A DNA stretch of 64,000 nt from Thiotrichales bacterium. Its GTDB lineage: Bacteria; Pseudomonadota; Gammaproteobacteria; Francisellales; CACEW01. The stretch is from NCBI GenBank assembly GCA_947478175.1, contig CANJUQ010000007.1:10364-74363 (forward strand), read 5' to 3'. The first letter of the stretch is position 1; each line of letters starts with the position of its first letter. Of this stretch, positions 1 through 64,000 are shown in pieces. The notes beneath the pieces are model-generated. The model did not search any database. It had not been told where the DNA came from and saw nothing but the letters and a program-made list of their open reading frames with translations. A program made the position numbers and the translations under genes.

Positions 1-365
1 TTTTTTTGAGCATCTTGAGCAATAGCAACGTGGGTATATTTCAAATGTTTATAAATGCCCTGAGCCAAGAGCTCAAAACTAGAGAGAGAGTGACAGGGGA
101 TCTTTGCGCCAGCAGCGAGGCCCTGTGCAAAAGAGGCACTCATGCGACAGCCAGTAAAACTTCCGGGGCCATTTCCAAAATAAATTTCTGTTAGATCTTG
201 GGCTGAAATCCCAGCGCTATTTAATAAAGACTGAAAAGCAGGAATGACTTGCTCGTTATGACGAATCTGGCCCGTTGTATGAGTTTCATGAAACGTATGA
301 ATTTGCTGGTTAGATAGCAGTGCTAAAGAACAGGTATTACTGGAAGTATCAATAATCAGAATATT
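1..365 (-). CDS. tsaB: tRNA t6A modification protein TsaB (YeaZ), N-terminal part; the 3' end runs off the window
   Basis: My own minus-strand translation reads NILIIDTSSNTCSLALL...EIYFGNGPGSFTGCRMSASFAQGLAAGAKIP. This matches the YeaZ/TsaB IDT..CS.AL and GPGSFTG.R motifs. It is absent from the ORF track because the stop is off-window. The start is ambiguous: there is no ATG, only ATT/CTG near 357-362 or TTG at 422. Confidence 0.8.
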
Positions 366-377
366 AGATAGGGTGGA

Positions 378-419
378 GGGGCGAATCTCGTATTCGCCCT
401 TGATTCTTGTATTCGCCCT
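378..419. repeat. REP-like palindrome (GGGGCGAATCTCGTATTCGCCC) plus an adjacent half copy
   Basis: The hairpin GGGCGAA/TTCGCCC was read directly. It belongs to the same family as the copies at 7374, 7505, 7755, 39163, 39214, 46526, 47151 and 61435. Confidence 0.8.
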
Positions 420-465
420 CAATTAGTTATCCCTTAATCAGTTATCTGGAGTCCAGTCAAAAATT

Positions 466-488
466 CGCGTAGAGTACGCGCTTTTTTT
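466..488 (+). promoter_or_regulatory. Terminator-like hairpin with T-run in the ppiB 5' leader
   Basis: CGCGTA-gag-TACGCG is followed by C and T7, and preceded by an A-run. It ends about 17 nt before the ppiB ATG, in a divergent intergenic region. Confidence 0.35.
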
Positions 489-505
489 CACAAGGGGAAC
501 CCATT

Positions 506-1015
506 ATGACCGCTACGACGGCTACGATTGCGACGCTTAAAACTAACAAAGGTGATATTCATCTTAAGCTTTTTACCAAAGAGACACCGCTGACTTGCGC
601 CAATTTTATTAATTTAATTAACCAAGGTTTTTATGATGATTTGAAATTTCATCGAGTGATCAAGGGTTTCATGATTCAAGGCGGCTGTCCTTCAGGGACT
701 GGAACGGGATCACCTGGCTATCGTTTTGAAGATGAAGTCAATACAGGATTGAAACATAACAAACCTGGAATTTTATCCATGGCTAACGCCGGTCCAGGAA
801 CCAATGGCAGCCAATTTTTTATTACCCATGTACCCACTCCTCATTTGGATGGTCGTCATACAGTCTTTGGTGAAGTGGTCAGTGCTGAGGATCAAAAAAT
901 TGTCGATGCCATTGCACAAGGCGATCGTATCGAAGAAGCCTTAGTTGAAGGCGGGGAAGATTGTTTGGCTCAGATGAAAGATCGTGTGGCCGCTTGGAAT
1001 AAAGTATTAGCTTAA
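506..1015 (+). CDS. ppiB: Cyclophilin-type peptidyl-prolyl cis-trans isomerase, cytoplasmic
   Basis: Contains [30 protein letters not shown] and HTVFG cyclophilin motifs. There is no signal peptide. Confidence 0.93.
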
Positions 1016-1030
1016 GGAAAATCAGAAATC

Positions 1031-1555
1031 ATGAGTATTAAAAATCTAAGTGCTGGCAAAGATGTCCCGAATGATATCAACGTCATTATTGAAATCCCGG
1101 CCATGAGCGAGCCTGTGAAATATGAATTCGATAAAGACAATGGTTTATTAATGGTCGATCGTTTTATGGCGACTTGTATGCAATATCCAGCGAATTATGG
1201 CTTTGTTCCTCAGACACTTTCTGAAGATGGAGATCCTGTCGATGTATTAGTCGTGACGCCTGTGCCATTGAGACATGGCTGTTTGATCCGTTGTCGTCCG
1301 ATTGGTGTTTTAAAAATGACAGACGAGTCAGGGGTCGATGCTAAAGTCTTAGCAGTTCCTGTCGATAAACTTTGTCAGCTGTATCACGACGTCAAAGAAT
1401 TAGCAGATCTACCTAATTTATTAATTAGACAAATCGAACATTTTTTCTCTCACTATAAAGATCTTGAAAAAGGCAAATGGGTCAAATTAGAGGGCTGGGG
1501 TGATGCTGAAGCTGCCCGTGCTGAGATTTTGGATGGGATTAAGCGGTTTAAATAA
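1031..1555 (+). CDS. ppa: Inorganic pyrophosphatase (family I)
   Basis: Contains VIIEIP...[25 protein letters not shown] and FF..YKDLE motifs. Length is 174 aa. Confidence 0.95.
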
Positions 1556-2502
1556 TGGGTGGGATAGAAATACTTTTTGTATTAAAGCAATTTTTAGCTG
1601 AACTTCTTTCTGAAAAAGTTAGTTTAGAAAGACAAATAGAAATAATTAAAATTTTTAATCAGCATCAAAAAAATCCCAATGTATTATTTTTGCTAGCTCA
1701 AGAATTGCTCTCTCAAGCCAAATTATTAAAACAAGTTCCAGCAGACGCGATCGATATTGTCGGGACGGGGGGCGATGGATTTAATACTTTAAATTTTTCG
1801 ACTTTAAGTGCTTTCTTAGTTGCTAGGGCAGGCTATCCAGTGATTAAACATGGCAATAAAAGCGCGACGAGTAAGACCGGCAGTTTTGATTTTTTAATTA
1901 AATTGGGTGTTTCAATTCCAGAAACGCCAGAAGAAGCTGAAAAGATATTAAAAGAAAAAGGGATTGTTTTTTTATTTGCGCCTTATTTTCATCCCCTCAT
2001 GGCCCGGGTGAAAAAAGCCAGAGATTTTTTTGCCTCTCAGGGTGAGAGAACTATTTTTAATTTGATCGGCCCCCTAATTAATCCAGCCCGAGTTAAACAT
2101 ATGTGCGTTGGGGTATACCAAGAAGATTTAGTCCCTGTTTTTGCAGAAGTCTTAGTGAGATTAGGCGTTCAATATGCCTATATAGTCTGGGGGAATGGGC
2201 TAGATGAATTTAATTTGATGGGTCGGCATAAATTAATAAAAATTCAAAAAGGTAAAATCACAGAAGAAAATTTTAATCCTCAAGATTATAGGATTAAACC
2301 TGCGCCTATTTCTGATCTGACTGGCGGGGATATTGACCAGAATGTCAAAGAGGGCCGTGAATTATTAGAAAATAAATTACAGGGCCCTAAAAAAGAAATG
2401 CTTATTTTAAATACTGCTGCCGCTCTAAGAGTGGCGAGTGAATTTAAGCTGTCTTGGGAAGAGAGCCTGAGAGAAAGTTCAAGAGTAATTGGCTTGATTT
2501 AA
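1555..2502 (+). CDS. trpD: Anthranilate phosphoribosyltransferase
   Basis: Contains GTGGDGFNTLNFST, KHGNKS..SKTGSFD and RTIFNLIGPLINPA motifs. The start overlaps the ppa stop (TAATG). Confidence 0.85.
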   Translation: MGGIEILFVLKQFLAELLSEKVSLERQIEIIKIFNQHQKNPNVLFLLAQELLSQAKLLKQVPADAIDIVGTGGDGFNTLNFSTLSAFLVARAGYPVIKHGNKSATSKTGSFDFLIKLGVSIPETPEEAEKILKEKGIVFLFAPYFHPLMARVKKARDFFASQGERTIFNLIGPLINPARVKHMCVGVYQEDLVPVFAEVLVRLGVQYAYIVWGNGLDEFNLMGRHKLIKIQKGKITEENFNPQDYRIKPAPISDLTGGDIDQNVKEGRELLENKLQGPKKEMLILNTAAALRVASEFKLSWEESLRESSRVIGLI

Positions 2503-2565
2503 TACTTGATTAATTTTTGATTTTTATAATGTACTGGCATTTAAAAAATAAACCAGGAGATCAAA

Positions 2566-2796
2566 ATGTCAGGAACCTCTACAACTTCAGCCTCAGCCTC
2601 GGTAACAGCTGCTTCAGTTGCATCATCAGTAGTAAGACCTCGTGTTGTGGATTGGGCAACACTAAAGGCTACATATCAAGACTCACTCGTATTTGAGCGT
2701 TACGATCAGGATAATAGTAATAGGTCTGCATTACTTCCTAAAACTGCTGCACTCTCAAGCCGAGATACAGAGATGGGCTTTCCTTCCAGCAAATAA
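2566..2796 (+). CDS. Hypothetical 76-aa protein with an S/T/A-rich N-terminus, inserted between trpD and trpB
   Basis: An AGGAG SD lies about 8 nt upstream of the ATG. I recognise no motif. A 14-bp perfect palindrome (TGCGAAGCTTCGCA) follows it. Confidence 0.4.
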   Translation: MSGTSTTSASASVTAASVASSVVRPRVVDWATLKATYQDSLVFERYDQDNSNRSALLPKTAALSSRDTEMGFPSSK

Positions 2797-2844
2797 AGTA
2801 AAAAACCTGCTGCGAAGCTTCGCAACGGGTTAGATAATTCCGTA

Positions 2845-2885
2845 GAATCCCGGGTTCTTTTTTAGATGGAATCTGGGATTTTTTT
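2845..2885 (+). promoter_or_regulatory. Hairpin plus T-run abutting the trpB start codon (possible attenuator or terminator)
   Basis: AATCCCGG (2846-2853) pairs with CTGGGATT (2873-2880). A T-run at 2879-2885 runs directly into the ATG at 2886. An alternative AGAA..TTCT/T-run pairing lies at 2844-2863. Confidence 0.3.
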
Positions 2886-4061
2886 ATGAAATTACCGACT
2901 CGATATGGATCTTACGGCGGTGTTTTCGCACCAGAAGCGCTTATGAAAGTCTTGATGGAAGTCGAAAGGGCATTTATAGAAACCCAGACAAATCCAGATT
3001 TTCAGAAACAATTTGCAGAGCTCTTAAAAAATTTCGCAGGGCGCGAGACGCCTTTAACTCATGCGAAAAATTTATCTAAAAGATTAAAGCGTGAGATTTA
3101 TTTAAAGCGCGAAGATTTACTGCACGGCGGGGCGCATAAAACTAACAATGTCATTGGGCAATGTTTATTGGCTAAATATCTTGGAAAAAACAGAGTTATT
3201 GCTGAAACAGGTGCCGGGCAGCACGGTGTTGCGACAGCAATGGTCGGGACCATGCTGGGGCTTCAAGTCGAAATCTATATGGGAAAAATTGATGTTGATC
3301 GTCAGGCGTCCAATGTTGCTCGGATGAAATTATTCGGGGCAAAAGTGCATTCAGTGACCAGTGGCAGTGCGACGTTGAAAGATGCCATTAATGAAGCTAT
3401 GCGAGATTGGATGACCCATCCAGACGATACTTATTATTGTTTCGGGACTGCGGCTGGGCCTCACCCGTTTCCAACGATGGTTAAACAGTTTCAAGAAATT
3501 ATTGGTAAAGAAGCTCGAGAACAAATTTTAAATCAAGCAGGAAGACTTCCTGATGTGATCTATGCCTGTGTTGGAGGTGGATCCAATGCTATTGGAATTT
3601 TTTCAGAATTCTTAGCCGATGAAAAAGTGGCCTTAGTGGGTGCTGAGGCGGATGGAGAAGGTATTGAAACCGGTCGTCATGCGGCCACTTTACAATGTGG
3701 AACGCCTGGCGTTTTTCATGGCATGGAGTCTTATTTTTTACAAGACGACGATGGCCAGATTACAGAACCTCATTCGATTTCAGCCGGTTTAGATTATCCA
3801 GGTATTGGTCCCATTCATCCGTATCTTAAAGAAACAGGGCGAGTTTTATATTTAGGTGCGACGGACGAAGAAGCATTAGAAGCGTTTGAAATATTGGCCC
3901 AAGAAGAAGGCATTATTCCTGCCTTTGAATCCGCGCATGCCGTCGCGGTTGCTTTGAGGCATGGTTTAACCCAGCCAGAAGGATCTATTTTATTAATTAA
4001 TATTTCTGGGAGAGGCGATAAAGATCTTGAGAGTTATATGCGTTTAAGAGGCTTGAAATAA
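2886..4061 (+). CDS. trpB: Tryptophan synthase beta chain
   Basis: Contains YGGVFAPEAL, HGGAHKTNN, AETGAGQHGVATA and GGGSNAIG motifs. Confidence 0.96.
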   Translation: MKLPTRYGSYGGVFAPEALMKVLMEVERAFIETQTNPDFQKQFAELLKNFAGRETPLTHAKNLSKRLKREIYLKREDLLHGGAHKTNNVIGQCLLAKYLGKNRVIAETGAGQHGVATAMVGTMLGLQVEIYMGKIDVDRQASNVARMKLFGAKVHSVTSGSATLKDAINEAMRDWMTHPDDTYYCFGTAAGPHPFPTMVKQFQEIIGKEAREQILNQAGRLPDVIYACVGGGSNAIGIFSEFLADEKVALVGAEADGEGIETGRHAATLQCGTPGVFHGMESYFLQDDDGQITEPHSISAGLDYPGIGPIHPYLKETGRVLYLGATDEEALEAFEILAQEEGIIPAFESAHAVAVALRHGLTQPEGSILLINISGRGDKDLESYMRLRGLK

Positions 4062-4074
4062 GAGGTTTAAAATA

Positions 4075-4887
4075 ATGATTAATAAAAATAGATTTCAAAA
4101 ACTTTGGGCCCGTCAAGAACATGTATTTATGCCGTTTTTTACTTTAGGTGATCCTAATTTTGAGAATTCTTTTGAAATTATTAAAGCAGCGATTGAAGCA
4201 GGGGCAGATTGTTTAGAACTGGGGATTCCCTTTTCGGATCCCATTGCGGATGGTCCAACGAATCAAAGATCGATGGCAAGAGCTTTAAAATCAGGGATGA
4301 ATTTTGAAAGAGTCTTAGCGCTATTAACCAAAATTAGGGCATTGTCTTCTGAGATCCCCATTGGATTATTACTGTATTACAACGTGATTTATCATCGGGG
4401 CTTAGAGTTATCTTTAAGTCAATTAGCAATAGCGGGTGTTGATGCCATTGTATGTGGGGATTTGCCCATCGAAGAAGGTAAATTGTTTGACCAAGCTTGT
4501 GAACGCTATGGGATATCGCCGGTCTATATGGTCGCGCCTAATACGCCAGATGAAAGGGTAAAAGAAATTTTTAAACGTTCGCCAGCTTATACCTATGTTC
4601 AAAGTGGATTGGGGGTGACAGGGGTTAAAGAAAGTGTTGCGCCGGGGACGATTGAGCATGTGGGGCATATAAAAGAATTAGTAAGCCCCCTCTCTGCGTC
4701 GTTCAAAATGATTGTCGGTTTTGGAATTTCAAAACCAGAACAGGTTAAACAAATCTGGTCGGCTGGGGCTGATGGAGCCATAGTGGGCAGTTATTTCAGT
4801 CAGGTCATAGAAAAAAATTTAGAAGATTTAAATTTAGCTAAAAAGATCATTCAAGAGTTTGTGCGGGAGTGCCATCAGTCATGTTAA
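4075..4887 (+). CDS. trpA: Tryptophan synthase alpha chain
   Basis: Contains PFFTLGDP, LELGIPFSDPIADGP and VGFGIS motifs. Confidence 0.93.
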   Translation: MINKNRFQKLWARQEHVFMPFFTLGDPNFENSFEIIKAAIEAGADCLELGIPFSDPIADGPTNQRSMARALKSGMNFERVLALLTKIRALSSEIPIGLLLYYNVIYHRGLELSLSQLAIAGVDAIVCGDLPIEEGKLFDQACERYGISPVYMVAPNTPDERVKEIFKRSPAYTYVQSGLGVTGVKESVAPGTIEHVGHIKELVSPLSASFKMIVGFGISKPEQVKQIWSAGADGAIVGSYFSQVIEKNLEDLNLAKKIIQEFVRECHQSC

Positions 4888-5858
4888 TTGTCATGGAAAA
4901 TCGAGCGACAGAAGACCAGATAAAAGCCGTGTGTCAGACGGTTGTTCTTTTGGGATTAGAAGCGCATGAGATGCCTGGAGCTCAAAGAGTTGCGATTTGT
5001 GTGACAGGTAATGATGGATCTGTTTCTGAGAGGCACTTTGCAGATTTATCTGGCATTCGAGAAATCATTCGGGTTTCTAAGCCATATAAATTGACGTCAA
5101 ACGAAGTGAAATCTGAAAAAACGATTGTTCAAATTGGAGAAAATTTTATTGGTCAAGATAAGCCAGTTTTGATTGCAGGGCCGCTGTGTGTCGAACAAGA
5201 GTCTGTGACCATCGAGATTGCCAGAGAATTAAAAAACATGGGCGTGACATGTTTTAGGGCTGCGGCGTTTAAAGCCAGAACGAATCCTTATAATTTTCAA
5301 GGCTTGGGTAAAGAAGCTTTAAAAATATTAAGCAAAATTAAACAAGAGCTGGGTTTGGCGATTATCACAGAAGTGGTTGATCAAGAGTCTGTTGATCTTT
5401 GTTTACCCATTGCAGATGCTTTTATTATTGAATCTCACAATATGCAAAATTTTTCTTTGTTAAAATCTGTCGGGAAAACTAATAAGCCTATTATTTTAAA
5501 ACGTAGTATCAGTGCAGATTTAGAAGATTGGCTAATGTCTGCAGAATATATTTTGTCGATGGGCAATGATCAGGTAATTTTGTGTGAGTCTGGGATTCAG
5601 AGCTTTACTAGCTATTCCAGTCATACGTTGGATCTCACCGTTATTCCAGCTTTAAGACGTTTTACGCATTTGCCCATTATTGTCGATCCATCATTTGCGT
5701 CGGGAGATCATCGTTATGTACTCCCATTGGCTAAAGCGTCTTTAGCGGCAGGTGCAGATGGTGTTATGTTGGAGTGTCACACGAGGCCTTCAAAGGCCTT
5801 GAGTGGTGGGGCGCAGGCCGTGAGTACTCAGGCGCTGAAAGATTCGGGGCTGATGTAA
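4881..5858 (+). CDS. 3-deoxy-7-phosphoheptulonate (DAHP) synthase, class I-beta, with an N-terminal ferredoxin-like regulatory domain
   Basis: The N-terminus MLIVMEN..TEDQIKAV resembles the FL/ACT-like domain of Thermotoga-type DAHPS. It also has LIAGPLCVE and GADGVMLECH..PSKALSGGAQ motifs. The ATG at 4881 overlaps the trpA stop; the track start is 4869 (GTG). Confidence 0.85.
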   Translation: MLIVMENRATEDQIKAVCQTVVLLGLEAHEMPGAQRVAICVTGNDGSVSERHFADLSGIREIIRVSKPYKLTSNEVKSEKTIVQIGENFIGQDKPVLIAGPLCVEQESVTIEIARELKNMGVTCFRAAAFKARTNPYNFQGLGKEALKILSKIKQELGLAIITEVVDQESVDLCLPIADAFIIESHNMQNFSLLKSVGKTNKPIILKRSISADLEDWLMSAEYILSMGNDQVILCESGIQSFTSYSSHTLDLTVIPALRRFTHLPIIVDPSFASGDHRYVLPLAKASLAAGADGVMLECHTRPSKALSGGAQAVSTQALKDSGLM

Positions 5859-5882
5859 ATAAATGGGGGTGTTGATAGATAA

Positions 5883-6464
5883 TCAAACACACTCTATTTC
5901 AGGACTCTTCCATTTAATATTGCAACCCAAACTAGGTTTTTGATTTTGTGAGATAGGCTGATGTGTGAGCACACAATCTAAAGCTTGAGTTAAGTCTTTC
6001 CCTGTAGGTTCTATGCCATTGCCAGGGCGGGCGTCATCAAACTGGCCTCGATAGATGCACTGGAGATTATGATCGAAGATATAAAAATCCGGCGTACACG
6101 CGGCTTGATAGGCTTTAGCGACTTCCTGGGTTTCATCGAATAGATATGAAAATGGATAGTTAAAATCTTTGACATCTTGAGCCATATTTTCAGGAGAATC
6201 TTCTGGGTATTTTTCAATATCATTACTGCAGAGGGCTATAAATTTAATATTTTGTTTTTGATAAACATGAGCGATTTCTGAAATTTTGGTTTTGATTAAT
6301 TTAACAAATGGGCAGTGATTACTAATAAACATAATGACAGTTGCTATGTCTGATTTTAATTTTAATTCAGACAGGCTTTCATAGTGCCCCGTCACAGGGT
6401 TTAACAAAAAAAAGTCTGGGGCGAGCGTTCCCAAGGGCAGCATATTAGAAAGTGTCTTAGCCAT
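5883..6464 (-). CDS. Thioredoxin-fold protein (AhpC/TSA-like redoxin family)
   Basis: Contains the redoxin-type motif FISNHCPFVK and a conserved CTPDFYIFD region. Length is 193 aa. Confidence 0.75.
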   Translation of the reverse strand: MAKTLSNMLPLGTLAPDFFLLNPVTGHYESLSELKLKSDIATVIMFISNHCPFVKLIKTKISEIAHVYQKQNIKFIALCSNDIEKYPEDSPENMAQDVKDFNYPFSYLFDETQEVAKAYQAACTPDFYIFDHNLQCIYRGQFDDARPGNGIEPTGKDLTQALDCVLTHQPISQNQKPSLGCNIKWKSPEIECV

Positions 6465-6469
6465 GAGGA

Positions 6470-7075
6470 TTAACTCGCATCGGCTGGGATGCTCAGCCAG
6501 GTATTTTGAGTAGTACTGGAATCAGTGCTAGTTGTTGCTGGAGTGGCTGTTGTTGAAACAGTAGTAGAAGTTACCGGGGCAGCAGAAGGGGCAGAAGAGA
6601 TAGAAGAGGGGGGTGAAGCTGCTGGAGTTTGAGTACTGGCAGCAGCAGAGGCAGGCCCTGGAATAGAAACTAGTGTGACGGTTCTATCAATCTCTGTCGA
6701 CAGATCCCAAGGACGCATGTAGCTCAAAGTGATTTGAGTTAAATAAGGGGCATTGTGGAAACAAGGTTGGACTTGAAAAGTAAATACAGCTTTGCCAGGT
6801 GCGCCAGGCATTTGGGGATTGCCAGGAATAAATTGGTAGTTAGTTAGTTTGAAAAAATGGTTATTGGATTGTTTTAAATACCAGCCATAACCCGTTGATG
6901 GATTTGCTGTAAGGTTTAATTCCAATGTGTCTTGATTGGGGGAAATCATAACGGGTTTATTAGCGTTATTTGTTTTATCTGTTTGATTAATTGGCATGGC
7001 TAAAGCAACCAATGGGAATAAGAGCGTTAAGGCTGAGATTTTTAATAGTTGAGATATTAAAGAAGACTTGAGCAT
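6470..7075 (-). CDS. Secreted chagasin-family (I42) cysteine-peptidase inhibitor with an S/T/A/P-rich C-terminal tail
   Basis: Has a signal-like N-terminus, the chagasin motifs NPSTGYGW and MRPWD, and a GAPGKAVFTF loop. The roughly 60-aa C-terminus is low complexity (AAASTQTPAASPPSSISSAPSAAPVTSTT...). Confidence 0.8.
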   Translation of the reverse strand: MLKSSLISQLLKISALTLLFPLVALAMPINQTDKTNNANKPVMISPNQDTLELNLTANPSTGYGWYLKQSNNHFFKLTNYQFIPGNPQMPGAPGKAVFTFQVQPCFHNAPYLTQITLSYMRPWDLSTEIDRTVTLVSIPGPASAAASTQTPAASPPSSISSAPSAAPVTSTTVSTTATPATTSTDSSTTQNTWLSIPADAS

Positions 7076-7262
7076 GGTGATTGTCCTTATTTTAAAATCA
7101 ATATTTTAAGTTTCAAAAATTTAGAAATAGAAAAAATAGGGGCGGAAGTATAACCAGGAAATTTGCTTTGACATCCGTGCAGTATGTAAAAAATTCAAAA
7201 AACAAAAACCAAAAAACGCTTGAATTGGCGAAGCGGCTTCCATACAATCGCGCCTCTTTTCT

Positions 7263-7339
7263 AGGCACGTAGCTCAGTTGGTTAGAGCACCACCTTGACA
7301 TGGTGGGGGTCGTTGGTTCGAATCCAATCGTGCCTACCA
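7263..7339 (+). tRNA. tRNA-Val (anticodon GAC), CCA encoded
   Basis: Folded by hand. The acceptor AGGCACG pairs with CGTGCCT. The anticodon stem is CCACC/GGTGG with loop TTGACAT. The T arm is GTTGG-TTCGAAT-CCAAT. The 3' end is ACCA. Confidence 0.93.
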
Positions 7340-7373
7340 GTTTTTTTATTCAAATAATTTTTTTGAATTTCCC

Positions 7374-7398
7374 GTAGGGGCGAATCTTCTATTCGCCC
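7374..7398. repeat. REP-like palindrome GTAGGGGCGAATCTTCTATTCGCCC
   Basis: Read directly. It differs at one loop position from the copy at 61435-61459. Confidence 0.85.
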
Positions 7399-7486
7399 AA
7401 ATTCCGCTTGGCGAAGATATTGGTTGTGAATATGCCGCCCCTGTTGGGATCCGGATTAACATCAAATCGATTGATTTTCTAAAAAT

Positions 7487-7860
7487 TGATCCAAGATTGC
7501 GGACGGGCGAACACGAGGTTCGCCCCTACACCCTCCCAATTAGAAAGGCTAATTTAACCTCAAATTTCCTTAAGGCAGTGCCATTGATGTCCGGGTTATG
7601 TCCGGGTTATGTCCGGGTTATGTCCGGATTGACGGGATTGACGGGATTGACGGGATTGACGGGATTGACCGGATTATTCTGGCAAGAACCATCGGGTTTT
7701 AGGCCCCTGCATTCCAGTGCTGTCGATGTATTGGATTGATCCAAGAAATGCGACGGGACGAACATGAAGTTCGCCCCTATCCTCCCTATAAGAAAGGCCA
7801 ATTTAACCTCAAATTTCCTTAAGTCCGTACCATTAGACAGGCAGGTCTGCCCCGGTGACA
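7487..7860. repeat. Composite repeat block: two ~100-bp direct repeats, each carrying a REP hairpin, with an 11-bp and a 9-bp tandem array between them
   Basis: DR1 is about 7487-7585 and DR2 about 7737-7834. Both read TTGATCCAAGA..GCGACGGG(C/A)CGAAC..GTTCGCCCCTA..AGAAAGGC.AATTTAACCTCAAATTTCCTTAAG. TGTCCGGGTTA occurs about 3.7 times (7588-7627). GATTGACGG occurs about 5 times (7627-7675). Confidence 0.85.
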
Positions 7861-8065
7861 TCCAATTGATTAAAATTTGTGAATGAGATCGCGGGAATGT
7901 GGGTAATAAAGGACTGCCATGTTTTATTGTATTATATAAATATCTTTAATTTTTAATTGAATATTTTGAAAAAACCATAGCAATCTTGCGGTTTCTTTTG
8001 TTTAATGCCGACTGTTCTGTTTATAAACAAGAATAAAAAATAAATATAAAAATGGAGATTGAATA

Positions 8066-8470
8066 ATGTCTGGATATATCCCTAAACGGAGGGTGTCGGC
8101 CCCTCGTTTTTTAGAAGGACTGGAAAGCGAATGTTTTAGAGAGTGTGAAGTGTTTGAGCTTAACAAAGAGCGAGAAAAAGAATACTTAGCTGCTGAGAGG
8201 AGTGAAAAGCGTTTTTGTTCTTTCAAAAGCACGGTTTTTCAAATTAAAAATACAAAAAACTTAATGTCTTCCAAATATTCAGGTTTGCTTGATGAAGCAT
8301 TATTTGGGGTGATGGAAGGGCGTACTAATCATATTCGTGTTATTAAAGCTTCTAAAAATAGCCAGCCTTTTCAGATGCAATCTCAATTATCAAAAGTATT
8401 GGCTAGTACGAAAGATTCATGTTCATCCCCTGATACAGTTTCTAGACTAAGAAGCGGACGGTATCTGTAA
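8066..8470 (+). CDS. Hypothetical 134-aa protein (orphan, in an AT-rich tRNA-flanking region)
   Basis: The ORF has GGAG about 9 nt upstream of the ATG. I recognise no motif. Confidence 0.4.
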   Translation: MSGYIPKRRVSAPRFLEGLESECFRECEVFELNKEREKEYLAAERSEKRFCSFKSTVFQIKNTKNLMSSKYSGLLDEALFGVMEGRTNHIRVIKASKNSQPFQMQSQLSKVLASTKDSCSSPDTVSRLRSGRYL

Positions 8471-8565
8471 GTTGCTGAGGGTAACCCCTCCGTTGTCCCT
8501 ACAAGATTATTTTGTTTTATGAAACAATCCGCGGCCTTATTTTTTTAAATATTAAGATGGGCTAA

Positions 8566-9336
8566 ATGAAAAAAATTATTTTAATTACGGGTGCGACTAG
8601 CGGGATTGGTCAGGCTTTGGCTGAGAAGTTAGCTGAGAAATTAGGCCCCGATTGTTACTTGATTTTATTAGCCCGAAGAAAAGAAAGATTAGAAAAATTA
8701 TCTGAGCAATTAAAAAATAAATTTAGCGCTCGTGTTTGTTTAATCGAAGCAGATGTTAGAAAGAAAAATCTAATAGAAAAAACGCTGAATGAGTTGCCTA
8801 AAGAATTTAAAAATATTGATGTCTTAGTGAATAATGCTGGATTGGCTTTATCCAGTGATCCCATTCAAAAAACTAATCCTGATGATTGGGATGTTGTGAT
8901 TGATACTAATTTAAAAGGCCTGCTCTATATGACCCATGCAGTATTACCAGGCATGTTAGAAAGAAACTCTGGGCATATTGTAAACATAGGCTCAGTGGCG
9001 GGGCATTTAAATTATCCCGGTGGGAATATTTATGCGGCAACGAAGCATGCGGTTAGGTCTTTAAGTCAAAGTTTAAGAATGGATTTACTGGGGACAAATC
9101 TGCGGGTGACGGATATTGCGCCCGGGGCGGTTCAGACAGAATTTTCAGAAGTTCGTTGGAAAGATAAAGCCAGGTCAGATGCTTTTTATGCGCAGTTCAC
9201 GCCGTTACAACCGGAAGATATTGCTGATGCGATTTGTTATGCAATTTCTTGTCCAGCTCATGTAAATATTGCTGAATTGGTAATTTATCCAACGCACCAG
9301 GCATCGCCGAATCATATCTATAAACCGTTTGTTTAA
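8566..9336 (+). CDS. SDR-family NADP-dependent oxidoreductase (YdfG-like)
   Basis: Contains TGATSGIG, NNAG and the YAATKHAV catalytic motif. Confidence 0.9.
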   Translation: MKKIILITGATSGIGQALAEKLAEKLGPDCYLILLARRKERLEKLSEQLKNKFSARVCLIEADVRKKNLIEKTLNELPKEFKNIDVLVNNAGLALSSDPIQKTNPDDWDVVIDTNLKGLLYMTHAVLPGMLERNSGHIVNIGSVAGHLNYPGGNIYAATKHAVRSLSQSLRMDLLGTNLRVTDIAPGAVQTEFSEVRWKDKARSDAFYAQFTPLQPEDIADAICYAISCPAHVNIAELVIYPTHQASPNHIYKPFV

Positions 9337-9356
9337 TGAGGTAGCTCTGCTAGTAT

Positions 9357-9374
9357 CTGACTAGACTGACTAGA
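9357..9374 (+). promoter_or_regulatory. Direct repeat CTGACTAGA x2 upstream of vapB (candidate antitoxin operator)
   Basis: A tandem 9-bp repeat lies about 25 nt upstream of the antitoxin start. The function is inferred only. Confidence 0.25.
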
Positions 9375-9400
9375 TTTAGCAATTATGAGGATATGTGCTC

Positions 9401-9652
9401 ATGGAATTAACACAATGGCAGCTTCAAAAAGCAAAAGCGCAATTTTCAGAGGTGATTAGATTGGCGAGAGAAGAGCCTCAAGAAATCATGTTAAGAGGAA
9501 AATCGGAAGCAGTCATTATCTCTAAAGAATTTTTTGATGCGTTGACTCAAAAGCCTGATTTTCTAGAATTCATGCGCTCTTCGCCATTATGTGGTGTGGA
9601 ATTAAATCTCGAGCGAGATAAATCCAAAATTCGTCGTCAGGTAAAATTATGA
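9401..9652 (+). CDS. vapB: Type II antitoxin, Phd/YefM-type VapB
   Basis: The pattern W.LQKAKAQFSEVIRLA...PQEI..RGK..AVIIS is typical of Phd/YefM antitoxins. There is a 4-bp ATGA overlap with the PIN toxin gene. Confidence 0.85.
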   Translation: MELTQWQLQKAKAQFSEVIRLAREEPQEIMLRGKSEAVIISKEFFDALTQKPDFLEFMRSSPLCGVELNLERDKSKIRRQVKL

Positions 9653-10062
9653 AATATTTAATCGATACCAATATTCTTTCAGAGTTAGTTAAGAAAAAAC
9701 CGGACCAACAAGTAATTCAGTGGTTTCAAAAGGGCTTAGATTCTTCGCTTTATTTAAGTGCCCTTACTTTGGGGGAGTTACGTAAAGGGATTGATTTATT
9801 GCCTCAATCAAAACGACGCCAAGAACTAGCCCATTGGCTTGAAAAAGATTTAGCAGATTGGTTTTGGAAGAGGATTCTCCCAATTGATGCAGTCGTAGCT
9901 GAATGCTGGGGGGCATTATTAGCTAAGGCAGATCGGCCGTTGTCAGCTATTGATAGTCTGATTGCTGCAACGGCTGTTTATAATGGGTGTACTTTAGTGA
10001 CCCGAAATACAAAAGATTTCAAGTCGTTCGAGACGTTAAAATTAATCAATCCATTTGAATAA
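9649..10062 (+). CDS. vapC: Type II toxin VapC (PIN-domain ribonuclease)
   Basis: Contains MKYLIDTNILSEL, a conserved D (IDSLIAATA) and LVTRNTKDF. Length is 137 aa. Confidence 0.9.
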   Translation: MKYLIDTNILSELVKKKPDQQVIQWFQKGLDSSLYLSALTLGELRKGIDLLPQSKRRQELAHWLEKDLADWFWKRILPIDAVVAECWGALLAKADRPLSAIDSLIAATAVYNGCTLVTRNTKDFKSFETLKLINPFE

Positions 10063-11238
10063 TTAGTTTTGATTTTCCCAGGCAATCATCCCGCCCGTTA
10101 AATTATAAACCTGAGTAAACCCTGCCTGAATAGAGCTCACCCCAGCCCGTTGGCTTCGTCCGCCTGATTTGCAATAAATAACGAGAGGCTGATTTTTATC
10201 AAGAGCAGAAAGTTGAGAAGATTCTGCTGTTAAAAATTCTAAAAAATTATTTAAGGGTATATGTATGCTGGGTTTGATATAGCTGATATCCCGTTCCCAA
10301 TTTTCTCGGACATCTAATAATTGAAAATTTTTATTCTCTTTATTCTCTTTATTTTTAGAGAGCCATTGAGAAAGTTGTTCAATGGTTATTGGGATTGGGT
10401 TATGTGAATTTAAATTATTTAAGTCGCATGTTTTAAAACTAGTTTGATCAAATCTATTTAATTCAGAAAATTTTTGATGATGAGAACAAATAGGACAATC
10501 TGGATTGGTTTCTAAAAGATAAGTATCTAATTTTGGAATCAAAGTGTCGTAAAGAATTAACTGAGATTTTGATTCTGGGAAATTTAAAATAATTTTAAAA
10601 GCTTCGCTGACGGCCATGGTTGCAAGAATACCGGGGACGACGCCTAAGACACCGGCCATTGCGCAGTTGGGGATGAGTTCTGGAGGGGGCGGGGCTGGAT
10701 ATAAACAGCGATAGCAGGCCTGAGTATTGGAAAGATTATTTTTAAAATTAAAAACAGCAATTTGGCCAGAGAATTGAAAAATACTGGCAGAAATTAGAGG
10801 GATCTTGAGTTCAGCACAGACATCGTTAGTGAGATATCTGGTTGGATAATTATCTGAGCCGTCAATCACTAGATCATAATTTTTAAAAATAGAGTGAGCG
10901 TTCAGAGGGGTTAATCTAATAGGGTGAGAAGAAATTTTAATATGGGGATTCTGAAGGGTTAGATGACTCAAAGCAGTGTCTGCTTTGGATTTTCCAAGAT
11001 CAGAAGTTTTATAAAGAATTTGTCTTTGTAGATTGGACAGATCAACGCAGTCGTCATCTAATATTCCCAAATGACCCATTCCGGCTGCTGCAAGATAAAA
11101 GGCGGCAGGTGAACCAATGCCACCTGCGCCGATTAAAAGAACTGAGCTGGCTTTCAGTTTTTCCTGACCTGAAAGTCCAATACGCTCTACGGCAAAATGC
11201 CTGGCATAGCGTTGTAATTCTTCCTGAGTAAACGCCAT
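10063..11238 (-). CDS. MoeB/ThiF-family E1-like adenylyltransferase fused to a C-terminal rhodanese domain (MoeZ/Uba4 type)
   Basis: Contains GAGGIGS (nucleotide loop), CYRC and CPIC (Zn site), NCAMAGVLG (catalytic Cys region) and the rhodanese loop YCKSGGRS. I prefer the start at MAFTQEELQRYARH (11238), which is preceded by GGAGG; the track start is 11268. It also contains an NKENKENK in-frame repeat. Confidence 0.9.
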   Translation of the reverse strand: MAFTQEELQRYARHFAVERIGLSGQEKLKASSVLLIGAGGIGSPAAFYLAAAGMGHLGILDDDCVDLSNLQRQILYKTSDLGKSKADTALSHLTLQNPHIKISSHPIRLTPLNAHSIFKNYDLVIDGSDNYPTRYLTNDVCAELKIPLISASIFQFSGQIAVFNFKNNLSNTQACYRCLYPAPPPPELIPNCAMAGVLGVVPGILATMAVSEAFKIILNFPESKSQLILYDTLIPKLDTYLLETNPDCPICSHHQKFSELNRFDQTSFKTCDLNNLNSHNPIPITIEQLSQWLSKNKENKENKNFQLLDVRENWERDISYIKPSIHIPLNNFLEFLTAESSQLSALDKNQPLVIYCKSGGRSQRAGVSSIQAGFTQVYNLTGGMIAWENQN

Positions 11239-11242
11239 TCCA

Positions 11243-11515
11243 TTACCCTCCTGAAACAGCAGCGACAAGATCGATCTTGCTTTCTGCTGTTAATAAAACC
11301 GGTTGATCTAATTTACTAGAGATCAACTGGCCATCTAAGTATAAATTTACAAATCCACAAAGCTTTCCGCTGGGTGTGAACACAATGGAGTGCAATTGGG
11401 GAACAACCTTCAAAAGTGAGCGTGATAATTGAGGGAGAGAATGGATCTCAATAACCAGCTCACTTTGTCCGGCGGTAAATTTCAAAAGGGCTTCTGGAAT
11501 CCTGACAATAGCCAT
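11243..11515 (-). CDS. ThiS/MoaD-family ubiquitin-like sulfur-carrier protein (C-terminal ...VSGG)
   Basis: A 90-aa protein ending in Gly-Gly directly before the stop, with a MoaD/CysO-like pattern (VNLYLDG..., IDLVAAVSGG). It lies 4 nt upstream of the E1 gene. Confidence 0.8.
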   Translation of the reverse strand: MAIVRIPEALLKFTAGQSELVIEIHSLPQLSRSLLKVVPQLHSIVFTPSGKLCGFVNLYLDGQLISSKLDQPVLLTAESKIDLVAAVSGG

Positions 11516-11531
11516 AACAAATTGACCGATC

Positions 11532-11612
11532 TTACAGAAGTGCTGCTGCAGTCAAAGAGACAAAGTTGTCATCATGAGCGACTGAGTTCAAAGCGATTGT
11601 ATGTAATTTCAT
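11532..11612 (-). CDS. Candidate 26-aa small ORF (MKLHTIALNSVAHDDNFVSLTAAALL)
   Basis: Not in the ORF track because it is too short; I read it by hand. GGAGG lies 6 nt upstream of the ATG. It sits 18 nt after the stop of the 447-aa ORF and 16 nt before the carrier-protein start. Confidence 0.45.
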   Translation of the reverse strand: MKLHTIALNSVAHDDNFVSLTAAALL

Positions 11613-11630
11613 AGTAAACCTCCGGTTATA

Positions 11631-12974
11631 TTAATTGTTACTGGTCGAGCGAACACGAATGCAGCCATTAAAGAAAATCGATTTCTCGGGAAAGTCGAGT
11701 AACTTTTCTGATGCAAACTTGCCCGCAAGCTTGAGAAAACGTTTGTCGTCTCGAGCAAGCTGACCAATGTCACTGATAATCCCATTTTCATTCGAGTGCG
11801 GATGAAAATAGTCAAATTCCACGTCTTTGAGCATTTTGTAGAGCGCCGTTCCTTTAAGCGAAATCGGCAATTGTTGTGAGAGCACCTTTTCTTTGAAGAG
11901 CCCTATGATCTCCTTAATTTCCTTTAGTTCTAGGATCGTTTTATTATTGCTCGCATTCTTTTGAGGAATGGAGTGAAGGAAAGTGTGTTTCTGTAGAGAA
12001 TAATAAATTGGCTTTAAATCATCATAAAAGCCTAGCTGCATGAAAAGCGGCCAGTAATAACGAATTCGGTAAACTTCTATGAGCGCTTTCATAAAACCAG
12101 AAATAGGACCGGCCATTTCAGTCACGCAAGGGGTATAAGCCGGTGCCTGTTTTAAGGCGACTTTTAAAACATGTTTAACGGTCTCTATGACAGGTGCAGA
12201 ATTTCTAATAGCTAGAGACAGAGAATCTTCCATGAAAATAGAAAAGACGAGATCATAAAATTGATAATTTCGGCTGAAAGCTGTTGCATCCCAGGCATAA
12301 TCAAGTAGGGTTTTTCTGAGTTTATGCGCCTCTTCCAAGGCGTCGACAAACTCTTTTGAAAAAAGCATGAGTTCGCATTCCCATTGACTACGGAAAGACT
12401 TGGATTCTGAGAGGGCTTTAAATAATTCCCATTGTTCTGAAAGTTCTTTAGGGCAAATAACGGTTGGAAGATGAAAGCGCTTACTTAAACGAGCGCTGTA
12501 TTGAAGATGTGCAATCGAAGGTAAAGTAATCAGTGAGCGACAGCCAGCTGTTGCTGATTGAGCTCCGACAATATGATGCGATGCGCCTTTTTCTTCAAAA
12601 ATAGTTAAAAGAGAAAAAGTGTTGCCAGCTTGTAAAAGTCTAAGCGGAATAGTGTGAGAAGGAATATCAACATGGGATTCAAACGTATTGTGTAAGACCA
12701 TGCCGAATGGAATTCCCATCCAGGTGTAATCTAATAATTCGCGAATTTCATGAGGAATGGCGCTGTTTTTATAATTCACAAAATCGCCATCGATATTTAA
12801 ATAAAATAAACCTTTGCGAATAATCGGTGCACCAAACGGATAAGTAGCAACGATGACTTTGAAATTCTCGACGCCTTTGATGGTGTCGATCTCACCACAG
12901 ATAGAGGGGTTGAGCGAGATGGCTTTCTCGCGAACTTCTTTCCAGGGCAGAATTTTGACGGTGTTACTATTCAT
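11631..12974 (-). CDS. Hypothetical 447-aa protein with no recognisable motif
   Basis: A long ORF. The preferred start, MNSNTVKILPWKEV, overlaps the stop of the upstream MFS gene by 8 nt (CATGAATAG). I see no P-loop, CxxxCxxC, HExxH or obvious PLP motif. Confidence 0.7.
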   Translation of the reverse strand: MNSNTVKILPWKEVREKAISLNPSICGEIDTIKGVENFKVIVATYPFGAPIIRKGLFYLNIDGDFVNYKNSAIPHEIRELLDYTWMGIPFGMVLHNTFESHVDIPSHTIPLRLLQAGNTFSLLTIFEEKGASHHIVGAQSATAGCRSLITLPSIAHLQYSARLSKRFHLPTVICPKELSEQWELFKALSESKSFRSQWECELMLFSKEFVDALEEAHKLRKTLLDYAWDATAFSRNYQFYDLVFSIFMEDSLSLAIRNSAPVIETVKHVLKVALKQAPAYTPCVTEMAGPISGFMKALIEVYRIRYYWPLFMQLGFYDDLKPIYYSLQKHTFLHSIPQKNASNNKTILELKEIKEIIGLFKEKVLSQQLPISLKGTALYKMLKDVEFDYFHPHSNENGIISDIGQLARDDKRFLKLAGKFASEKLLDFPEKSIFFNGCIRVRSTSNN

Positions 12975-14397
12975 GAGAACTACCGTGGTTATCATCATTC
13001 CGGCTTGAATAGTGCATCCAGAGTGTGATGGCACCCATTAAGATAAAGGCGACGAAAAAGGCACAGCCTTGGATCGCACAAAGGGGGATTTCACCTAACC
13101 AAGCAGGCACTGAAGAAGTCCCTGTTGTCATGGAGATAACATAGTAACCAATGACTAAGCCAGCAGCGCTACAAAGTTGCATGAGGCCTGAGTAATAACG
13201 TAATTCAGAAGGGTGTTTTGCTAATGAAATCATTTGAGAAATAAGCGCTGGCGCGAGTAAAAATTCACCGGCTCCAAACATCAGGATGACCATGATTACA
13301 TAGATGCTGGAAATATGTTGAAAGTTTTCACTGAGCAGTGACCCAACAATGGGAAGTAAAAACGCGATGCCTAGAACAAAAGTGCCTATTAAGAGATAAG
13401 AGTTGCTGGGAAGAAGTCTTTGCAAGTATTTGACAATTAATGTCCCCATTAAAATATTAGCGACAGGATCGAAGATATAGAAAAACAGGGAGGGCATTCT
13501 AGCGCCCCAGCCCGCAGAGATACCTGAGTGGCTAATAAAAACGCCAAAGCTGACAAAGAGAACGACGATAGAGGCGGTATAACAAAGATTGCCAATCGAA
13601 GTTGATAATAATTTTAGAGAATCTCTTGAGCTGAGTTTTCCGAAGATAAATTCCCAAGAAAAAAATAACACAAAAGAGCTGAGAATGATCAGACGGGCTA
13701 AAAAAGCTTCCGTCAAAAGAGAAAAGACAGAGATTGCCATAAGAATAATAATAGCGGGTAACCATAATGGACTTTTGAGCGACGTTGTTCCTTCAGCAGG
13801 GCTTATTTCAACAAATGAACGCTTGTGGGTTTCTATTAGGTGCAGTGAAAACAAAATGGAAATACAGCTTAATAAATAGAGTACTGGATATTCTGCAGAA
13901 GGAAGCAGCTGTGAAAGAAAAGCAGACAACCATGAACCGATTAATAATCCTAGAAGTGCACCTGAATTAAGATAAAGAGCGATTTTTTGATTGAAATAGG
14001 TGCGTGTTTTATCGTCATTGGCATAAGCATTGGTAAGTGCTTGGAAATTGACTAGGTAAAGGCTAATTCCAGTAACGTACAGAGCAATGCCTATCAAGAT
14101 GGCTATTTCAAAATAACAAAGTGTTGAAATAATAAAAGTACCAACGACTGCCATAAACCCCCCAATCATGACTAATTTGGCATGAGCTGGGGCAGGGATT
14201 TTTCTCAAAATAAAACCCCAAAAGAAACCACAAAGAACTTGCAAGGCAAATGCTGAGGTGACAATTGTAAAGCTTGTATCGAGTGAAAGATGATTTTGAG
14301 AAAGAAATAAGGCAAGTGAGTACCTGATTGAAATGTAACCAACCATCATCATGGCGGCGTGAAGCATGAATGTTTTTAAGCTTTTTGGAGTTTCCAT
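12967..14397 (-). CDS. MFS-type polytopic membrane transporter
   Basis: A 476-aa protein with about 12-14 hydrophobic segments along its whole length. It is the first gene of the five-ORF minus-strand cluster. Confidence 0.75.
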   Translation of the reverse strand: METPKSLKTFMLHAAMMMVGYISIRYSLALFLSQNHLSLDTSFTIVTSAFALQVLCGFFWGFILRKIPAPAHAKLVMIGGFMAVVGTFIISTLCYFEIAILIGIALYVTGISLYLVNFQALTNAYANDDKTRTYFNQKIALYLNSGALLGLLIGSWLSAFLSQLLPSAEYPVLYLLSCISILFSLHLIETHKRSFVEISPAEGTTSLKSPLWLPAIIILMAISVFSLLTEAFLARLIILSSFVLFFSWEFIFGKLSSRDSLKLLSTSIGNLCYTASIVVLFVSFGVFISHSGISAGWGARMPSLFFYIFDPVANILMGTLIVKYLQRLLPSNSYLLIGTFVLGIAFLLPIVGSLLSENFQHISSIYVIMVILMFGAGEFLLAPALISQMISLAKHPSELRYYSGLMQLCSAAGLVIGYYVISMTTGTSSVPAWLGEIPLCAIQGCAFFVAFILMGAITLWMHYSSRNDDNHGSSHE

Positions 14398-14624
14398 CGT
14401 TCGGTACTCTCATTCCATTGATATCGTAAAAATGAATGTCATAAGACATTTAATTCAATAAAACATATTGGTTTAAATGTTAAATTCGGGTGGACTTTAA
14501 CCGAAGAAAAAAACTGTTACAACAGCGCACGCAATTTTTTTTTTAAAAATCTTTGTGTCATCGGGTTTTTATTTTTTTGATGTTAAACATCTATTCTAAA
14601 ATTTTATTTAGCGACCCCATTCGC

Positions 14625-15704
14625 TCATAAAATTACGCCACCGCCCAAGCAAATATTCTCTTGGTATAAAACCACTGATTGACCCGGTGTAATAGCCCTC
14701 TGGGGGATTTCAAAAACAATATGGGCTTGCGAATTTTTAATTAAAACCTGGCAAGACTGATCGACTTGGCGATATCGGGTTTTAGCTTTGGCAGCAAAAC
14801 GCGTGCCATCTTTTGGAGAGATTCCGCTAATCCAAGTCAGTTGAGAGGCGATGAGATTATTAGAAAGTAAAAGCGGGTGATCATGATCTTGTACGCAGAT
14901 CAATTGATTGTTCTGGACATCTTTGCGAGCGACATACCAGGGAGATTCTTTAGCGTTTTTTACGCCTCCAATATGTAATCCAGAGCGCTGCCCTAGGGTG
15001 TAATACATGAGGCCATCATGTTGGCCAATGATTTGGTTTTTATCATTAATAATAGAGCCGGGTTGGTGGGGTAAATATTTTGATAAAAATTCTTTGAATC
15101 TTTTCTCACCAATAAAACAAATGCCTGTTGAATCTTTTTTTTCAAAAGTGATTAATCCTGCTTTTTGGGCGATTTTTCTGACTTCTGTTTTTTCTAAGTG
15201 GCCAATAGGAAAAATAGATTTCTGTAAGGCTTGCTGTGAAATGGCATATAAAAAATAAGACTGATCTTTATTAGAATCCAAGCCTTTTAATAATCTGGAA
15301 AGACCATTGGATAAATCTAGATCTATCCGGGTGTAATGACCCGTTGCGATATATTCAAAATCAAGAGACTGGGCAAAATCTAAGAAGGCCTTAAATTTAA
15401 TTTCGCGATTGCACAGAATATCTGGATTGGGGGTTCTATAGGCTTGGTATTCAGCTAGAAAATATTCAAAGACATGATCCCAGTATTCACTGGCAAAATT
15501 AATGGTCAATAGAGGAATATTTAATTTATCTGCGATGGCTTGAGCGTCTTTTAGATCTTGAGCAGCAGCGCAATAACTATCCGTATCATCTTCTTCCCAG
15601 TTTTTCATAAAACAAGCTGTGACGTCATGGCCTTGTTCTTTGAGTAATAAAGCACTGACCGAAGAATCAACGCCACCGGAGAGACCAACGAGGATACGAG
15701 CCAT
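14625..15704 (-). CDS. mnmA: tRNA-specific 2-thiouridylase MnmA
   Basis: Contains the [13 protein letters not shown]-loop, ATGHY, KDQSYFL and STGICFIGE motifs. The start is taken at [11 protein letters not shown]; the track ORF extends to 15782. Confidence 0.95.
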
Positions 15705-15879
15705 ATCTAAAAACCTGTTTGTATATTTATTTTTAATTTTAAAAAAGATCAAAATTGTCTCAAAGGATGGGGTGATTAACAATTTTTATAAATTTTTTTA
15801 GTTGTCATGTCAGAAGTGATTGATCCGCATGATACTGATCTCTATGATTCGCACCAACGAGTTTGGCGGAGTTAATAAG

Positions 15880-17469
15880 ATGGACAAGTTTCTAAGGTGG
15901 CTGTGCTTTTATCTAGTTGCCTATGCTAATTTGACCTTAGGAAAAACCACTTCAGAGAAGTCCTATGAAAAAGATTTACAACTCGGATCAAGCGAAGGAA
16001 ATTTAAGTAAACCACTCTTGTGCCATGCCTTATCTGATGGCTTTATTGAATTGATATCTCAAGCAGCCTTAACGAGTCAATATGATTATTTAGAACCCTT
16101 TTTAACTGATCTTAAATTGTCTCAAAGTCTTTTTCTTCCTACTCTGAACGGCATGAGTATTAAAAAAGATAACATTATTGTGAGGGTTGGCATCTGCGAC
16201 TCATTGTCAAAACTGTACAACCTAGTGGACAACAGTGAAATTTTAAACTTAATCGATTTTTTGAAGCGAAAAAGAGCCGATTCAAATTTAAAACCATCAC
16301 ACAAACAATTGGCCATGCTTTCTTTTCTATTGAATGAACCTGGCATGGGTTTAAGCCCCTCTATTGCGATGCTTTCAGAAAAAAAAACCGACAAAGTTTT
16401 TAAATTAAGACTAAGAAATGGTGGTCTTCTATCAGCAAAATCCTCTGCAAAGATGACAAAAACCATGATTGAAAAAATTGAAGATGCGAAATTAATTTAT
16501 GTGGGGGACTCTACAGGCTTATCTAACTATGTTCTAACCCTTCCAAAAGGCGTTTACACGCTCTCAATGGGAGCTCCGATTTTTCACACGGTATCATTAC
16601 AAGTAAATGACGACCAAAGAATTAGATTTTTTGATCCCTCAAGCGGCACAATCAATGCCACACCCAATGAATACTTTGCCTCTCTGAATAAACATTTTAA
16701 AACAACTTTATTTAGGTGTGATTTAACAGGCTACGGTAATGCGGCAAGGTCAATCCCGCTGCAATTAGCACTTACTCCATGGGCCGGTTCATTGCTTACT
16801 GCTATTAATGCTCAAGATCTAGAGGGCATTGAACAGATATTGGCTGCAGCCCCTCAACTACTCACTGCCCCTGACCTTTCAGCCCCACCCGTTCATGCTG
16901 CCGTTGCACGTGAAAAATTAGATTCACTACGCTGTTTAGTTGAAAATGGTGCAGATCCTAATACTTTTGATGCAAATGGAAAAACGCCGCTGATCTTTTC
17001 GTTAGTGGAAAAAAAGCCGTTTTTTGTTGTACAAGCATTAATAGAATGTGGCGCAGATCCCAACTTAAGTGATCGGTTGGGACATGTGCCTCTTCTTTTA
17101 GTTGTTTCATCAAAAGATTCTTCCGTAGAAGTGGTCAATGCTTTGCTTAATGTTGGCGCCGACCCTCTTGTAAAAGATCGCGAAGATTCGCCATTAATCG
17201 GCATTGCTATTGCCTATGCTTCACCGGAGATCGTGGCAAGATTACTACAAGATCCAAGGGTCGATCCTAATATGAAAATTACCGTCAAAAGCCGCACTAG
17301 AGGGCGTGTGGCTGTTTCCTTATTAGAGATTGCAAAACAGTTTAAAAGAGAAGATTTAGTAGATGTTATTAAAGCATCTCAAAAAAACAGAAAAACTGGT
17401 TCTTTTGTTTTTGCTCCAGGTACTAGGTCCAGAACATCAATAGAATCCGAAGCCACCGCAGAGGTTTAA
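15880..17469 (+). CDS. Effector-like protein: putative YopT-like (peptidase C58) Cys-protease domain plus C-terminal ankyrin repeats
   Basis: GICDSLSKLY is the candidate Cys. FHTVSLQV..RIRFFDPSSG supplies His and Asp 16 residues apart. Ankyrin repeats are present (APPVHAAVAREKLDSLRCLVENGADPN, GKTPLIFS, ECGADPNLSDRLGHVPLL, LLNVGADPLV). The start is taken at MDKF; the track start is 15820. Confidence 0.6.
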   Translation: MDKFLRWLCFYLVAYANLTLGKTTSEKSYEKDLQLGSSEGNLSKPLLCHALSDGFIELISQAALTSQYDYLEPFLTDLKLSQSLFLPTLNGMSIKKDNIIVRVGICDSLSKLYNLVDNSEILNLIDFLKRKRADSNLKPSHKQLAMLSFLLNEPGMGLSPSIAMLSEKKTDKVFKLRLRNGGLLSAKSSAKMTKTMIEKIEDAKLIYVGDSTGLSNYVLTLPKGVYTLSMGAPIFHTVSLQVNDDQRIRFFDPSSGTINATPNEYFASLNKHFKTTLFRCDLTGYGNAARSIPLQLALTPWAGSLLTAINAQDLEGIEQILAAAPQLLTAPDLSAPPVHAAVAREKLDSLRCLVENGADPNTFDANGKTPLIFSLVEKKPFFVVQALIECGADPNLSDRLGHVPLLLVVSSKDSSVEVVNALLNVGADPLVKDREDSPLIGIAIAYASPEIVARLLQDPRVDPNMKITVKSRTRGRVAVSLLEIAKQFKREDLVDVIKASQKNRKTGSFVFAPGTRSRTSIESEATAEV

Positions 17470-17489
17470 TGGATTTAGGATCTACTGTT

Positions 17490-17841
17490 TGTTGCCTGCC
17501 AAATTTTACACGCAGTGTCGCGACAATTGTCCTGGTCGCATATTGTCTTGCTTTGCCAGATGGACGAAGAGTTAAAACGGGACTTTTATTTACAGATGGC
17601 CTGTATTGAAAAATGGAGCGTCAGGACTTTAAGAGAAAAGGGCTCCATGTTGTTTGAACGAACAGCACTGAGCAAACACCCTGAAGAAGTCATTAAATAT
17701 GAGCTTCAAAAATTAGCCGAGACCCAACAACTGACGCTTAATCTTGAAAATCCTCAAACCCTCAAATCATTGCACCCTTCATTGCACCCTGTCCCTTTCA
17801 GTCTTAATATGCGCCGGCTTTTTAGCTTAGGAGATCTTTGA
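17490..17841 (+). pseudogene. Fragment of a DUF1016/YhcG-family nuclease gene (central region only)
   Basis: QLSWSHIVLLCQMDEELKRDFYLQMACIEKWSVRTLREK..MLFERTALSK aligns by eye with LSWSAYVCLLSVKNPEARRFYEIEAFRCGWSVRQLARQI..FYERIALSR of the intact copy at 24928-26100. The N-terminus and the PD-(D/E)XK C-terminal domain are missing. Confidence 0.7.
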
Positions 17842-18630
17842 TTGTCTGACGTCACGCCGCCCCCCAAAAATTCATCTAATCCATCGGATTCTAATTTTTT
17901 AAAATCGATAGGATTTATTTTATCTAAGAGTGTTGAGCTGGTTCGGCAGTCTTATCATCGATTATTTATCATTGCTTTTGTTCAGGCTTTATTGATTCGT
18001 TTAGCCATGGTGTTATTTCCCTTACCGCAGGGCGCCATGATGGGTGACATGGCTGATATCAATGCAGGCACGGTGATGGGTTTATTAGGTCTGGCTGTCA
18101 TTGTTTTATTAGTCGGAGCCATTGGGAATGCGTTAATGCAGGCCTGCTTTGTCTCAAAAATTCGAGATCAATCAGCCCGCATGGGCGAAGTGTTTAATTT
18201 TGTTTTTCATAAAGCAGGGCGATTGTTTTCAGCCTGTGTGATTTATTATTCATTGATGACATTAGGCATGATGCTTTATGTTTTACCGGCTGTTTTGTTA
18301 GGCGCCGTGTTTTTTTTATATTTGCCCAGCTTGTTATTTGAGGAAGAAGTGACGGCCTTGGGAGCGCTTAAAAGAAGTTGGCAATTAACACGCACAAAAT
18401 TTGGAATAATGCTGGTGCTTTATATCTTTACGTCTTTGTTGTATCTCTTGCCACAGTTATTAATTCAAGATTTAAATTTTTTGAATATCTCAGGAGCAAT
18501 CTTAAATGTCCTGATGATTTTTGCGGCCTCACTGACTTTACCGTTATGTAACGCCATTTGTGTGACGACTTATTCTTATCGTCGGTTAGAAATTGCAGCT
18601 AAGACGAAGCCTGTTAAGACGGCTTCTTAA
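17842..18630 (+). CDS. Polytopic membrane protein (YciC/DUF975-like topology), hypothetical
   Basis: A 262-aa protein with several long hydrophobic segments and a TTG start. The family assignment is only a topology impression. Confidence 0.5.
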   Translation: MSDVTPPPKNSSNPSDSNFLKSIGFILSKSVELVRQSYHRLFIIAFVQALLIRLAMVLFPLPQGAMMGDMADINAGTVMGLLGLAVIVLLVGAIGNALMQACFVSKIRDQSARMGEVFNFVFHKAGRLFSACVIYYSLMTLGMMLYVLPAVLLGAVFFLYLPSLLFEEEVTALGALKRSWQLTRTKFGIMLVLYIFTSLLYLLPQLLIQDLNFLNISGAILNVLMIFAASLTLPLCNAICVTTYSYRRLEIAAKTKPVKTAS

Positions 18631-18742
18631 GTATTTTTTTAATGGTTGATTAATCGGCGAATCGGCGATTGATCTAGTGCATATTAAAATCACTATCGCT
18701 ATAATCGCGCCCCTTTAAAGGCCAAGCGTTTTGGAGAAAGCC

Positions 18743-19165
18743 ATGTTTGAATTAGGTTTGCATCAATTTGAACCTTTCAAAGAGAAAAAAGGTGAGACTT
18801 ATATGGGGCCGCGCATGTTGGCGCACTTCTTTGCTATTTTGATGGATTGGAAAAAAAGTTTAATGACGGAAGTTGATCGGACAGTGTCTTATATGAAAGA
18901 CGAAGCGAATAATTTTCCGGATCCTGTGGACCGTGCGACTCAAGAAGAAGAATTTAGTTTAGAGCTCAGAACACGAGATCGTGAGCGTAAGTTAATTCGA
19001 AAAATTGATCAATCTCTCGCAGAGATCAAATCAGAAGATTATGGTTATTGCCATTCTTGTGGGATTGAAATTGGTTTGCGTCGCTTAGAAGCTAGACCCA
19101 CAGCGACTTTGTGTATTGACTGTAAGACGTTGGATGAAATCAAAGAAAAACAGCTGTATAGCTAA
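18743..19165 (+). CDS. dksA: RNA polymerase-binding transcription factor DksA
   Basis: Contains NFPDPVDRATQEEEFSLELRTRDRERKLI and the Zn finger CHSCG...CIDCK. The ATG at 18743 is preceded by GGAGA; the track start is TTG at 18731. Confidence 0.95.
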   Translation: MFELGLHQFEPFKEKKGETYMGPRMLAHFFAILMDWKKSLMTEVDRTVSYMKDEANNFPDPVDRATQEEEFSLELRTRDRERKLIRKIDQSLAEIKSEDYGYCHSCGIEIGLRRLEARPTATLCIDCKTLDEIKEKQLYS

Positions 19166-19205
19166 TTAGATAAATGTAGATAAATAATTAAATTAAAAAC
19201 TAGGT

Positions 19206-22200
19206 TTGGACTGCATGACAGAGAGACGTATTTTTGCGGGTGATTGTGGCTTAGAAATTGATCAAATAGATTTCCGCGCGGTTGATATTGTATTAACCCT
19301 TCAAGATGCTGGTTTCGAGGCCTATATCGTTGGTGGTGGCGTTCGGGATTTGTTATTAGGGAAAAACCCTAAAGATTTTGATATTGCGACCAGCGCTCAC
19401 CCAGAAGAAATTCGAAGTTTATTTAAAAATTGCCGTTTGATTGGTCGACGTTTTCGATTGGCGCATATTTTTTTTAGAAATCATATTATCGAAGTCGCGA
19501 CTTTTAGGGGCGATCATACTCAAGCAGATCATGAAGGTCTGGGAAGTACTCATGAGTCAGGTTTAATTTTAAGAGATAACGTTTTTGGGACGCTCGAAGA
19601 AGATGCCTGTCGGCGTGATTTTACGATCAATGCCTTGTATTACGATCCGGCTTCTGAAGAAATTTTAGATTTTACGGGTGGAATTGACGATCTTTATTCC
19701 AGAACATTGCGTTTGATCGGCGATCCTGAAAAACGGTTCCATGAAGACCCCGTGAGATTATTACGAGCAGCAAGATTTGTAGGAAAATTGGGATTGACAG
19801 TTGAGCCTAAAACTGCAGCAGCGATGGGCCTTGCTAAAAATTTATTGCAGCAGGCTTCGCCTTCGCGTTTATTTGATGAATATTCCAAATTTTTCTTGCA
19901 TGGCCATGCAACTGAAGTTTTTGAAGCATTGGGGTCTTTTGGGTTATTAAATTTTTTATTTCCCCATATCGATTCTAATAGCCAAGATCTTAATATTCAG
20001 AAGATGACGCACCAGGCTTTATTAAATACAGATGCTCGGATCGCCGAAGGAAAGTCTCTCAATCCTGCTTTTTTATTAGCTGTGTTTTTATGGCATCCCA
20101 TGCAAGAAAAACAGCGTGAATATCTGGCTCAATCCAATGCTCCTTATGATGCTTATTTACAAGCGACTAATACGGTTTTATCTGAGCAAGTAAATTGTCT
20201 GGCGATTCCAAAAAGACTGACTCAGACCATTCGAGAAATTTGGTATTTGCAGCATTTACTAGAACGTCGTCGCCCTCGCCAAGTCTTAACTTTATTGCAT
20301 CATAAAAGATTTAGAGCCGCGTATGATTTTTTACTATTGCGATCTGAAATAGGCGAAGTGCCTGTTGAACTCGCTGAATGGTGGACCGTATTTCAGACTT
20401 TAACGATTGCTCAGCAGAAAGAATGGATTCGGGGTTTGAATTCTGCCAAGAAACATTCAGAAAAAAATTCAGAAAAAAATATAGATTTTTTGGATCTAGT
20501 AGGGGAGGGCGGTGGGCTGCCCTCAAATAACGATGAAAATGGCAGCCAGAATGATGGAAAGGACAGTGCCCCTACAGAAGATGTTATGGCAGATTCCAAT
20601 GATTCTAAAAACTCTAAGAACTATGAATCTTTATGGTCACAGCTGTCTGGATTAGCTAAAAAACATAGAACACCCGCTATAAAAACTTTATTTCAAGAAG
20701 ACTGGGATCGTTTTATTAAATTTTCAGTGGAAGGTGCGGGAATTTTTTTAGATTTTTCTAAAAATAGAATCACAGATGAAAGTTTTAATTTATTAATAGA
20801 ACTGGCCCATGAATCTAATTTGGCTGAAAAGATTGACCAATTATTTTCTGGAGACTGGGTTAATAATACGGAAAAAAGACCGGCGCTTCATATGGCCTGT
20901 CGCGCTAAAGGACTCCTAGAAGAAGGTTTCCCAGAAGAAGGTTTCCCAGAAGAAGTCATTGAGAAAGTTCTGGCAGAAAAATCCAAGATGCGGGAATTTG
21001 TTTCACGGGTTCATTCGGGTCAATGGACCGGTGAGACAGGCGAGAGAATTACAGATATTGTAAATCTGGGCATTGGAGGTTCTGATTTGGGGCCCCATAT
21101 GGTTATTGATGCATTGAGAGCTGATTGGACAGGGCATCTCAAAGCTCATTTTGTGTCCAATATTGATGGCGCTGCGTTAGAGCAAGTTTTAAATCAATTA
21201 GATCCCACCAAGACTTTATTTATTTTGGCCTCTAAATCTTTTTCGACGCAAGAGACTTTGCAAAATGCTAAAACGGCTCGAGATTGGCTAGTTAAAAAAT
21301 TAGGCCCTAAAGCCACAGAAAAACACTTTATAGCCATTACTTCTAAGCCAAAACTGGCTGAACAGTTTGGCATGAAAGCTAGCTCTTGTTTTGAAATGTG
21401 GGATTTTGTGGGGGGTCGTTATTCACTCTGGTCTGCTATTGGATTACCCATTGCTTTGATGATTGGCATGGATAATTTTGAGCAATTATTATCTGGCGCT
21501 CGAGCGATGGATCAGCATTTTAAAGACAGTGATTTTAATCAAAATCTGCCAGTGATTCTTGCCATGTTAGGTGTCTGGTACAGAAATCTTTGGAACTTTG
21601 AAACTCATGCTGTTTTGCCTTATGACGACCGTCTGGGTTTATTCCCTAGTTATTTGCAGCAACTTGATATGGAATCCAATGGCAAGCGGGTGTCTCAATC
21701 AGGAAAAACTTTACATTGGCAAACCGGGCCTGTTATTTGGGGCGGTGTTGGGACGAATGGTCAGCACGCGTTTCACCAGTTATTACATCAGGGAACCAGC
21801 GTGATTCCTGCGGATTTTATTTTGGTTAAAACTCCCCATCATCATTTAAAAGACCATCATGAAATTTTGTTATCCCATGGGCTTGCTCAAATGCAAGCGC
21901 TTATGAATGGCAAGACAGAAGATGAAGCGTATCGAGAGTTGGTTGATTCTGGAATGAATCCATCAGAGGCGCAAACTCTGGCACCGCATAAAGTAATTAT
22001 TGGAAATAAACCCTGTAATGCGATTGTTTTAAACAAATTAACGCCTGAAGCTTTGGGGGCTCTAATAGCGCTGTATGAACATAAAGTATTTGTTCAAAGT
22101 GTGATTTGGGGGATTAATCCTTTTGATCAGTGGGGTGTCGAACTAGGAAAGCAATTAGCGGGGCCGTTATTAAAATCTTTGCATGATAAAAAATCTGAGG

Positions 22201-22247
22201 ATTTTGATGCATCGACTAATGGTTTGATTCGAAGATTGATTTTTTAA
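19206..22247 (+). CDS. pcnB-pgi: Single 1013-aa ORF fusing poly(A) polymerase I (PcnB, ~aa 1-400) to glucose-6-phosphate isomerase (Pgi, ~aa 470-1013) through a low-complexity repeat linker
   Basis: The PcnB half has GGGVRDLLLGKNPKDFDIAT and RLIGRRFRLAHIFF. The Pgi half has DFSKNRIT, NTEKRPALHMACR, GIGGSDLGP, SKSFSTQET and ESNGK. No in-frame stop separates the two halves. An in-frame ATG lies at 20586. Confidence 0.85.
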   Translation: MDCMTERRIFAGDCGLEIDQIDFRAVDIVLTLQDAGFEAYIVGGGVRDLLLGKNPKDFDIATSAHPEEIRSLFKNCRLIGRRFRLAHIFFRNHIIEVATFRGDHTQADHEGLGSTHESGLILRDNVFGTLEEDACRRDFTINALYYDPASEEILDFTGGIDDLYSRTLRLIGDPEKRFHEDPVRLLRAARFVGKLGLTVEPKTAAAMGLAKNLLQQASPSRLFDEYSKFFLHGHATEVFEALGSFGLLNFLFPHIDSNSQDLNIQKMTHQALLNTDARIAEGKSLNPAFLLAVFLWHPMQEKQREYLAQSNAPYDAYLQATNTVLSEQVNCLAIPKRLTQTIREIWYLQHLLERRRPRQVLTLLHHKRFRAAYDFLLLRSEIGEVPVELAEWWTVFQTLTIAQQKEWIRGLNSAKKHSEKNSEKNIDFLDLVGEGGGLPSNNDENGSQNDGKDSAPTEDVMADSNDSKNSKNYESLWSQLSGLAKKHRTPAIKTLFQEDWDRFIKFSVEGAGIFLDFSKNRITDESFNLLIELAHESNLAEKIDQLFSGDWVNNTEKRPALHMACRAKGLLEEGFPEEGFPEEVIEKVLAEKSKMREFVSRVHSGQWTGETGERITDIVNLGIGGSDLGPHMVIDALRADWTGHLKAHFVSNIDGAALEQVLNQLDPTKTLFILASKSFSTQETLQNAKTARDWLVKKLGPKATEKHFIAITSKPKLAEQFGMKASSCFEMWDFVGGRYSLWSAIGLPIALMIGMDNFEQLLSGARAMDQHFKDSDFNQNLPVILAMLGVWYRNLWNFETHAVLPYDDRLGLFPSYLQQLDMESNGKRVSQSGKTLHWQTGPVIWGGVGTNGQHAFHQLLHQGTSVIPADFILVKTPHHHLKDHHEILLSHGLAQMQALMNGKTEDEAYRELVDSGMNPSEAQTLAPHKVIIGNKPCNAIVLNKLTPEALGALIALYEHKVFVQSVIWGINPFDQWGVELGKQLAGPLLKSLHDKKSEDFDASTNGLIRRLIF

Positions 22248-22351
22248 AATTTTATAGACCCAACAACATCGCTTTGTTATGATGCCGCCCGCTTTGGGCT
22301 GGTCGCGGCCAAAGTTTTATAAATAAATTCAAAATTAAGAGGTTTTATTCC

Positions 22352-23104
22352 ATGAGTACAGGTCATATTGACTATGTTATCGAAGCCCAGTCACGTGAAG
22401 ATGCAGGGAAGGGTGCGAGCCGCCGCCTTCGTCGAGCTGGCCAAATTCCAGGTGTTGTTTACGGCGCTGGAAAACCTGCAAAATCTATTTTGTTAGATCA
22501 CAATAAAGTTTTGCATCATTCAGAACATGAGTCTTTTTACTCGTCAGTTTTAAAATTAAAAATCGACGGAAAAGATGACGGTGAAGTTCTATTAAAAGGC
22601 CTCCAACGCCATCCGTTTAAGCCAAAATTGGTTCATATTGATTTACATCGTATTCGCTCTGATGTGGCAATTCGTGTTCATGTTCCATTGCACTTTACAG
22701 GCGAAGACGTTGCACCGGGTGTGAAATTAGCGGGTGGTATGGTCAATCACATGATGTCAGATATTCATGTCAGCTGTTTGCCAAGATTCTTGCCAGAATC
22801 TTTGACGGTTGATTTGTCTGCTTTGGGCATGGGTGACAGTATTTATCTATCTCAAATTAAATTACCAGAAGGTGTCGAAATCGTTGCCCTAATGGGTGAA
22901 GAACCTAATGATCTTCCTGTTGCTGCTATTCATGCATTGAAAGCTACCAAAGAAGACGATACTTCTGCTCCTGTCATTGCTAGCGCTGTTCCTGCTTCTA
23001 AAGTCAAAGAAAATAAAGACGATGGTAAAGACGGCAGCACTAAAGACAATAAAGGCGGCAATAAAGACGGTAAAGACAAGAAAGATAAAAAAGATAAAAA
23101 ATAA
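22352..23104 (+). CDS. rplY: 50S ribosomal protein L25 / general stress protein Ctc, with a K/D-rich C-terminal tail
   Basis: Contains R...GKGASRRLRRAGQIPGVVYG and HPFKPKLVHIDL motifs. The tail reads KDGKDKKDKKDKK. Confidence 0.92.
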   Translation: MSTGHIDYVIEAQSREDAGKGASRRLRRAGQIPGVVYGAGKPAKSILLDHNKVLHHSEHESFYSSVLKLKIDGKDDGEVLLKGLQRHPFKPKLVHIDLHRIRSDVAIRVHVPLHFTGEDVAPGVKLAGGMVNHMMSDIHVSCLPRFLPESLTVDLSALGMGDSIYLSQIKLPEGVEIVALMGEEPNDLPVAAIHALKATKEDDTSAPVIASAVPASKVKENKDDGKDGSTKDNKGGNKDGKDKKDKKDKK

Positions 23105-23148
23105 TTTTTATTAACTTTATTAACTTTATTAACTAAAAGAAGGCTCTT

Positions 23149-23706
23149 GTGAAGCTCATTGTTGGACTGGGTAATCCAGGTAAAGAATATGAGGGCACAC
23201 GGCATAACGCCGGTGCATGGCTAGTCCGTGCACTGGCGTCTTCTTTTGGGGTTGTTTTTACGTGGGATTCGAAGTTTCAGGGTGAGATTGCCAGAGTTCA
23301 AAAAAATGGCTGGGATTTTCGTTTATTGATTCCTGCGACTTACATGAATCTCAGTGGTCAGGCTATTAAAGCCGCCGCGAATTTTTATAAAATTTTACCG
23401 TCAGAAATCTTAGTCATTCATGATGAGATTGATTTACCTCCCGGTGAGCTGAAATTAAAAATCGGTGGGGGTGACGGCGGTCAGCGGGGCGTCAGAAATA
23501 CGATGGCTCATCTAGGTCCTGATTTTTGGAGGCTCAGAATTGGCGTAGGTCATCCTGGGATTAAGCAAGATGTCGCTGATTATGTTTTACATGCACCCTC
23601 TAAAGCTGACAGAGCATTAATTAATCAGACAATAGATAGATCAATTGCTGATATGGATTTGATTTTAGATGGCCAGACAGATCGGTTTATGAATCAAAAC
23701 CATTAA
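23149..23706 (+). CDS. pth: Peptidyl-tRNA hydrolase
   Basis: Contains LIVGLGNPG..Y..TRHNAG, YMNLSG and HDE.DLP.G motifs. The start is GTG. Confidence 0.95.
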   Translation: MKLIVGLGNPGKEYEGTRHNAGAWLVRALASSFGVVFTWDSKFQGEIARVQKNGWDFRLLIPATYMNLSGQAIKAAANFYKILPSEILVIHDEIDLPPGELKLKIGGGDGGQRGVRNTMAHLGPDFWRLRIGVGHPGIKQDVADYVLHAPSKADRALINQTIDRSIADMDLILDGQTDRFMNQNH

Positions 23707-23784
23707 TTTTATTTTATTTATATTTATTTATATTTTTTTAATTTTTTTTAAATTTTAATTATTAATTATTAGGACTACTGGGCT

Positions 23785-24876
23785 ATGGGATTTAATTGCG
23801 GAATTGTGGGGTTACCCAACGTCGGAAAATCGACTTTATTTAATGCGCTGACCAATGCCAATATTCAGGCAGAAAATTATCCTTTTTGTACGATTGATCC
23901 GAATGTCGGAATTGTTTTAGTTCCTGATTCTAGGATGGATTTATTAGCTCAAATTGTTAAGCCTCAAAGAACTGTTCCAACGACGATGGAATTTGTAGAT
24001 ATCGCAGGTCTGGTAGCGGGAGCTTCTCAAGGTGAGGGCCTGGGTAATAAATTTTTAGCCACTATTCGAGAAGTCGATGCGATTGCTCATGTGGTCCGCT
24101 GTTTCAACGATGACAATGTGATTCATGTGTCTGGAAAAGTCAGTCCTAAAGATGATATTGAAATTATTAATACAGAATTGATTTTGGCTGATATGGATTC
24201 CGCTCAAAAAGCGGTATTTAAACTCTCTAAAAATGCCCGAAGCGGTGATGCCAAAGCCAAAGAAGAGCTTGAGTTGGGCCAAAAAATATTGGCGCATTTA
24301 GAAAAAGGTGAATCAGCCAGAACTTTAAGTTACCCAGAAGCTTTGATTCCCTTTGTTCAGTCTTTACAGCTCATGACTAGCAAGAAAGTTTTATATATCG
24401 CCAATGTCGCTGAAGATGGCTTTGAAAATAATTTTTTATTAGATCAAGTCTTGGAAATTGCTAAAGCAGAAGGCTCTCAAGTGGTCCCCGTGTGTGCAGC
24501 GATTGAAGCTGAATTACAAAATTTATCTAAAGCAGATGCCCAGGAATTTTTAGAGACTTTAGGTTTAAAAGAGCCTGGTTTAAATCGAGTCATTCGTGCG
24601 GGTTATCAATTATTAAATTTACAGACTTATTTTACAGCCGGTGAAAAAGAAGTCCGAGCTTGGACGATTCCCATTGGCGCGACTGGCCCTCAAGCGGCTG
24701 GGGTTATTCATACGGATTTTGAACGCGGTTTTATTAAAGCCGAAGTGATTGCCTATGAAGATTTTGTGCAATTTAAAGGTGAGCAGGGTGCGAAAGAAGC
24801 TGGGAAATGGCGACAAGAAGGTAAAGATTATGTCGTCAAAGATGGGGACGTGATTCACTTTAGATTCAATGTTTAG
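23785..24876 (+). CDS. ychF: Redox-regulated ATPase YchF
   Basis: Contains [26 protein letters not shown] and a C-terminal TGS-like FIKAEVI..DG.....F.FNV region. Confidence 0.96.
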
Positions 24877-24927
24877 ATAGCTTAAAATACTCCCGATTTT
24901 TATTTTTAAAAAAATAAGGGGCTAGTT

Positions 24928-26100
24928 TTGACTGATTTAAATAACTTCAATAATTCTTTGGCTGAATACGGCCAGATCCAGACGGAAATTATTCATCTTT
25001 TAGAAACTTCTAAGCGGGCAGTGGCTCGGAATATTAATTCGATTATGACGGCGACTTATTGGGAAATTGGGCGTCGAATTGTTGAGTTTGAGCAAGGGGG
25101 TGAGGGTCGGGCGGGCTATGGCGAGCTTCTAATAGAGCGGCTAGCAATAGATCTGACACAGCGTTTTGGGCGTGGTTTTTCTCAACGTAATTTAGAGCAA
25201 ATGAGGGCTTTTTATTTTAATTGGCCAATAACGCAGACAGTGTCTGCGTTATTTGAAAATTCTGGATCAATTTGCCAGACACTGTCTGGCAAATTCAATA
25301 TTCCTAATATTTTTCAAGAAGATGACGGCTCTTTTGATTTGAAAAACTTAGCCAAAAAATTCGCGCTTTCTTGGTCTGCTTACGTTTGTTTGTTATCAGT
25401 CAAGAACCCAGAGGCTCGTCGTTTTTATGAAATAGAAGCCTTCCGTTGTGGTTGGTCTGTTCGACAATTAGCCAGGCAAATTGATAGCCAGTTTTATGAA
25501 CGAATTGCACTCTCAAGAAATAAAGCAGCCATGTTGGAAAAATCGAGCCAGGCTTCTCCTGAAGATTTTATAAGTCCTGAAGAAGCGATTAGGGATCCTT
25601 TTATTTTTGAGTTCTTAGATCTCAAGGATGAATATTCAGAATCAGATCTTGAAGATGCATTGATTCAACATTTGGCAGATTTTTTATTAGAACTGGGAGA
25701 CGATTTTGCTTTTATAGGCCGTCAGAGAAGATTGCGAATTGACGATACGTGGTTTCGCGTAGATTTATTATTTTTTCATCGACGCTTGCAGTGTTTAGTG
25801 ATTATTGATTTGAAAACTGGAAAGTTTAGCCATGCCGATGCTGGGCAGATGCATCTTTATCTAAATTATGCGCGCGAACATTGGATGAAGCCCGGAGAAA
25901 ATTTACCTGTGGGTCTGATCTTATGTGCCAGTAAAGGAGCCTCAGAAGCCCACTACGCATTGGATGGATTGCCCAATAAAGTCTTGGCTGCGGAATATCA
26001 GATGCTTTTGCCAAAAGAGAATGTCCTCATAGAAGAACTGGACCGTTCTCGGCGAGAATTAGAATCAAGAAAATTAATAGCAGGAGAAAATTTAAAATGA
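24928..26100 (+). CDS. DUF1016/YhcG-family PD-(D/E)XK nuclease-domain protein
   Basis: The N-terminus has TYWEIGRRIVEFEQGG..RAGYGE..I..LA.DLT..FGRGFS.RNL..MR.FY. The C-terminus has DLLFFHRRLQCLVIIDLKTGKF..ADAGQM.LYLNY. The start is TTG, and there is an ATGA overlap with ung. Confidence 0.85.
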   Translation: MTDLNNFNNSLAEYGQIQTEIIHLLETSKRAVARNINSIMTATYWEIGRRIVEFEQGGEGRAGYGELLIERLAIDLTQRFGRGFSQRNLEQMRAFYFNWPITQTVSALFENSGSICQTLSGKFNIPNIFQEDDGSFDLKNLAKKFALSWSAYVCLLSVKNPEARRFYEIEAFRCGWSVRQLARQIDSQFYERIALSRNKAAMLEKSSQASPEDFISPEEAIRDPFIFEFLDLKDEYSESDLEDALIQHLADFLLELGDDFAFIGRQRRLRIDDTWFRVDLLFFHRRLQCLVIIDLKTGKFSHADAGQMHLYLNYAREHWMKPGENLPVGLILCASKGASEAHYALDGLPNKVLAAEYQMLLPKENVLIEELDRSRRELESRKLIAGENLK

Positions 26101-26825
26101 TCGAATCTGCTGAGGCACCCATAGAAAGTATTGGAAACAAAATCAACCTAGAACCCTCTTGGAAATCTCATCTAATTCAAGAATTCTCGAAAGATTATAT
26201 GAAGTCTTTAAAAATTTTTTTAAAAACAGAACATGAATCTAATCAAAATATTTTCCCCAAGGGTTCTGAAATTTTTAAAGCGTTTGAACTCACGCCATTG
26301 GATCAAGTCAAAGTAATTATTTTGGGTCAAGATCCTTATCATCAGATTGGCCAGGCCCATGGCTTATGTTTTTCAGTCAAGCCAGGCGTAACACCGCCGC
26401 CGTCTTTGCAAAATATTTATAAAGAATTAATAGATGACTTAAATATTTCCCCAGAAAAATTTAATGTAACTCAGGGCTGTTTAGAATCTTGGGCTAAGCA
26501 GGGTGTTTTATTATTAAATGCAGTTTTGACCGTTCGAGAATCTCAAGCGGCGTCACATCAAGGCAAAGGCTGGGAGTTATTTACAGATCAAGTGATTGAT
26601 GTATTAAACCAAGAAAAAGAAAATCTAGTTTTTATTTTCTGGGGTTCTTACGCTCAAAAAAAAGGCGAAAGAATAGACCCTAAGAAACATAAAATTATCA
26701 AATCTGTCCATCCTTCGCCTTTATCAGCTTATCGAGGATTTTTGGGTAGTAAGCCGTTTTCTAGAACCAATCAATATTTGAAATATCATGGGATTTCTGA
26801 AATTGATTGGGCTGCTGGGCATTGA
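26097..26825 (+). CDS. ung: Uracil-DNA glycosylase
   Basis: Contains VIILGQDPYH, GLCFSV, LLLNAVLTV and HPSPLSA motifs. Confidence 0.95.
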   Translation: MIESAEAPIESIGNKINLEPSWKSHLIQEFSKDYMKSLKIFLKTEHESNQNIFPKGSEIFKAFELTPLDQVKVIILGQDPYHQIGQAHGLCFSVKPGVTPPPSLQNIYKELIDDLNISPEKFNVTQGCLESWAKQGVLLLNAVLTVRESQAASHQGKGWELFTDQVIDVLNQEKENLVFIFWGSYAQKKGERIDPKKHKIIKSVHPSPLSAYRGFLGSKPFSRTNQYLKYHGISEIDWAAGH

Positions 26826-26928
26826 TTATTTTTAGAGTGCTTTTACAGAGTATTTTTATTGAATAAATTTTATTAAGCCGCTACCGTTCTCGGCCTTTTT
26901 TTATTAGATTTTTTAAGGTTTGAAACGC

Positions 26929-28050
26929 ATGGGGAATCAAGCGGCTCGCAGCATTGTTCAGGACTTGGCAGCTTTAGCGGATGTCAAGATTAATGGCTCT
27001 AGACCTTGGGATATCCAGGTTCATGACGAGCGTTTATATGCCAGAATTTTAAAGCAAGGGTCAATTGGTCTTGGCGAAGCTTATATGGATGGCTGGTGGG
27101 ATTGTGAAAAGCTAGATCAGTTTTTTACGAAAGTTTTGCGAGCAAGATTAGAACAAGTGGTTTTAAACAATAAGCAGTTCTTATGGCGTTTATTTATTTC
27201 TAAATTTTTTAATCGTCAGACAATCGACCGGGCTTTTATCGTCGGTGAGCAGCATTATGATTTAGACAATGATCTATATGAAAAAATGCTAGATCCTCTG
27301 ATGGTTTATTCTTGTGGCTATTGGAAAGAAGCGAATAATTTAATTGACGCTCAGACAGCAAAATTAGATTTAATCTGCCGCAAAGTAGGGTTAAAAAAGG
27401 GCGATCGTATTTTAGATATCGGCTGTGGTTGGGGCAGCTTTGCTTGGTATGCCGCGACGCATTATGGCGTCGAAGTAGTGGGTATTACTATTTCTAAAGA
27501 ACAGGCAAAATTAGCCAAAGAAAGATGTAAAAATCTTCCCGTTGATATTCGAATTCAGGATTATCGATCTTTAAATGAACAGTTTGATCATGTGATTTCA
27601 ATTGGCATGTTTGAACATGTCGGGCCTAAAAATTATCGCGAATATTTTAAAATTGCACGAGGTTGTTTGAAAGATAACGGCCTGTTTTGTTTGCATACAA
27701 TTGGTCAAGGTCCTTCTAGGACTAAAGGCGATGACTGGATGGATAAATATATTTTCCCCAATGGCGTGATTCCTTCTATTGCTCAAGTTGGAATAGCCAT
27801 GGAAGATTTATTAGAAATGGAAGATTGGCATAATTTTGGTCCTGATTATGACAAGACCTTGATGGCCTGGCATGAAAATTTTATGCAACATTGGCCTGAA
27901 TTATCTAAGCGTTATGACGCGAGATTTAAGCGCATGTGGGATTATTATTTATTTTCTTGTGCTGGGGCTTTTCGTTCGAGATCTTGTAGTTTATGGCAGT
28001 TGGTTTTATCAAAAAATGGTCAAGTAGGCGGCTATTTGTCAGTTCGTTGA
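26929..28050 (+). CDS. cfa: Cyclopropane-fatty-acyl-phospholipid synthase
   Basis: Contains LGLGEAYMDGWWDC, HYDL.NDLY, the LDIGCGWG SAM motif and S.GMFEHVG. The track start is TTG at 26920. Confidence 0.9.
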   Translation: MGNQAARSIVQDLAALADVKINGSRPWDIQVHDERLYARILKQGSIGLGEAYMDGWWDCEKLDQFFTKVLRARLEQVVLNNKQFLWRLFISKFFNRQTIDRAFIVGEQHYDLDNDLYEKMLDPLMVYSCGYWKEANNLIDAQTAKLDLICRKVGLKKGDRILDIGCGWGSFAWYAATHYGVEVVGITISKEQAKLAKERCKNLPVDIRIQDYRSLNEQFDHVISIGMFEHVGPKNYREYFKIARGCLKDNGLFCLHTIGQGPSRTKGDDWMDKYIFPNGVIPSIAQVGIAMEDLLEMEDWHNFGPDYDKTLMAWHENFMQHWPELSKRYDARFKRMWDYYLFSCAGAFRSRSCSLWQLVLSKNGQVGGYLSVR

Positions 28051-28068
28051 AAGTTGAAAGAATTAAGT

Positions 28069-29433
28069 TTATCTCCTTTGCGCTAATTCTTTTGCGAAGC
28101 CCAAATAAGTCTCTGGGGTGAGTTCTAATAATTCTTTTTTAGCTTGGCCAGGAATATTCAAAGATTTTATTAGCTCACGCAGTGATTTAAGCGTTATCTC
28201 TTTTTCTTTGCCGCGAGATAAAGCTTTCAGCTGCTCATAAGCGCCTTCTATTTGATATTTTCGCATGACAGTCTGAATAGCTTCTGTCAAAACACTGGGT
28301 GAATTTTCCAGGTCTTTTAATAAAACTTCTGGGTTAGCTTGAATTTTTTGTAAGCCTTTTTCAGTGGCCAAATAAGCTAAATAAGCATGCCCAAAAGCAA
28401 CACCGAGATTTCTCAAAACAGTTGAATCTGATAAGTCTCTTTGGAATCTTGAAATGGGTAATTTTTCAGCCATGTGAATTAATAAAGCATTAGATAGCCC
28501 TAAATTACCTTCACTGTTTTCAAATTGAATTGGATTAATTTTATGAGGCATGGTCGAAGATCCCACTTCGCCATCGACCAATTTTTGAGAGAAATAACCC
28601 AGTGAGATATAGCCCCAAATATCTCGATCAAAATCAATCAAAATAGTATTAATTCGAGAAAGGGTATGAGCCATCTCAGCAATAAAATCATGAGGTTCAA
28701 TTTGCGTGGTCATTGGATTGTAAGTTAGGCCCAGTGAGGTCACAAAGCCTTCTGCGATCTTAGGCCAATCAATTTCAGGGTAAGCAATACTGTGGGCATT
28801 AAAGTTCCCGACAGCGCCGCCGAATTTCCCTAGATATTCTTGTAATTGAAGCTGTCTAATTTGTCTTGAAAGCCGAAAATAATAATTAGCGATTTCTTTG
28901 CCCAGAGTAGTGGGTGTGGCTATTTGTCCATGCGTTCTAGATATCATGGGCTGTTTGGCATATTGGCTCGCAAGACCTTGCAGGCGAGTATTTAATAAAG
29001 ACAAAGCCTGTAATAAAAATCCAGCACCTTCTTGGAGCATTAGGGCATAAGCCAAATTATTAATATCTTCAGAAGTGCAGCCAAAGTGAACAAATTCTTG
29101 ATAGTGGGATAGCCCAGCTTCTTGAAGTTTTTGTTTTATAAAATACTCGACAGCTTTTAGGTCATGTTGAGTAGTTTTTTCGAAATTTTTAATAATTTGA
29201 GCATCTGATAAAGAAAAAGAATCAGAAATTTTTTCTAATAGATTTTCCAGATTTTCAGTATTGTTTAATTCAGGAAGTAGCGAAGATCTAATTAAAAATA
29301 TAAGCCACTGACATTCGATTTGGACGCGATGTTGGATTAGGGCAAATTCAGAAAAAGTATTAGCCATATTGGTTAGCTGGGAACGATATCGACCATCTAG
29401 GGGTGAAAGGGTTTCGAGAGAAGAAAGTTCCAT
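28069..29433 (-). CDS. purB: Adenylosuccinate lyase
   Basis: Contains LSPLDGRY, TSEDINN and the GSSTMPHKINP signature. Length is 454 aa. Confidence 0.95.
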   Translation of the reverse strand: MELSSLETLSPLDGRYRSQLTNMANTFSEFALIQHRVQIECQWLIFLIRSSLLPELNNTENLENLLEKISDSFSLSDAQIIKNFEKTTQHDLKAVEYFIKQKLQEAGLSHYQEFVHFGCTSEDINNLAYALMLQEGAGFLLQALSLLNTRLQGLASQYAKQPMISRTHGQIATPTTLGKEIANYYFRLSRQIRQLQLQEYLGKFGGAVGNFNAHSIAYPEIDWPKIAEGFVTSLGLTYNPMTTQIEPHDFIAEMAHTLSRINTILIDFDRDIWGYISLGYFSQKLVDGEVGSSTMPHKINPIQFENSEGNLGLSNALLIHMAEKLPISRFQRDLSDSTVLRNLGVAFGHAYLAYLATEKGLQKIQANPEVLLKDLENSPSVLTEAIQTVMRKYQIEGAYEQLKALSRGKEKEITLKSLRELIKSLNIPGQAKKELLELTPETYLGFAKELAQRR

Positions 29434-29474
29434 ATAACTATAAGCTCCTAAAATTAGCGCGTGATTTTATGATT

Positions 29475-31859
29475 TTAACAGTAGTGTCTGCAGTCTTTTA
29501 AGGTCTCATCAGCACAAGCTTTAAAATCTTGATAGAGAGAATAAATTTGATTTAAAAATTCCGAGTTTAATGCCGAGTTAAATTCAGCTGGATTTTTATT
29601 TTTTATTTTAATTTTTTGTTCAAGCGTCCGGGCTGATTTTTGAAGCATCTCTGCGCCGCAATATAAAGCCCCACCCATTAATTTATGTAACTGAGAAGCT
29701 AGTAAAATCCAATCTTTATTTTGATAAGCGTTTTCTATTTCTTGCAGATCTTGAGGGGTCTTCTCAGCAAAAATAGACAGTAATTCGAGTGCTAAATTTT
29801 TATTCCCACCGGTTTTTTGAATCGCTAAATCTAGGTTAATAAAATGGCTTCTATCCAAGTTGCTAGGTTGAGGGGGATTTTGGAAATTAGCTTGAGTATT
29901 AATTAAAAATTTATGAATTAAAGATTTAATTTTTTCTAGAGAGATAGGCTTAATTTGAATATCAGAAAAGCCTTTGTTTAATAATTCTTGATCTTGTCCA
30001 GCAACGATATCAGCTGTGAGAGCAATAATGGGCGGCGCTTTTTGTTTTAAGTCTTGCAATAATTTTTGAGTGGTTTCAATGCCATCCATGCCAGGCATCT
30101 GGATATCCATAAAGATTAAATCAAAAGTGTGATGTTTAGCTTTTTCTAGAGCTTCGAGACCCGAAGAAGCTTCGGTGACTTGGAGTGACAAGCTTTCTAA
30201 AAAAGTTTTTAAAAGCTGAAGATTAATCGGGTTGTCATCGACGACTAAAATTTTTGAGATTTTTGAGATTTTTGAGATTTTTGAAATGGAGCTTGAATGG
30301 GAATCAAGATTTTTTATTTCTGTTTTTATAGATTTCATAGGGGCAATAGAAATAGGTAGCGAAAAATAAAATACAGAGCCTTGATTAGGTTCAGAAGTAA
30401 TGCCTATTTCACCGCCCATGGCATGGACTAAGCGCTGAGAAATCACTAAGCCCAAACCGGTTCCGCCAAATTGACGAGTGGCTGAAGTATTCGCTTGGCT
30501 AAAAGCAGTAAAAAGTTTTGACTGTTGTTCAGAAGAGAGGCCACAGCCTGTATCAATAATTTCAAAGCGTAAGTTTATTTTTTCAGAGGAGTTTAAGTTA
30601 TTTTTTATAGCCAAAATTTTAAGGCTCACGGAGCCTGTTTGGGTAAATTTTATAGCATTGCTTAAAAGATTAGAAAGTACTTGGCCCAGTCGAATAGGGT
30701 CTAATAAAACAAGAGGGGGTAAATTTTCTGGGAAAATAAAATTAAGCAAAATAGATTTTTTCTCAGCCAAGGGTCTAAATAATTGTATGGCATGTAAGCA
30801 TTCAGCCTTGAGATCCATGGGTTCTGGGTGAAGTGCGAATTTTCCAGCTTCTATTTTTGAAAAATCTAAGATGTCATTAATGATGCTCAGTAAGTTATGA
30901 CCTGATTTCATAATGATTTCGAGATGATTTTTTTGTGTAGGCGTTAAAGTCAGTTCAGGGGTCTGTAGTAAGAGCTCTGTGTAGCCAATAATGGCATTCA
31001 TCGGCGTTCGGATTTCATGACTCATGTTGGCGACAAATTCAGATTTTAAACGGCTGGCAGACTGAGCTTCTTGCTGGGCTTTTTGAAGCGCCATGTTTTT
31101 GGTTTTTAGCTCTTGAGTCGCGGCATCGATTTTTCCCATTAATTCTTGATGAGAGGATTCTATTTCTTGGGCCATGGCATTAATGCCCGATTTTAAAATG
31201 GTCATTTCATCTTGGGTTTCAGCGTGAACTCTCGTGTTTAAATAACCGTATTGAATTTTTTTAACTGCATCGACAATAGCCAGTAGAGGTTTAGTGATGA
31301 TCTGGCCCAGATGAATCCCTAAGAAAGCACTGAAAAATAAGCCGACTAATAAAATAATGGCTGTAATCAAACAGGTCTGGCGGGCTTCAAAACGTGCTTT
31401 GCTCAAATTATCTTGAATGACGATATAGCCGGTAATTCTGGGGCGATCTTGATTGTCATGCGTGGGCATCAAGCCATAGAGAAAATATTTATTTTGTTTA
31501 AACAAAACTTCGTGAGCCTGAATATTTTGATTTTTAAGAGAAGCAAGCCAATCAGAAAGATCTTTGGGGGGAATAAAATTTGGGGTGATATCAATAGATT
31601 TACCGTTTAAATCAAAGAGCTCTAAAGAAGGAATTTTTTTGAAAGTAGAGAGCTGGGTTATCTCTTGAGGAGTCTGGTGATGATATTCATAGAGCTGATT
31701 TTCGAGTAACAAATGTGCATGGTGATTAATATCAGCCAACCTAAGTTGCAAAAAATAACCGCCTAATAACAAGCCAACGATCAAAGTTGGGATAAACATC
31801 AGTAAAGCTGTTTTAGCTCGTAAGCCGAATCTAATAGGGGGTGTATTTGAGTGATCCAT
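29475..31859 (-). CDS. Tripartite hybrid sensor histidine kinase (HAMP-HisKA-HATPase-REC-HPt), GacS/BarA/LetS-like
   Basis: Has two N-terminal TM segments, the [12 protein letters not shown]-box, N/G boxes (NAIKFT, DTGCGL, GGTGLGL), a REC domain ([10 protein letters not shown]...[14 protein letters not shown]) and C-terminal HPt ([13 protein letters not shown]). The linker contains an [11 protein letters not shown] repeat. Confidence 0.88.
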
Positions 31860-31914
31860 AGCGCCTTATCTAATCTAGAAAAAGTACGAATAAAAGAAGG
31901 GCGCCGATGCTAGT

Positions 31915-32565
31915 TTATTTAGAATCCCGGTGCAAAAGATCCATAGAGACTTGGATCACAATAGGCAGTAATGAAATAAAAATAACGGCCAAAATAACGA
32001 CGGAAAAATAATGTTGAACCCAAGAAAGATTCCCAAAAAAATATCCTAACCCAGTCACTAAACCAATCCAGAAAACAGCTGCGATAAAACTAATCATCAA
32101 AAATTTTGGATAAGCCATTTGGCCAATCCCAGCGACAAAGGGCGCAAAAGTTCGAATGATGGGAATAAAGCGTGCGAGAATTAAAGTTCTAGTGCCATAT
32201 TTTTGATAAAACTGATGGGTTCTCTCAAGATGTTTATGACTCAGCCATTTGTTTTTATTTTGATTATTTTGATCATGAAAAATACGAGGACCTAAGAGCC
32301 GTCCTAGCCAATAATTTAAATTATCACCCAAGAAAGCCGCCAGAATTAATAAACAAATCAGTCCAAAAAGTTTAATAGGCCCTTGATGGTCTGAAGCTAA
32401 TAAAGCCCCTAGAGAAAACAATAAAGAATCACCTGGTAAGAATGGTGTGATAACTAAGCCTGTTTCGAGAAAAATAATTAAAAATAAAAACGCGTAGGCA
32501 TAAAAACCATAGTGATTTAAAAACGGCCCTAAATAGAGATTTAGGTGGAGAAGGGTGTGGAGCAT
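31915..32565 (-). CDS. DedA-family inner-membrane protein
   Basis: Contains PFLPGDSLLF and the ARFIPIIRTFAPFVAG motif. Confidence 0.88.
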   Translation of the reverse strand: MLHTLLHLNLYLGPFLNHYGFYAYAFLFLIIFLETGLVITPFLPGDSLLFSLGALLASDHQGPIKLFGLICLLILAAFLGDNLNYWLGRLLGPRIFHDQNNQNKNKWLSHKHLERTHQFYQKYGTRTLILARFIPIIRTFAPFVAGIGQMAYPKFLMISFIAAVFWIGLVTGLGYFFGNLSWVQHYFSVVILAVIFISLLPIVIQVSMDLLHRDSK

Positions 32566-32569
32566 ATTT

Positions 32570-33412
32570 TTATAACAAACCTAATTCCCGAAGTCTTTCC
32601 ATTAAATAATCTTCCGCTCTGGGATATTGCGGCGACAAATAATCATCGGCATGGGGGTGTAAAAACAACGGCATAGAAATTCTAGCGACGCCGGCTTGTT
32701 CACCTTCAGGTTTAACCACGCGATGAGAGGTCGAAATATAGTAACGGTCTGTCGCTTCTTGGAGCATGTCACCAATGTTGACTATGAGCGATTCTGGATC
32801 GACGGGAACTGCATGCCATTGACCTTTAGAATCCTTCGCTTGAAGACCCGGCTGTGTAGCGGCAGGCAATATAGTAATTAAATTAATATCTTCATGAGCC
32901 GCTGCTCGAATAGCACCGACTTCTTCTTGGCCCGTAATAGGCGGGTAATAAAGAATTCTTTGTAAAGTTCTTTCGCGGCAAATCATATCTTTTAAAGGTT
33001 TTTTGAGTTTTGCTTGGATTTCTTTAGGTAAATTATCTTCGATCCAGCCGAGTAGCTCTCCAGCCAGTGCAAACGCTTCTTCAAAGACTTCAGCGGTCAC
33101 TGACGAAAGGGTTCTGGGATAACGACCCCAGGGATAATACACATGATAAAATTCTTTAATATCTTTATAGACTTCGCCTTTAGCGATTTCAGAAAGACTG
33201 CTAGGGACATAGCCATCCTGTTTTTTCTTATCAAACGGATATTCAAATCTGACAGGGCTATTAAAAAATTCGCGCCATTCAGAATAAACTTTTTCAATTT
33301 TTGACCAAGGAAGCGGATGATTTCGTAATACGGCAAAACCGGTTTCACTGAGAGATTTAGCAAAGTCGTGCTTGGCTGCGGGGCTACGGTAATCAACGCT
33401 CAGAACTTCCAT
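32570..33412 (-). CDS. 2-oxoglutarate/Fe(II)-dependent oxygenase (isopenicillin-N-synthase-like family)
   Basis: Contains the facial triad HEDINLITIL ... STSHRV and the GDML..ATDRYY pattern. Length is 280 aa. Confidence 0.75.
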   Translation of the reverse strand: MEVLSVDYRSPAAKHDFAKSLSETGFAVLRNHPLPWSKIEKVYSEWREFFNSPVRFEYPFDKKKQDGYVPSSLSEIAKGEVYKDIKEFYHVYYPWGRYPRTLSSVTAEVFEEAFALAGELLGWIEDNLPKEIQAKLKKPLKDMICRERTLQRILYYPPITGQEEVGAIRAAAHEDINLITILPAATQPGLQAKDSKGQWHAVPVDPESLIVNIGDMLQEATDRYYISTSHRVVKPEGEQAGVARISMPLFLHPHADDYLSPQYPRAEDYLMERLRELGLL

Positions 33413-33547
33413 GATTTTCCTTAGTATTTATTTTAAATAAATTAGGTCTAAAAAAGCGGGGCGGATGATATCAAACAAGATCGGTGAAACGAAGGCGCAG
33501 CCGCTGAGTGGGTGCGATTGAAACTGTGGTTTTTAAGTCGAACGATC

Positions 33548-34017
33548 GATTGGAACATCATTGAAGGCTGGCAATGACATGATTCGTCTCGCCCCTCGCG
33601 GGAGAGACAGGCCCGACAGGCGCTAGCCTGTAGGGACAGAGAGGGGGTAAAAAGTAAGGGCGCAATTCATTGCGACCTAACAAAATCAAAAGAATTTCAA
33701 GGTGATTTTGCCTGTTACAAAAAACGCCTGATGATTGAGTTAGATGGCAGTCAGCATCAAGAGGAAAAAATCGTCCAAAAAGATACGCATTGAATAAGTT
33801 ATCTTGAGTCTCAGGGGTTTCGCGTACTGCGATTCTGGAATCACGAAATTTTTAAACAAAAAAGACGTCTTAGAAGCTATTTTTTTAAACCTTCAATAGA
33901 CATTATCTTTTTTTCGACCCCCTCTCTGTCCCTACAGGCTAGCGCCTGTCGGGCCTGTCTCTCCCGCGAGGGGCGAGACGAATCATGTCATTGCCAGCCT
34001 TCAATGATGTTCCAATC
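33548..34017. mobile_element. MITE-like element: 101-bp perfect terminal inverted repeats flanking a 268-bp core
   Basis: The left arm (33548-33648) is the exact reverse complement of the right arm (33917-34017) by my base-by-base reading. The arm reads GATTGGAACATCATTGAAGGCTGGCAATGACATGATTCGTCTCGCCCCTCGCGGGAGAGACAGGCCCGACAGGCGCTAGCCTGTAGGGACAGAGAGGGGGT. No transposase is present. Confidence 0.8.
33650..33899 (+). pseudogene. Decayed DUF559 (Vsr-like endonuclease domain) gene remnant inside the MITE-like element
   Basis: It translates to ..DFACYKKRLMIELDGSQHQEEKIVQKDTH*..YLESQGFRVLRFWNHEIF.., which matches the DUF559 pattern D..C....L.IE.DG..H.....D..R...L...G..VLRF.N.E.. It is interrupted by a stop and a frameshift and is N-terminally truncated. 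Confidence 0.65.
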
Positions 34018-34035
34018 ACCCGTCCTGTTTGAATT

Positions 34036-35808
34036 TTACCGACGCCCACCGTGACTAGACCCGCAGTCGCGCGTAGAAACTCCACCACTCGATGAAGAGC
34101 TATGCCGTCCCCCACCTGATGAATAAGATCCATTGCCTCCTCGAGCATTGTGATCTGATCTCGAAGCCAAAACTTGTCCAAAAGTAACCGCACTAGAATA
34201 ATCTCGTGCCACACGATCTAAGCAAGTTGACCTGGTCCCTCGAATCTCTGAAGCCATTAAAGATTGCTGTCTAATATCATAAGTTGCTCTGGCAGCTTCA
34301 CTCTGCGCACTAGCCCTATTTAAAGTAGTCATGGCATTGCCCATGGCTTCCGTTCGAGCGAGGCTTGTTGCTGCTGTCGTTGTCGCTACACGACCCAGGC
34401 AATTTGTCGCCCTTGGCAAGGATAAAGCAACCTCACGGCAAACAGGGGCTGGAGAAAAATGCGAAGCACTGGCTGGGCGCACCGACAATATTCCTAATAC
34501 ACCCGTAACAGCGACCGATGCAGCAGCAGGGCTTTTAAAGACAGCCATCGTTAAAGCTCCCGCCATGACGGCCGCAACCGCATGAGGAACAGAGGCCTCC
34601 CGAATTAAATCTAACACTGAAGGCGTGACTGATTGTTGACTCTCAGCCTGTCTAGCATTGGATGCAGCGATAGAATCAATCGCACGTGCTTGTGGCATGG
34701 GTCCATATAAATTGACGGAAACCAAGCTTCTGGGTTCAGGCAGATTTTGGTGCCCCTGAATGGCTTGAGAAGCGGTAGAGCGCTGAGAAGTTTTTGGCGC
34801 CTGAGCTTTAGTTTTTGCAAGAACGGTCTTGACGGGTGCTGGTATGGGCGTAATCGAAGCATGCGGTCTAGCTGGTTCTGGCATCGGCGTAATCAAAGCA
34901 TGCGGTCTAGCCGGTTCTGGCATCGGCGTTATATAAACCGTTGCCTGCCGAACATGTGCTTGAAACCCTGGCGCTTGGACTGGTGCGATGTCTGGAATTG
35001 GAAAGCCAGCCACTGCCGCTTTTTCAGAACCTGCACCTCCATGAACAGAACGAAGATCAGACACGGAACAAGCTTCACCTGCAGGTGCAGCGGGGAGTCT
35101 TGCCTGACTTTCTTCCTGACTTTTTGCCTGTGCTTCAGCGGCTTGCCCAAGCAATTTTGTTAAGGCTTCTTTTTCTTTTTGCAGCTGTTCTGCATATCGA
35201 TCTCTACCTTCTGCTACTTCAACATCAGGATGAGCCGCCAGCCCAGCTTCTATTGCTTGAAGTGTTTCTTCAAAATTTTTAATACTCTCTCGAAGGGCTT
35301 GAACCTCCGCCGCTGCGGCAGGGGAGAATTTTTGAATTTCGTTTAAAAGTTTTTGTTGTGTGTCTTGAATATTTTTTTCAACTTGCCTGATGGCTTTTTC
35401 ATTCTCATGGTCAGTGCCTCTGGCAGGACGTTTTTCTAAAAGACCTTGGTGTATTTTGTCGAAGATTCGAAGCGTGTTTGCTTGCTGCGCAATGGGGGTG
35501 GTTTCAATGGGAGAAAGATAAGGGGCTCTTTGGGCGGGGCTAGGAAAAAGTGAGGCGCTTGTCCTTGCCTCAGCAGTCAGTTCCCATTCTTTTAGCATTT
35601 CTTCTCTGATGGGCTCCAGTTCAGCATCAATTTTCTCGATGGCTTCCCTGGTTCTCCTGATCTCGTTAGGGTTTATGTTTTGCGGGGGTATAAAAGGATT
35701 TCTCTGCTCTAAATCCCAAAGTTTTTCCCCCAACTTAAGTCTTTTTCTATAAAGTTCCCTCATGCGGGTAGGCCAATCAGATTCAGATTCGATTTCTACG
35801 CCACTCAT
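34036..35808 (-). CDS. Hypothetical 590-aa effector-like protein with a coiled-coil N-terminal half, a Pro/Ala-rich repeat region, one hydrophobic segment and a Gly/Ser-rich C-terminus
   Basis: A long ORF in a visibly GC-richer segment. It has a 39-bp x2 repeat encoding ITPMPEPARPHA(L/S). Its start overlaps the stop of the upstream ankyrin gene (TAATG). Confidence 0.65.
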   Translation of the reverse strand: MSGVEIESESDWPTRMRELYRKRLKLGEKLWDLEQRNPFIPPQNINPNEIRRTREAIEKIDAELEPIREEMLKEWELTAEARTSASLFPSPAQRAPYLSPIETTPIAQQANTLRIFDKIHQGLLEKRPARGTDHENEKAIRQVEKNIQDTQQKLLNEIQKFSPAAAAEVQALRESIKNFEETLQAIEAGLAAHPDVEVAEGRDRYAEQLQKEKEALTKLLGQAAEAQAKSQEESQARLPAAPAGEACSVSDLRSVHGGAGSEKAAVAGFPIPDIAPVQAPGFQAHVRQATVYITPMPEPARPHALITPMPEPARPHASITPIPAPVKTVLAKTKAQAPKTSQRSTASQAIQGHQNLPEPRSLVSVNLYGPMPQARAIDSIAASNARQAESQQSVTPSVLDLIREASVPHAVAAVMAGALTMAVFKSPAAASVAVTGVLGILSVRPASASHFSPAPVCREVALSLPRATNCLGRVATTTAATSLARTEAMGNAMTTLNRASAQSEAARATYDIRQQSLMASEIRGTRSTCLDRVARDYSSAVTFGQVLASRSDHNARGGNGSYSSGGGRHSSSSSGGVSTRDCGSSHGGRR

Positions 35809-37199
35809 TATTTTCTTACTCCCATTGGATTATTTAAAACTGGATCTAAAGCTGCCGCTCCTGCGTTGGCTGCTTCTCGATCTCTCAACACCGCCAAAAA
35901 TGGCATCGGCGAAATCAATCTTCGACTTTCTAAATTGCCACAAAGTTGGGTCATCATTTGCATTAACATTAATCGCTCTTGCCGTGAGTGTTCGAGTTCA
36001 TCCGCCAATAGGCCTCTTTCTCGACGAGCGTCGTCTAGCTCAATTGCCATCGCTTGAATCGCCCCTCGCATTCCCTCACGTTCAATCGCAGCTTCTTCTC
36101 GTAAAGAACGCGCCGATTCATCGACGGCCATGACATATTCCCGAACGACGGCGAGTTCTTGGTTAAGTTTTGTGCCGTAATCAATCCCCAATGCTTTTAG
36201 ATCTACTGTTAAAATATTGACTCCAGGAATAAAAATTAATCTTTGAACCAACTCTTTATTTTCTGCACTCGCAGCCAGTTCTAATGCTGTTTTGTTAGCT
36301 TTGTTTTTATGCTGATAAAATTTTTCTCGTTTTTCAGCATCAGGTTCTAATTTAAAAACCAGTTTCACAATTGCTTGAAAAAAATCGACTTGCTTCACGG
36401 GTGAATCTTTCAGACAAGCCAAGACATGCAATAACGTATTGCCGTTTCTATCCAGGGTCATTAAATCCAGCCTGCGATCTTGAAGTAAATAAGTCAGAAT
36501 TTTTTTGTGTAAACCCAAGACCGCATAATGCAAAGCAGTTAAACCCGCTAACACTTCATAAAAATTAGACTGATCTTGTTTCAATAGTGCTTCATTAGAA
36601 TCCTCAGAAAGAGCATCTATTAATTCTTGGCAATTAAATAAAGCAGCGATATGCGAGGCCTCTGTATATCTATGAGACTCAGGAAGATCTCTGTTTAAAT
36701 TTAAATCAACGGCTCTGAAAAAAGAAAATTTCCAAGATGATGAGGGATAGGAATATCGCCCTCCTGAATAAGCTTTAACGTAAGAGCTGGGAATAGGATG
36801 GGTATACAAAAGACACTGATGCTCAGGTAAATCAAAAAAACGACCCCGAAAACCGGATTCTTTAAGACTTAATAAATATCGTCCCCAGTCACTTTCTGGA
36901 GAATCTTGTAATGAAAAATCAGCCCCTTTCATCACAGCCTGAGAAGGCTCTAAGGTATGCAAGCAGTGCAAATCGAAACTAGTTTTGAGTTGTAACTCTG
37001 GAGTTGGAATAAATTCGCTTAGCCAATTTCTAAAATCTAAATCTGTTGGCTTAACGCCATAGCGCAAAGCGGCTCCCAAAATATCAGCCTCAGGAGCACG
37101 AGGAGGTATTACTGAGCAGGCAAATCTGTATTTATCATGCCCTCTTAAAAAAGCAGCCACGTAGTCTTTATTAAATTCCCAGTGTCTTGGTCCTGACAT
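35808..37199 (-). CDS. Ankyrin-repeat protein with a C-terminal coiled coil (effector-like), 463 aa
   Basis: Ankyrin-like repeats are present (GLTALHYAVLGLHKKILTYLLQ, DRNGNTLLHVLA, NKTALELAASAENKELVQRL). The C-terminus is E/R/A-rich and helical. Confidence 0.7.
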   Translation of the reverse strand: MSGPRHWEFNKDYVAAFLRGHDKYRFACSVIPPRAPEADILGAALRYGVKPTDLDFRNWLSEFIPTPELQLKTSFDLHCLHTLEPSQAVMKGADFSLQDSPESDWGRYLLSLKESGFRGRFFDLPEHQCLLYTHPIPSSYVKAYSGGRYSYPSSSWKFSFFRAVDLNLNRDLPESHRYTEASHIAALFNCQELIDALSEDSNEALLKQDQSNFYEVLAGLTALHYAVLGLHKKILTYLLQDRRLDLMTLDRNGNTLLHVLACLKDSPVKQVDFFQAIVKLVFKLEPDAEKREKFYQHKNKANKTALELAASAENKELVQRLIFIPGVNILTVDLKALGIDYGTKLNQELAVVREYVMAVDESARSLREEAAIEREGMRGAIQAMAIELDDARRERGLLADELEHSRQERLMLMQMMTQLCGNLESRRLISPMPFLAVLRDREAANAGAAALDPVLNNPMGVRK

Positions 37200-37417
37200 A
37201 AAAAATCCACCCCATTTTAAAATTAGGGGCAGATGCTACTTAAAAATTTCAATAATAAAAATAGAATAAAAACCCTTAGATTTATTAAAAAATATTTTCG
37301 AGTATTGAATCAAGTATTGAATCAAGCGTGGAATTTTCTTGAGCCATTCGTTCTTCCTGAGATAGAATCCCGCTGCAATTTTTAGGCCCTCTAAATTTAA
37401 AAAAGTAGTGAAATACG

Positions 37418-38077
37418 ATGTCTATTTTATCTTCATCTTCATCTGTTATCCCTCCAAGAAAAACTCAAGCACGCACTTTGCATACGCAAGAAAAAATCAA
37501 GCATGCCGCCAGAGTGTTATTTGTTCAGCATGGTTTTGATGGGACATCCATGGGGGATGTCGCCGATAAAGCTGAAATAAATCAAAGTTTGATTCACCAT
37601 CATTTTGGATCTAAGCAAGCTTTATGGAATGTCATTCGAGATGAAATCTATGAGGGTTATATTCACGCTGCTTTAGAATTTCTATCTCAAGAAACAGCGG
37701 TGGATATACAAACTCAAATCAAAAGCATTTTGGCGATGCGGTTTGATTTTTTACAAAAGCATCCTGATCTGGCTCGCATCATGGCCTGGCAAACACTCAG
37801 CGGCATGCCCGCTTCGACGTCTTCTGACAATGGCATGTCAGCCATGCAAAAAGTGTTAGAAAGACTGGGGAAAGCTCAGGCCGCTGGACAGCTTTCAAAA
37901 CAAATTTCACCTCAGATGCTTGCTGTAATTGTTTTTGTTACGACGATTGGATGGTTCCAAAATGACTATCGTTGGTTATTTCAAGGAAGCCCTGAAGGGG
38001 TGTTGCCAGCCCAGGCGTTAGATCAATTATATTTAGATAACTTGACGCAAGTTATTTTGAAAGGGGTCCTGGGTTAA
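37418..38077 (+). CDS. TetR/AcrR-family transcriptional regulator
   Basis: The N-terminal HTH reads IKHAARVLFVQHGFDGTSMGDVADKAEINQSLIHHHFGSK. Confidence 0.88.
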   Translation: MSILSSSSSVIPPRKTQARTLHTQEKIKHAARVLFVQHGFDGTSMGDVADKAEINQSLIHHHFGSKQALWNVIRDEIYEGYIHAALEFLSQETAVDIQTQIKSILAMRFDFLQKHPDLARIMAWQTLSGMPASTSSDNGMSAMQKVLERLGKAQAAGQLSKQISPQMLAVIVFVTTIGWFQNDYRWLFQGSPEGVLPAQALDQLYLDNLTQVILKGVLG

Positions 38078-38152
38078 ATTTCTCATAGACGCCTATAGAT
38101 CTCTGTGCTTAAATCCGCGGCCTTTTGGTTTGGGATAAGAGGGATGAGTTCC

Positions 38153-39130
38153 ATGGAAAAATTAGAATTGATTATCTCGATTGCGGGGCTAGCCATTATT
38201 TTGATGGGCTTGCTGGGATATTTATTTTTACAATCTCGAGTTTCGCAAAAGAAAATAGAACCTGCACAATCTTCTGAAGATATTTCAACGCAGATTCCTA
38301 CCCAGGCCAGTATTGACCCTATTGTCATGACCGCAGGGACTGAAGAACCCAAGAAAGCCAAAGAAGATTTTTCTACTCAAGAGCCCATCAGTCCTGTTTT
38401 AAAAACACCCGGGAATTTGACTGATTTGAATTTAAGTCATGACTCAAATATTGATATGTCAGAAGAGATGCTGGAACAACTCCAATCAGAAATTTCGGCT
38501 GCTTCGCGCTTGGCTGTTCAAGCAGGTCCAACGGGTCAAACAGCTCAAACAGCTCAAACAGCTCAAACGGGTGGACGTGCGGTTCAGGATCCGTTTTCTA
38601 ATGGCCAATGGTCTGAAATTGTCAAAAAGACGTTTAAACAACGGACAGATTTAAATCAGCAAAAAGTCTCTGACAGGCAACGTCGTTTGAAAGGCTTTGT
38701 AATTATCCATGTCATGGCACCTCAGGGTTTGTCTTTTTATGGCGGTGATGTTTTAGAAGTTTTAACTAACTTGGGTTTGCGTTTTGGTGAGCAACAGATT
38801 TTTCATAAATTTAATGATCAGGGCCAAAAATTATTTTCAATTTCTCAAGCCGTCGAGCCCGGTTGGTTTGATATTAATAATATGACTTTGATTTCAACCA
38901 AGGGTCTTTCTTGCTTTTTTGATTTAGCCAGCGCGCCTAATCCAAAACAGGCATTCCGTGGTTTATTAGCCTGTGTCCATGAGTTGGCGCATTACTTAAG
39001 AGCAGAAATTCTGGACGAAAATCATCAGCTATTAACTCAGGAAGCCATCGCTAAAATTTTAAAAAGAATTAAATCGGATGAAGTCGGGGTTGGGATTGCG
39101 CAAGGTCAGGTTGAAACGACTGAGGTTTAA
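38153..39130 (+). CDS. zipA: Cell division protein ZipA
   Basis: Has an N-terminal TM anchor (LELIISIAGLAIILMGLLGYLF), a P/Q/T-rich linker with a TAQTAQTAQ repeat, and a C-terminal ZipA_C-like domain (FVIIHVMAP....F.G..L...L...GLRFGE..IFHK). It lies immediately upstream of ligA, as in other gammaproteobacteria. Confidence 0.85.
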   Translation: MEKLELIISIAGLAIILMGLLGYLFLQSRVSQKKIEPAQSSEDISTQIPTQASIDPIVMTAGTEEPKKAKEDFSTQEPISPVLKTPGNLTDLNLSHDSNIDMSEEMLEQLQSEISAASRLAVQAGPTGQTAQTAQTAQTGGRAVQDPFSNGQWSEIVKKTFKQRTDLNQQKVSDRQRRLKGFVIIHVMAPQGLSFYGGDVLEVLTNLGLRFGEQQIFHKFNDQGQKLFSISQAVEPGWFDINNMTLISTKGLSCFFDLASAPNPKQAFRGLLACVHELAHYLRAEILDENHQLLTQEAIAKILKRIKSDEVGVGIAQGQVETTEV

Positions 39131-39162
39131 AATTTTTATTAACCCTCTTCTGGTGGGTTTTC

Positions 39163-41311
<2,149 letters not shown>

Positions 41312-41321
41312 ATAGAGAAAA

Positions 41322-42140
41322 ATGGAAAAAAATAATACTGACCGGGTGCTTGAAAAAGGACTCAAGGGTGATTTTGATTTACCCGTTCGAGCTGTATTTT
41401 CTGAAGCTTGGAAAAACGTCAAAGGGATTAAATCGATTATTTTTACGAGTGAGATTTATACTTGTTTGATAGTCTTTTTAGTCATGCTCGTAGCCTTGCT
41501 GTTGGCTATTTTTATGGGAAGTCTTTTAGGGCCACTTAAAGATTTATTTAACTTTGTCGGGGGGCTTGTTTCTGGGGCCGTCATGATTTGTGCAGTGGCT
41601 TTTTTAAATCGTACCGCCATTAGAAAATTAGTGGGGAAAGAGATTACAGCGCGACATTTTTTTAAGCCTTATGTGTATTTCTGGGAAGCTTTAGTTTTAT
41701 ATGTTTTTAATATTCTGGTGCTGGTCCCCATTGTTCTTCTCTTTTTTGTTTTTGCTTTACTCGCCGTTGTTTTAACGGGAGGCGGTATTTCTATCGCGAC
41801 TAGTTTTTCATGGGGTCATGCCCATAGTAATCTGGGTCTTTGGATGCATTTAGTGATCGGCCTGGATTTAGTGATTTGCTATTTGATTTACAGCTTTTTC
41901 ACGACGCTGTTTCAATTAGTTATTCCTGTGGCGATGGATAAAAAAATCAAAGTGCGTTTGGCCTTGAGATTTTTATTTAAAGCTTTTAGCAAAAAGTTTT
42001 TTTCTATAATTTTAATTAATTTTTTAAGTTTATTAATTATTTTAATCAGCGTGATTCCCATTGGACTAGGCCTAATTTGGAGCCTGCCGTTGGCGTTTAG
42101 TTTAAATGCCGTGATTTATAAAAGGGCGCTGGGGATTTAG
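41322..42140 (+). CDS. Polytopic membrane protein, hypothetical
   Basis: A 272-aa protein with about 6 hydrophobic segments. I recognise no motif. Confidence 0.55.
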
Positions 42141-44983
42141 ATTAATAGAGGTTTTAAAAATTTCCCTGTCACAGATTTTGGATTCCCTGCAATTTTCTCT
42201 GGGGATCCCACGGCAATAATTTCTCCACCTCTAGATCCACCTTCAGGACCCAGATCAATGACATAATCGGCTGTTTTTATAACATCTAAATTATGCTCAA
42301 TAATCACCAGAGTATTGCCCTTGTCTCTGAGATCATGCAAAACCGTTAATAACTGCCTGACATCTTCAAAGTGAAGTCCTGTTGTGGGTTCATCGAGAAT
42401 ATAAAGTGTCTGACCTGTATCTCTTCTGGCCAGTTCTTTCGAGAGTTTCACTCGCTGAGCTTCACCGCCTGATAGCGTCGTCGCGCGTTGGCCCAAGGTG
42501 ATATAAGACAGGCCGACATGTATGAGAGTCTCAAGTTTTCTATAGATACTGGGAATATTTTTAAAAAACTCAGCAGCGTCTTCTACCGTCATTTCTAAGA
42601 CTTCATGAATGTTTTTATTTTTGAATTTAACTTCCAGCGTCTCGCGGTTATATCGCTGGGCTTTACAGGTATCACAAGTGACATAGACGTCTGGTAAAAA
42701 ATGCATTTCGACTTTAATAACCCCATCGCCTTGGCACGCTTCGCAACGACCGCCTTTGACGTTAAAGCTAAAGCGACCGGGTTTATAACCCCGAACTCGG
42801 GCTTCTTCAGTGTCTGAGAATAAATCTCGAATATCAGCAAATAATCCGACATAAGTCGCTGGGTTAGATCTTGGGGTTCGCCCAATGGGGCTTTGATCTA
42901 TATCAACGACTTTATCTAAATGATTTAAGCCAGAAATACTGTCATAGGGTGCAGGCGTAAGAGTGCTCGCGCCATTGAGTTCAGTGGCTGCAATGGGATA
43001 CAGCGTGTCATTAATTAAAGTGGACTTTCCAGACCCAGAGACCCCTGTAATACAAGTGAATAAGCCAATGGGGATTTGAACATCTAGATTTTTTAAATTA
43101 TTACCCCGGGCGCCTTTGATATGAATCGCTGCGACAGGGTTAAATATTTTTCTTTGTTTGGGAATATGGATTTGTCTGATTTTTTTTAAGTATTGACCCG
43201 TAATAGATTCAGCTGTGTTTTCGATATCTTCGGGTGTCCCTTGGGCAATGATTCTCCCACCATGAACCCCAGCGCCAGGGCCAATATCTATCACATGGTC
43301 GGCAGCTCTTATGGTGTCTTCGTCATGCTCGACGACGATAACGGTGTTACCTAAATCTCTTAAGTGATAAAGGGTTTTGAGTAATCTTTCGTTGTCTCTC
43401 TGGTGTAACCCAATAGACGGCTCGTCTAAGACATACATGACGCCCACTAAGCCCGCACCAATCTGGCTGGCGAGTCTAATTCGCTGAGCTTCTCCACCAG
43501 AGAGAGTCTCAGCTTTTCGGGCTAAACAGAGATAATCCAGGCCAACGTTGACTAAGAATCCCAATCTTTCCTGAATTTCTTTTTGGACTTTTTCGGCAAT
43601 CTTAGCTTTCGAACCTTCCAAAGAAAGATTCTTGAAAAATTCATAGGCGTCTGAAATAGGCATTTCTGTGAGACTAGGCAAATTATGATTTTGTATGGTC
43701 ACAGCACAGGCGCCTGGTTTTAATCTTTTTCCATGGCAGACGGTGCATTCAGAGTGAGTCAAAAATTTTGAAAGCTCTTCTCGGATGGTCGCAGATTCAG
43801 CATCGTGATAACGGCGCTTGACGCTTTCTATAATGCCTTCGAAAGATTTTTCACTCTCAAATAAACTGCCTTTATGACTGACAAATTTGATTTTGATTTT
43901 TTCGCGGCCTGAGCCATGAAGAATAATATTTTGAGTTTTTTCGGGAAGTTCTTGAAAGGGCTGTTCTAAAGAAAATTGATAATGTTCAGAAAGAGACATC
44001 AGCTGATAGTAATAAAACATATTGGTTTTATTCCAGCCTCTAATAGCCCCTTGAGATAAAGAGAGGGTTTTATCATGAATAATTTTATTAGGGTCAAAAT
44101 ATTCTTCGACGCCTAATCCATCACAGCGTTCACAGGCGCCTTGAGGGCTATTAAAAGAAAACAATCTAGGTTCTAGCTCTTCTAGAGAATAACCACAGAG
44201 ATGGCAGGCATAATTAGCTGAGAAAACTAAGGGTGGGCTTTCTGGCGAGTCCATTAAAACAATATGAACAATGCCAGAAGTTAAATTCAAAGTATTTTCT
44301 AAGGACTCAGCCAGTCTTGAACGTAGATCTAGATTGTCAGCAGGAATTGGATTTTTAATTTTGATTCTGTCTATCACCACTTCGATGTTATGTTTTTTCT
44401 GAAGATCTAATTCGGGGGGTTCTGACAGCTCGTAGATTTCGCCATTAATTCTAGCTCTCACATAGCCTTGAGAAAGTAAATTCTGCATGAGCTGGACATG
44501 TTCACCTTTTTTATTTTGGACGATAGGCGCCAGGATCATGATCTTAGTTTCGTCAGGAAGATTTAATAATTTATCGACCATTTCAGAAATGGTCTGAGCT
44601 TGGAGTGTGGTTTGATGTTCTGGACAGTGGGGAGTTCCGACTCGGGCAAATAGTAATCTTAGATAATCATAAATTTCTGTAATGGTCCCCACGGTAGATC
44701 TGGGATTATGCGAGGTTGATTTTTGTTCAATAGAGATCGCTGGAGACAAGCCTTCAATATGATCAACGTCCGGCTTTTCCATCAAAGATAAAAATTGCCG
44801 GGCATAGGCGGATAAAGATTCAACATAGCGGCGCTGGCCTTCAGCATAGAGCGTGTCAAAAGCGAGAGAAGATTTTCCAGAGCCTGATAAACCCGTAATA
44901 ACAACAAATTGATTTCGGGGGAGGGTGACGTCAATATTTTTAAGGTTATGAGTCCGTGCGCCGCGAATGGAAATATGATCCAT
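42137..44983 (-). CDS. uvrA: Excinuclease ABC subunit A
   Basis: The N-terminus reads [12 protein letters not shown]....P......[16 protein letters not shown]. It has two ABC modules (LSGGEAQR x2) and Zn-finger Cys pairs. Length is 948 aa. Confidence 0.97.
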
Positions 44984-45075
44984 GAGAGTGAAATTCCCTT
45001 TTTCTTGTTTCTTGGTAAGCCTTGGGGGGTTGTGTATGATACCGGCCTTTTTGGTCGAAGCGAGTCAAAACTGTC

Positions 45076-46509
45076 ATGCCTTCAGAGAATAACGAGAATA
45101 ATCCACGGAATATTTCTATCCCATTGCCCTTAAGGTTAAGTAAGACTGAACGTCGCGTGACGTTTGATATTTCCAGAATATTCGCTTTTAGAATGCTGGG
45201 GTTATTCATGATCCTGCCGATTTTTAGTCTTTATGCAGAAGGTTTGACAGGGTCGACGCCTTTCTTAATTGGCATTGCTTTGGGAATCTACGGCTTTGCA
45301 TCAGCCATCATGCAGACTTTGATGGGAGTTTTGTCAGATAAATTAGGCCGTAAAAAAATCATTACTTTTGGTTTGTTTTTATTTTTAATTGGGTCAGTTA
45401 TTGCGGGAGCATCGCATTCCATAGAAGGCGTGATTGCTGGCCGTTGTTTACAGGGATTAGGGGCTATCGGAAGTAGCTTGTTAGCTTTGTTGGCAGATCA
45501 CACTCGCGAAGAAGTGAGATTCAAAGCCATGTCGATGATTGGTATGACGATTGGGCTGACTTTTATTTTATCCATGATTTTAGGGCCTGTACTAAGCCAG
45601 TTTATTGGCTTGTCCGGCATTTTTTATTTTATGGGAGTTTTGGCCTGTATTGGTTTATTAATTGTATGGTTTCGAATTCCTAGTTTAAAAAATTCAAAAA
45701 ATAAGAAAATAATTTTTCATGGTGATCAAGAATTTTCTAAAAAAGATTTTAAAAAAATCGCAGGGTCTTTTGAGCTCTGGAGATTAAATTTAGGGGTGTT
45801 TATTTTACATGCTGTATTAACAGGGACTTTTGTGATTTTGCCGTTGTTATTAGTTAAATCATTGGGGATGCCCTTAGATAAACAATGGGAGTTATATCTA
45901 CCTGTTTTGATTATTGCATTTGCCTTGATGTTTCCGTTTATTATCTGGAGCGAGAAAAAGAAAAAATTAAAAATCTTAATGATTGGCTCTGTGGGCTTAT
46001 TAGTTTTATTAGAGCTTGGATTTTTTTACGGAGCTGTCAGATCTTTTGGTTGGGTCGTTTTTTTATTAATTTTATTCTTTGCTGTTTTTACTTTATTAGA
46101 AGCTTCAATGCCCTCTTTAGTTTCTAAAATATCCCCTGGTAATGCGAAGGGAACGGCGATGGGGCTTTACGCGACGATGCAATTTTTAGGAATTTTTTTT
46201 GGAGGCGCTTTATCGGGCTATTTCTTGGGAGAAAATAAAATTCAGATGATTTTTCTAGGCGCAGCGGTTTTATGTTTTATTTGGTTTTTATTAGTTTTGA
46301 CTATGAAAAATCCGCCGCATTGGGCGACGAGACTAGTTAAGCTTAATCAAGTAAATGACGACGTAAAAAAATCTCTAGAAAAAATTGAAGGCGTCCATGA
46401 AGTCTCGATAGATCCTGAAGAAAATATAGCCTATCTGAAAGTGGACACTGCTGTCTTTGATGATGAAAAAATTTTTGGTTATTCTGAGAATCTCTTCGAA
46501 AAGAGATAA
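45076..46509 (+). CDS. MFS transporter with a soluble ~70-aa C-terminal ferredoxin-like (HMA-like, no CxxC) domain
   Basis: Has a 12-TM MFS pattern (GVLSDKLGRKK motif). The C-terminus is LVKLNQVNDDVKKSLEKIEGVHEVSIDPEENIAYLKVDTAVFDDEKI. The exact start is uncertain. Confidence 0.75.
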   Translation: MPSENNENNPRNISIPLPLRLSKTERRVTFDISRIFAFRMLGLFMILPIFSLYAEGLTGSTPFLIGIALGIYGFASAIMQTLMGVLSDKLGRKKIITFGLFLFLIGSVIAGASHSIEGVIAGRCLQGLGAIGSSLLALLADHTREEVRFKAMSMIGMTIGLTFILSMILGPVLSQFIGLSGIFYFMGVLACIGLLIVWFRIPSLKNSKNKKIIFHGDQEFSKKDFKKIAGSFELWRLNLGVFILHAVLTGTFVILPLLLVKSLGMPLDKQWELYLPVLIIAFALMFPFIIWSEKKKKLKILMIGSVGLLVLLELGFFYGAVRSFGWVVFLLILFFAVFTLLEASMPSLVSKISPGNAKGTAMGLYATMQFLGIFFGGALSGYFLGENKIQMIFLGAAVLCFIWFLLVLTMKNPPHWATRLVKLNQVNDDVKKSLEKIEGVHEVSIDPEENIAYLKVDTAVFDDEKIFGYSENLFEKR

Positions 46510-46525
46510 TTAATTTTTTGGTTTT

Positions 46526-46549
46526 GTAGGGGCGAAATTTATTGCGCCC
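46526..46549. repeat. REP-like palindrome GTAGGGGCGAAATTTATTGCGCCC
   Basis: Read directly. It is intergenic, upstream of ssb. Confidence 0.75.
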
Positions 46550-46582
46550 TTATGATTAGTTTTATTAATAGGGAGAAAAAAC

Positions 46583-47122
46583 ATGGCGAAAGGGACTGTT
46601 AACAAGGTCATTATTTTGGGACGGATGGGTGCTGACCCAGAAATGCGCTATATGCCGAGTGGCGCAGCCGTCGCGAATCTGCGCGTTGCGACTAATGATG
46701 GCTATAAAGACAAAACATCGGGTGAATATGTTGAAAGTACTGAGTGGCATCGAATTGTTTTGTTTGGAAAGCTGGCTGAAATTGCCGGTGAGTATTTAAA
46801 AAAGGGTCGCATGGTTTATATCGAAGGAAGGTTGAGAACCAATAAATGGACCGATCAAAGTGGCGCTGAGCGATATACCACAGAGATTGTCGCCAGTGAG
46901 ATGCAATTGATCGCAGGTGGTAATAATGGTGGCGGTAGTTCAGGTTCTGCTGGTGGGGAATCTAGTGGTGCGTCTTATCCACAAAATGCACCCGCTGCAA
47001 TAGCTTCTAATTCAACTTCACAAGCAACTAATGCTAGTTCTTCTAGTTCTATACCAGGCATGTCTGCACCAATGCCAACGATGGAATATGCCAAGTTTGA
47101 AGATGACGATATTCCGTTTTGA
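46583..47122 (+). CDS. ssb: Single-stranded DNA-binding protein
   Basis: Contains [24 protein letters not shown], a Gly/Ser-rich linker and the acidic tail DDDIPF. Confidence 0.97.
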
Positions 47123-47150
47123 TTAAAATATTTTTGATTAGATATTTTGT

Positions 47151-47174
47151 GTAGGGGCAGCCGGTGAGCTGCCC
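47151..47174. repeat. REP-like palindrome GTAGGGGCAGCCGGTGAGCTGCCC
   Basis: Read directly. It lies just downstream of ssb. Confidence 0.75.
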
Positions 47175-47463
47175 TTATTAATTCCTGCTGGAGAATTATT
47201 TTTTATTTGAAGGGGGAGTTCTGAGAAGGGTTTATTTTTAGCGAGAGAGATTTTTTTAATTTGAGCATTGAGTTTTGTATTAAGAATTCTGAGCTCTTCA
47301 ACTTGCTGTTCAATCGCGCGTAGTTCTTGCGGTTTCAATGTCAGAGATATCCATAGCTAAATCAAAAGAGGCGAGATGGTACTCTTTTTATATTCCTCTG
47401 AAAAGCCAATATACTCCGGCCCATTTTTTAGGTCTTGTCTATTTTTTCTATAGGGAAATAATT

Positions 47464-48087
47464 GTGAAACGCTTAGTATTAGCTGGATTATGTATATTTT
47501 TTCTAAGTGGTTTAACCCTGGGGTTAACAGCTTGTTCGACCCAAGAAAATCAATCAGATCCCAATTTGTCTTCTAGCCACCGCGCAAGTGAACTACCTGT
47601 TTTTGTAAATGCACCCGCGATGGGAATTGAATCTATTCATAGTGGTCCTGAGATTCCCCAAACTATTTTTATTATTGCGAGACATGGGAAGATCTTGCAT
47701 CGCTATGACACAGATCAGACCTTTGATCAGATGTTCATGACAGGGCTTGAAAATGGATTTTCGAGTATGAAAATTCCCGTTAATAATTTATCTCCGTATT
47801 TATTAACCACGACAATTGATAATTTAAAAATTTTTCATAGCTCAGAAATTCCGGGCGTTGATAATTTATCTGGAGAATTACAAGCGCATTATTTTATCAA
47901 GCTCAATGGTATTTTAATTTGGAACCGGAGTTTCCAATCGACGGCCAATTTTTCTTATCAAAATCCCGAAGATGAAAGCCGTGCTGTGTCGGGTGTTTTG
48001 CAGTTTTTGATTAATAACAATATTGCGATGTTTGCGAATCAATTTAGCCAGGATTGCACGGTGAAAGAGGATGGGGTTCAGTGTTGA
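47464..48087 (+). CDS. Hypothetical lipoprotein
   Basis: A GTG start gives VKRLVLAGLCIFFLSGLTLGLTAC-S, a signal peptide plus lipobox (LTAC). The track ORF start at 47338 adds an implausible 42-aa extension. Confidence 0.6.
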   Translation: MKRLVLAGLCIFFLSGLTLGLTACSTQENQSDPNLSSSHRASELPVFVNAPAMGIESIHSGPEIPQTIFIIARHGKILHRYDTDQTFDQMFMTGLENGFSSMKIPVNNLSPYLLTTTIDNLKIFHSSEIPGVDNLSGELQAHYFIKLNGILIWNRSFQSTANFSYQNPEDESRAVSGVLQFLINNNIAMFANQFSQDCTVKEDGVQC

Positions 48088-48092
48088 AAATT

Positions 48093-48152
48093 CCCCCTCT
48101 CTGTCCCTCGGTTTCACCTTCGGGCCTGTCTCTCCCGCGAGGGGAGAGACGA
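48093..48152. repeat. Solo copy related to the inner arm of the 33548-34017 element; contains the hairpin GTCTCTCCC-GCGAG-GGGAGAGAC
   Basis: CCCCCTCTCTGTCCCT...GGGCCTGTCTCTCCCGCGAGGGG(A)GAGACGA is shared with 33917-33981. It sits between convergent genes. Confidence 0.75.
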
Positions 48153-48187
48153 TTTAAGTCACCAGTATTTAAATGCAATTTAAAAAT

Positions 48188-48970
48188 TTAAAAAGGCGAG
48201 GTTTCGCCTTTTCTCAGCGTCAAAACTTCTACGCCCTGATCTGTACATAATAAAGTATGTTCCCACTGAGCCGAGAGTGATCTGTCTTTTGTCACAGCGG
48301 TCCAGCCATCAGATAAAACCGTTACGCCATATTTCCCAGCATTGATCATGGGTTCAATCGTAAACGTCATGCCTGGTTCTAAGACCAGCCCTGTATTTTT
48401 TTCGCCGTAATGCATGACCTGAAAACCTTCTTCATGAAAGATTGACCCAATACCATGGCCGCAGAAATCACGGACAACGGAAAAATGATTTTTATGGGCA
48501 TGTTCAGCAATCACAAAACCAATATCACCCAAAGTTGTTCCTGGTTTGACAATCTCGATGCCTTTCCAAAGGCATTCATGAGTGACTCTCATTAGGCGTT
48601 GAGCCAGAACAGAAGTTTTACCTACGCCAAACATCATGCTGCTATCGCCGTGATAGCCGTCTTTAATGACAGTGATATCAATATTAATAATATCGCCATC
48701 TTTAAGTTTTTTATCCGAAGGAATCCCATGGCAAACGACATGATTGATGGACGTACAAATAGATTTTGGAAATCCCCGATAATTTAATGGCGCTGGAATA
48801 GCTTTCTGGATATTTACAATGAAATCATGGCAGAGCGTATTTAATTCATCTGTTGTTATTCCCGGTTTCACATGAGATTCAATCATTAATAAAACATCGG
48901 CAGCGAGTTGGCCGGCCACGCGCATTTTTTCTATTTCGGGGGGGGATTTAACAAAAGGGGAGGAGGGCAT
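48188..48970 (-). CDS. map: Methionine aminopeptidase, type I
   Basis: Contains VCHGIP, DIINIDITV..DGYHGD, GHGIG..FHE and the FTIEPM/EHT metal-ligand pattern. Confidence 0.96.
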   Translation of the reverse strand: MPSSPFVKSPPEIEKMRVAGQLAADVLLMIESHVKPGITTDELNTLCHDFIVNIQKAIPAPLNYRGFPKSICTSINHVVCHGIPSDKKLKDGDIINIDITVIKDGYHGDSSMMFGVGKTSVLAQRLMRVTHECLWKGIEIVKPGTTLGDIGFVIAEHAHKNHFSVVRDFCGHGIGSIFHEEGFQVMHYGEKNTGLVLEPGMTFTIEPMINAGKYGVTVLSDGWTAVTKDRSLSAQWEHTLLCTDQGVEVLTLRKGETSPF

Positions 48971-49140
48971 TGCGAGTTCTTAACTTAAAGCTCAAAAAGG
49001 CCTGGGATTATATCGATTAGGGGCGGATTGAATAGAGTGAGTAAGTGTTTTTATTGATTTTTTCAATGAGTTTTTATGGTTATTTTTATTATAAATTTAT
49101 TGGCTGTTTAGTATGTAAAATAAATTTTATATGTTTTACC

Positions 49141-49168
49141 TTGCCATAAAAAACTCGTGCATTATACT
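49141..49168 (+). promoter_or_regulatory. Near-consensus sigma70-type promoter (TTGCCA-16 nt-TATACT)
   Basis: Both hexamers were read directly. It lies about 165 nt upstream of the 69-aa ORF. There is no experimental support. Confidence 0.4.
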
Positions 49169-49334
49169 GGCCCCTCTTCGGTTGGTTCGCCGTGTCAGCG
49201 CACCAAGAAAGACCCCTCTAATAGATTGATAAATAATAAAAAACAGACTTGTCTTTCACTGAAGTTTTAGATGTTAATCAAGTGTATTTTAAGTATATTT
49301 TTTCTGATTTAGAGAGTTCGCATAGGAGGAAATC

Positions 49335-49544
49335 ATGAAACAGTTCAGAGTCTTGTCACTTTTAAGTATTTTTTGTTTATTAATGGTCGCCTGTTTTGGC
49401 GTCAGCATGTTGGCTTACCAGCAAAGTTACCAATCTTTTTATCAAATCAATGTCGATGGCACCCAAGGGAAATTAACCCCCGCTCAACAAAAAGAATATA
49501 CAGCTGAAATGAATGCGATTTATTTAAGAGATCAATTTATTTAA
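49335..49544 (+). CDS. Small (69 aa) membrane/secreted hypothetical protein
   Basis: AGGAGG lies 5-6 nt upstream of the ATG. It has an N-terminal hydrophobic segment and is followed by a strong intrinsic terminator. Confidence 0.6.
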   Translation: MKQFRVLSLLSIFCLLMVACFGVSMLAYQQSYQSFYQINVDGTQGKLTPAQQKEYTAEMNAIYLRDQFI

Positions 49545-49555
49545 GTTAGTTATTT

Positions 49556-49600
49556 AAAAAAGCCCAGTCGAAATTCAATTTAGACTGGGCTTTTTTTTTG
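49556..49600 (+). terminator. Rho-independent terminator (bidirectional shape)
   Basis: AAAAA-AGCCCAGTC-(13-nt loop)-GACTGGGCT-TTTTTTTT. Confidence 0.85.
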
Positions 49601-49656
49601 CCTCAAACTCGGTATAGTTCGCGCGCTTTTTTCTAGATATTTCGTTGAGGTTCACC

Positions 49657-50736
49657 ATGATTCCGATGATCTCGTCCCGACTAGTTTTTGAGACGGGGGA
49701 GGTCTTTCATGGATTTTCGCCGACTTGGTGCCAAGGGGTTTACTTTGGCGAAGTGGTTTTTAACACGGGGATGGTCGGTTATGTCGAGACTATGACTGAC
49801 CCGTCTTATACCGGCCAGATATTAAATTTTACTTACCCGCTGATTGGCAACTATGGCGTTCATGAAAGTTCTACTTGGGAATCTCCCAAGCCGCATGTAC
49901 ATGGTGTTTTGATTTCTGAAGTTCAGGATTTTCATGCTAGATCTTTAGGGACCCAAAAATTTTTAGACTGGTGTGAGTTTTTTAAAATTCCCCTAGTAAC
50001 AGGCATAGATACGCGCCAAGTGACTAAAGCCTTAAGAGCCAAAGGCGTTGTCTCTGGAGCTATTGTGGTCGGCGAAGAAGACCCCAAAGCTTTTTTTGAT
50101 ATCAATGAAATGGATTTAGTTGGCAAAGTATCGATCCAAACACCCCAGGATATTTATGGCGAAAACTATCAACCTGGCTGTAAAACATTAGTTTTGATTG
50201 ATTGCGGTATGAAAGAAAATATCTTGAGATGTCTTAAAAAATTTCCCATAAAAATTCGCCGCGTGCCTTATCAATATGATTTTTTAGAAGAGAATTTTGA
50301 CGCGATTTTTATTTCCAATGGTCCGGGGGATCCAGCCGTCTGTCATCGGACTATTTCTTTGGTTCGAGAAGTGATGCAAAGAAATATTCCGACGTTTGGA
50401 ATTTGTCTGGGCTCACAGATTATGGGTTTAGCGGTAGGCGCCAGTACTTATAAATTACGCTTTGGGCACCGCTCACAAAATCAGCCTTGTTTAAAAATTG
50501 GGACTGATCGATGTTTTTTAACCAGTCAGAATCATGGTTATGCCATTGCTGAAGAAAGCCTGCCTGAAGATTGGCAGGTGACTTATCGAAATCTAAACGA
50601 TGCGACCGTTCAGGGCATCGCACATAAAAACAAACCCTTTGCTTCGGTTCAATTTCATCCTGAGTCTTGTCCAGGGCCAATAGATACTTATTTTTTATTC
50701 GATGAATGGATGGAAAAAATTGGGGTTAAGTCATGA
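49657..50736 (+). CDS. carA: Carbamoyl-phosphate synthase small (glutaminase) subunit
   Basis: Contains GEVVFNTGMVGY.E..TDPSY.GQI, the GICLG catalytic Cys and an HPE motif. The ATG at 49657 is preceded by GAGG; the track start is TTG at 49645. Confidence 0.95.
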   Translation: MIPMISSRLVFETGEVFHGFSPTWCQGVYFGEVVFNTGMVGYVETMTDPSYTGQILNFTYPLIGNYGVHESSTWESPKPHVHGVLISEVQDFHARSLGTQKFLDWCEFFKIPLVTGIDTRQVTKALRAKGVVSGAIVVGEEDPKAFFDINEMDLVGKVSIQTPQDIYGENYQPGCKTLVLIDCGMKENILRCLKKFPIKIRRVPYQYDFLEENFDAIFISNGPGDPAVCHRTISLVREVMQRNIPTFGICLGSQIMGLAVGASTYKLRFGHRSQNQPCLKIGTDRCFLTSQNHGYAIAEESLPEDWQVTYRNLNDATVQGIAHKNKPFASVQFHPESCPGPIDTYFLFDEWMEKIGVKS

Positions 50737-53700
50737 GTGTAATCAATTTAAATTCAAAAAAAGTTTTGTTATTAGGCTCGGGCGGATTAAAAATTTCTCA
50801 AGCCGGCGAGTTTGATTATTCGGGTTCCCAAGCCATTAAAGCCTTAAAAGAAGAAGGCCTAAAAGTTATTTTGGTCAATCCTAATATTGCGACCATTCAG
50901 ACCGATCAAGAGATGGCCGATGAAGTTTATTTGCAGCCCCTGACCGTCGAAGTGTTAACCCAGATTATTGAAAAAGAAAAACCGGATTTTATTTTATTGG
51001 GCTTTGGTGGCCAGACAGCTTTAAATCTAGGTCTGGCTTTAGAAGAAGCCGGAGTATTAAAAAAATTTAATGTTCAGGTTTTGGGGACGTCGACAAGAGC
51101 TATCAGACTTTCTGAAGATCGAAAATTGTTTAAACAAGAGTTAGACAAAATAGAAATAAAAACAGCCAAAAGTTTTGCCATAGATAATTTACCAGATGCT
51201 TTGAAAGCGGCTGAATCAGTGGGTTACCCATTGATGATGCGTTCTGGGTTTTCTTTGGGTGGATTAGGGTCTGGCATTATTTTTGATCCAGAAAATTTAA
51301 AAATCCGTATTCAAGAAGCATTAAGTAGCGCGCCACAAATTTTGATTGAAGAAAATTTGATTGGTTGGAGTGAATTTGAATATGAAATCGTCAGGGACAA
51401 AGCAGGGAATGTCTTAACTATTTGTAATATGGAAAATCTGGATCCCATGGGAGTTCATACGGGTGAAAGTATTGTTGTCTCTCCCTCCCAGTCTTTAACA
51501 AATGAGGAATACCATTTTTTAAGAAAAATCGCCCTGACGGTTGCGAATCATTTTGAAATTATTGGTGAGTGCAATATTCAATATGCCGTGAATTTAAAAA
51601 ATTTTGATTATCGCGTGATTGAAATTAATCCTAGATTATCTCGATCTTCAGCATTGGCTTCTAAAGCGACGGGGTATCCCCTGGCTTTTGTCGCAGCCAA
51701 ATTAGCACTAGGGTTTAATTTAATTGATTTGAAAAACACCGTGACTAAAAAGACCTGTGCGTTTTTTGAACCCGCGTTAGATTACATCGTCGTGAAAATT
51801 CCCCGATGGGATATGAAAAAACTCAAGGGTGCCAAAAGACGCATTGGAACGGAGATGAAAAGCGTTGGCGAAGTGATGGCCATCGGAAGATCTTTTACAG
51901 AGGCTCTGCAAAAAGCCTTGGGGATGTTAAATATTGGGGCATCGGGTCTGACTGATTATCCTTATGAGATTTCAAATTTAGAGTCAGAGCTAGAAACAGA
52001 AATTCAATATCCGACAGATCGAAGAATCTTCGCGGTTTATCAATATTTAAAAATGGCAAATTCTCCAGAAGATAAAATTTATAAAATAAACAAAGCCCAT
52101 GACTTATCAAAAATTGACCCCTGGTTTTTGAATCAAATTCAAACCATCGTAGATTTACAAAATCAATTAGAAAAATTTTATGGAGATGACCCCGTATTCT
52201 TATTAAAATTAAAACAAGCCGGATTTTCAGATAAAGCCATTGGCCAGACCCTGGGTCAAAAAGAATCTGAGATCAGAAAAATAAGATTGGCCCATGGGAT
52301 TAAGCCTGTTGTTAAGCAAATAGATACGTTGGCGGGAGAATTTGATGCCCAGACTAATTATTTATATTTGACTTATCACGGGGCTTATCACGATGTGAAG
52401 CCGTCTGAAAAACCTATTGCCTTAGTACTAGGCTCAGGGCCGTATAGCATTGGATCGTCTGTAGAATTTGATTGGTGTGCTGTTACAACAGCTAGGCAGA
52501 TGCGAAAACTCGGTCAGCCAGTGGCCATGATTAATTCCAATCCTGAGACAGTTTCGACGGATTATGACGAATCAGATCGTTTGTATTTTGAACAGCTGAC
52601 GTTTGAGCGGATCAGTGATATTGCTGAATTTGAAAACCTAGCAGGCATTGTGGTGTCTGTGGGAGGACAAATTGCGAATAATCTGGCTATGAATTTATTT
52701 AGATCTGGCTTTAAAATTTTTGGGACCCACCCAGAAAAAATTAATCAAGCTGAAGACCGGGCTTTGTTTTCACAGATGTTGAATGATTTAAATATTGATC
52801 AGCCTGAATGGACGGCTGTAGTGAACCTGGATCAAGCAAAATTATTTGCTCAAAAAATTGGGTATCCCGTTTTAATCAGGCCCTCTTATGTTTTATCGGG
52901 AGCAGCCATGAATGTAGTTAGAACAGAAGAGGAACTGTCTGATTATTTAAAAGCGGCTGTGAAAATATCACCTGATTATCCTGTGGTGTTATCCCAATTT
53001 ATTACGGACGCAAAAGAATTAGAAATCGATGGTGTGGCTGAAAAAGGTCATGTCTGTCTTTATGCGATTGCAGAGCATATTGAGAACGCCGGGGTTCATT
53101 CAGGTGATGCGACGTTAGTATTGCCGCCTCAAAAATTATATTTAGAGACTATTAGACGGGCTAAGCAAATAACTAAAAAAATTATTAAAGCTTTAGAGAT
53201 TTCAGGGCCGTTTAATATTCAATTTATTGCGAAAAATAATGATCTGAAAGTCATCGAATGTAATGTCCGTGCGGCTCGATCTTTTCCGTTTGTGTCGAAA
53301 GTCACTGGGATTAATTTTATTGAAGTCGCAACGAAGATTTTATTGGGCTGTTATGAGCGGCAGCATTACAACACGTTAGATCTAGATTATGTGGGAGTTA
53401 AGGCCCCGCAGTTTTCTTATTCCAGATTAAAAGGCGCAAATCCAGTGGCTCATGTCGAAATGGCTTCGACCGGAGAAGTGGCTTGTTTGGGAGATAATTT
53501 GGATGAGGCGTTTTATCTGGCCATGCAGGCGTCTGATATGGTCGTTAAAGGTAAGCGGATTTTTGTGAGTATCGGCGATGAGAAAAAATCAAAATTGCTG
53601 TCTTATTTAAAAATATTATTTGATCAAGGTTGGGAATTTATTTGTACTTATGGGACCCATGAATATTTAAAACTTAATCAAATAGATTCTTCCTGTGTTT

Positions 53701-53960
53701 TCAAAGCTCATGATTCTGGCAAAATCCCGAATACGTCCAGTGTGATTATTAATCGACAAGTTGATTTGATTATTAATATTCCCAGAGGTAATCCGTCCAG
53801 TATCCATGAGACGGATGGGTTTTTAATTAGAAGACTGGCGATTGATCATCATGTGCCGTTAATTACTAACGTTCAGATTGCGCAGCAGCTTTTATTGTCT
53901 CTTTCGAAATTTTATCAAAAGCCAATCGCTGTCAGATCTTTGAGAGAAATAACGAAATAA
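50733..53960 (+). CDS. carB: Carbamoyl-phosphate synthase large subunit
   Basis: A 1075-aa protein with duplicated ATP-grasp halves (GSGGLKISQAGEFDYSGSQA / GSGPYSIGSSVEFDWC) and an MGS-like C-terminus. There is an ATGA overlap with carA. Confidence 0.97.
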   Translation: MSVINLNSKKVLLLGSGGLKISQAGEFDYSGSQAIKALKEEGLKVILVNPNIATIQTDQEMADEVYLQPLTVEVLTQIIEKEKPDFILLGFGGQTALNLGLALEEAGVLKKFNVQVLGTSTRAIRLSEDRKLFKQELDKIEIKTAKSFAIDNLPDALKAAESVGYPLMMRSGFSLGGLGSGIIFDPENLKIRIQEALSSAPQILIEENLIGWSEFEYEIVRDKAGNVLTICNMENLDPMGVHTGESIVVSPSQSLTNEEYHFLRKIALTVANHFEIIGECNIQYAVNLKNFDYRVIEINPRLSRSSALASKATGYPLAFVAAKLALGFNLIDLKNTVTKKTCAFFEPALDYIVVKIPRWDMKKLKGAKRRIGTEMKSVGEVMAIGRSFTEALQKALGMLNIGASGLTDYPYEISNLESELETEIQYPTDRRIFAVYQYLKMANSPEDKIYKINKAHDLSKIDPWFLNQIQTIVDLQNQLEKFYGDDPVFLLKLKQAGFSDKAIGQTLGQKESEIRKIRLAHGIKPVVKQIDTLAGEFDAQTNYLYLTYHGAYHDVKPSEKPIALVLGSGPYSIGSSVEFDWCAVTTARQMRKLGQPVAMINSNPETVSTDYDESDRLYFEQLTFERISDIAEFENLAGIVVSVGGQIANNLAMNLFRSGFKIFGTHPEKINQAEDRALFSQMLNDLNIDQPEWTAVVNLDQAKLFAQKIGYPVLIRPSYVLSGAAMNVVRTEEELSDYLKAAVKISPDYPVVLSQFITDAKELEIDGVAEKGHVCLYAIAEHIENAGVHSGDATLVLPPQKLYLETIRRAKQITKKIIKALEISGPFNIQFIAKNNDLKVIECNVRAARSFPFVSKVTGINFIEVATKILLGCYERQHYNTLDLDYVGVKAPQFSYSRLKGANPVAHVEMASTGEVACLGDNLDEAFYLAMQASDMVVKGKRIFVSIGDEKKSKLLSYLKILFDQGWEFICTYGTHEYLKLNQIDSSCVFKAHDSGKIPNTSSVIINRQVDLIINIPRGNPSSIHETDGFLIRRLAIDHHVPLITNVQIAQQLLLSLSKFYQKPIAVRSLREITK

Positions 53961-53990
53961 TTTAATTTAAAAATATTAGGAGTAATTCCC

Positions 53991-54914
53991 ATGGCCATTA
54001 AAAATAAAAATTCACTTAGAGATAAAAATTTGATTTCTATTGGTGAGTTAACCCGGTCTGAAATAGAAATTGTTTTATCTTTGGCTAAAAGTTTTAAGCG
54101 TCAAAAAAACCATCGATATTTAGAAAATAAAATTATTGCCATGGCTTTTTTCGAGCCGTCAACCCGAACCCGGCTGTCTTTTGAAACAGCAGTTTTAAGA
54201 TTAGCGGGGAAAGTAATTGGTTTTTCTGATACGCGAAGTACGTCTTTAGCTAAAGGCGAAAGCCTAGAAGATACGGTCAGAATGCTGAGCAGTTATGCGG
54301 ATGCAATTGTGATTCGGCATCCGGATTCTCAAAGCGCTTTCAGGGCTTCGAAAGTATCTACTGTGCCTGTTTTAAATGGCGGTGATGGAGATGGAGAGCA
54401 TCCGACTCAGACGTTATTAGATTTGTTTTCAATTTTAGAAACCCAAGGAAAAATCGATGGTTTAACCATTGGGCTTTCCGGGGATTTAAAATATGGCCGA
54501 ACAGTTCATTCTTTGGCGAAAGCGCTGAAATATTACAAAGTAAAATTAATTTTAATGTCAGATCCGTTGTTGGCTATGCCAGAAAAAATCATTCAAGAAT
54601 GCCAAGAATCTGGTTTGAAAATAGAACTCAGAGAAAAATTAGATTTAACAGAAATCGATGTTCTATACATGACCCGATATCAAAAAGAACGTTGGTCGCA
54701 TGAATTAGATGGCGTTGAGCCTTTTGTTTTAAGTGCGGCAGATTTACTTAAAGTCCCGGCACATTTTAAGATTTTGCATCCGTTACCCCGCGTGAATGAA
54801 TTATCGACGGATGTTGATTTGACACCGTATGCCTATTATTTCCAGCAGGCTGAAAATGGATTATTTGTCAGGCAGGCGTTGTTGAGTTTAATTCTGTCGG
54901 ATATTAGGTTTTAA
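53991..54914 (+). CDS. pyrB: Aspartate carbamoyltransferase catalytic subunit
   Basis: Contains FFEPSTRTR, HPTQ and HPLPR motifs. No pyrI follows. Confidence 0.95.
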   Translation: MAIKNKNSLRDKNLISIGELTRSEIEIVLSLAKSFKRQKNHRYLENKIIAMAFFEPSTRTRLSFETAVLRLAGKVIGFSDTRSTSLAKGESLEDTVRMLSSYADAIVIRHPDSQSAFRASKVSTVPVLNGGDGDGEHPTQTLLDLFSILETQGKIDGLTIGLSGDLKYGRTVHSLAKALKYYKVKLILMSDPLLAMPEKIIQECQESGLKIELREKLDLTEIDVLYMTRYQKERWSHELDGVEPFVLSAADLLKVPAHFKILHPLPRVNELSTDVDLTPYAYYFQQAENGLFVRQALLSLILSDIRF

Positions 54915-54926
54915 TTATTTAATTTT

Positions 54927-55862
54927 TTAATTTGTGATTTCTTTTTTGAGTTCTGACAATTTTTCAAGAGATAGTCCAGTGACTCTTCGAATGAAATTTA
55001 CATCTGTTCCTTCAAGTAGCATTTCTCGTGCTGTGAGCTCAATTCCCTGAGAAATTCCCTGAGAAATTCCTTGGGAGATGCCTTGGGAGATGCCTTCCCG
55101 TCTGCCTTTTTGAATTAATTGATCTGACAATGCCATAACGTCATCCTTATCTTGGGGTAAATGCTGTTCAATTGCTTTGACCAAGCCGTTTTCTTCAGAG
55201 AATTCGACTACGTCGGAGAGGTATTTTAATAGAGACATTCGAATTTGTGTATCGACTGATTGCAGTCCAGGTAAAATAAAGCCCAACTTTCTTTCGCAAT
55301 TTTTAAGACGAACGTGTTTTAATAATAATTCAATACTACCAATTCCTTCATGGGTCTGAATTGCTTGATCTGAGAGACTTGGTAAATCAATCAAAATAGG
55401 CTTGCCGAAATATTTTAAACTTTGCTCTGGATCTATAAAATTTTCAGATAAATCTAATTTAAAAGGCCAAGGTTTTTTTCCCTGAAAATAAACAAAACTC
55501 AAAATACCGGGTAATAACTTTTTAGGGTTTTGTTTTTTATAAGCTAAAAGCTCTGACGATTGATAATTAATTATTCTCAGCATCATGCTTTGATCAGGCG
55601 TGCTTTGATGTTCCGTATGAAACCAAAATAAAAATTCCTGATAAGAAGGCTTTCGAAATTTGGCTAGGTAAACAATATCAGCCTCGAAGGCTTGATCTGT
55701 CTTATTTTCTAGATGTTTTCCCCCTGAGGAATAAATTTGTACGGACTTCCAGTCTATCTGGGTTAATAAATCCGAAGGCAAATAAGTTTTTAAAAACGGC
55801 TCAAAGAAAGATCGTTCTGACATGAGTTTTTTAAAATTTAAATCATGATGGTTAGTGCGCAT
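54927..55862 (-). CDS. Rpn/YhgA-like (transposase_31) recombination-promoting nuclease family protein
   Basis: The N-terminus HHDLNFKKLMS...FFEPFLKTYLP..L...IDW.S...... and ADIVY are typical of the family. The C-terminal region carries a (GISQ)x4 repeat. Confidence 0.8.
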   Translation of the reverse strand: MRTNHHDLNFKKLMSERSFFEPFLKTYLPSDLLTQIDWKSVQIYSSGGKHLENKTDQAFEADIVYLAKFRKPSYQEFLFWFHTEHQSTPDQSMMLRIINYQSSELLAYKKQNPKKLLPGILSFVYFQGKKPWPFKLDLSENFIDPEQSLKYFGKPILIDLPSLSDQAIQTHEGIGSIELLLKHVRLKNCERKLGFILPGLQSVDTQIRMSLLKYLSDVVEFSEENGLVKAIEQHLPQDKDDVMALSDQLIQKGRREGISQGISQGISQGISQGIELTAREMLLEGTDVNFIRRVTGLSLEKLSELKKEITN

Positions 55863-56088
55863 TGAAGCTTATTTAGAATAAAAATTAATTTTTAATATGA
55901 GATAATTTTTAAAAATTAAAATCAATAAAAATCCATTATTTTTTTAAGTATTTATCTTGTTTAATCTGAAAAAAATTCGGCAAGATAGACCTATTAAATT
56001 TGTTTTAAAATCACCATTGAATTCCTGCATTGCTCCCCATACCATCGCCCGGTTTTTGTTCTTAGACCATTGATAGGAGGAGTGCTTC

Positions 56089-59000
56089 ATGGGTCGTTTA
56101 GATGGTTTTTTTAAGCGTTATTCAGTGACTAGCCAGGCGTCAAAATCTTTTTTAACGGATTCAGGCACCGCTAATTTTTCTGGCATGACTCGATTTATTT
56201 TTGAGCTTTCTGGGCAAGATCAACTGGTTCGATTTACCCCTCAAGAAGATAATCTAGATACTTTGGATCTAGGTTGGAAAACTTCGAAAGACCTAGCATC
56301 AAAAGCTATCTCTCATGGTCTAATTAAAAATCATGAATCTTTAAGTCTATTAGGCCAGGTGATTGGTCACCTGGGTGTTTACCGCAAGATTACTTTCCGG
56401 CGTCAAGCGTTAGGCGCTCGTATAGACCGTCATGCAGATGTCAAAAATGTTATTTTGGATGATGTGATCCAGGCCTTGGAAGCCCTGAAACCATTAGAGC
56501 AGATGATCAATACTTATGATGTCATGCAGAGCAAAGAGACCAATGCAGTCAGATTAGAAATAGCCTTTAAACAAGCCAGAATTCAAATTGAAGCCCTGCA
56601 GAAAGAATTAGATCAGCAAGGGAGTCGCCCTAGTGATCTTTTATGCGAAAAAGATCAAAGCTGTTTAAACAAAATAAAAGCTTTGTTACGTGATTTTCTT
56701 TTGTACTTGGCCATGCGTGAAGCGGATTCAAAAGTTGTTCTGAGCTGGCATGTACCAAAAGACATTCAAGCTCGATTTTCACCCATGGGTTTAAATTCTT
56801 TGGGTGATTTTATTCATGAAAGAATTTCTGAAATTTTGTCTGTGGCTCAAGAAGTCAATCAAAATTTAACGACCTTAAGAGGCGATTTTAATAGCTGTAT
56901 TGAAGAAGCGAGAGCTGCCTTAGGGCACCATGAATATCATCTACATAATCCAATATTGCCTATTCATCAGGGAGATTTTGGGCAGAGTGAAGAAGAGCCT
57001 GTTTTGCTGTTAGCGTCTGAATTGGGATTGACACATTCGGATGATTTAATTGATTTTGCTTTGATGGCCGCTGAGCTTACAGAAAAAAAATATAGCCCCT
57101 ATCAGCAATCTCTTATTGATGAAGACAGCCTGGTTGTTTCTCAAGCTGCCAAATGGAAAACCCGTTCGGGTGGGCCTTTAACGCCTGAATCAAAATTGAA
57201 AATAAATTTAGTGAAAGATGCTGTCTTAAGTGTGATCACCAGTGTGCCTAATTTAATCAAGGGTCTGGTATACGGAGAGACAAGCCCTGTTTTGACTGAT
57301 TGGCGTTCTACTCCCAGATATTCAAAAGTGACTGATTTTAGTACGGCAGCAGAGGTGCATTCAGATTATCAGGCTGAGGCTACTGAAGGGCATCAGAGAG
57401 AAAAGCTAATTTATAAATTTAAGAGTCTGTTGGCTTACTTAGCTTACGACACTAAGCCCTTAGGACTAGGGGCTGGCATTGCCTTGCATTATGCCTTTAA
57501 AAATATTTTCAACTCTTCTTGGGCGGGCTTAAAGCAAGGCTTTGTTGAATTTTTAGAACAAACAGTCTTGGGCGTGACCAGTGATTGTCGCCATGGGTAT
57601 CTTGAAAATTATTTAAAAGAAAAAGCTGGATTAGATAATATTGATCAGGTCTTTAAAAAGACACTAAGTAAAGTGGACTCTCAAAATAGAGCCACTGTTA
57701 ATCCTGTTTATGTTCCTCCTGCGCTTGCGCCTTCACTGTCTCAGCAGGATTTTCGTCAAGAACCTACGCTTTCAATCATTCGCATGAAAGCTTTGAAACC
57801 CTACCAGCCAGAGGGTTTACTACCAGCGCTTTCTCATGGTTTAGATTCTTTTTATCAACTTTTTGATCTTAACATGTTCAGAAAAGATACGTTGATTACG
57901 TTGGCTTTTTTTGGAGCCTATGGTCTTTGTGGCTTAGCGGCTTATTCACCCAGTGTGATTCAAGATTATTTAGGCTCGGGTCGGTTTGTGATGGGTTTAA
58001 TTAATGTTTCTAGATCTATTGGATCTGCTTTTGCCAACGGCGCATTTTCTCAGGCCATTGCGGCTGGATTTACGCTTGCTAAAGTCGCCGCTGGTGTGAT
58101 TGAAGGGGTGTTACATGGAACAGATAGTTGGATTGTTAAAGCAGGAAGAGCACTCAGTCGAGATTTCAGTCGTTATGCAGCTTATACGACGATGGCAGTT
58201 GGTTTTGGTTGGTTAGTCGCTGAAAAATTATCGATTCCTTATTTGTCAAAACACTTGAAAGAAGATGCAGGGACGGTGCCATTTTTAGCTTATGGATTTG
58301 CAGGGTTAAAACTGGCTGTGCTTTTAGCTGAAGCTGCTTTTAATCAAGATAAAACAGAAAAAATTAAGTTAAAACCTCATAGTTTTTATGATGTGGGGAT
58401 TCAAGTTATAAAAGAAATACGTCAAGGTTCTTCTCTATGGAATCCAGGCCAAGAAGAAGCCTCAAATCAGATGTTGATGGCCATCGCACCTAAAAGCTTA
58501 ATGGATGCTGATTTAGCGCCTAATACTTATCGTTGCAGAGGTACAGCTGAAGCAATTCCAGAATTTACAGATATCTGGAAATTAGATGATGAGAGAAAAT
58601 ATCCAGGCGTTCAGCCGTATTTAAAGCGCCTAGAAATTTTGACAAAGCTAAGAGAATGCCAAGAAATCTTGCCGAATCAGCCCATGAGTGAAAGGCGTGA
58701 TATCGCTGAATTGGTTCGAGCGAATTTTGATGCAGAGACAGCGAAATATTTATGCCAGATTATTTATCCGGTTCATCATCGGGCTTTATTAAGTCAGGCG
58801 ATTCATGCCGTTTTAATTTATCCAAGCGCGGTTATTAGGGCTTTTTTATCGCCTATTTCTGGCTCAATGCAACCCTGGAGAAATTTAGGAGTCATGTTAG
58901 AAAAAGATCTGACGGCTAATTTAACAGCACTTTGGAATATAGGATCGACCCTGAGTAGTGTGTTTAACCGTTTGTTGAGAGTGCCCGCTGATTTTCTAGT

Positions 59001-59568
59001 CAATCAAGTTTTAGCTCGGATTGAATATGGTCTGTTTGCGACTCACCATATGGCTCATCGGGCTTATGGGATTTCGCAATCTTTATATGCTTATCAAGCG
59101 GCGTTAGGTCAGCGTTTTTATGCGCCTATCTATGCCTTGCAAAAAAGACAAACCAGTCCTGATATCGCCGGTGTTTTCGATCAAGCATGGCGTGAAAATA
59201 CTTATATGGTCTTAGCCATTGCTTGTCAGGAAGATCCAAATACTAAAGAAGCATTGCTGGGAAGTCAGTGGGCTGTCATTCGAGAAATTAGAACGGATCA
59301 CCCTCGAGTGATTCACATGGGGAGTGTTAAACCTATTTCTGTTAGACCAGCGGCGTCAAAAAGTTATGGAACAGCGGGGGCAGAAGATCTAAGAGGAACA
59401 GCAATTCGTAGGGATCAACAAGAAAATCAAGCTGAAGCAACTGCCTTGGCTTGTTTTTTAGCTTGTAATACGGGAATGGATTCTTGTGTTCAAGCAGTTG
59501 GGTCGGGTTTAAGCCATGTGGGAGATGCGATAAGTGATTGTGTTCAGGCGATCGATTGCAATTTGTAA
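56089..59568 (+). CDS. Large (1159 aa) orphan protein with a central cluster of hydrophobic segments; effector-like
   Basis: AGGAGG lies upstream of the ATG in an AT-rich upstream region. I recognise no catalytic motif. Predicted TM-like stretches lie around aa 600-740. Confidence 0.65.
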   Translation: MGRLDGFFKRYSVTSQASKSFLTDSGTANFSGMTRFIFELSGQDQLVRFTPQEDNLDTLDLGWKTSKDLASKAISHGLIKNHESLSLLGQVIGHLGVYRKITFRRQALGARIDRHADVKNVILDDVIQALEALKPLEQMINTYDVMQSKETNAVRLEIAFKQARIQIEALQKELDQQGSRPSDLLCEKDQSCLNKIKALLRDFLLYLAMREADSKVVLSWHVPKDIQARFSPMGLNSLGDFIHERISEILSVAQEVNQNLTTLRGDFNSCIEEARAALGHHEYHLHNPILPIHQGDFGQSEEEPVLLLASELGLTHSDDLIDFALMAAELTEKKYSPYQQSLIDEDSLVVSQAAKWKTRSGGPLTPESKLKINLVKDAVLSVITSVPNLIKGLVYGETSPVLTDWRSTPRYSKVTDFSTAAEVHSDYQAEATEGHQREKLIYKFKSLLAYLAYDTKPLGLGAGIALHYAFKNIFNSSWAGLKQGFVEFLEQTVLGVTSDCRHGYLENYLKEKAGLDNIDQVFKKTLSKVDSQNRATVNPVYVPPALAPSLSQQDFRQEPTLSIIRMKALKPYQPEGLLPALSHGLDSFYQLFDLNMFRKDTLITLAFFGAYGLCGLAAYSPSVIQDYLGSGRFVMGLINVSRSIGSAFANGAFSQAIAAGFTLAKVAAGVIEGVLHGTDSWIVKAGRALSRDFSRYAAYTTMAVGFGWLVAEKLSIPYLSKHLKEDAGTVPFLAYGFAGLKLAVLLAEAAFNQDKTEKIKLKPHSFYDVGIQVIKEIRQGSSLWNPGQEEASNQMLMAIAPKSLMDADLAPNTYRCRGTAEAIPEFTDIWKLDDERKYPGVQPYLKRLEILTKLRECQEILPNQPMSERRDIAELVRANFDAETAKYLCQIIYPVHHRALLSQAIHAVLIYPSAVIRAFLSPISGSMQPWRNLGVMLEKDLTANLTALWNIGSTLSSVFNRLLRVPADFLVNQVLARIEYGLFATHHMAHRAYGISQSLYAYQAALGQRFYAPIYALQKRQTSPDIAGVFDQAWRENTYMVLAIACQEDPNTKEALLGSQWAVIREIRTDHPRVIHMGSVKPISVRPAASKSYGTAGAEDLRGTAIRRDQQENQAEATALACFLACNTGMDSCVQAVGSGLSHVGDAISDCVQAIDCNL

Positions 59569-59669
59569 TTACAAAAAAATCCATTGAAAAACCCAGTAGG
59601 CAGTGGGCCTTGATTTGATTATCATGCCGGCCCTTAGAAATAAGGGTTGGTATAGATAGAAGGTGAGTC

Positions 59670-60293
59670 ATGGATTCTTCGAGTATTTTATTTGTTATCT
59701 CTGCAGCGTCTGGTACAGGGAAGACTTCTTTGATTTATAAATTATTAGAAGAAGATAAAAAACTTTCACAAATTATTACTCATACCACTAGGCCCATGAG
59801 AGCGGGTGAAGTCGCTGGGGTTGATTATCATTTTGTGTCTCCCGAAAAATTTCATGCGTTATTAAATCAAGGGGCGCTAGTCGAACATGCCAAAGTCTTT
59901 GGTTTAGATTATGGAACCGCGAGAACTAGTGTCGAAGCAGCTTGCAAAGATCATCATGATGCAATTGTGAATATTGATTATCAGGGAGCGAAAAGCTTTA
60001 TGGGGAGCTTTCCCAGCCAAGTGGTCAGTATTTTTATTTTGCCGCCGTCTTGGGAAATCTTAGAACAAAGATTACGTTCAAGAGCGTCTGATTCTGAGGG
60101 GGTTATTAGGCATCGATTACAAGCTGCCCAAGAAGAAATCGCTCATCATGGTTTATTTAATTATTGTTTAATCAATGATCAGTTTGATAACACCTTAGAA
60201 CAATTGAAATCTATTATTTCTGCTGAAAGATCGAAGACTTCGCGAATGGCTTTAAAACATAAAGATTTATTGGCAACTCTGGAAAATCCATGA
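59670..60293 (+). CDS. gmk: Guanylate kinase
   Basis: Contains the ISAASGTGKTS P-loop, TTRP.R.GE..G.DY.F and the RL..R motif. Confidence 0.95.
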   Translation: MDSSSILFVISAASGTGKTSLIYKLLEEDKKLSQIITHTTRPMRAGEVAGVDYHFVSPEKFHALLNQGALVEHAKVFGLDYGTARTSVEAACKDHHDAIVNIDYQGAKSFMGSFPSQVVSIFILPPSWEILEQRLRSRASDSEGVIRHRLQAAQEEIAHHGLFNYCLINDQFDNTLEQLKSIISAERSKTSRMALKHKDLLATLENP

Positions 60294-61390
60294 GCAATAA
60301 AATAATCAAAATTTTACATACCGAATGGTCTGGAGGTTGGGGCGGTCAAGAAATTAGAATCTTGTCTGAGATGGCAGGTTTAAAATCCAGGGGCTATTGG
60401 GTTGGATTAGCAGCAGCGTCCCATACGCCGATTTTTAAAAAAGCCAAAGAACTGGGTTATCCCGTTTTTGCTCTGGGTTTTAAAGGTAATTTAGATCTCA
60501 AGACTTTTTTGGGATTAGTTAAAATTATTCGAGCTGAAAAAATAGATCTAGTAAACACGCATAGTGGCAAAGATACCTGGGTAGGTGGCCTGGCCGCTAA
60601 ATTTTGTGGCGCAAAATTTATTCGAACAAGACACCTGAGTTATCGCACTAAAAAAATCAGCCTGATTCACAAATTGGCCGATCATATTGTCACGACGGGT
60701 GAAGCCACGCGGCAATCTATGATCAAAAATAAATTAGCCTCGCCAGAAAATATTAGTACCATTCCGACAAGGCCAGATGAAAATATTTTTAATCCAGATT
60801 TGTATGACAAAGCCAGTATTAAAAAATCTTTGGGTCTCTCTGAAGAGACGGTAATTATTGGCATTGTGGCTTTTTTGCGTCGCATGAAACGGATCGATTT
60901 ATTTTTAGATCTAGCTGTGCTGATTAAAAAAAATATAAAAAATAAAAAAATAAAATTTATGATCGTCGGGGATGGCCCCTTGCAGGAACAAATTAAAATT
61001 TGGATTCAAGAAAAAAACTTAGAACAAGACGTGTTATGCATGGGTTATCAAGAGCATCCAGAAAGTTTGATGGCTTGTTTTGATATTGGGTTATTAACGT
61101 CTGATATGGGAGAAGCAACACCCCAGGCGCTTTCTCAATATCTTATGATGGGATTACCAGTCATGGTTACAGATATATGTCATATAGAAAATATGCGGGA
61201 TTCGCTCTCTTACCAATTAGTTCCCATTAATAATTTAAATCATTGGGTATTAACTTTGGAGAAATTATTAGATCATTTACCTCAGGCTCAAGAAGCTGCT
61301 CGAAAATTAAGGTCCTATGTAATTGAAAATTATTCTTCGAAAATTATGTTGGATAAAATGGAAGAAATTTTTCAAAAATTATTGAAATAA
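60290..61390 (+). CDS. Glycosyltransferase, GT-B fold (family 4/GT1-like)
   Basis: A 366-aa protein with an N-terminal GG..GQE pattern and the C-terminal E..P....EY...G.PV.. region typical of GT4 enzymes. There is an ATGA overlap with gmk. Confidence 0.75.
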   Translation: MSNKIIKILHTEWSGGWGGQEIRILSEMAGLKSRGYWVGLAAASHTPIFKKAKELGYPVFALGFKGNLDLKTFLGLVKIIRAEKIDLVNTHSGKDTWVGGLAAKFCGAKFIRTRHLSYRTKKISLIHKLADHIVTTGEATRQSMIKNKLASPENISTIPTRPDENIFNPDLYDKASIKKSLGLSEETVIIGIVAFLRRMKRIDLFLDLAVLIKKNIKNKKIKFMIVGDGPLQEQIKIWIQEKNLEQDVLCMGYQEHPESLMACFDIGLLTSDMGEATPQALSQYLMMGLPVMVTDICHIENMRDSLSYQLVPINNLNHWVLTLEKLLDHLPQAQEAARKLRSYVIENYSSKIMLDKMEEIFQKLLK

Positions 61391-61434
61391 ATTAATAAAA
61401 CGAGCGGTATTTTTACTTATCTAATCGGAACGGT

Positions 61435-61459
61435 GTAGGGGCGAATCTTGTATTCGCCC
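61435..61459. repeat. REP-like palindrome GTAGGGGCGAATCTTGTATTCGCCC
   Basis: Read directly. It lies between convergent genes (the GT gene and msbA). Confidence 0.85.
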
Positions 61460-61470
61460 ATTGCCTAAAT

Positions 61471-63204
61471 TTAAACCAGCGCTGCTTGGTGTAATTGAAA
61501 ATAGATCCCATTTTTTTGCATGAGTTCAACATGCGTTCCAGTCTCAATAATTTGCCCTTGATCCATGACTAATATTTGATCGGCAGATTCAACCGTTGAT
61601 AGACGATGCGCAATGATCAAAGTCGTTCGGCCAATCTTTAAATTTTCAATGGCATCTTTGACAGCTCTTTCGGATTCGTTGTCTAGAGCAGACGTAGCTT
61701 CATCCAAAATTAAAATAGGAGCGTCTTTTAAAATAGCTCGAGCAATGGCGATTCTTTGACGTTGTCCCCCAGAAAGTTTTAAGCCATTTTCACCAATGCG
61801 AGTATCTAAACCTTCTGGGAGTTCAGCAATAAATTCCCATGCATGGGCTGCTTTGGCGGCTTTTATGATTGAGAGTTCACTGGCAGATTCCAGATTCCCA
61901 AAGGCAATATTATGTCTAATCGTGTCATCAAATAGATGAACATGTTGAGAGACCAACGAGATCTGGGCGCGTACGTTATGCAAAGTTAATTTCTGGGTAT
62001 CGATATTATCTAATAAAACTTGACCGGCTGTAGGCGTATAAAACCGGGTTAATAAAGAAACTAAAGTGGTTTTTCCACTGCCTGACTTGCCTACTAAAGC
62101 AATGGTCTTCCCAGCGGGGATTTGAAAAGAAATATTATTTAAAACCTGTGTGCCGTTTCTAGAATAATTAAAGCAAAGATTTTTGACTTCTATTTTTCCT
62201 GTGGCTCTTGAAAGATTTTCTGTCCCTAAATTTTTTTCAACTTCTTGATCTAATAATTCATAAATTCCCTCAGCCGCTGCAATGCCTCGTTGGATAGTCG
62301 CATTGACTTGGGTGAGGCTTTTAATGGGATTTAAGACTAATAACATGGCAGAAAACATAGACACAAAACTGCCGGCTGAGACATGGATAAATCCATGAAA
62401 AGCGACATAAATAACTAAAGCGAGCGCACAAGCTCCAAACATTTGAACCAAAGGCGTGTTAATCGCATAAGCCATGTTTAATTTCATTTCTTGAAGAAAG
62501 TTGTAATCCAGTAATTTTAAAAAAGTTTTTTCTTGATATTTCTGGCCTTCAAAGATACGCACTTCGCGATAACCCAAAATAGATTCTTCAGCGGCTTGAG
62601 TAATATTTCCCATGCCGTTTTGAATGCGACGACTGACTTGTCGAAAACGTTTACTAGCAAAGTGAATAGAAATAATCACAAAAGGAAAAATGATAAAAAT
62701 AATCAGTGTTAGCTGCCAGCAGGAGGTGAACATGACAACTAATAAACCAATCACTAAAGCGCTCTGTCTGACAATAACCGTCAAGCTGTCTGTATTGCAT
62801 TGAGAGACCTGATCGACGTTATAAGTAATCTTGGCTAGCAACTGACCTGAACTAATTTCATCGTAATATTGGGCCGGTAATTTTAAGAGCTTAGAGAAAA
62901 TTTGGCGACGAAATAAATAGACAATTCGTTTGCTGAGCCAGCCCATGGAATAATTAGAGATAACGCCAGAGATGCCACGAAGTAAAAACAAACCCAAAAT
63001 AATCAGGGGCAAAATATGCAAAAAATGGGTGTCTTTTCCAATGAAGCCTTTGTCTAATAATGGCTTAAATAGATAAGTCGCATAAGAATCCACGCCTGAA
63101 TACACGGCATTTCCAATCGCCGTAATTAAAAAAATGGGCCAATAGGGCATCACTTGTTTAAGTAAGCGTTTGTAAACTATTTTTCCATTGGATTTGTCTT
63201 TCAT
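61471..63204 (-). CDS. msbA: Lipid A export ATP-binding/permease protein MsbA
   Basis: Has a 6-TM ABC exporter domain followed by Walker A (GKSGSGKTT), LSGGQRQR and Walker B (ILILDEATSALD). Length is 577 aa. Confidence 0.88.
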   Translation of the reverse strand: MKDKSNGKIVYKRLLKQVMPYWPIFLITAIGNAVYSGVDSYATYLFKPLLDKGFIGKDTHFLHILPLIILGLFLLRGISGVISNYSMGWLSKRIVYLFRRQIFSKLLKLPAQYYDEISSGQLLAKITYNVDQVSQCNTDSLTVIVRQSALVIGLLVVMFTSCWQLTLIIFIIFPFVIISIHFASKRFRQVSRRIQNGMGNITQAAEESILGYREVRIFEGQKYQEKTFLKLLDYNFLQEMKLNMAYAINTPLVQMFGACALALVIYVAFHGFIHVSAGSFVSMFSAMLLVLNPIKSLTQVNATIQRGIAAAEGIYELLDQEVEKNLGTENLSRATGKIEVKNLCFNYSRNGTQVLNNISFQIPAGKTIALVGKSGSGKTTLVSLLTRFYTPTAGQVLLDNIDTQKLTLHNVRAQISLVSQHVHLFDDTIRHNIAFGNLESASELSIIKAAKAAHAWEFIAELPEGLDTRIGENGLKLSGGQRQRIAIARAILKDAPILILDEATSALDNESERAVKDAIENLKIGRTTLIIAHRLSTVESADQILVMDQGQIIETGTHVELMQKNGIYFQLHQAALV

Positions 63205-63208
63205 GAAT

Positions 63209-63490
63209 TTAATTTACTAATGTCGGGGGCTGTAAATTAACCGGCTTAGCCTGCGCAGGATAACTAGAGGGCCCAGTTGGAACTGTAAAGTCCGGTTGAG
63301 TTTGAATCGGGTTAAGCCCTGTGGGTGTGACTAAGGCAGGCGTTTGAGTGACCGGCTGACGAATATAGTCATCTTCGCGGTTTCTAAAAACTTGTTTGCT
63401 AGAGCCAATCACAGTAGAGCAGCCTGTTAGCGTATTGGACAATAAAAAAGAAAGGGCAAGCAGGGTTAATAGTCCTAAGAATTTTTTCAT
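63209..63490 (-). CDS. Small lipoprotein (93 aa), Pro/Thr/Gln-rich
   Basis: Has a signal peptide plus lipobox (LTGC-S) and lies 4 nt upstream of msbA. It shows a weak pattern resemblance to the unstructured BamC N-terminal region (speculative). Confidence 0.6.
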   Translation of the reverse strand: MKKFLGLLTLLALSFLLSNTLTGCSTVIGSSKQVFRNREDDYIRQPVTQTPALVTPTGLNPIQTQPDFTVPTGPSSYPAQAKPVNLQPPTLVN

Positions 63491-63614
63491 GGTTTATAAA
63501 ATCTCATCAGTCATTAAGGTAGAAAAATAAAGGGGCGCATTTTCAATTAATAGACTTCAAGATGCAAATCAAACTGTCCTCAAACTGCTTTCGATTTTTT
63601 TTTAATTTAAAAAA

Positions 63615-63941
63615 TCACATGATGCTGCAACGGGATTCTCTTCGTTTGGGCGCTTGTTCTTTGGTTGGAACTGCTGGGGCGGTCAGATGAGCAACAGAAA
63701 AAGGCGCTGCTGTTGGACTTATAGCAGTAAAAACAGCCATAGCACCCGCGCCACCATTAGCGCCAGATGTGTTCATCGGCATTGTGGTTTTGGTGGCTTC
63801 TGGTAAGGACGTCAATCCAACAGCGAGTAAGATGTCGCGTGCATTTTCTGGATTTATGCTCATCGAGTATCCACTGTATGGTTGGATAGAGATCGAGTGT
63901 AAAGTGTCTGTAAAATCACCAGAAATAATTTGGTCTTTCAT
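63615..63941 (-). CDS. Hypothetical 108-aa protein
   Basis: Supported by the ORF only. It has a G/A-rich central segment and no recognisable motif. Confidence 0.35.
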   Translation of the reverse strand: MKDQIISGDFTDTLHSISIQPYSGYSMSINPENARDILLAVGLTSLPEATKTTMPMNTSGANGGAGAMAVFTAISPTAAPFSVAHLTAPAVPTKEQAPKRRESRCSIM

Positions 63942-64000
63942 TAGGGGGAGGTTCTCAGGAAATTTTGCAAGATTGCAGAGGAGCTCGAGTGACGCTGCTT

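Follow-up and report, generated by a model that had tools for sequence, protein, structure and literature searches.

YcaO and TfuA, together with a thiocarboxylated ThiS protein, are the known machinery for the thioamidation of peptide backbones. Pairs of a sulfur carrier and its E1 enzyme are also known from CysO/MoeZ in M. tuberculosis cysteine synthesis and, as QbsE/QbsC and PdtH/F-type pairs, from thiocarboxylate-dependent natural-product pathways. Away from high-sulfide habitats, YcaOs that form thioamides tend to rely on TfuA, a hydrolase, and on a ThiS homologue carrying a thiocarboxylate (PMC13063428, citing Liu et al. 2021). Rhodanese and molybdopterin-type genes adjoin ycaO-tfuA loci (PMC5589413), and some TfuA clusters contain MoeB (PMC8120280). 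The five genes described here (Table 1) lie in a 64-kb stretch of DNA, the window. Judged from sequence comparison, they probably make up one half of a RiPP-like, YcaO/TfuA-type backbone thioamidation pathway, the half that provides sulfur, substrate and transport.

Table 1. Coordinates of the five-gene unit and of the interval upstream of it
Feature	Position	Strand	Description
POT-like transporter	12967..14397	-	476 aa; first gene of the unit
p447	11631..12974	-	447 aa; ATG at 12974, stop at 11631
26-aa ORF	11532..11612	-	precursor-peptide-like; own Shine-Dalgarno; homologues at the same position
Sulfur carrier	11243..11515	-	90 aa; beta-grasp, MoaD/CysO/SAMP1-like, ends SGG
E1-rhodanese	10063..11238	-	391 aa; MoeB/MoeZ-type adenylyltransferase + rhodanese fusion; ATG at 11238, stop at 10063
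Intergenic region	14398..14624	-	227 nt; mnmA/transporter interval; probable promoter region

On rechecking, the five packed ORFs of the first-pass annotation were recovered with the same overlap, gaps and motifs. The transporter and p447 ORFs share 8 nt (ATGAATAG), an overlap also seen in the related loci L048 and L049. An 18-nt spacer containing GGAGG (11613-11630) leads from p447 to the 26-aa ORF, followed by spacers of 16 nt before the carrier and 4 nt before the E1-rhodanese. The same gene order was found in L047, L005/L033, L032, L048, L049 and L050 and is kept in at least eight distinct genomes with differing flanks, such as era in L047, an SDR gene in L005 and VapBC in the window. This toxin-antitoxin pair lies immediately next to the stop codon of E1, which suggests a rearrangement. 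Between four genomes without YcaO at the locus, dN/dS at saturated dS was 0.05-0.07 for p447, the best conserved of the five genes, 0.08-0.15 for the transporter, 0.10-0.12 for the carrier and 0.13-0.15 for E1; the small peptide, over about 25 codons, gave 0.35-0.7, a weaker constraint than on the other four. The recurrence of the five-gene order and the dN/dS of 0.05-0.15 place the arrangement far beyond chance, and carrier, E1, p447 and transporter, whose co-occurrence the first-pass annotation had left to be established, are co-conserved across relatives.

Directly upstream of the unit, on the same strand, lies mnmA (14625-15782), a neighbour that L047 shares but that is not conserved more widely. 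Upstream of the five genes, the one gap of any size separates mnmA from the transporter; it is the probable promoter region of the unit. One sigma-70-like match was found at 14561-14534, overall no better than chance, and Rfam returned no element in this interval. Past mnmA, inspection by eye shows a short hairpin and then a T-run.

The E1 protein matched Pfam ThiF (1.4e-73) and Rhodanese (7.7e-18). The GxGxxG motif, the two CxxC pairs and the rhodanese loop claimed for it earlier are readable in the translation as GAGGIG, CYRC and CPIC, and CKSGGRS. Its best NCBIfam models were MoeB/MoeZ, with all scores below the equivalog cut-offs. The carrier ends in AAVSGG, and SGG is invariant in nine orthologues. 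As a single sequence it gave Pfam ThiS below the gathering score (E=0.034) and a weak match to NCBIfam SAMP1 (1.4e-5); a profile of the nine orthologues matched, in the PDB, an M. acetivorans SAMP1 homologue (4e-6), M. tuberculosis CysO (3e-5) and a ThiS/MoaD family protein (2.9e-4). In a search of 5.8 billion proteins, the nearest E1 homologues lay overwhelmingly on YcaO-bearing contigs: among roughly the best 55, at least 15 E1-YcaO pairs were matched by identical contig size, three of them verified by sequence.

The link to YcaO is direct in L048, L049 and L050, where p447 is 65-68% identical to that of the window. In these sister loci the MFS, p447, 26-aa ORF, ThiS-like and ThiF+Rhodanese genes share one strand with YcaO and TfuA, whose coordinates overlap by 4 nt, and a convergent PTR2/MFS gene comes after TfuA. 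This second transporter gene is Pfam-positive for PTR2 in L049, as it is in a further locus, L051, where it is likewise convergent to TfuA; its counterpart in L048 and L050 is MFS_1-only in Pfam and POT-like by tblastn. Other arrangements occur in L010 (MFS-p447 convergent with a small ORF-ThiS-YcaO-TfuA operon, from which MoeZ diverges), L008 (ATP-grasp-p447, then TfuA/YcaO, plus a ThiS-MoeZ-POT operon) and L016 (MFS-p447-small ORF convergent with TfuA/YcaO); Pfam scores in more distant relatives were 1e-61 for YcaO and 2.5e-39 for TfuA. Since relatives have carrier and E1 either in one operon or in a cluster with YcaO and TfuA, the pathway is not truly orphan. The window locus is most likely a YcaO/TfuA-type system with its two catalytic genes absent at the locus. 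The first-pass hypothesis of a thiocarboxylate-dependent route to an exported, sulfur-containing modified peptide is partly supported, in its direction, by the YcaO/TfuA linkage and the conserved precursor-like ORF; it missed the acceptor chemistry.

A general sulfur-carrier system of the MoaD/MoeB, CysO/MoeZ or TtuB/TtuC kind, which may be connected with mnmA and which stands beside p447 and the transporter without functional meaning, would account for the MoeB/MoeZ models of E1, the CysO and SAMP1 matches of the carrier and the position of mnmA in both the window and L047. We regard this as quite unlikely: the E1 scores remain under the equivalog cut-offs, the nearest homologues of E1 are found together with YcaO, mnmA is no neighbour of the unit in L005, L032 or L048-L050, and the five-gene order, with spacers of 4-18 nt in the window, survives changes of flank in at least eight genomes. 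As noted earlier, no Moco, thiamin, cysteine, TtuA tRNA-thiolation or JAMM gene adjoins the unit; moreover, none of these, including moaA/C/E, cysM, thiG and ttuA, turned up in those ORFs of the 64-kb window that were translated or scanned. The carrier could instead be attached by E1 to lysines of p447 or of other proteins, as in Urm1/SAMP-like conjugation, with SAMP1 as its best single-sequence NCBIfam match, an E1 that resembles the SAMP-activating UbaA and an adenylation domain that resembles defence-system E1-E2 proteins. The NCBIfam scores are all sub-threshold, however; an E2 domain, a JAMM isopeptidase and a target signature are missing, the fusion to rhodanese speaks for thiocarboxylation, and the sister loci link the pair operonically to TfuA, which acts on ThiS thiocarboxylate. 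With the closest E1 homologues located beside YcaO and the p447 family mostly found apart from any carrier or E1, the Urm1-like module with p447 as target that had been offered as an alternative finds no backing, and conjugation in general appears extremely improbable.

YcaO and TfuA were found neither in the 64-kb window nor in the roughly 10 kb that flank the cluster to its left and right in L047, L005/L033 and L032. L051, in turn, is a YcaO-TfuA-PTR2 locus without precursor, carrier, E1 or p447. A copy of it, L052, occurs in run ERR3761214, which also contains a contig (L055) 100% identical to the window. The tetranucleotide correlation of the L051 YcaO-TfuA-POT segment with the window was 0.959, compared with a median of 0.958 for 4-kb chunks of the window and with 0.785 and 0.733 for the orthologous segments of L048 and L050; the whole of L051 gave a lower value of 0.934. 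The YcaO subclade holding the L051-type YcaO mirrors the E1 clade of the window. The presence of this locus in the same run and its matching composition suggest a split cluster, and L051-type YcaO-TfuA may act in trans in the window organism; this link is drawn from run co-occurrence, composition and congruent identity patterns, not from a shared contig or bin. The two missing catalytic genes, like the toxin-antitoxin pair at the E1 stop codon, would also fit non-functional leftovers of a YcaO/TfuA deletion. Decay of this kind is very unlikely, since four divergent genomes keep every one of the five ORFs intact, with the low dN/dS at saturated dS given above, and since the small ORF retains its Shine-Dalgarno sequence and start across homologues.

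The product of the small ORF is MKLHTIALNSVAHDDNFVSLTAAALL. Homologous ORFs of 24-27 aa occupy the same position in L047, L005/L033, L032, L048, L049 and L050. Seven distinct versions share M1, K2, I6, L8 and an S/A-L-S/T-A motif; the last one to five residues vary, as does the 3' spacer (15 to 198 nt across homologous loci). By these sequence features the ORF is a conserved precursor-like peptide gene, and its product would be the YcaO substrate.

The transporter as a single sequence reached only Pfam MFS_1, at E=0.011 and below the gathering score, and did not reach PTR2. A profile of seven orthologues matched E. coli DtpB over its full length in the PDB (4.6e-14) and a second peptide transporter (5.8e-13), although the canonical TM1 ExxER motif of the POT/PTR2 family was not recognisable by eye. 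The "MFS" label of the first-pass annotation is therefore corrected to a divergent relative of POT/PTR2 di-/tripeptide permeases.

For p447, Pfam, NCBIfam and PADLOC gave no match, in keeping with the earlier view that it has no recognisable motif, and it is not a member of any Moco, thiamin or tRNA-thiolation family. It is not the orphan that it had been taken for: its family comprises 34 close and at least 936 distant sequence-cluster representatives (E<=1e-3). The AF2 model (pLDDT 90.7) has an N-terminal beta-barrel with weak CRP/cNMP-binding-like Foldseek matches (E about 4e-4, TMq about 0.25) and a C-terminal part of 298 aa that has no fold match in the PDB. E99, Y302, Y324, H391 and D410 are invariant family-wide; R146, S326 and C438 are nearly so. 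Most family members occur without the other parts, including any carrier or E1, so that p447 activity does not intrinsically need sulfur transfer. This also bears on the idea that YcaO and TfuA are truly lost in the clade of the window and that p447, as a new type of sulfur-transfer or tailoring enzyme, or a spontaneous reaction brings sulfur from the thiocarboxylate directly into the 26-aa peptide or another substrate. Four genomes without YcaO/TfuA at the locus do keep the five genes intact under purifying selection, the splitting left carrier and E1 beside p447 and the peptide and not beside YcaO/TfuA, and the most conserved gene is the one with the unmatched C-terminal domain. We nevertheless hold this derivative to be unlikely, because p447 stands beside YcaO/TfuA in sister lineages and is thus not their replacement, most of its homologues have neither carrier nor E1 nearby, and the same run contains a compatible YcaO-TfuA locus that has no carrier, E1 or precursor of its own. 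p447 is most likely an uncharacterised enzyme of an unannotated family within an otherwise known, thioamide RiPP-type kind of pathway.

In the thioamidation pathway that we favour, we infer each chemical step as follows. The MoeZ-like enzyme would adenylate the C-terminal Gly-Gly of the carrier; a cysteine desulfurase would load the rhodanese domain as persulfide, and this domain would turn the acyl-adenylate into a thiocarboxylate. TfuA, beside YcaO, would hydrolyse the carrier thiocarboxylate, and YcaO with ATP would activate an amide in the backbone of the 26-aa peptide, so that sulfide takes the place of its oxygen. p447 might then perform a further step, either peptide processing/tailoring or the hand-over to the transporter, and the POT-like permease may carry the short, peptide-sized product across the inner membrane in a direction that is itself conjectural.

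The closest described system is that of the methanogen McrA thioglycine (Nayak et al. 2017, PMC5589413; PMC13063428, citing Liu et al. 2021), with which the sister loci share the YcaO-TfuA pair, a beta-grasp carrier that ends in GG and a rhodanese-containing E1; the proposed route from E1 over carrier-COSH and TfuA to YcaO equals the route of ThiS-thiocarboxylate/TfuA thioamidation published there. In contrast to McrA, a large enzyme, the presumed substrate is a dedicated peptide of 24-27 aa, carrier and E1 are dedicated and operonic, p447 and a POT-like permease are integral, and the window locus itself is without YcaO and TfuA. Thioamidated RiPP clusters, namely thioviridamide-type thioamitides and thiovarsolins (PMC6511847, PMC8120280), likewise place a short ribosomal precursor beside YcaO-TfuA and have an in-cluster transporter, in some cases also MoeB-like genes (PMC8120280). 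They are, however, mainly actinobacterial, with other precursors and tailoring enzymes; neither the p447 nor the 26-aa peptide family was found in any described thioamidated RiPP cluster, and the hosts of the present loci are probably intracellular gammaproteobacteria that encode ankyrin proteins. CysO/MoeZ, QbsE/QbsC and the PdtH/F-type pairs resemble this locus in a GG carrier of about 90 aa directly upstream of a ThiF-rhodanese fusion, the likeness extending to the CysO profile match, but CysM, Mec/JAMM or an acyl-activating partner is absent here. With YcaO/TfuA as partner enzymes in relatives, the carrier should give up its sulfur as sulfide destined for a backbone amide, and not pass it to O-phosphoserine or an acyl-adenylate. 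Finally, E. coli YcaO, which acts on ribosomal protein uL16, is another YcaO that forms thioamides in a gammaproteobacterium, and PMC13063428 treats the way in which it obtains its sulfur as an open question. By that account it works without TfuA, none being encoded nearby, whereas the YcaOs linked to the present cluster are coupled to TfuA and served by a dedicated carrier and E1.

The five minus-strand ORFs reported in the first-pass annotation are all present where it had placed them, with junctions as it had described. An Rfam scan of positions 9000-16500 returned no riboswitch or leader. A promoter/terminator scan gave a site count no higher than in shuffled sequence and is thus uninformative on operon structure. 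The 8-nt overlap between the genes for the transporter and the 447-aa protein (p447) is kept in two related loci, L048 and L049, which suggests translational coupling of the pair. As a single sequence the transporter stayed under the Pfam thresholds, without a PTR2 match; the profile of its orthologues gave a full-length match to DtpB of E. coli (4.6e-14). It is probably a divergent POT-like permease. The ExxER motif of TM1 could not be recognised by eye.

Coordinates and small-ORF sequences of the features discussed (L handles denote fetched loci carrying homologues)
Feature	Locus	Position	Strand	Remark
Transporter	window	14397-12967	minus	8-nt overlap with p447 ORF
p447	window	12974-11631	minus	447-aa ORF
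26-aa small ORF	window	11612-11532	minus	preceded by 18 nt with GGAGG; MKLHTIALNSVAHDDNFVSLTAAALL
Carrier	window	11515-11243	minus	90 aa, SGG end; preceded by 16 nt
E1-rhodanese gene	window	11238-10063	minus	preceded by 4 nt
Small ORF	L047			MKLHPIVLTQVDNNHFDALTAASW
Small ORF	L005/L033			MKLYSIALNSELAHDFSSCYAAEMLTC
Small ORF	L032			MKIHSIVLGSLAGENFEALISAAAITT
Small ORF	L048			MKNVSIDLSRFISEDVASLSASGWFL
Small ORF	L049			MKTLNIDLSSGLEQDLASLSAAAMFD
Small ORF	L050			MKTLTIDLGKNVAQDSQSLSAQQFAV
Acidic small ORF	L008	7488-7571	minus	MQDDLLLDVIFDEDMETAPLGMDKISY
Acidic small ORF	L010	10132-10242	minus	MNNTNLDDIENIHIPDLDEETYFSLSEPKISTEQHL
Acidic small ORF	L016	11496-11606	plus	MQDDAFELIIDDIDESMIGEDYFDAASMNKIDPDSH
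Tailed/tandem p447	L004	6500-9407		
Tailed/tandem p447	L007	28-2667		
Tailed/tandem p447	L036	984-3788		
ATP-grasp ligase ORF	L008	1673-2866	plus	
PIN/VapC-like gene, small upstream ORF	window	9395-10062	plus	
Gp49/HigB-like gene, HTH gene	L051	9460-9789		
Gp49/HigB-like gene, HTH gene	L052	1074-1711		
Mevalonate-pathway and polyprenyl synthase genes	L051	1-8000		
mnmA	window	14625-15782	minus	
mnmA	L047	1355-2434		
mnmA	L019	11418-12479		
1013-aa ORF	window	19206-22247	plus	
DedA/VTT-domain gene, 2OG-Fe(II) oxygenase gene	window	31915-33412	minus	
DedA/VTT-domain gene, 2OG-Fe(II) oxygenase gene	L002	6407-7967		also in L014
Ankyrin-repeat protein	window	35808-37199	minus	Pfam Ank_2, 2e-10
Ankyrin-like protein	window	15820-17469	plus	translation reading only

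The E1 matched Pfam ThiF (1.4e-73, residues 11-249) and Rhodanese (7.7e-18, residues 297-389), and its translation holds GAGGIG (GxGxxG), the two CxxC zinc pairs CYRC and CPIC and the rhodanese active-site Cys loop CKSGGRS, so that the domains and motifs noticed at first reading were all recovered. Its scores remain below the NCBIfam equivalog cut-offs of MoeB (PRK08762, 366 vs 449 bits; PRK07411, 314 vs 633) and of MoeZ (PRK07878, 311 vs 647 bits); on these scores it is a superfamily member not assignable to any named equivalog. The carrier is weak as a single sequence (Pfam ThiS, 15.1 bits vs a gathering threshold of 22.5). Searched against the PDB, a profile of nine orthologues matched an M. 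acetivorans homologue of SAMP1 (4e-6), M. tuberculosis CysO (3e-5) and a ThiS/MoaD protein (2.9e-4); the C-terminal SGG is invariant in all nine. In length and in its Gly-Gly end the protein corresponds to the beta-grasp sulfur carriers (about 70-100 aa, C-terminal Gly-Gly), the fold being predicted. The window thus holds the sulfide-equivalent donor set of thioamide systems, a GG-ended ThiS-type carrier and an activating E1.

The usual acceptor-pathway genes, said to be missing near this pair, were indeed absent among the window ORFs translated or scanned, which included no moaE, moaA or moaC, whether adjoining the pair or elsewhere, and no acceptor gene of the Moco, thiamin, cysteine or TtuA type. 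The Urm1-like conjugation module offered as an alternative is unsupported, the cluster containing neither a JAMM nor an E2 gene. In a database search the nearest homologues of the E1 lay on contigs of exactly the same size as those of YcaO matches. The roughly 55 best E1 matches include at least 15 such size-matched pairs, three of them verified by sequence. This co-occurrence argues that the E1 lineage is a dedicated partner of YcaO/TfuA and not a generic MoeB.

Approximately 50 loci encoding p447 relatives were fetched, and their neighbours were mapped with tblastn and clustering. The clade of the window (window, L047, L005/L033 and L032; p447 80-88% identical) has in common the transporter, p447, small ORF, carrier and E1 genes and nothing more, and its flanks vary, with era in L047, an SDR gene in L005 and VapBC in the window. 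In L048, L049 and L050 (p447 65-68% identical) YcaO and TfuA continue this five-gene series in the same orientation, and a convergent gene for a second POT/MFS-type transporter comes after TfuA. Carrier, E1, p447 and transporter, whose joint occurrence had been left as a question, therefore do travel together, both in the window clade and in L048-L050. In the distant p447 clade, L010 carries MFS-p447 convergent with a ThiS-YcaO-TfuA operon and a divergent MoeZ gene, L016 has MFS-p447 convergent with TfuA/YcaO, and L008 shows ATP-grasp-p447 followed by TfuA/YcaO, plus a ThiS-MoeZ-POT operon. In L008 the ATP-grasp ligase ORF call stands in the place of the transporter and overlaps the beginning of p447, a hint that some cluster versions include additional peptide-ligation chemistry.

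The pair ycaO-tfuA is required for McrA thioamidation and often lies beside rhodanese and molybdopterin-type genes (PMC5589413). Outside sulfidic habitats, thioamide-forming YcaOs tend to take their sulfide from a thiocarboxylated ThiS homologue together with the TfuA hydrolase (PMC13063428, citing Liu et al. 2021, whose result is also cited in PMC9574740); the sulfide-equivalent route to such YcaOs in Pseudomonadota is described as an open question in recent literature (PMC13063428). Judged from gene content in the relatives and, independently, from the contigs of the E1 homologues, it is fairly probable that the missing acceptor would be backbone thioamidation of the YcaO/TfuA type. The first proposal of a thiocarboxylate-dependent pathway to an exported modified peptide had thus taken the right direction, but had missed this presumptive acceptor.

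A candidate substrate is encoded between p447 and the carrier. The 26-aa ORF of the window is real, with counterparts in six other loci, including three with YcaO-TfuA in the operon, and these seven distinct versions have a conserved SD and ATG at the same position. The N-terminal two thirds of the peptide and an S/A-L-S/T-A motif are conserved and the final few residues are variable; a conserved front with a variable end is the usual leader/core layout of RiPP precursors. The spacer 3' of the ORF ranges from 15 to 198 nt across loci. The ORF corresponds to the short ribosomal precursors of thioamide RiPP clusters and is a putative YcaO substrate. In the distant clade, the YcaO loci contain another family, acidic ORFs of 27-36 aa (MQDD..., with a shared ..KIS/KID motif) beside p447, YcaO or ThiS, which are the probable precursors of that clade. 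Near stand-alone p447 genes no small-peptide family was found.

YcaO beside TfuA, present in L048-L050, L008, L010 and L016, is absent from the window, and tblastn with both proteins from L010 and L008 gave no match in its 64 kb. Decay of the window unit is unlikely, given the clear purifying selection on four of its proteins, as read from dN/dS among four YcaO-less loci (p447, 0.05-0.07; transporter, 0.08-0.15; carrier, 0.10-0.12; E1, 0.13-0.15). Another locus, L051 on contig k141_4269323 of ENA ERZ27277814, carries in this order an HTH gene, YcaO (P0199, 66% identical to the YcaO of L048), TfuA and, in convergent orientation, a PTR2 gene, and lacks precursor, carrier, E1 and p447; its gene set is the exact complement of that of the window. 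The contig L055, which matches the window at 100% identity, and L052, a 99.5% identical copy of L051, come from one run, ERR3761214. The YcaO-TfuA-POT segment of L051 has a tetranucleotide correlation with the window of 0.959, and its orthologues in L048 and L050 reach 0.785 and 0.733; the median for the window's own 4-kb chunks is 0.958. Finally, the E1 clade of the window is mirrored by the YcaO subclade of P0199, P0206, P0212, P0198 and P0207, and P0304, an E1 in that E1 clade, appears to be encoded on the same 5089-bp contig as YcaO P0206, as judged solely by equal size. Taken together, the co-occurrence in one run, the composition and the mirrored clades favour a cluster split over two loci, in which YcaO/TfuA of the L051 type would act in trans.

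Toxin-antitoxin pairs lie exactly at both presumed break points. The window has a small ORF and, downstream of it, a PIN/VapC-like gene whose end at 10062 abuts the E1 stop codon (10063); in L051 and L052, the lone YcaO is immediately preceded by a Gp49/HigB-like gene and an HTH gene. In L051, the genes for the mevalonate pathway and polyprenyl synthase correlate with the window at r=0.80, and the adjacent YcaO segment at r=0.96; this composition, unlike that of the window and of the YcaO segment, suggests a horizontally acquired block. Mevalonate genes, together with an EPSP synthase gene, are also found beside the cluster in L050.

The view of p447 as an orphan without recognisable motif holds for the libraries, since Pfam, NCBIfam and PADLOC gave no match, but not for the family, which is sizeable. 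Close relatives number 34 in 5.8 billion proteins, and an exhaustive HMMER search returned at least 936 cluster representatives (clusters at 50% identity), 323 of them at E<=1e-30. Ten distant members were equally without a Pfam match, and the p447 profile met only noise among PDB sequences (E>=0.25). The AF2 model is confident (pLDDT 90.7). With the full model, Foldseek detected a weak CRP/cNMP-binding-like similarity confined to the N-terminal beta-barrel; the separately modelled C-terminal 298 aa gave nothing in the PDB at E<0.79. The polar residues E99, Y302, Y324, H391 and D410 are invariant across the family, and R146, S326 and C438 nearly so. Homology to the long C-terminal extension of the cluster TfuA proteins was ruled out by hmmsearch and hhalign (probability 0.1).

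Most homologues are stand-alone genes, with some tandem copies and, in some genomes, a second paralogue; the stand-alone genes occur in MAGs labelled Legionellales, Coxiellaceae, Francisellaceae and Thiotrichales and in one Rickettsia endosymbiont MAG. A large clade carries a conserved C-terminal tail of 20-25 aa (..KPSMKDFL.., most also ending ..FRLDDKE), which is absent from cluster-linked p447s and, in the tandem pairs of several genomes, found on the downstream copy only. That this tail (..KPSMKDFL..FRLDDKE) is a fused small peptide was considered and rejected: a vague SM-K/N-D/K-F/I resemblance to the acidic small ORFs (..SMNKI.., ..GMDKI..) is unsupported in HMM searches, and the peptide HMMs miss the tail.

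Its genomic context suggests that p447 acts on the peptide or at a stage linking it to the permease. A tentative and at present rather doubtful extension is that p447, with its cNMP-binding-like barrel and a C-terminal domain without PDB fold match, might represent a new class of peptide-processing/tailoring enzyme. With the dedicated carrier/E1/TfuA/YcaO line, it might turn the 24-27-aa precursor into a very short thioamide peptide that the POT-like permease moves across the membrane, in a so far undescribed pathway, for a natural product or for signalling, in bacteria that are Legionellales-like and probably intracellular; stand-alone paralogues, some tandem and some tailed, might then be related enzymes for other substrates.

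Other neighbours are recorded here in their own right. In the window and in L047 the cluster adjoins mnmA, the tRNA 2-thiouridine synthase gene, which in L019 lies beside a stand-alone p447 in another arrangement. A functional link was rejected, as the adjacency is absent in L005, L032 and L048-L050, and it is probably local synteny. The 1013-aa ORF of the window combines, by eye, an N-half of poly(A) polymerase/CCA-adding type with a glucose-6-phosphate isomerase C-half, an unusual fusion or possibly a merged gene call. The window also has a DedA/VTT-domain gene adjoining a 2OG-Fe(II) oxygenase gene; in L002 and L014 such a pair lies divergently, immediately upstream of a stand-alone p447, and is preceded by genes for a UPF0176/rhodanese protein and a class-V aminotransferase (cysteine-desulfurase-like fold). 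The ankyrin-repeat protein and the ankyrin-like one of the window and Dot/Icm genes beside the p447 homologue in L001 point to an intracellular, Legionellales-like lifestyle. Several MAGs with these loci bear the deposited name 'Francisella tularensis subsp. holarctica' (L005 and L017, assembly CAMCUU01), a label that looks misassigned in view of gene content and about 37% GC.

In summary, an apparently orphan sulfur-carrier operon becomes a testable pathway with peptide, carrier, E1, YcaO, TfuA, p447 and permease as its parts, and the p447 family, which has no Pfam model, gains its first functional context. In Legionellales-like bacteria, to our knowledge a group not known for RiPPs or such pathways, it would exemplify a peptide pathway of the thioamide type whose thiocarboxylate supply is fully dedicated. 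A dedicated carrier/E1 pair acting in trans may be one answer to the question of sulfide delivery to the thioamide-forming YcaOs of Pseudomonadota. If a biosynthetic cluster can split over two loci in this way, each half looks like an orphan, which matters for genome mining, since such mining usually seeds on YcaO/TfuA adjacency. The surveys of thioamidated RiPP clusters consulted (PMC6511847, PMC8120280) yielded no described cluster of this kind. A known logic of sulfur insertion would here be combined with a new family of putative precursors, a dedicated carrier/E1 line, a POT-like permease and the uncharacterised p447 family.
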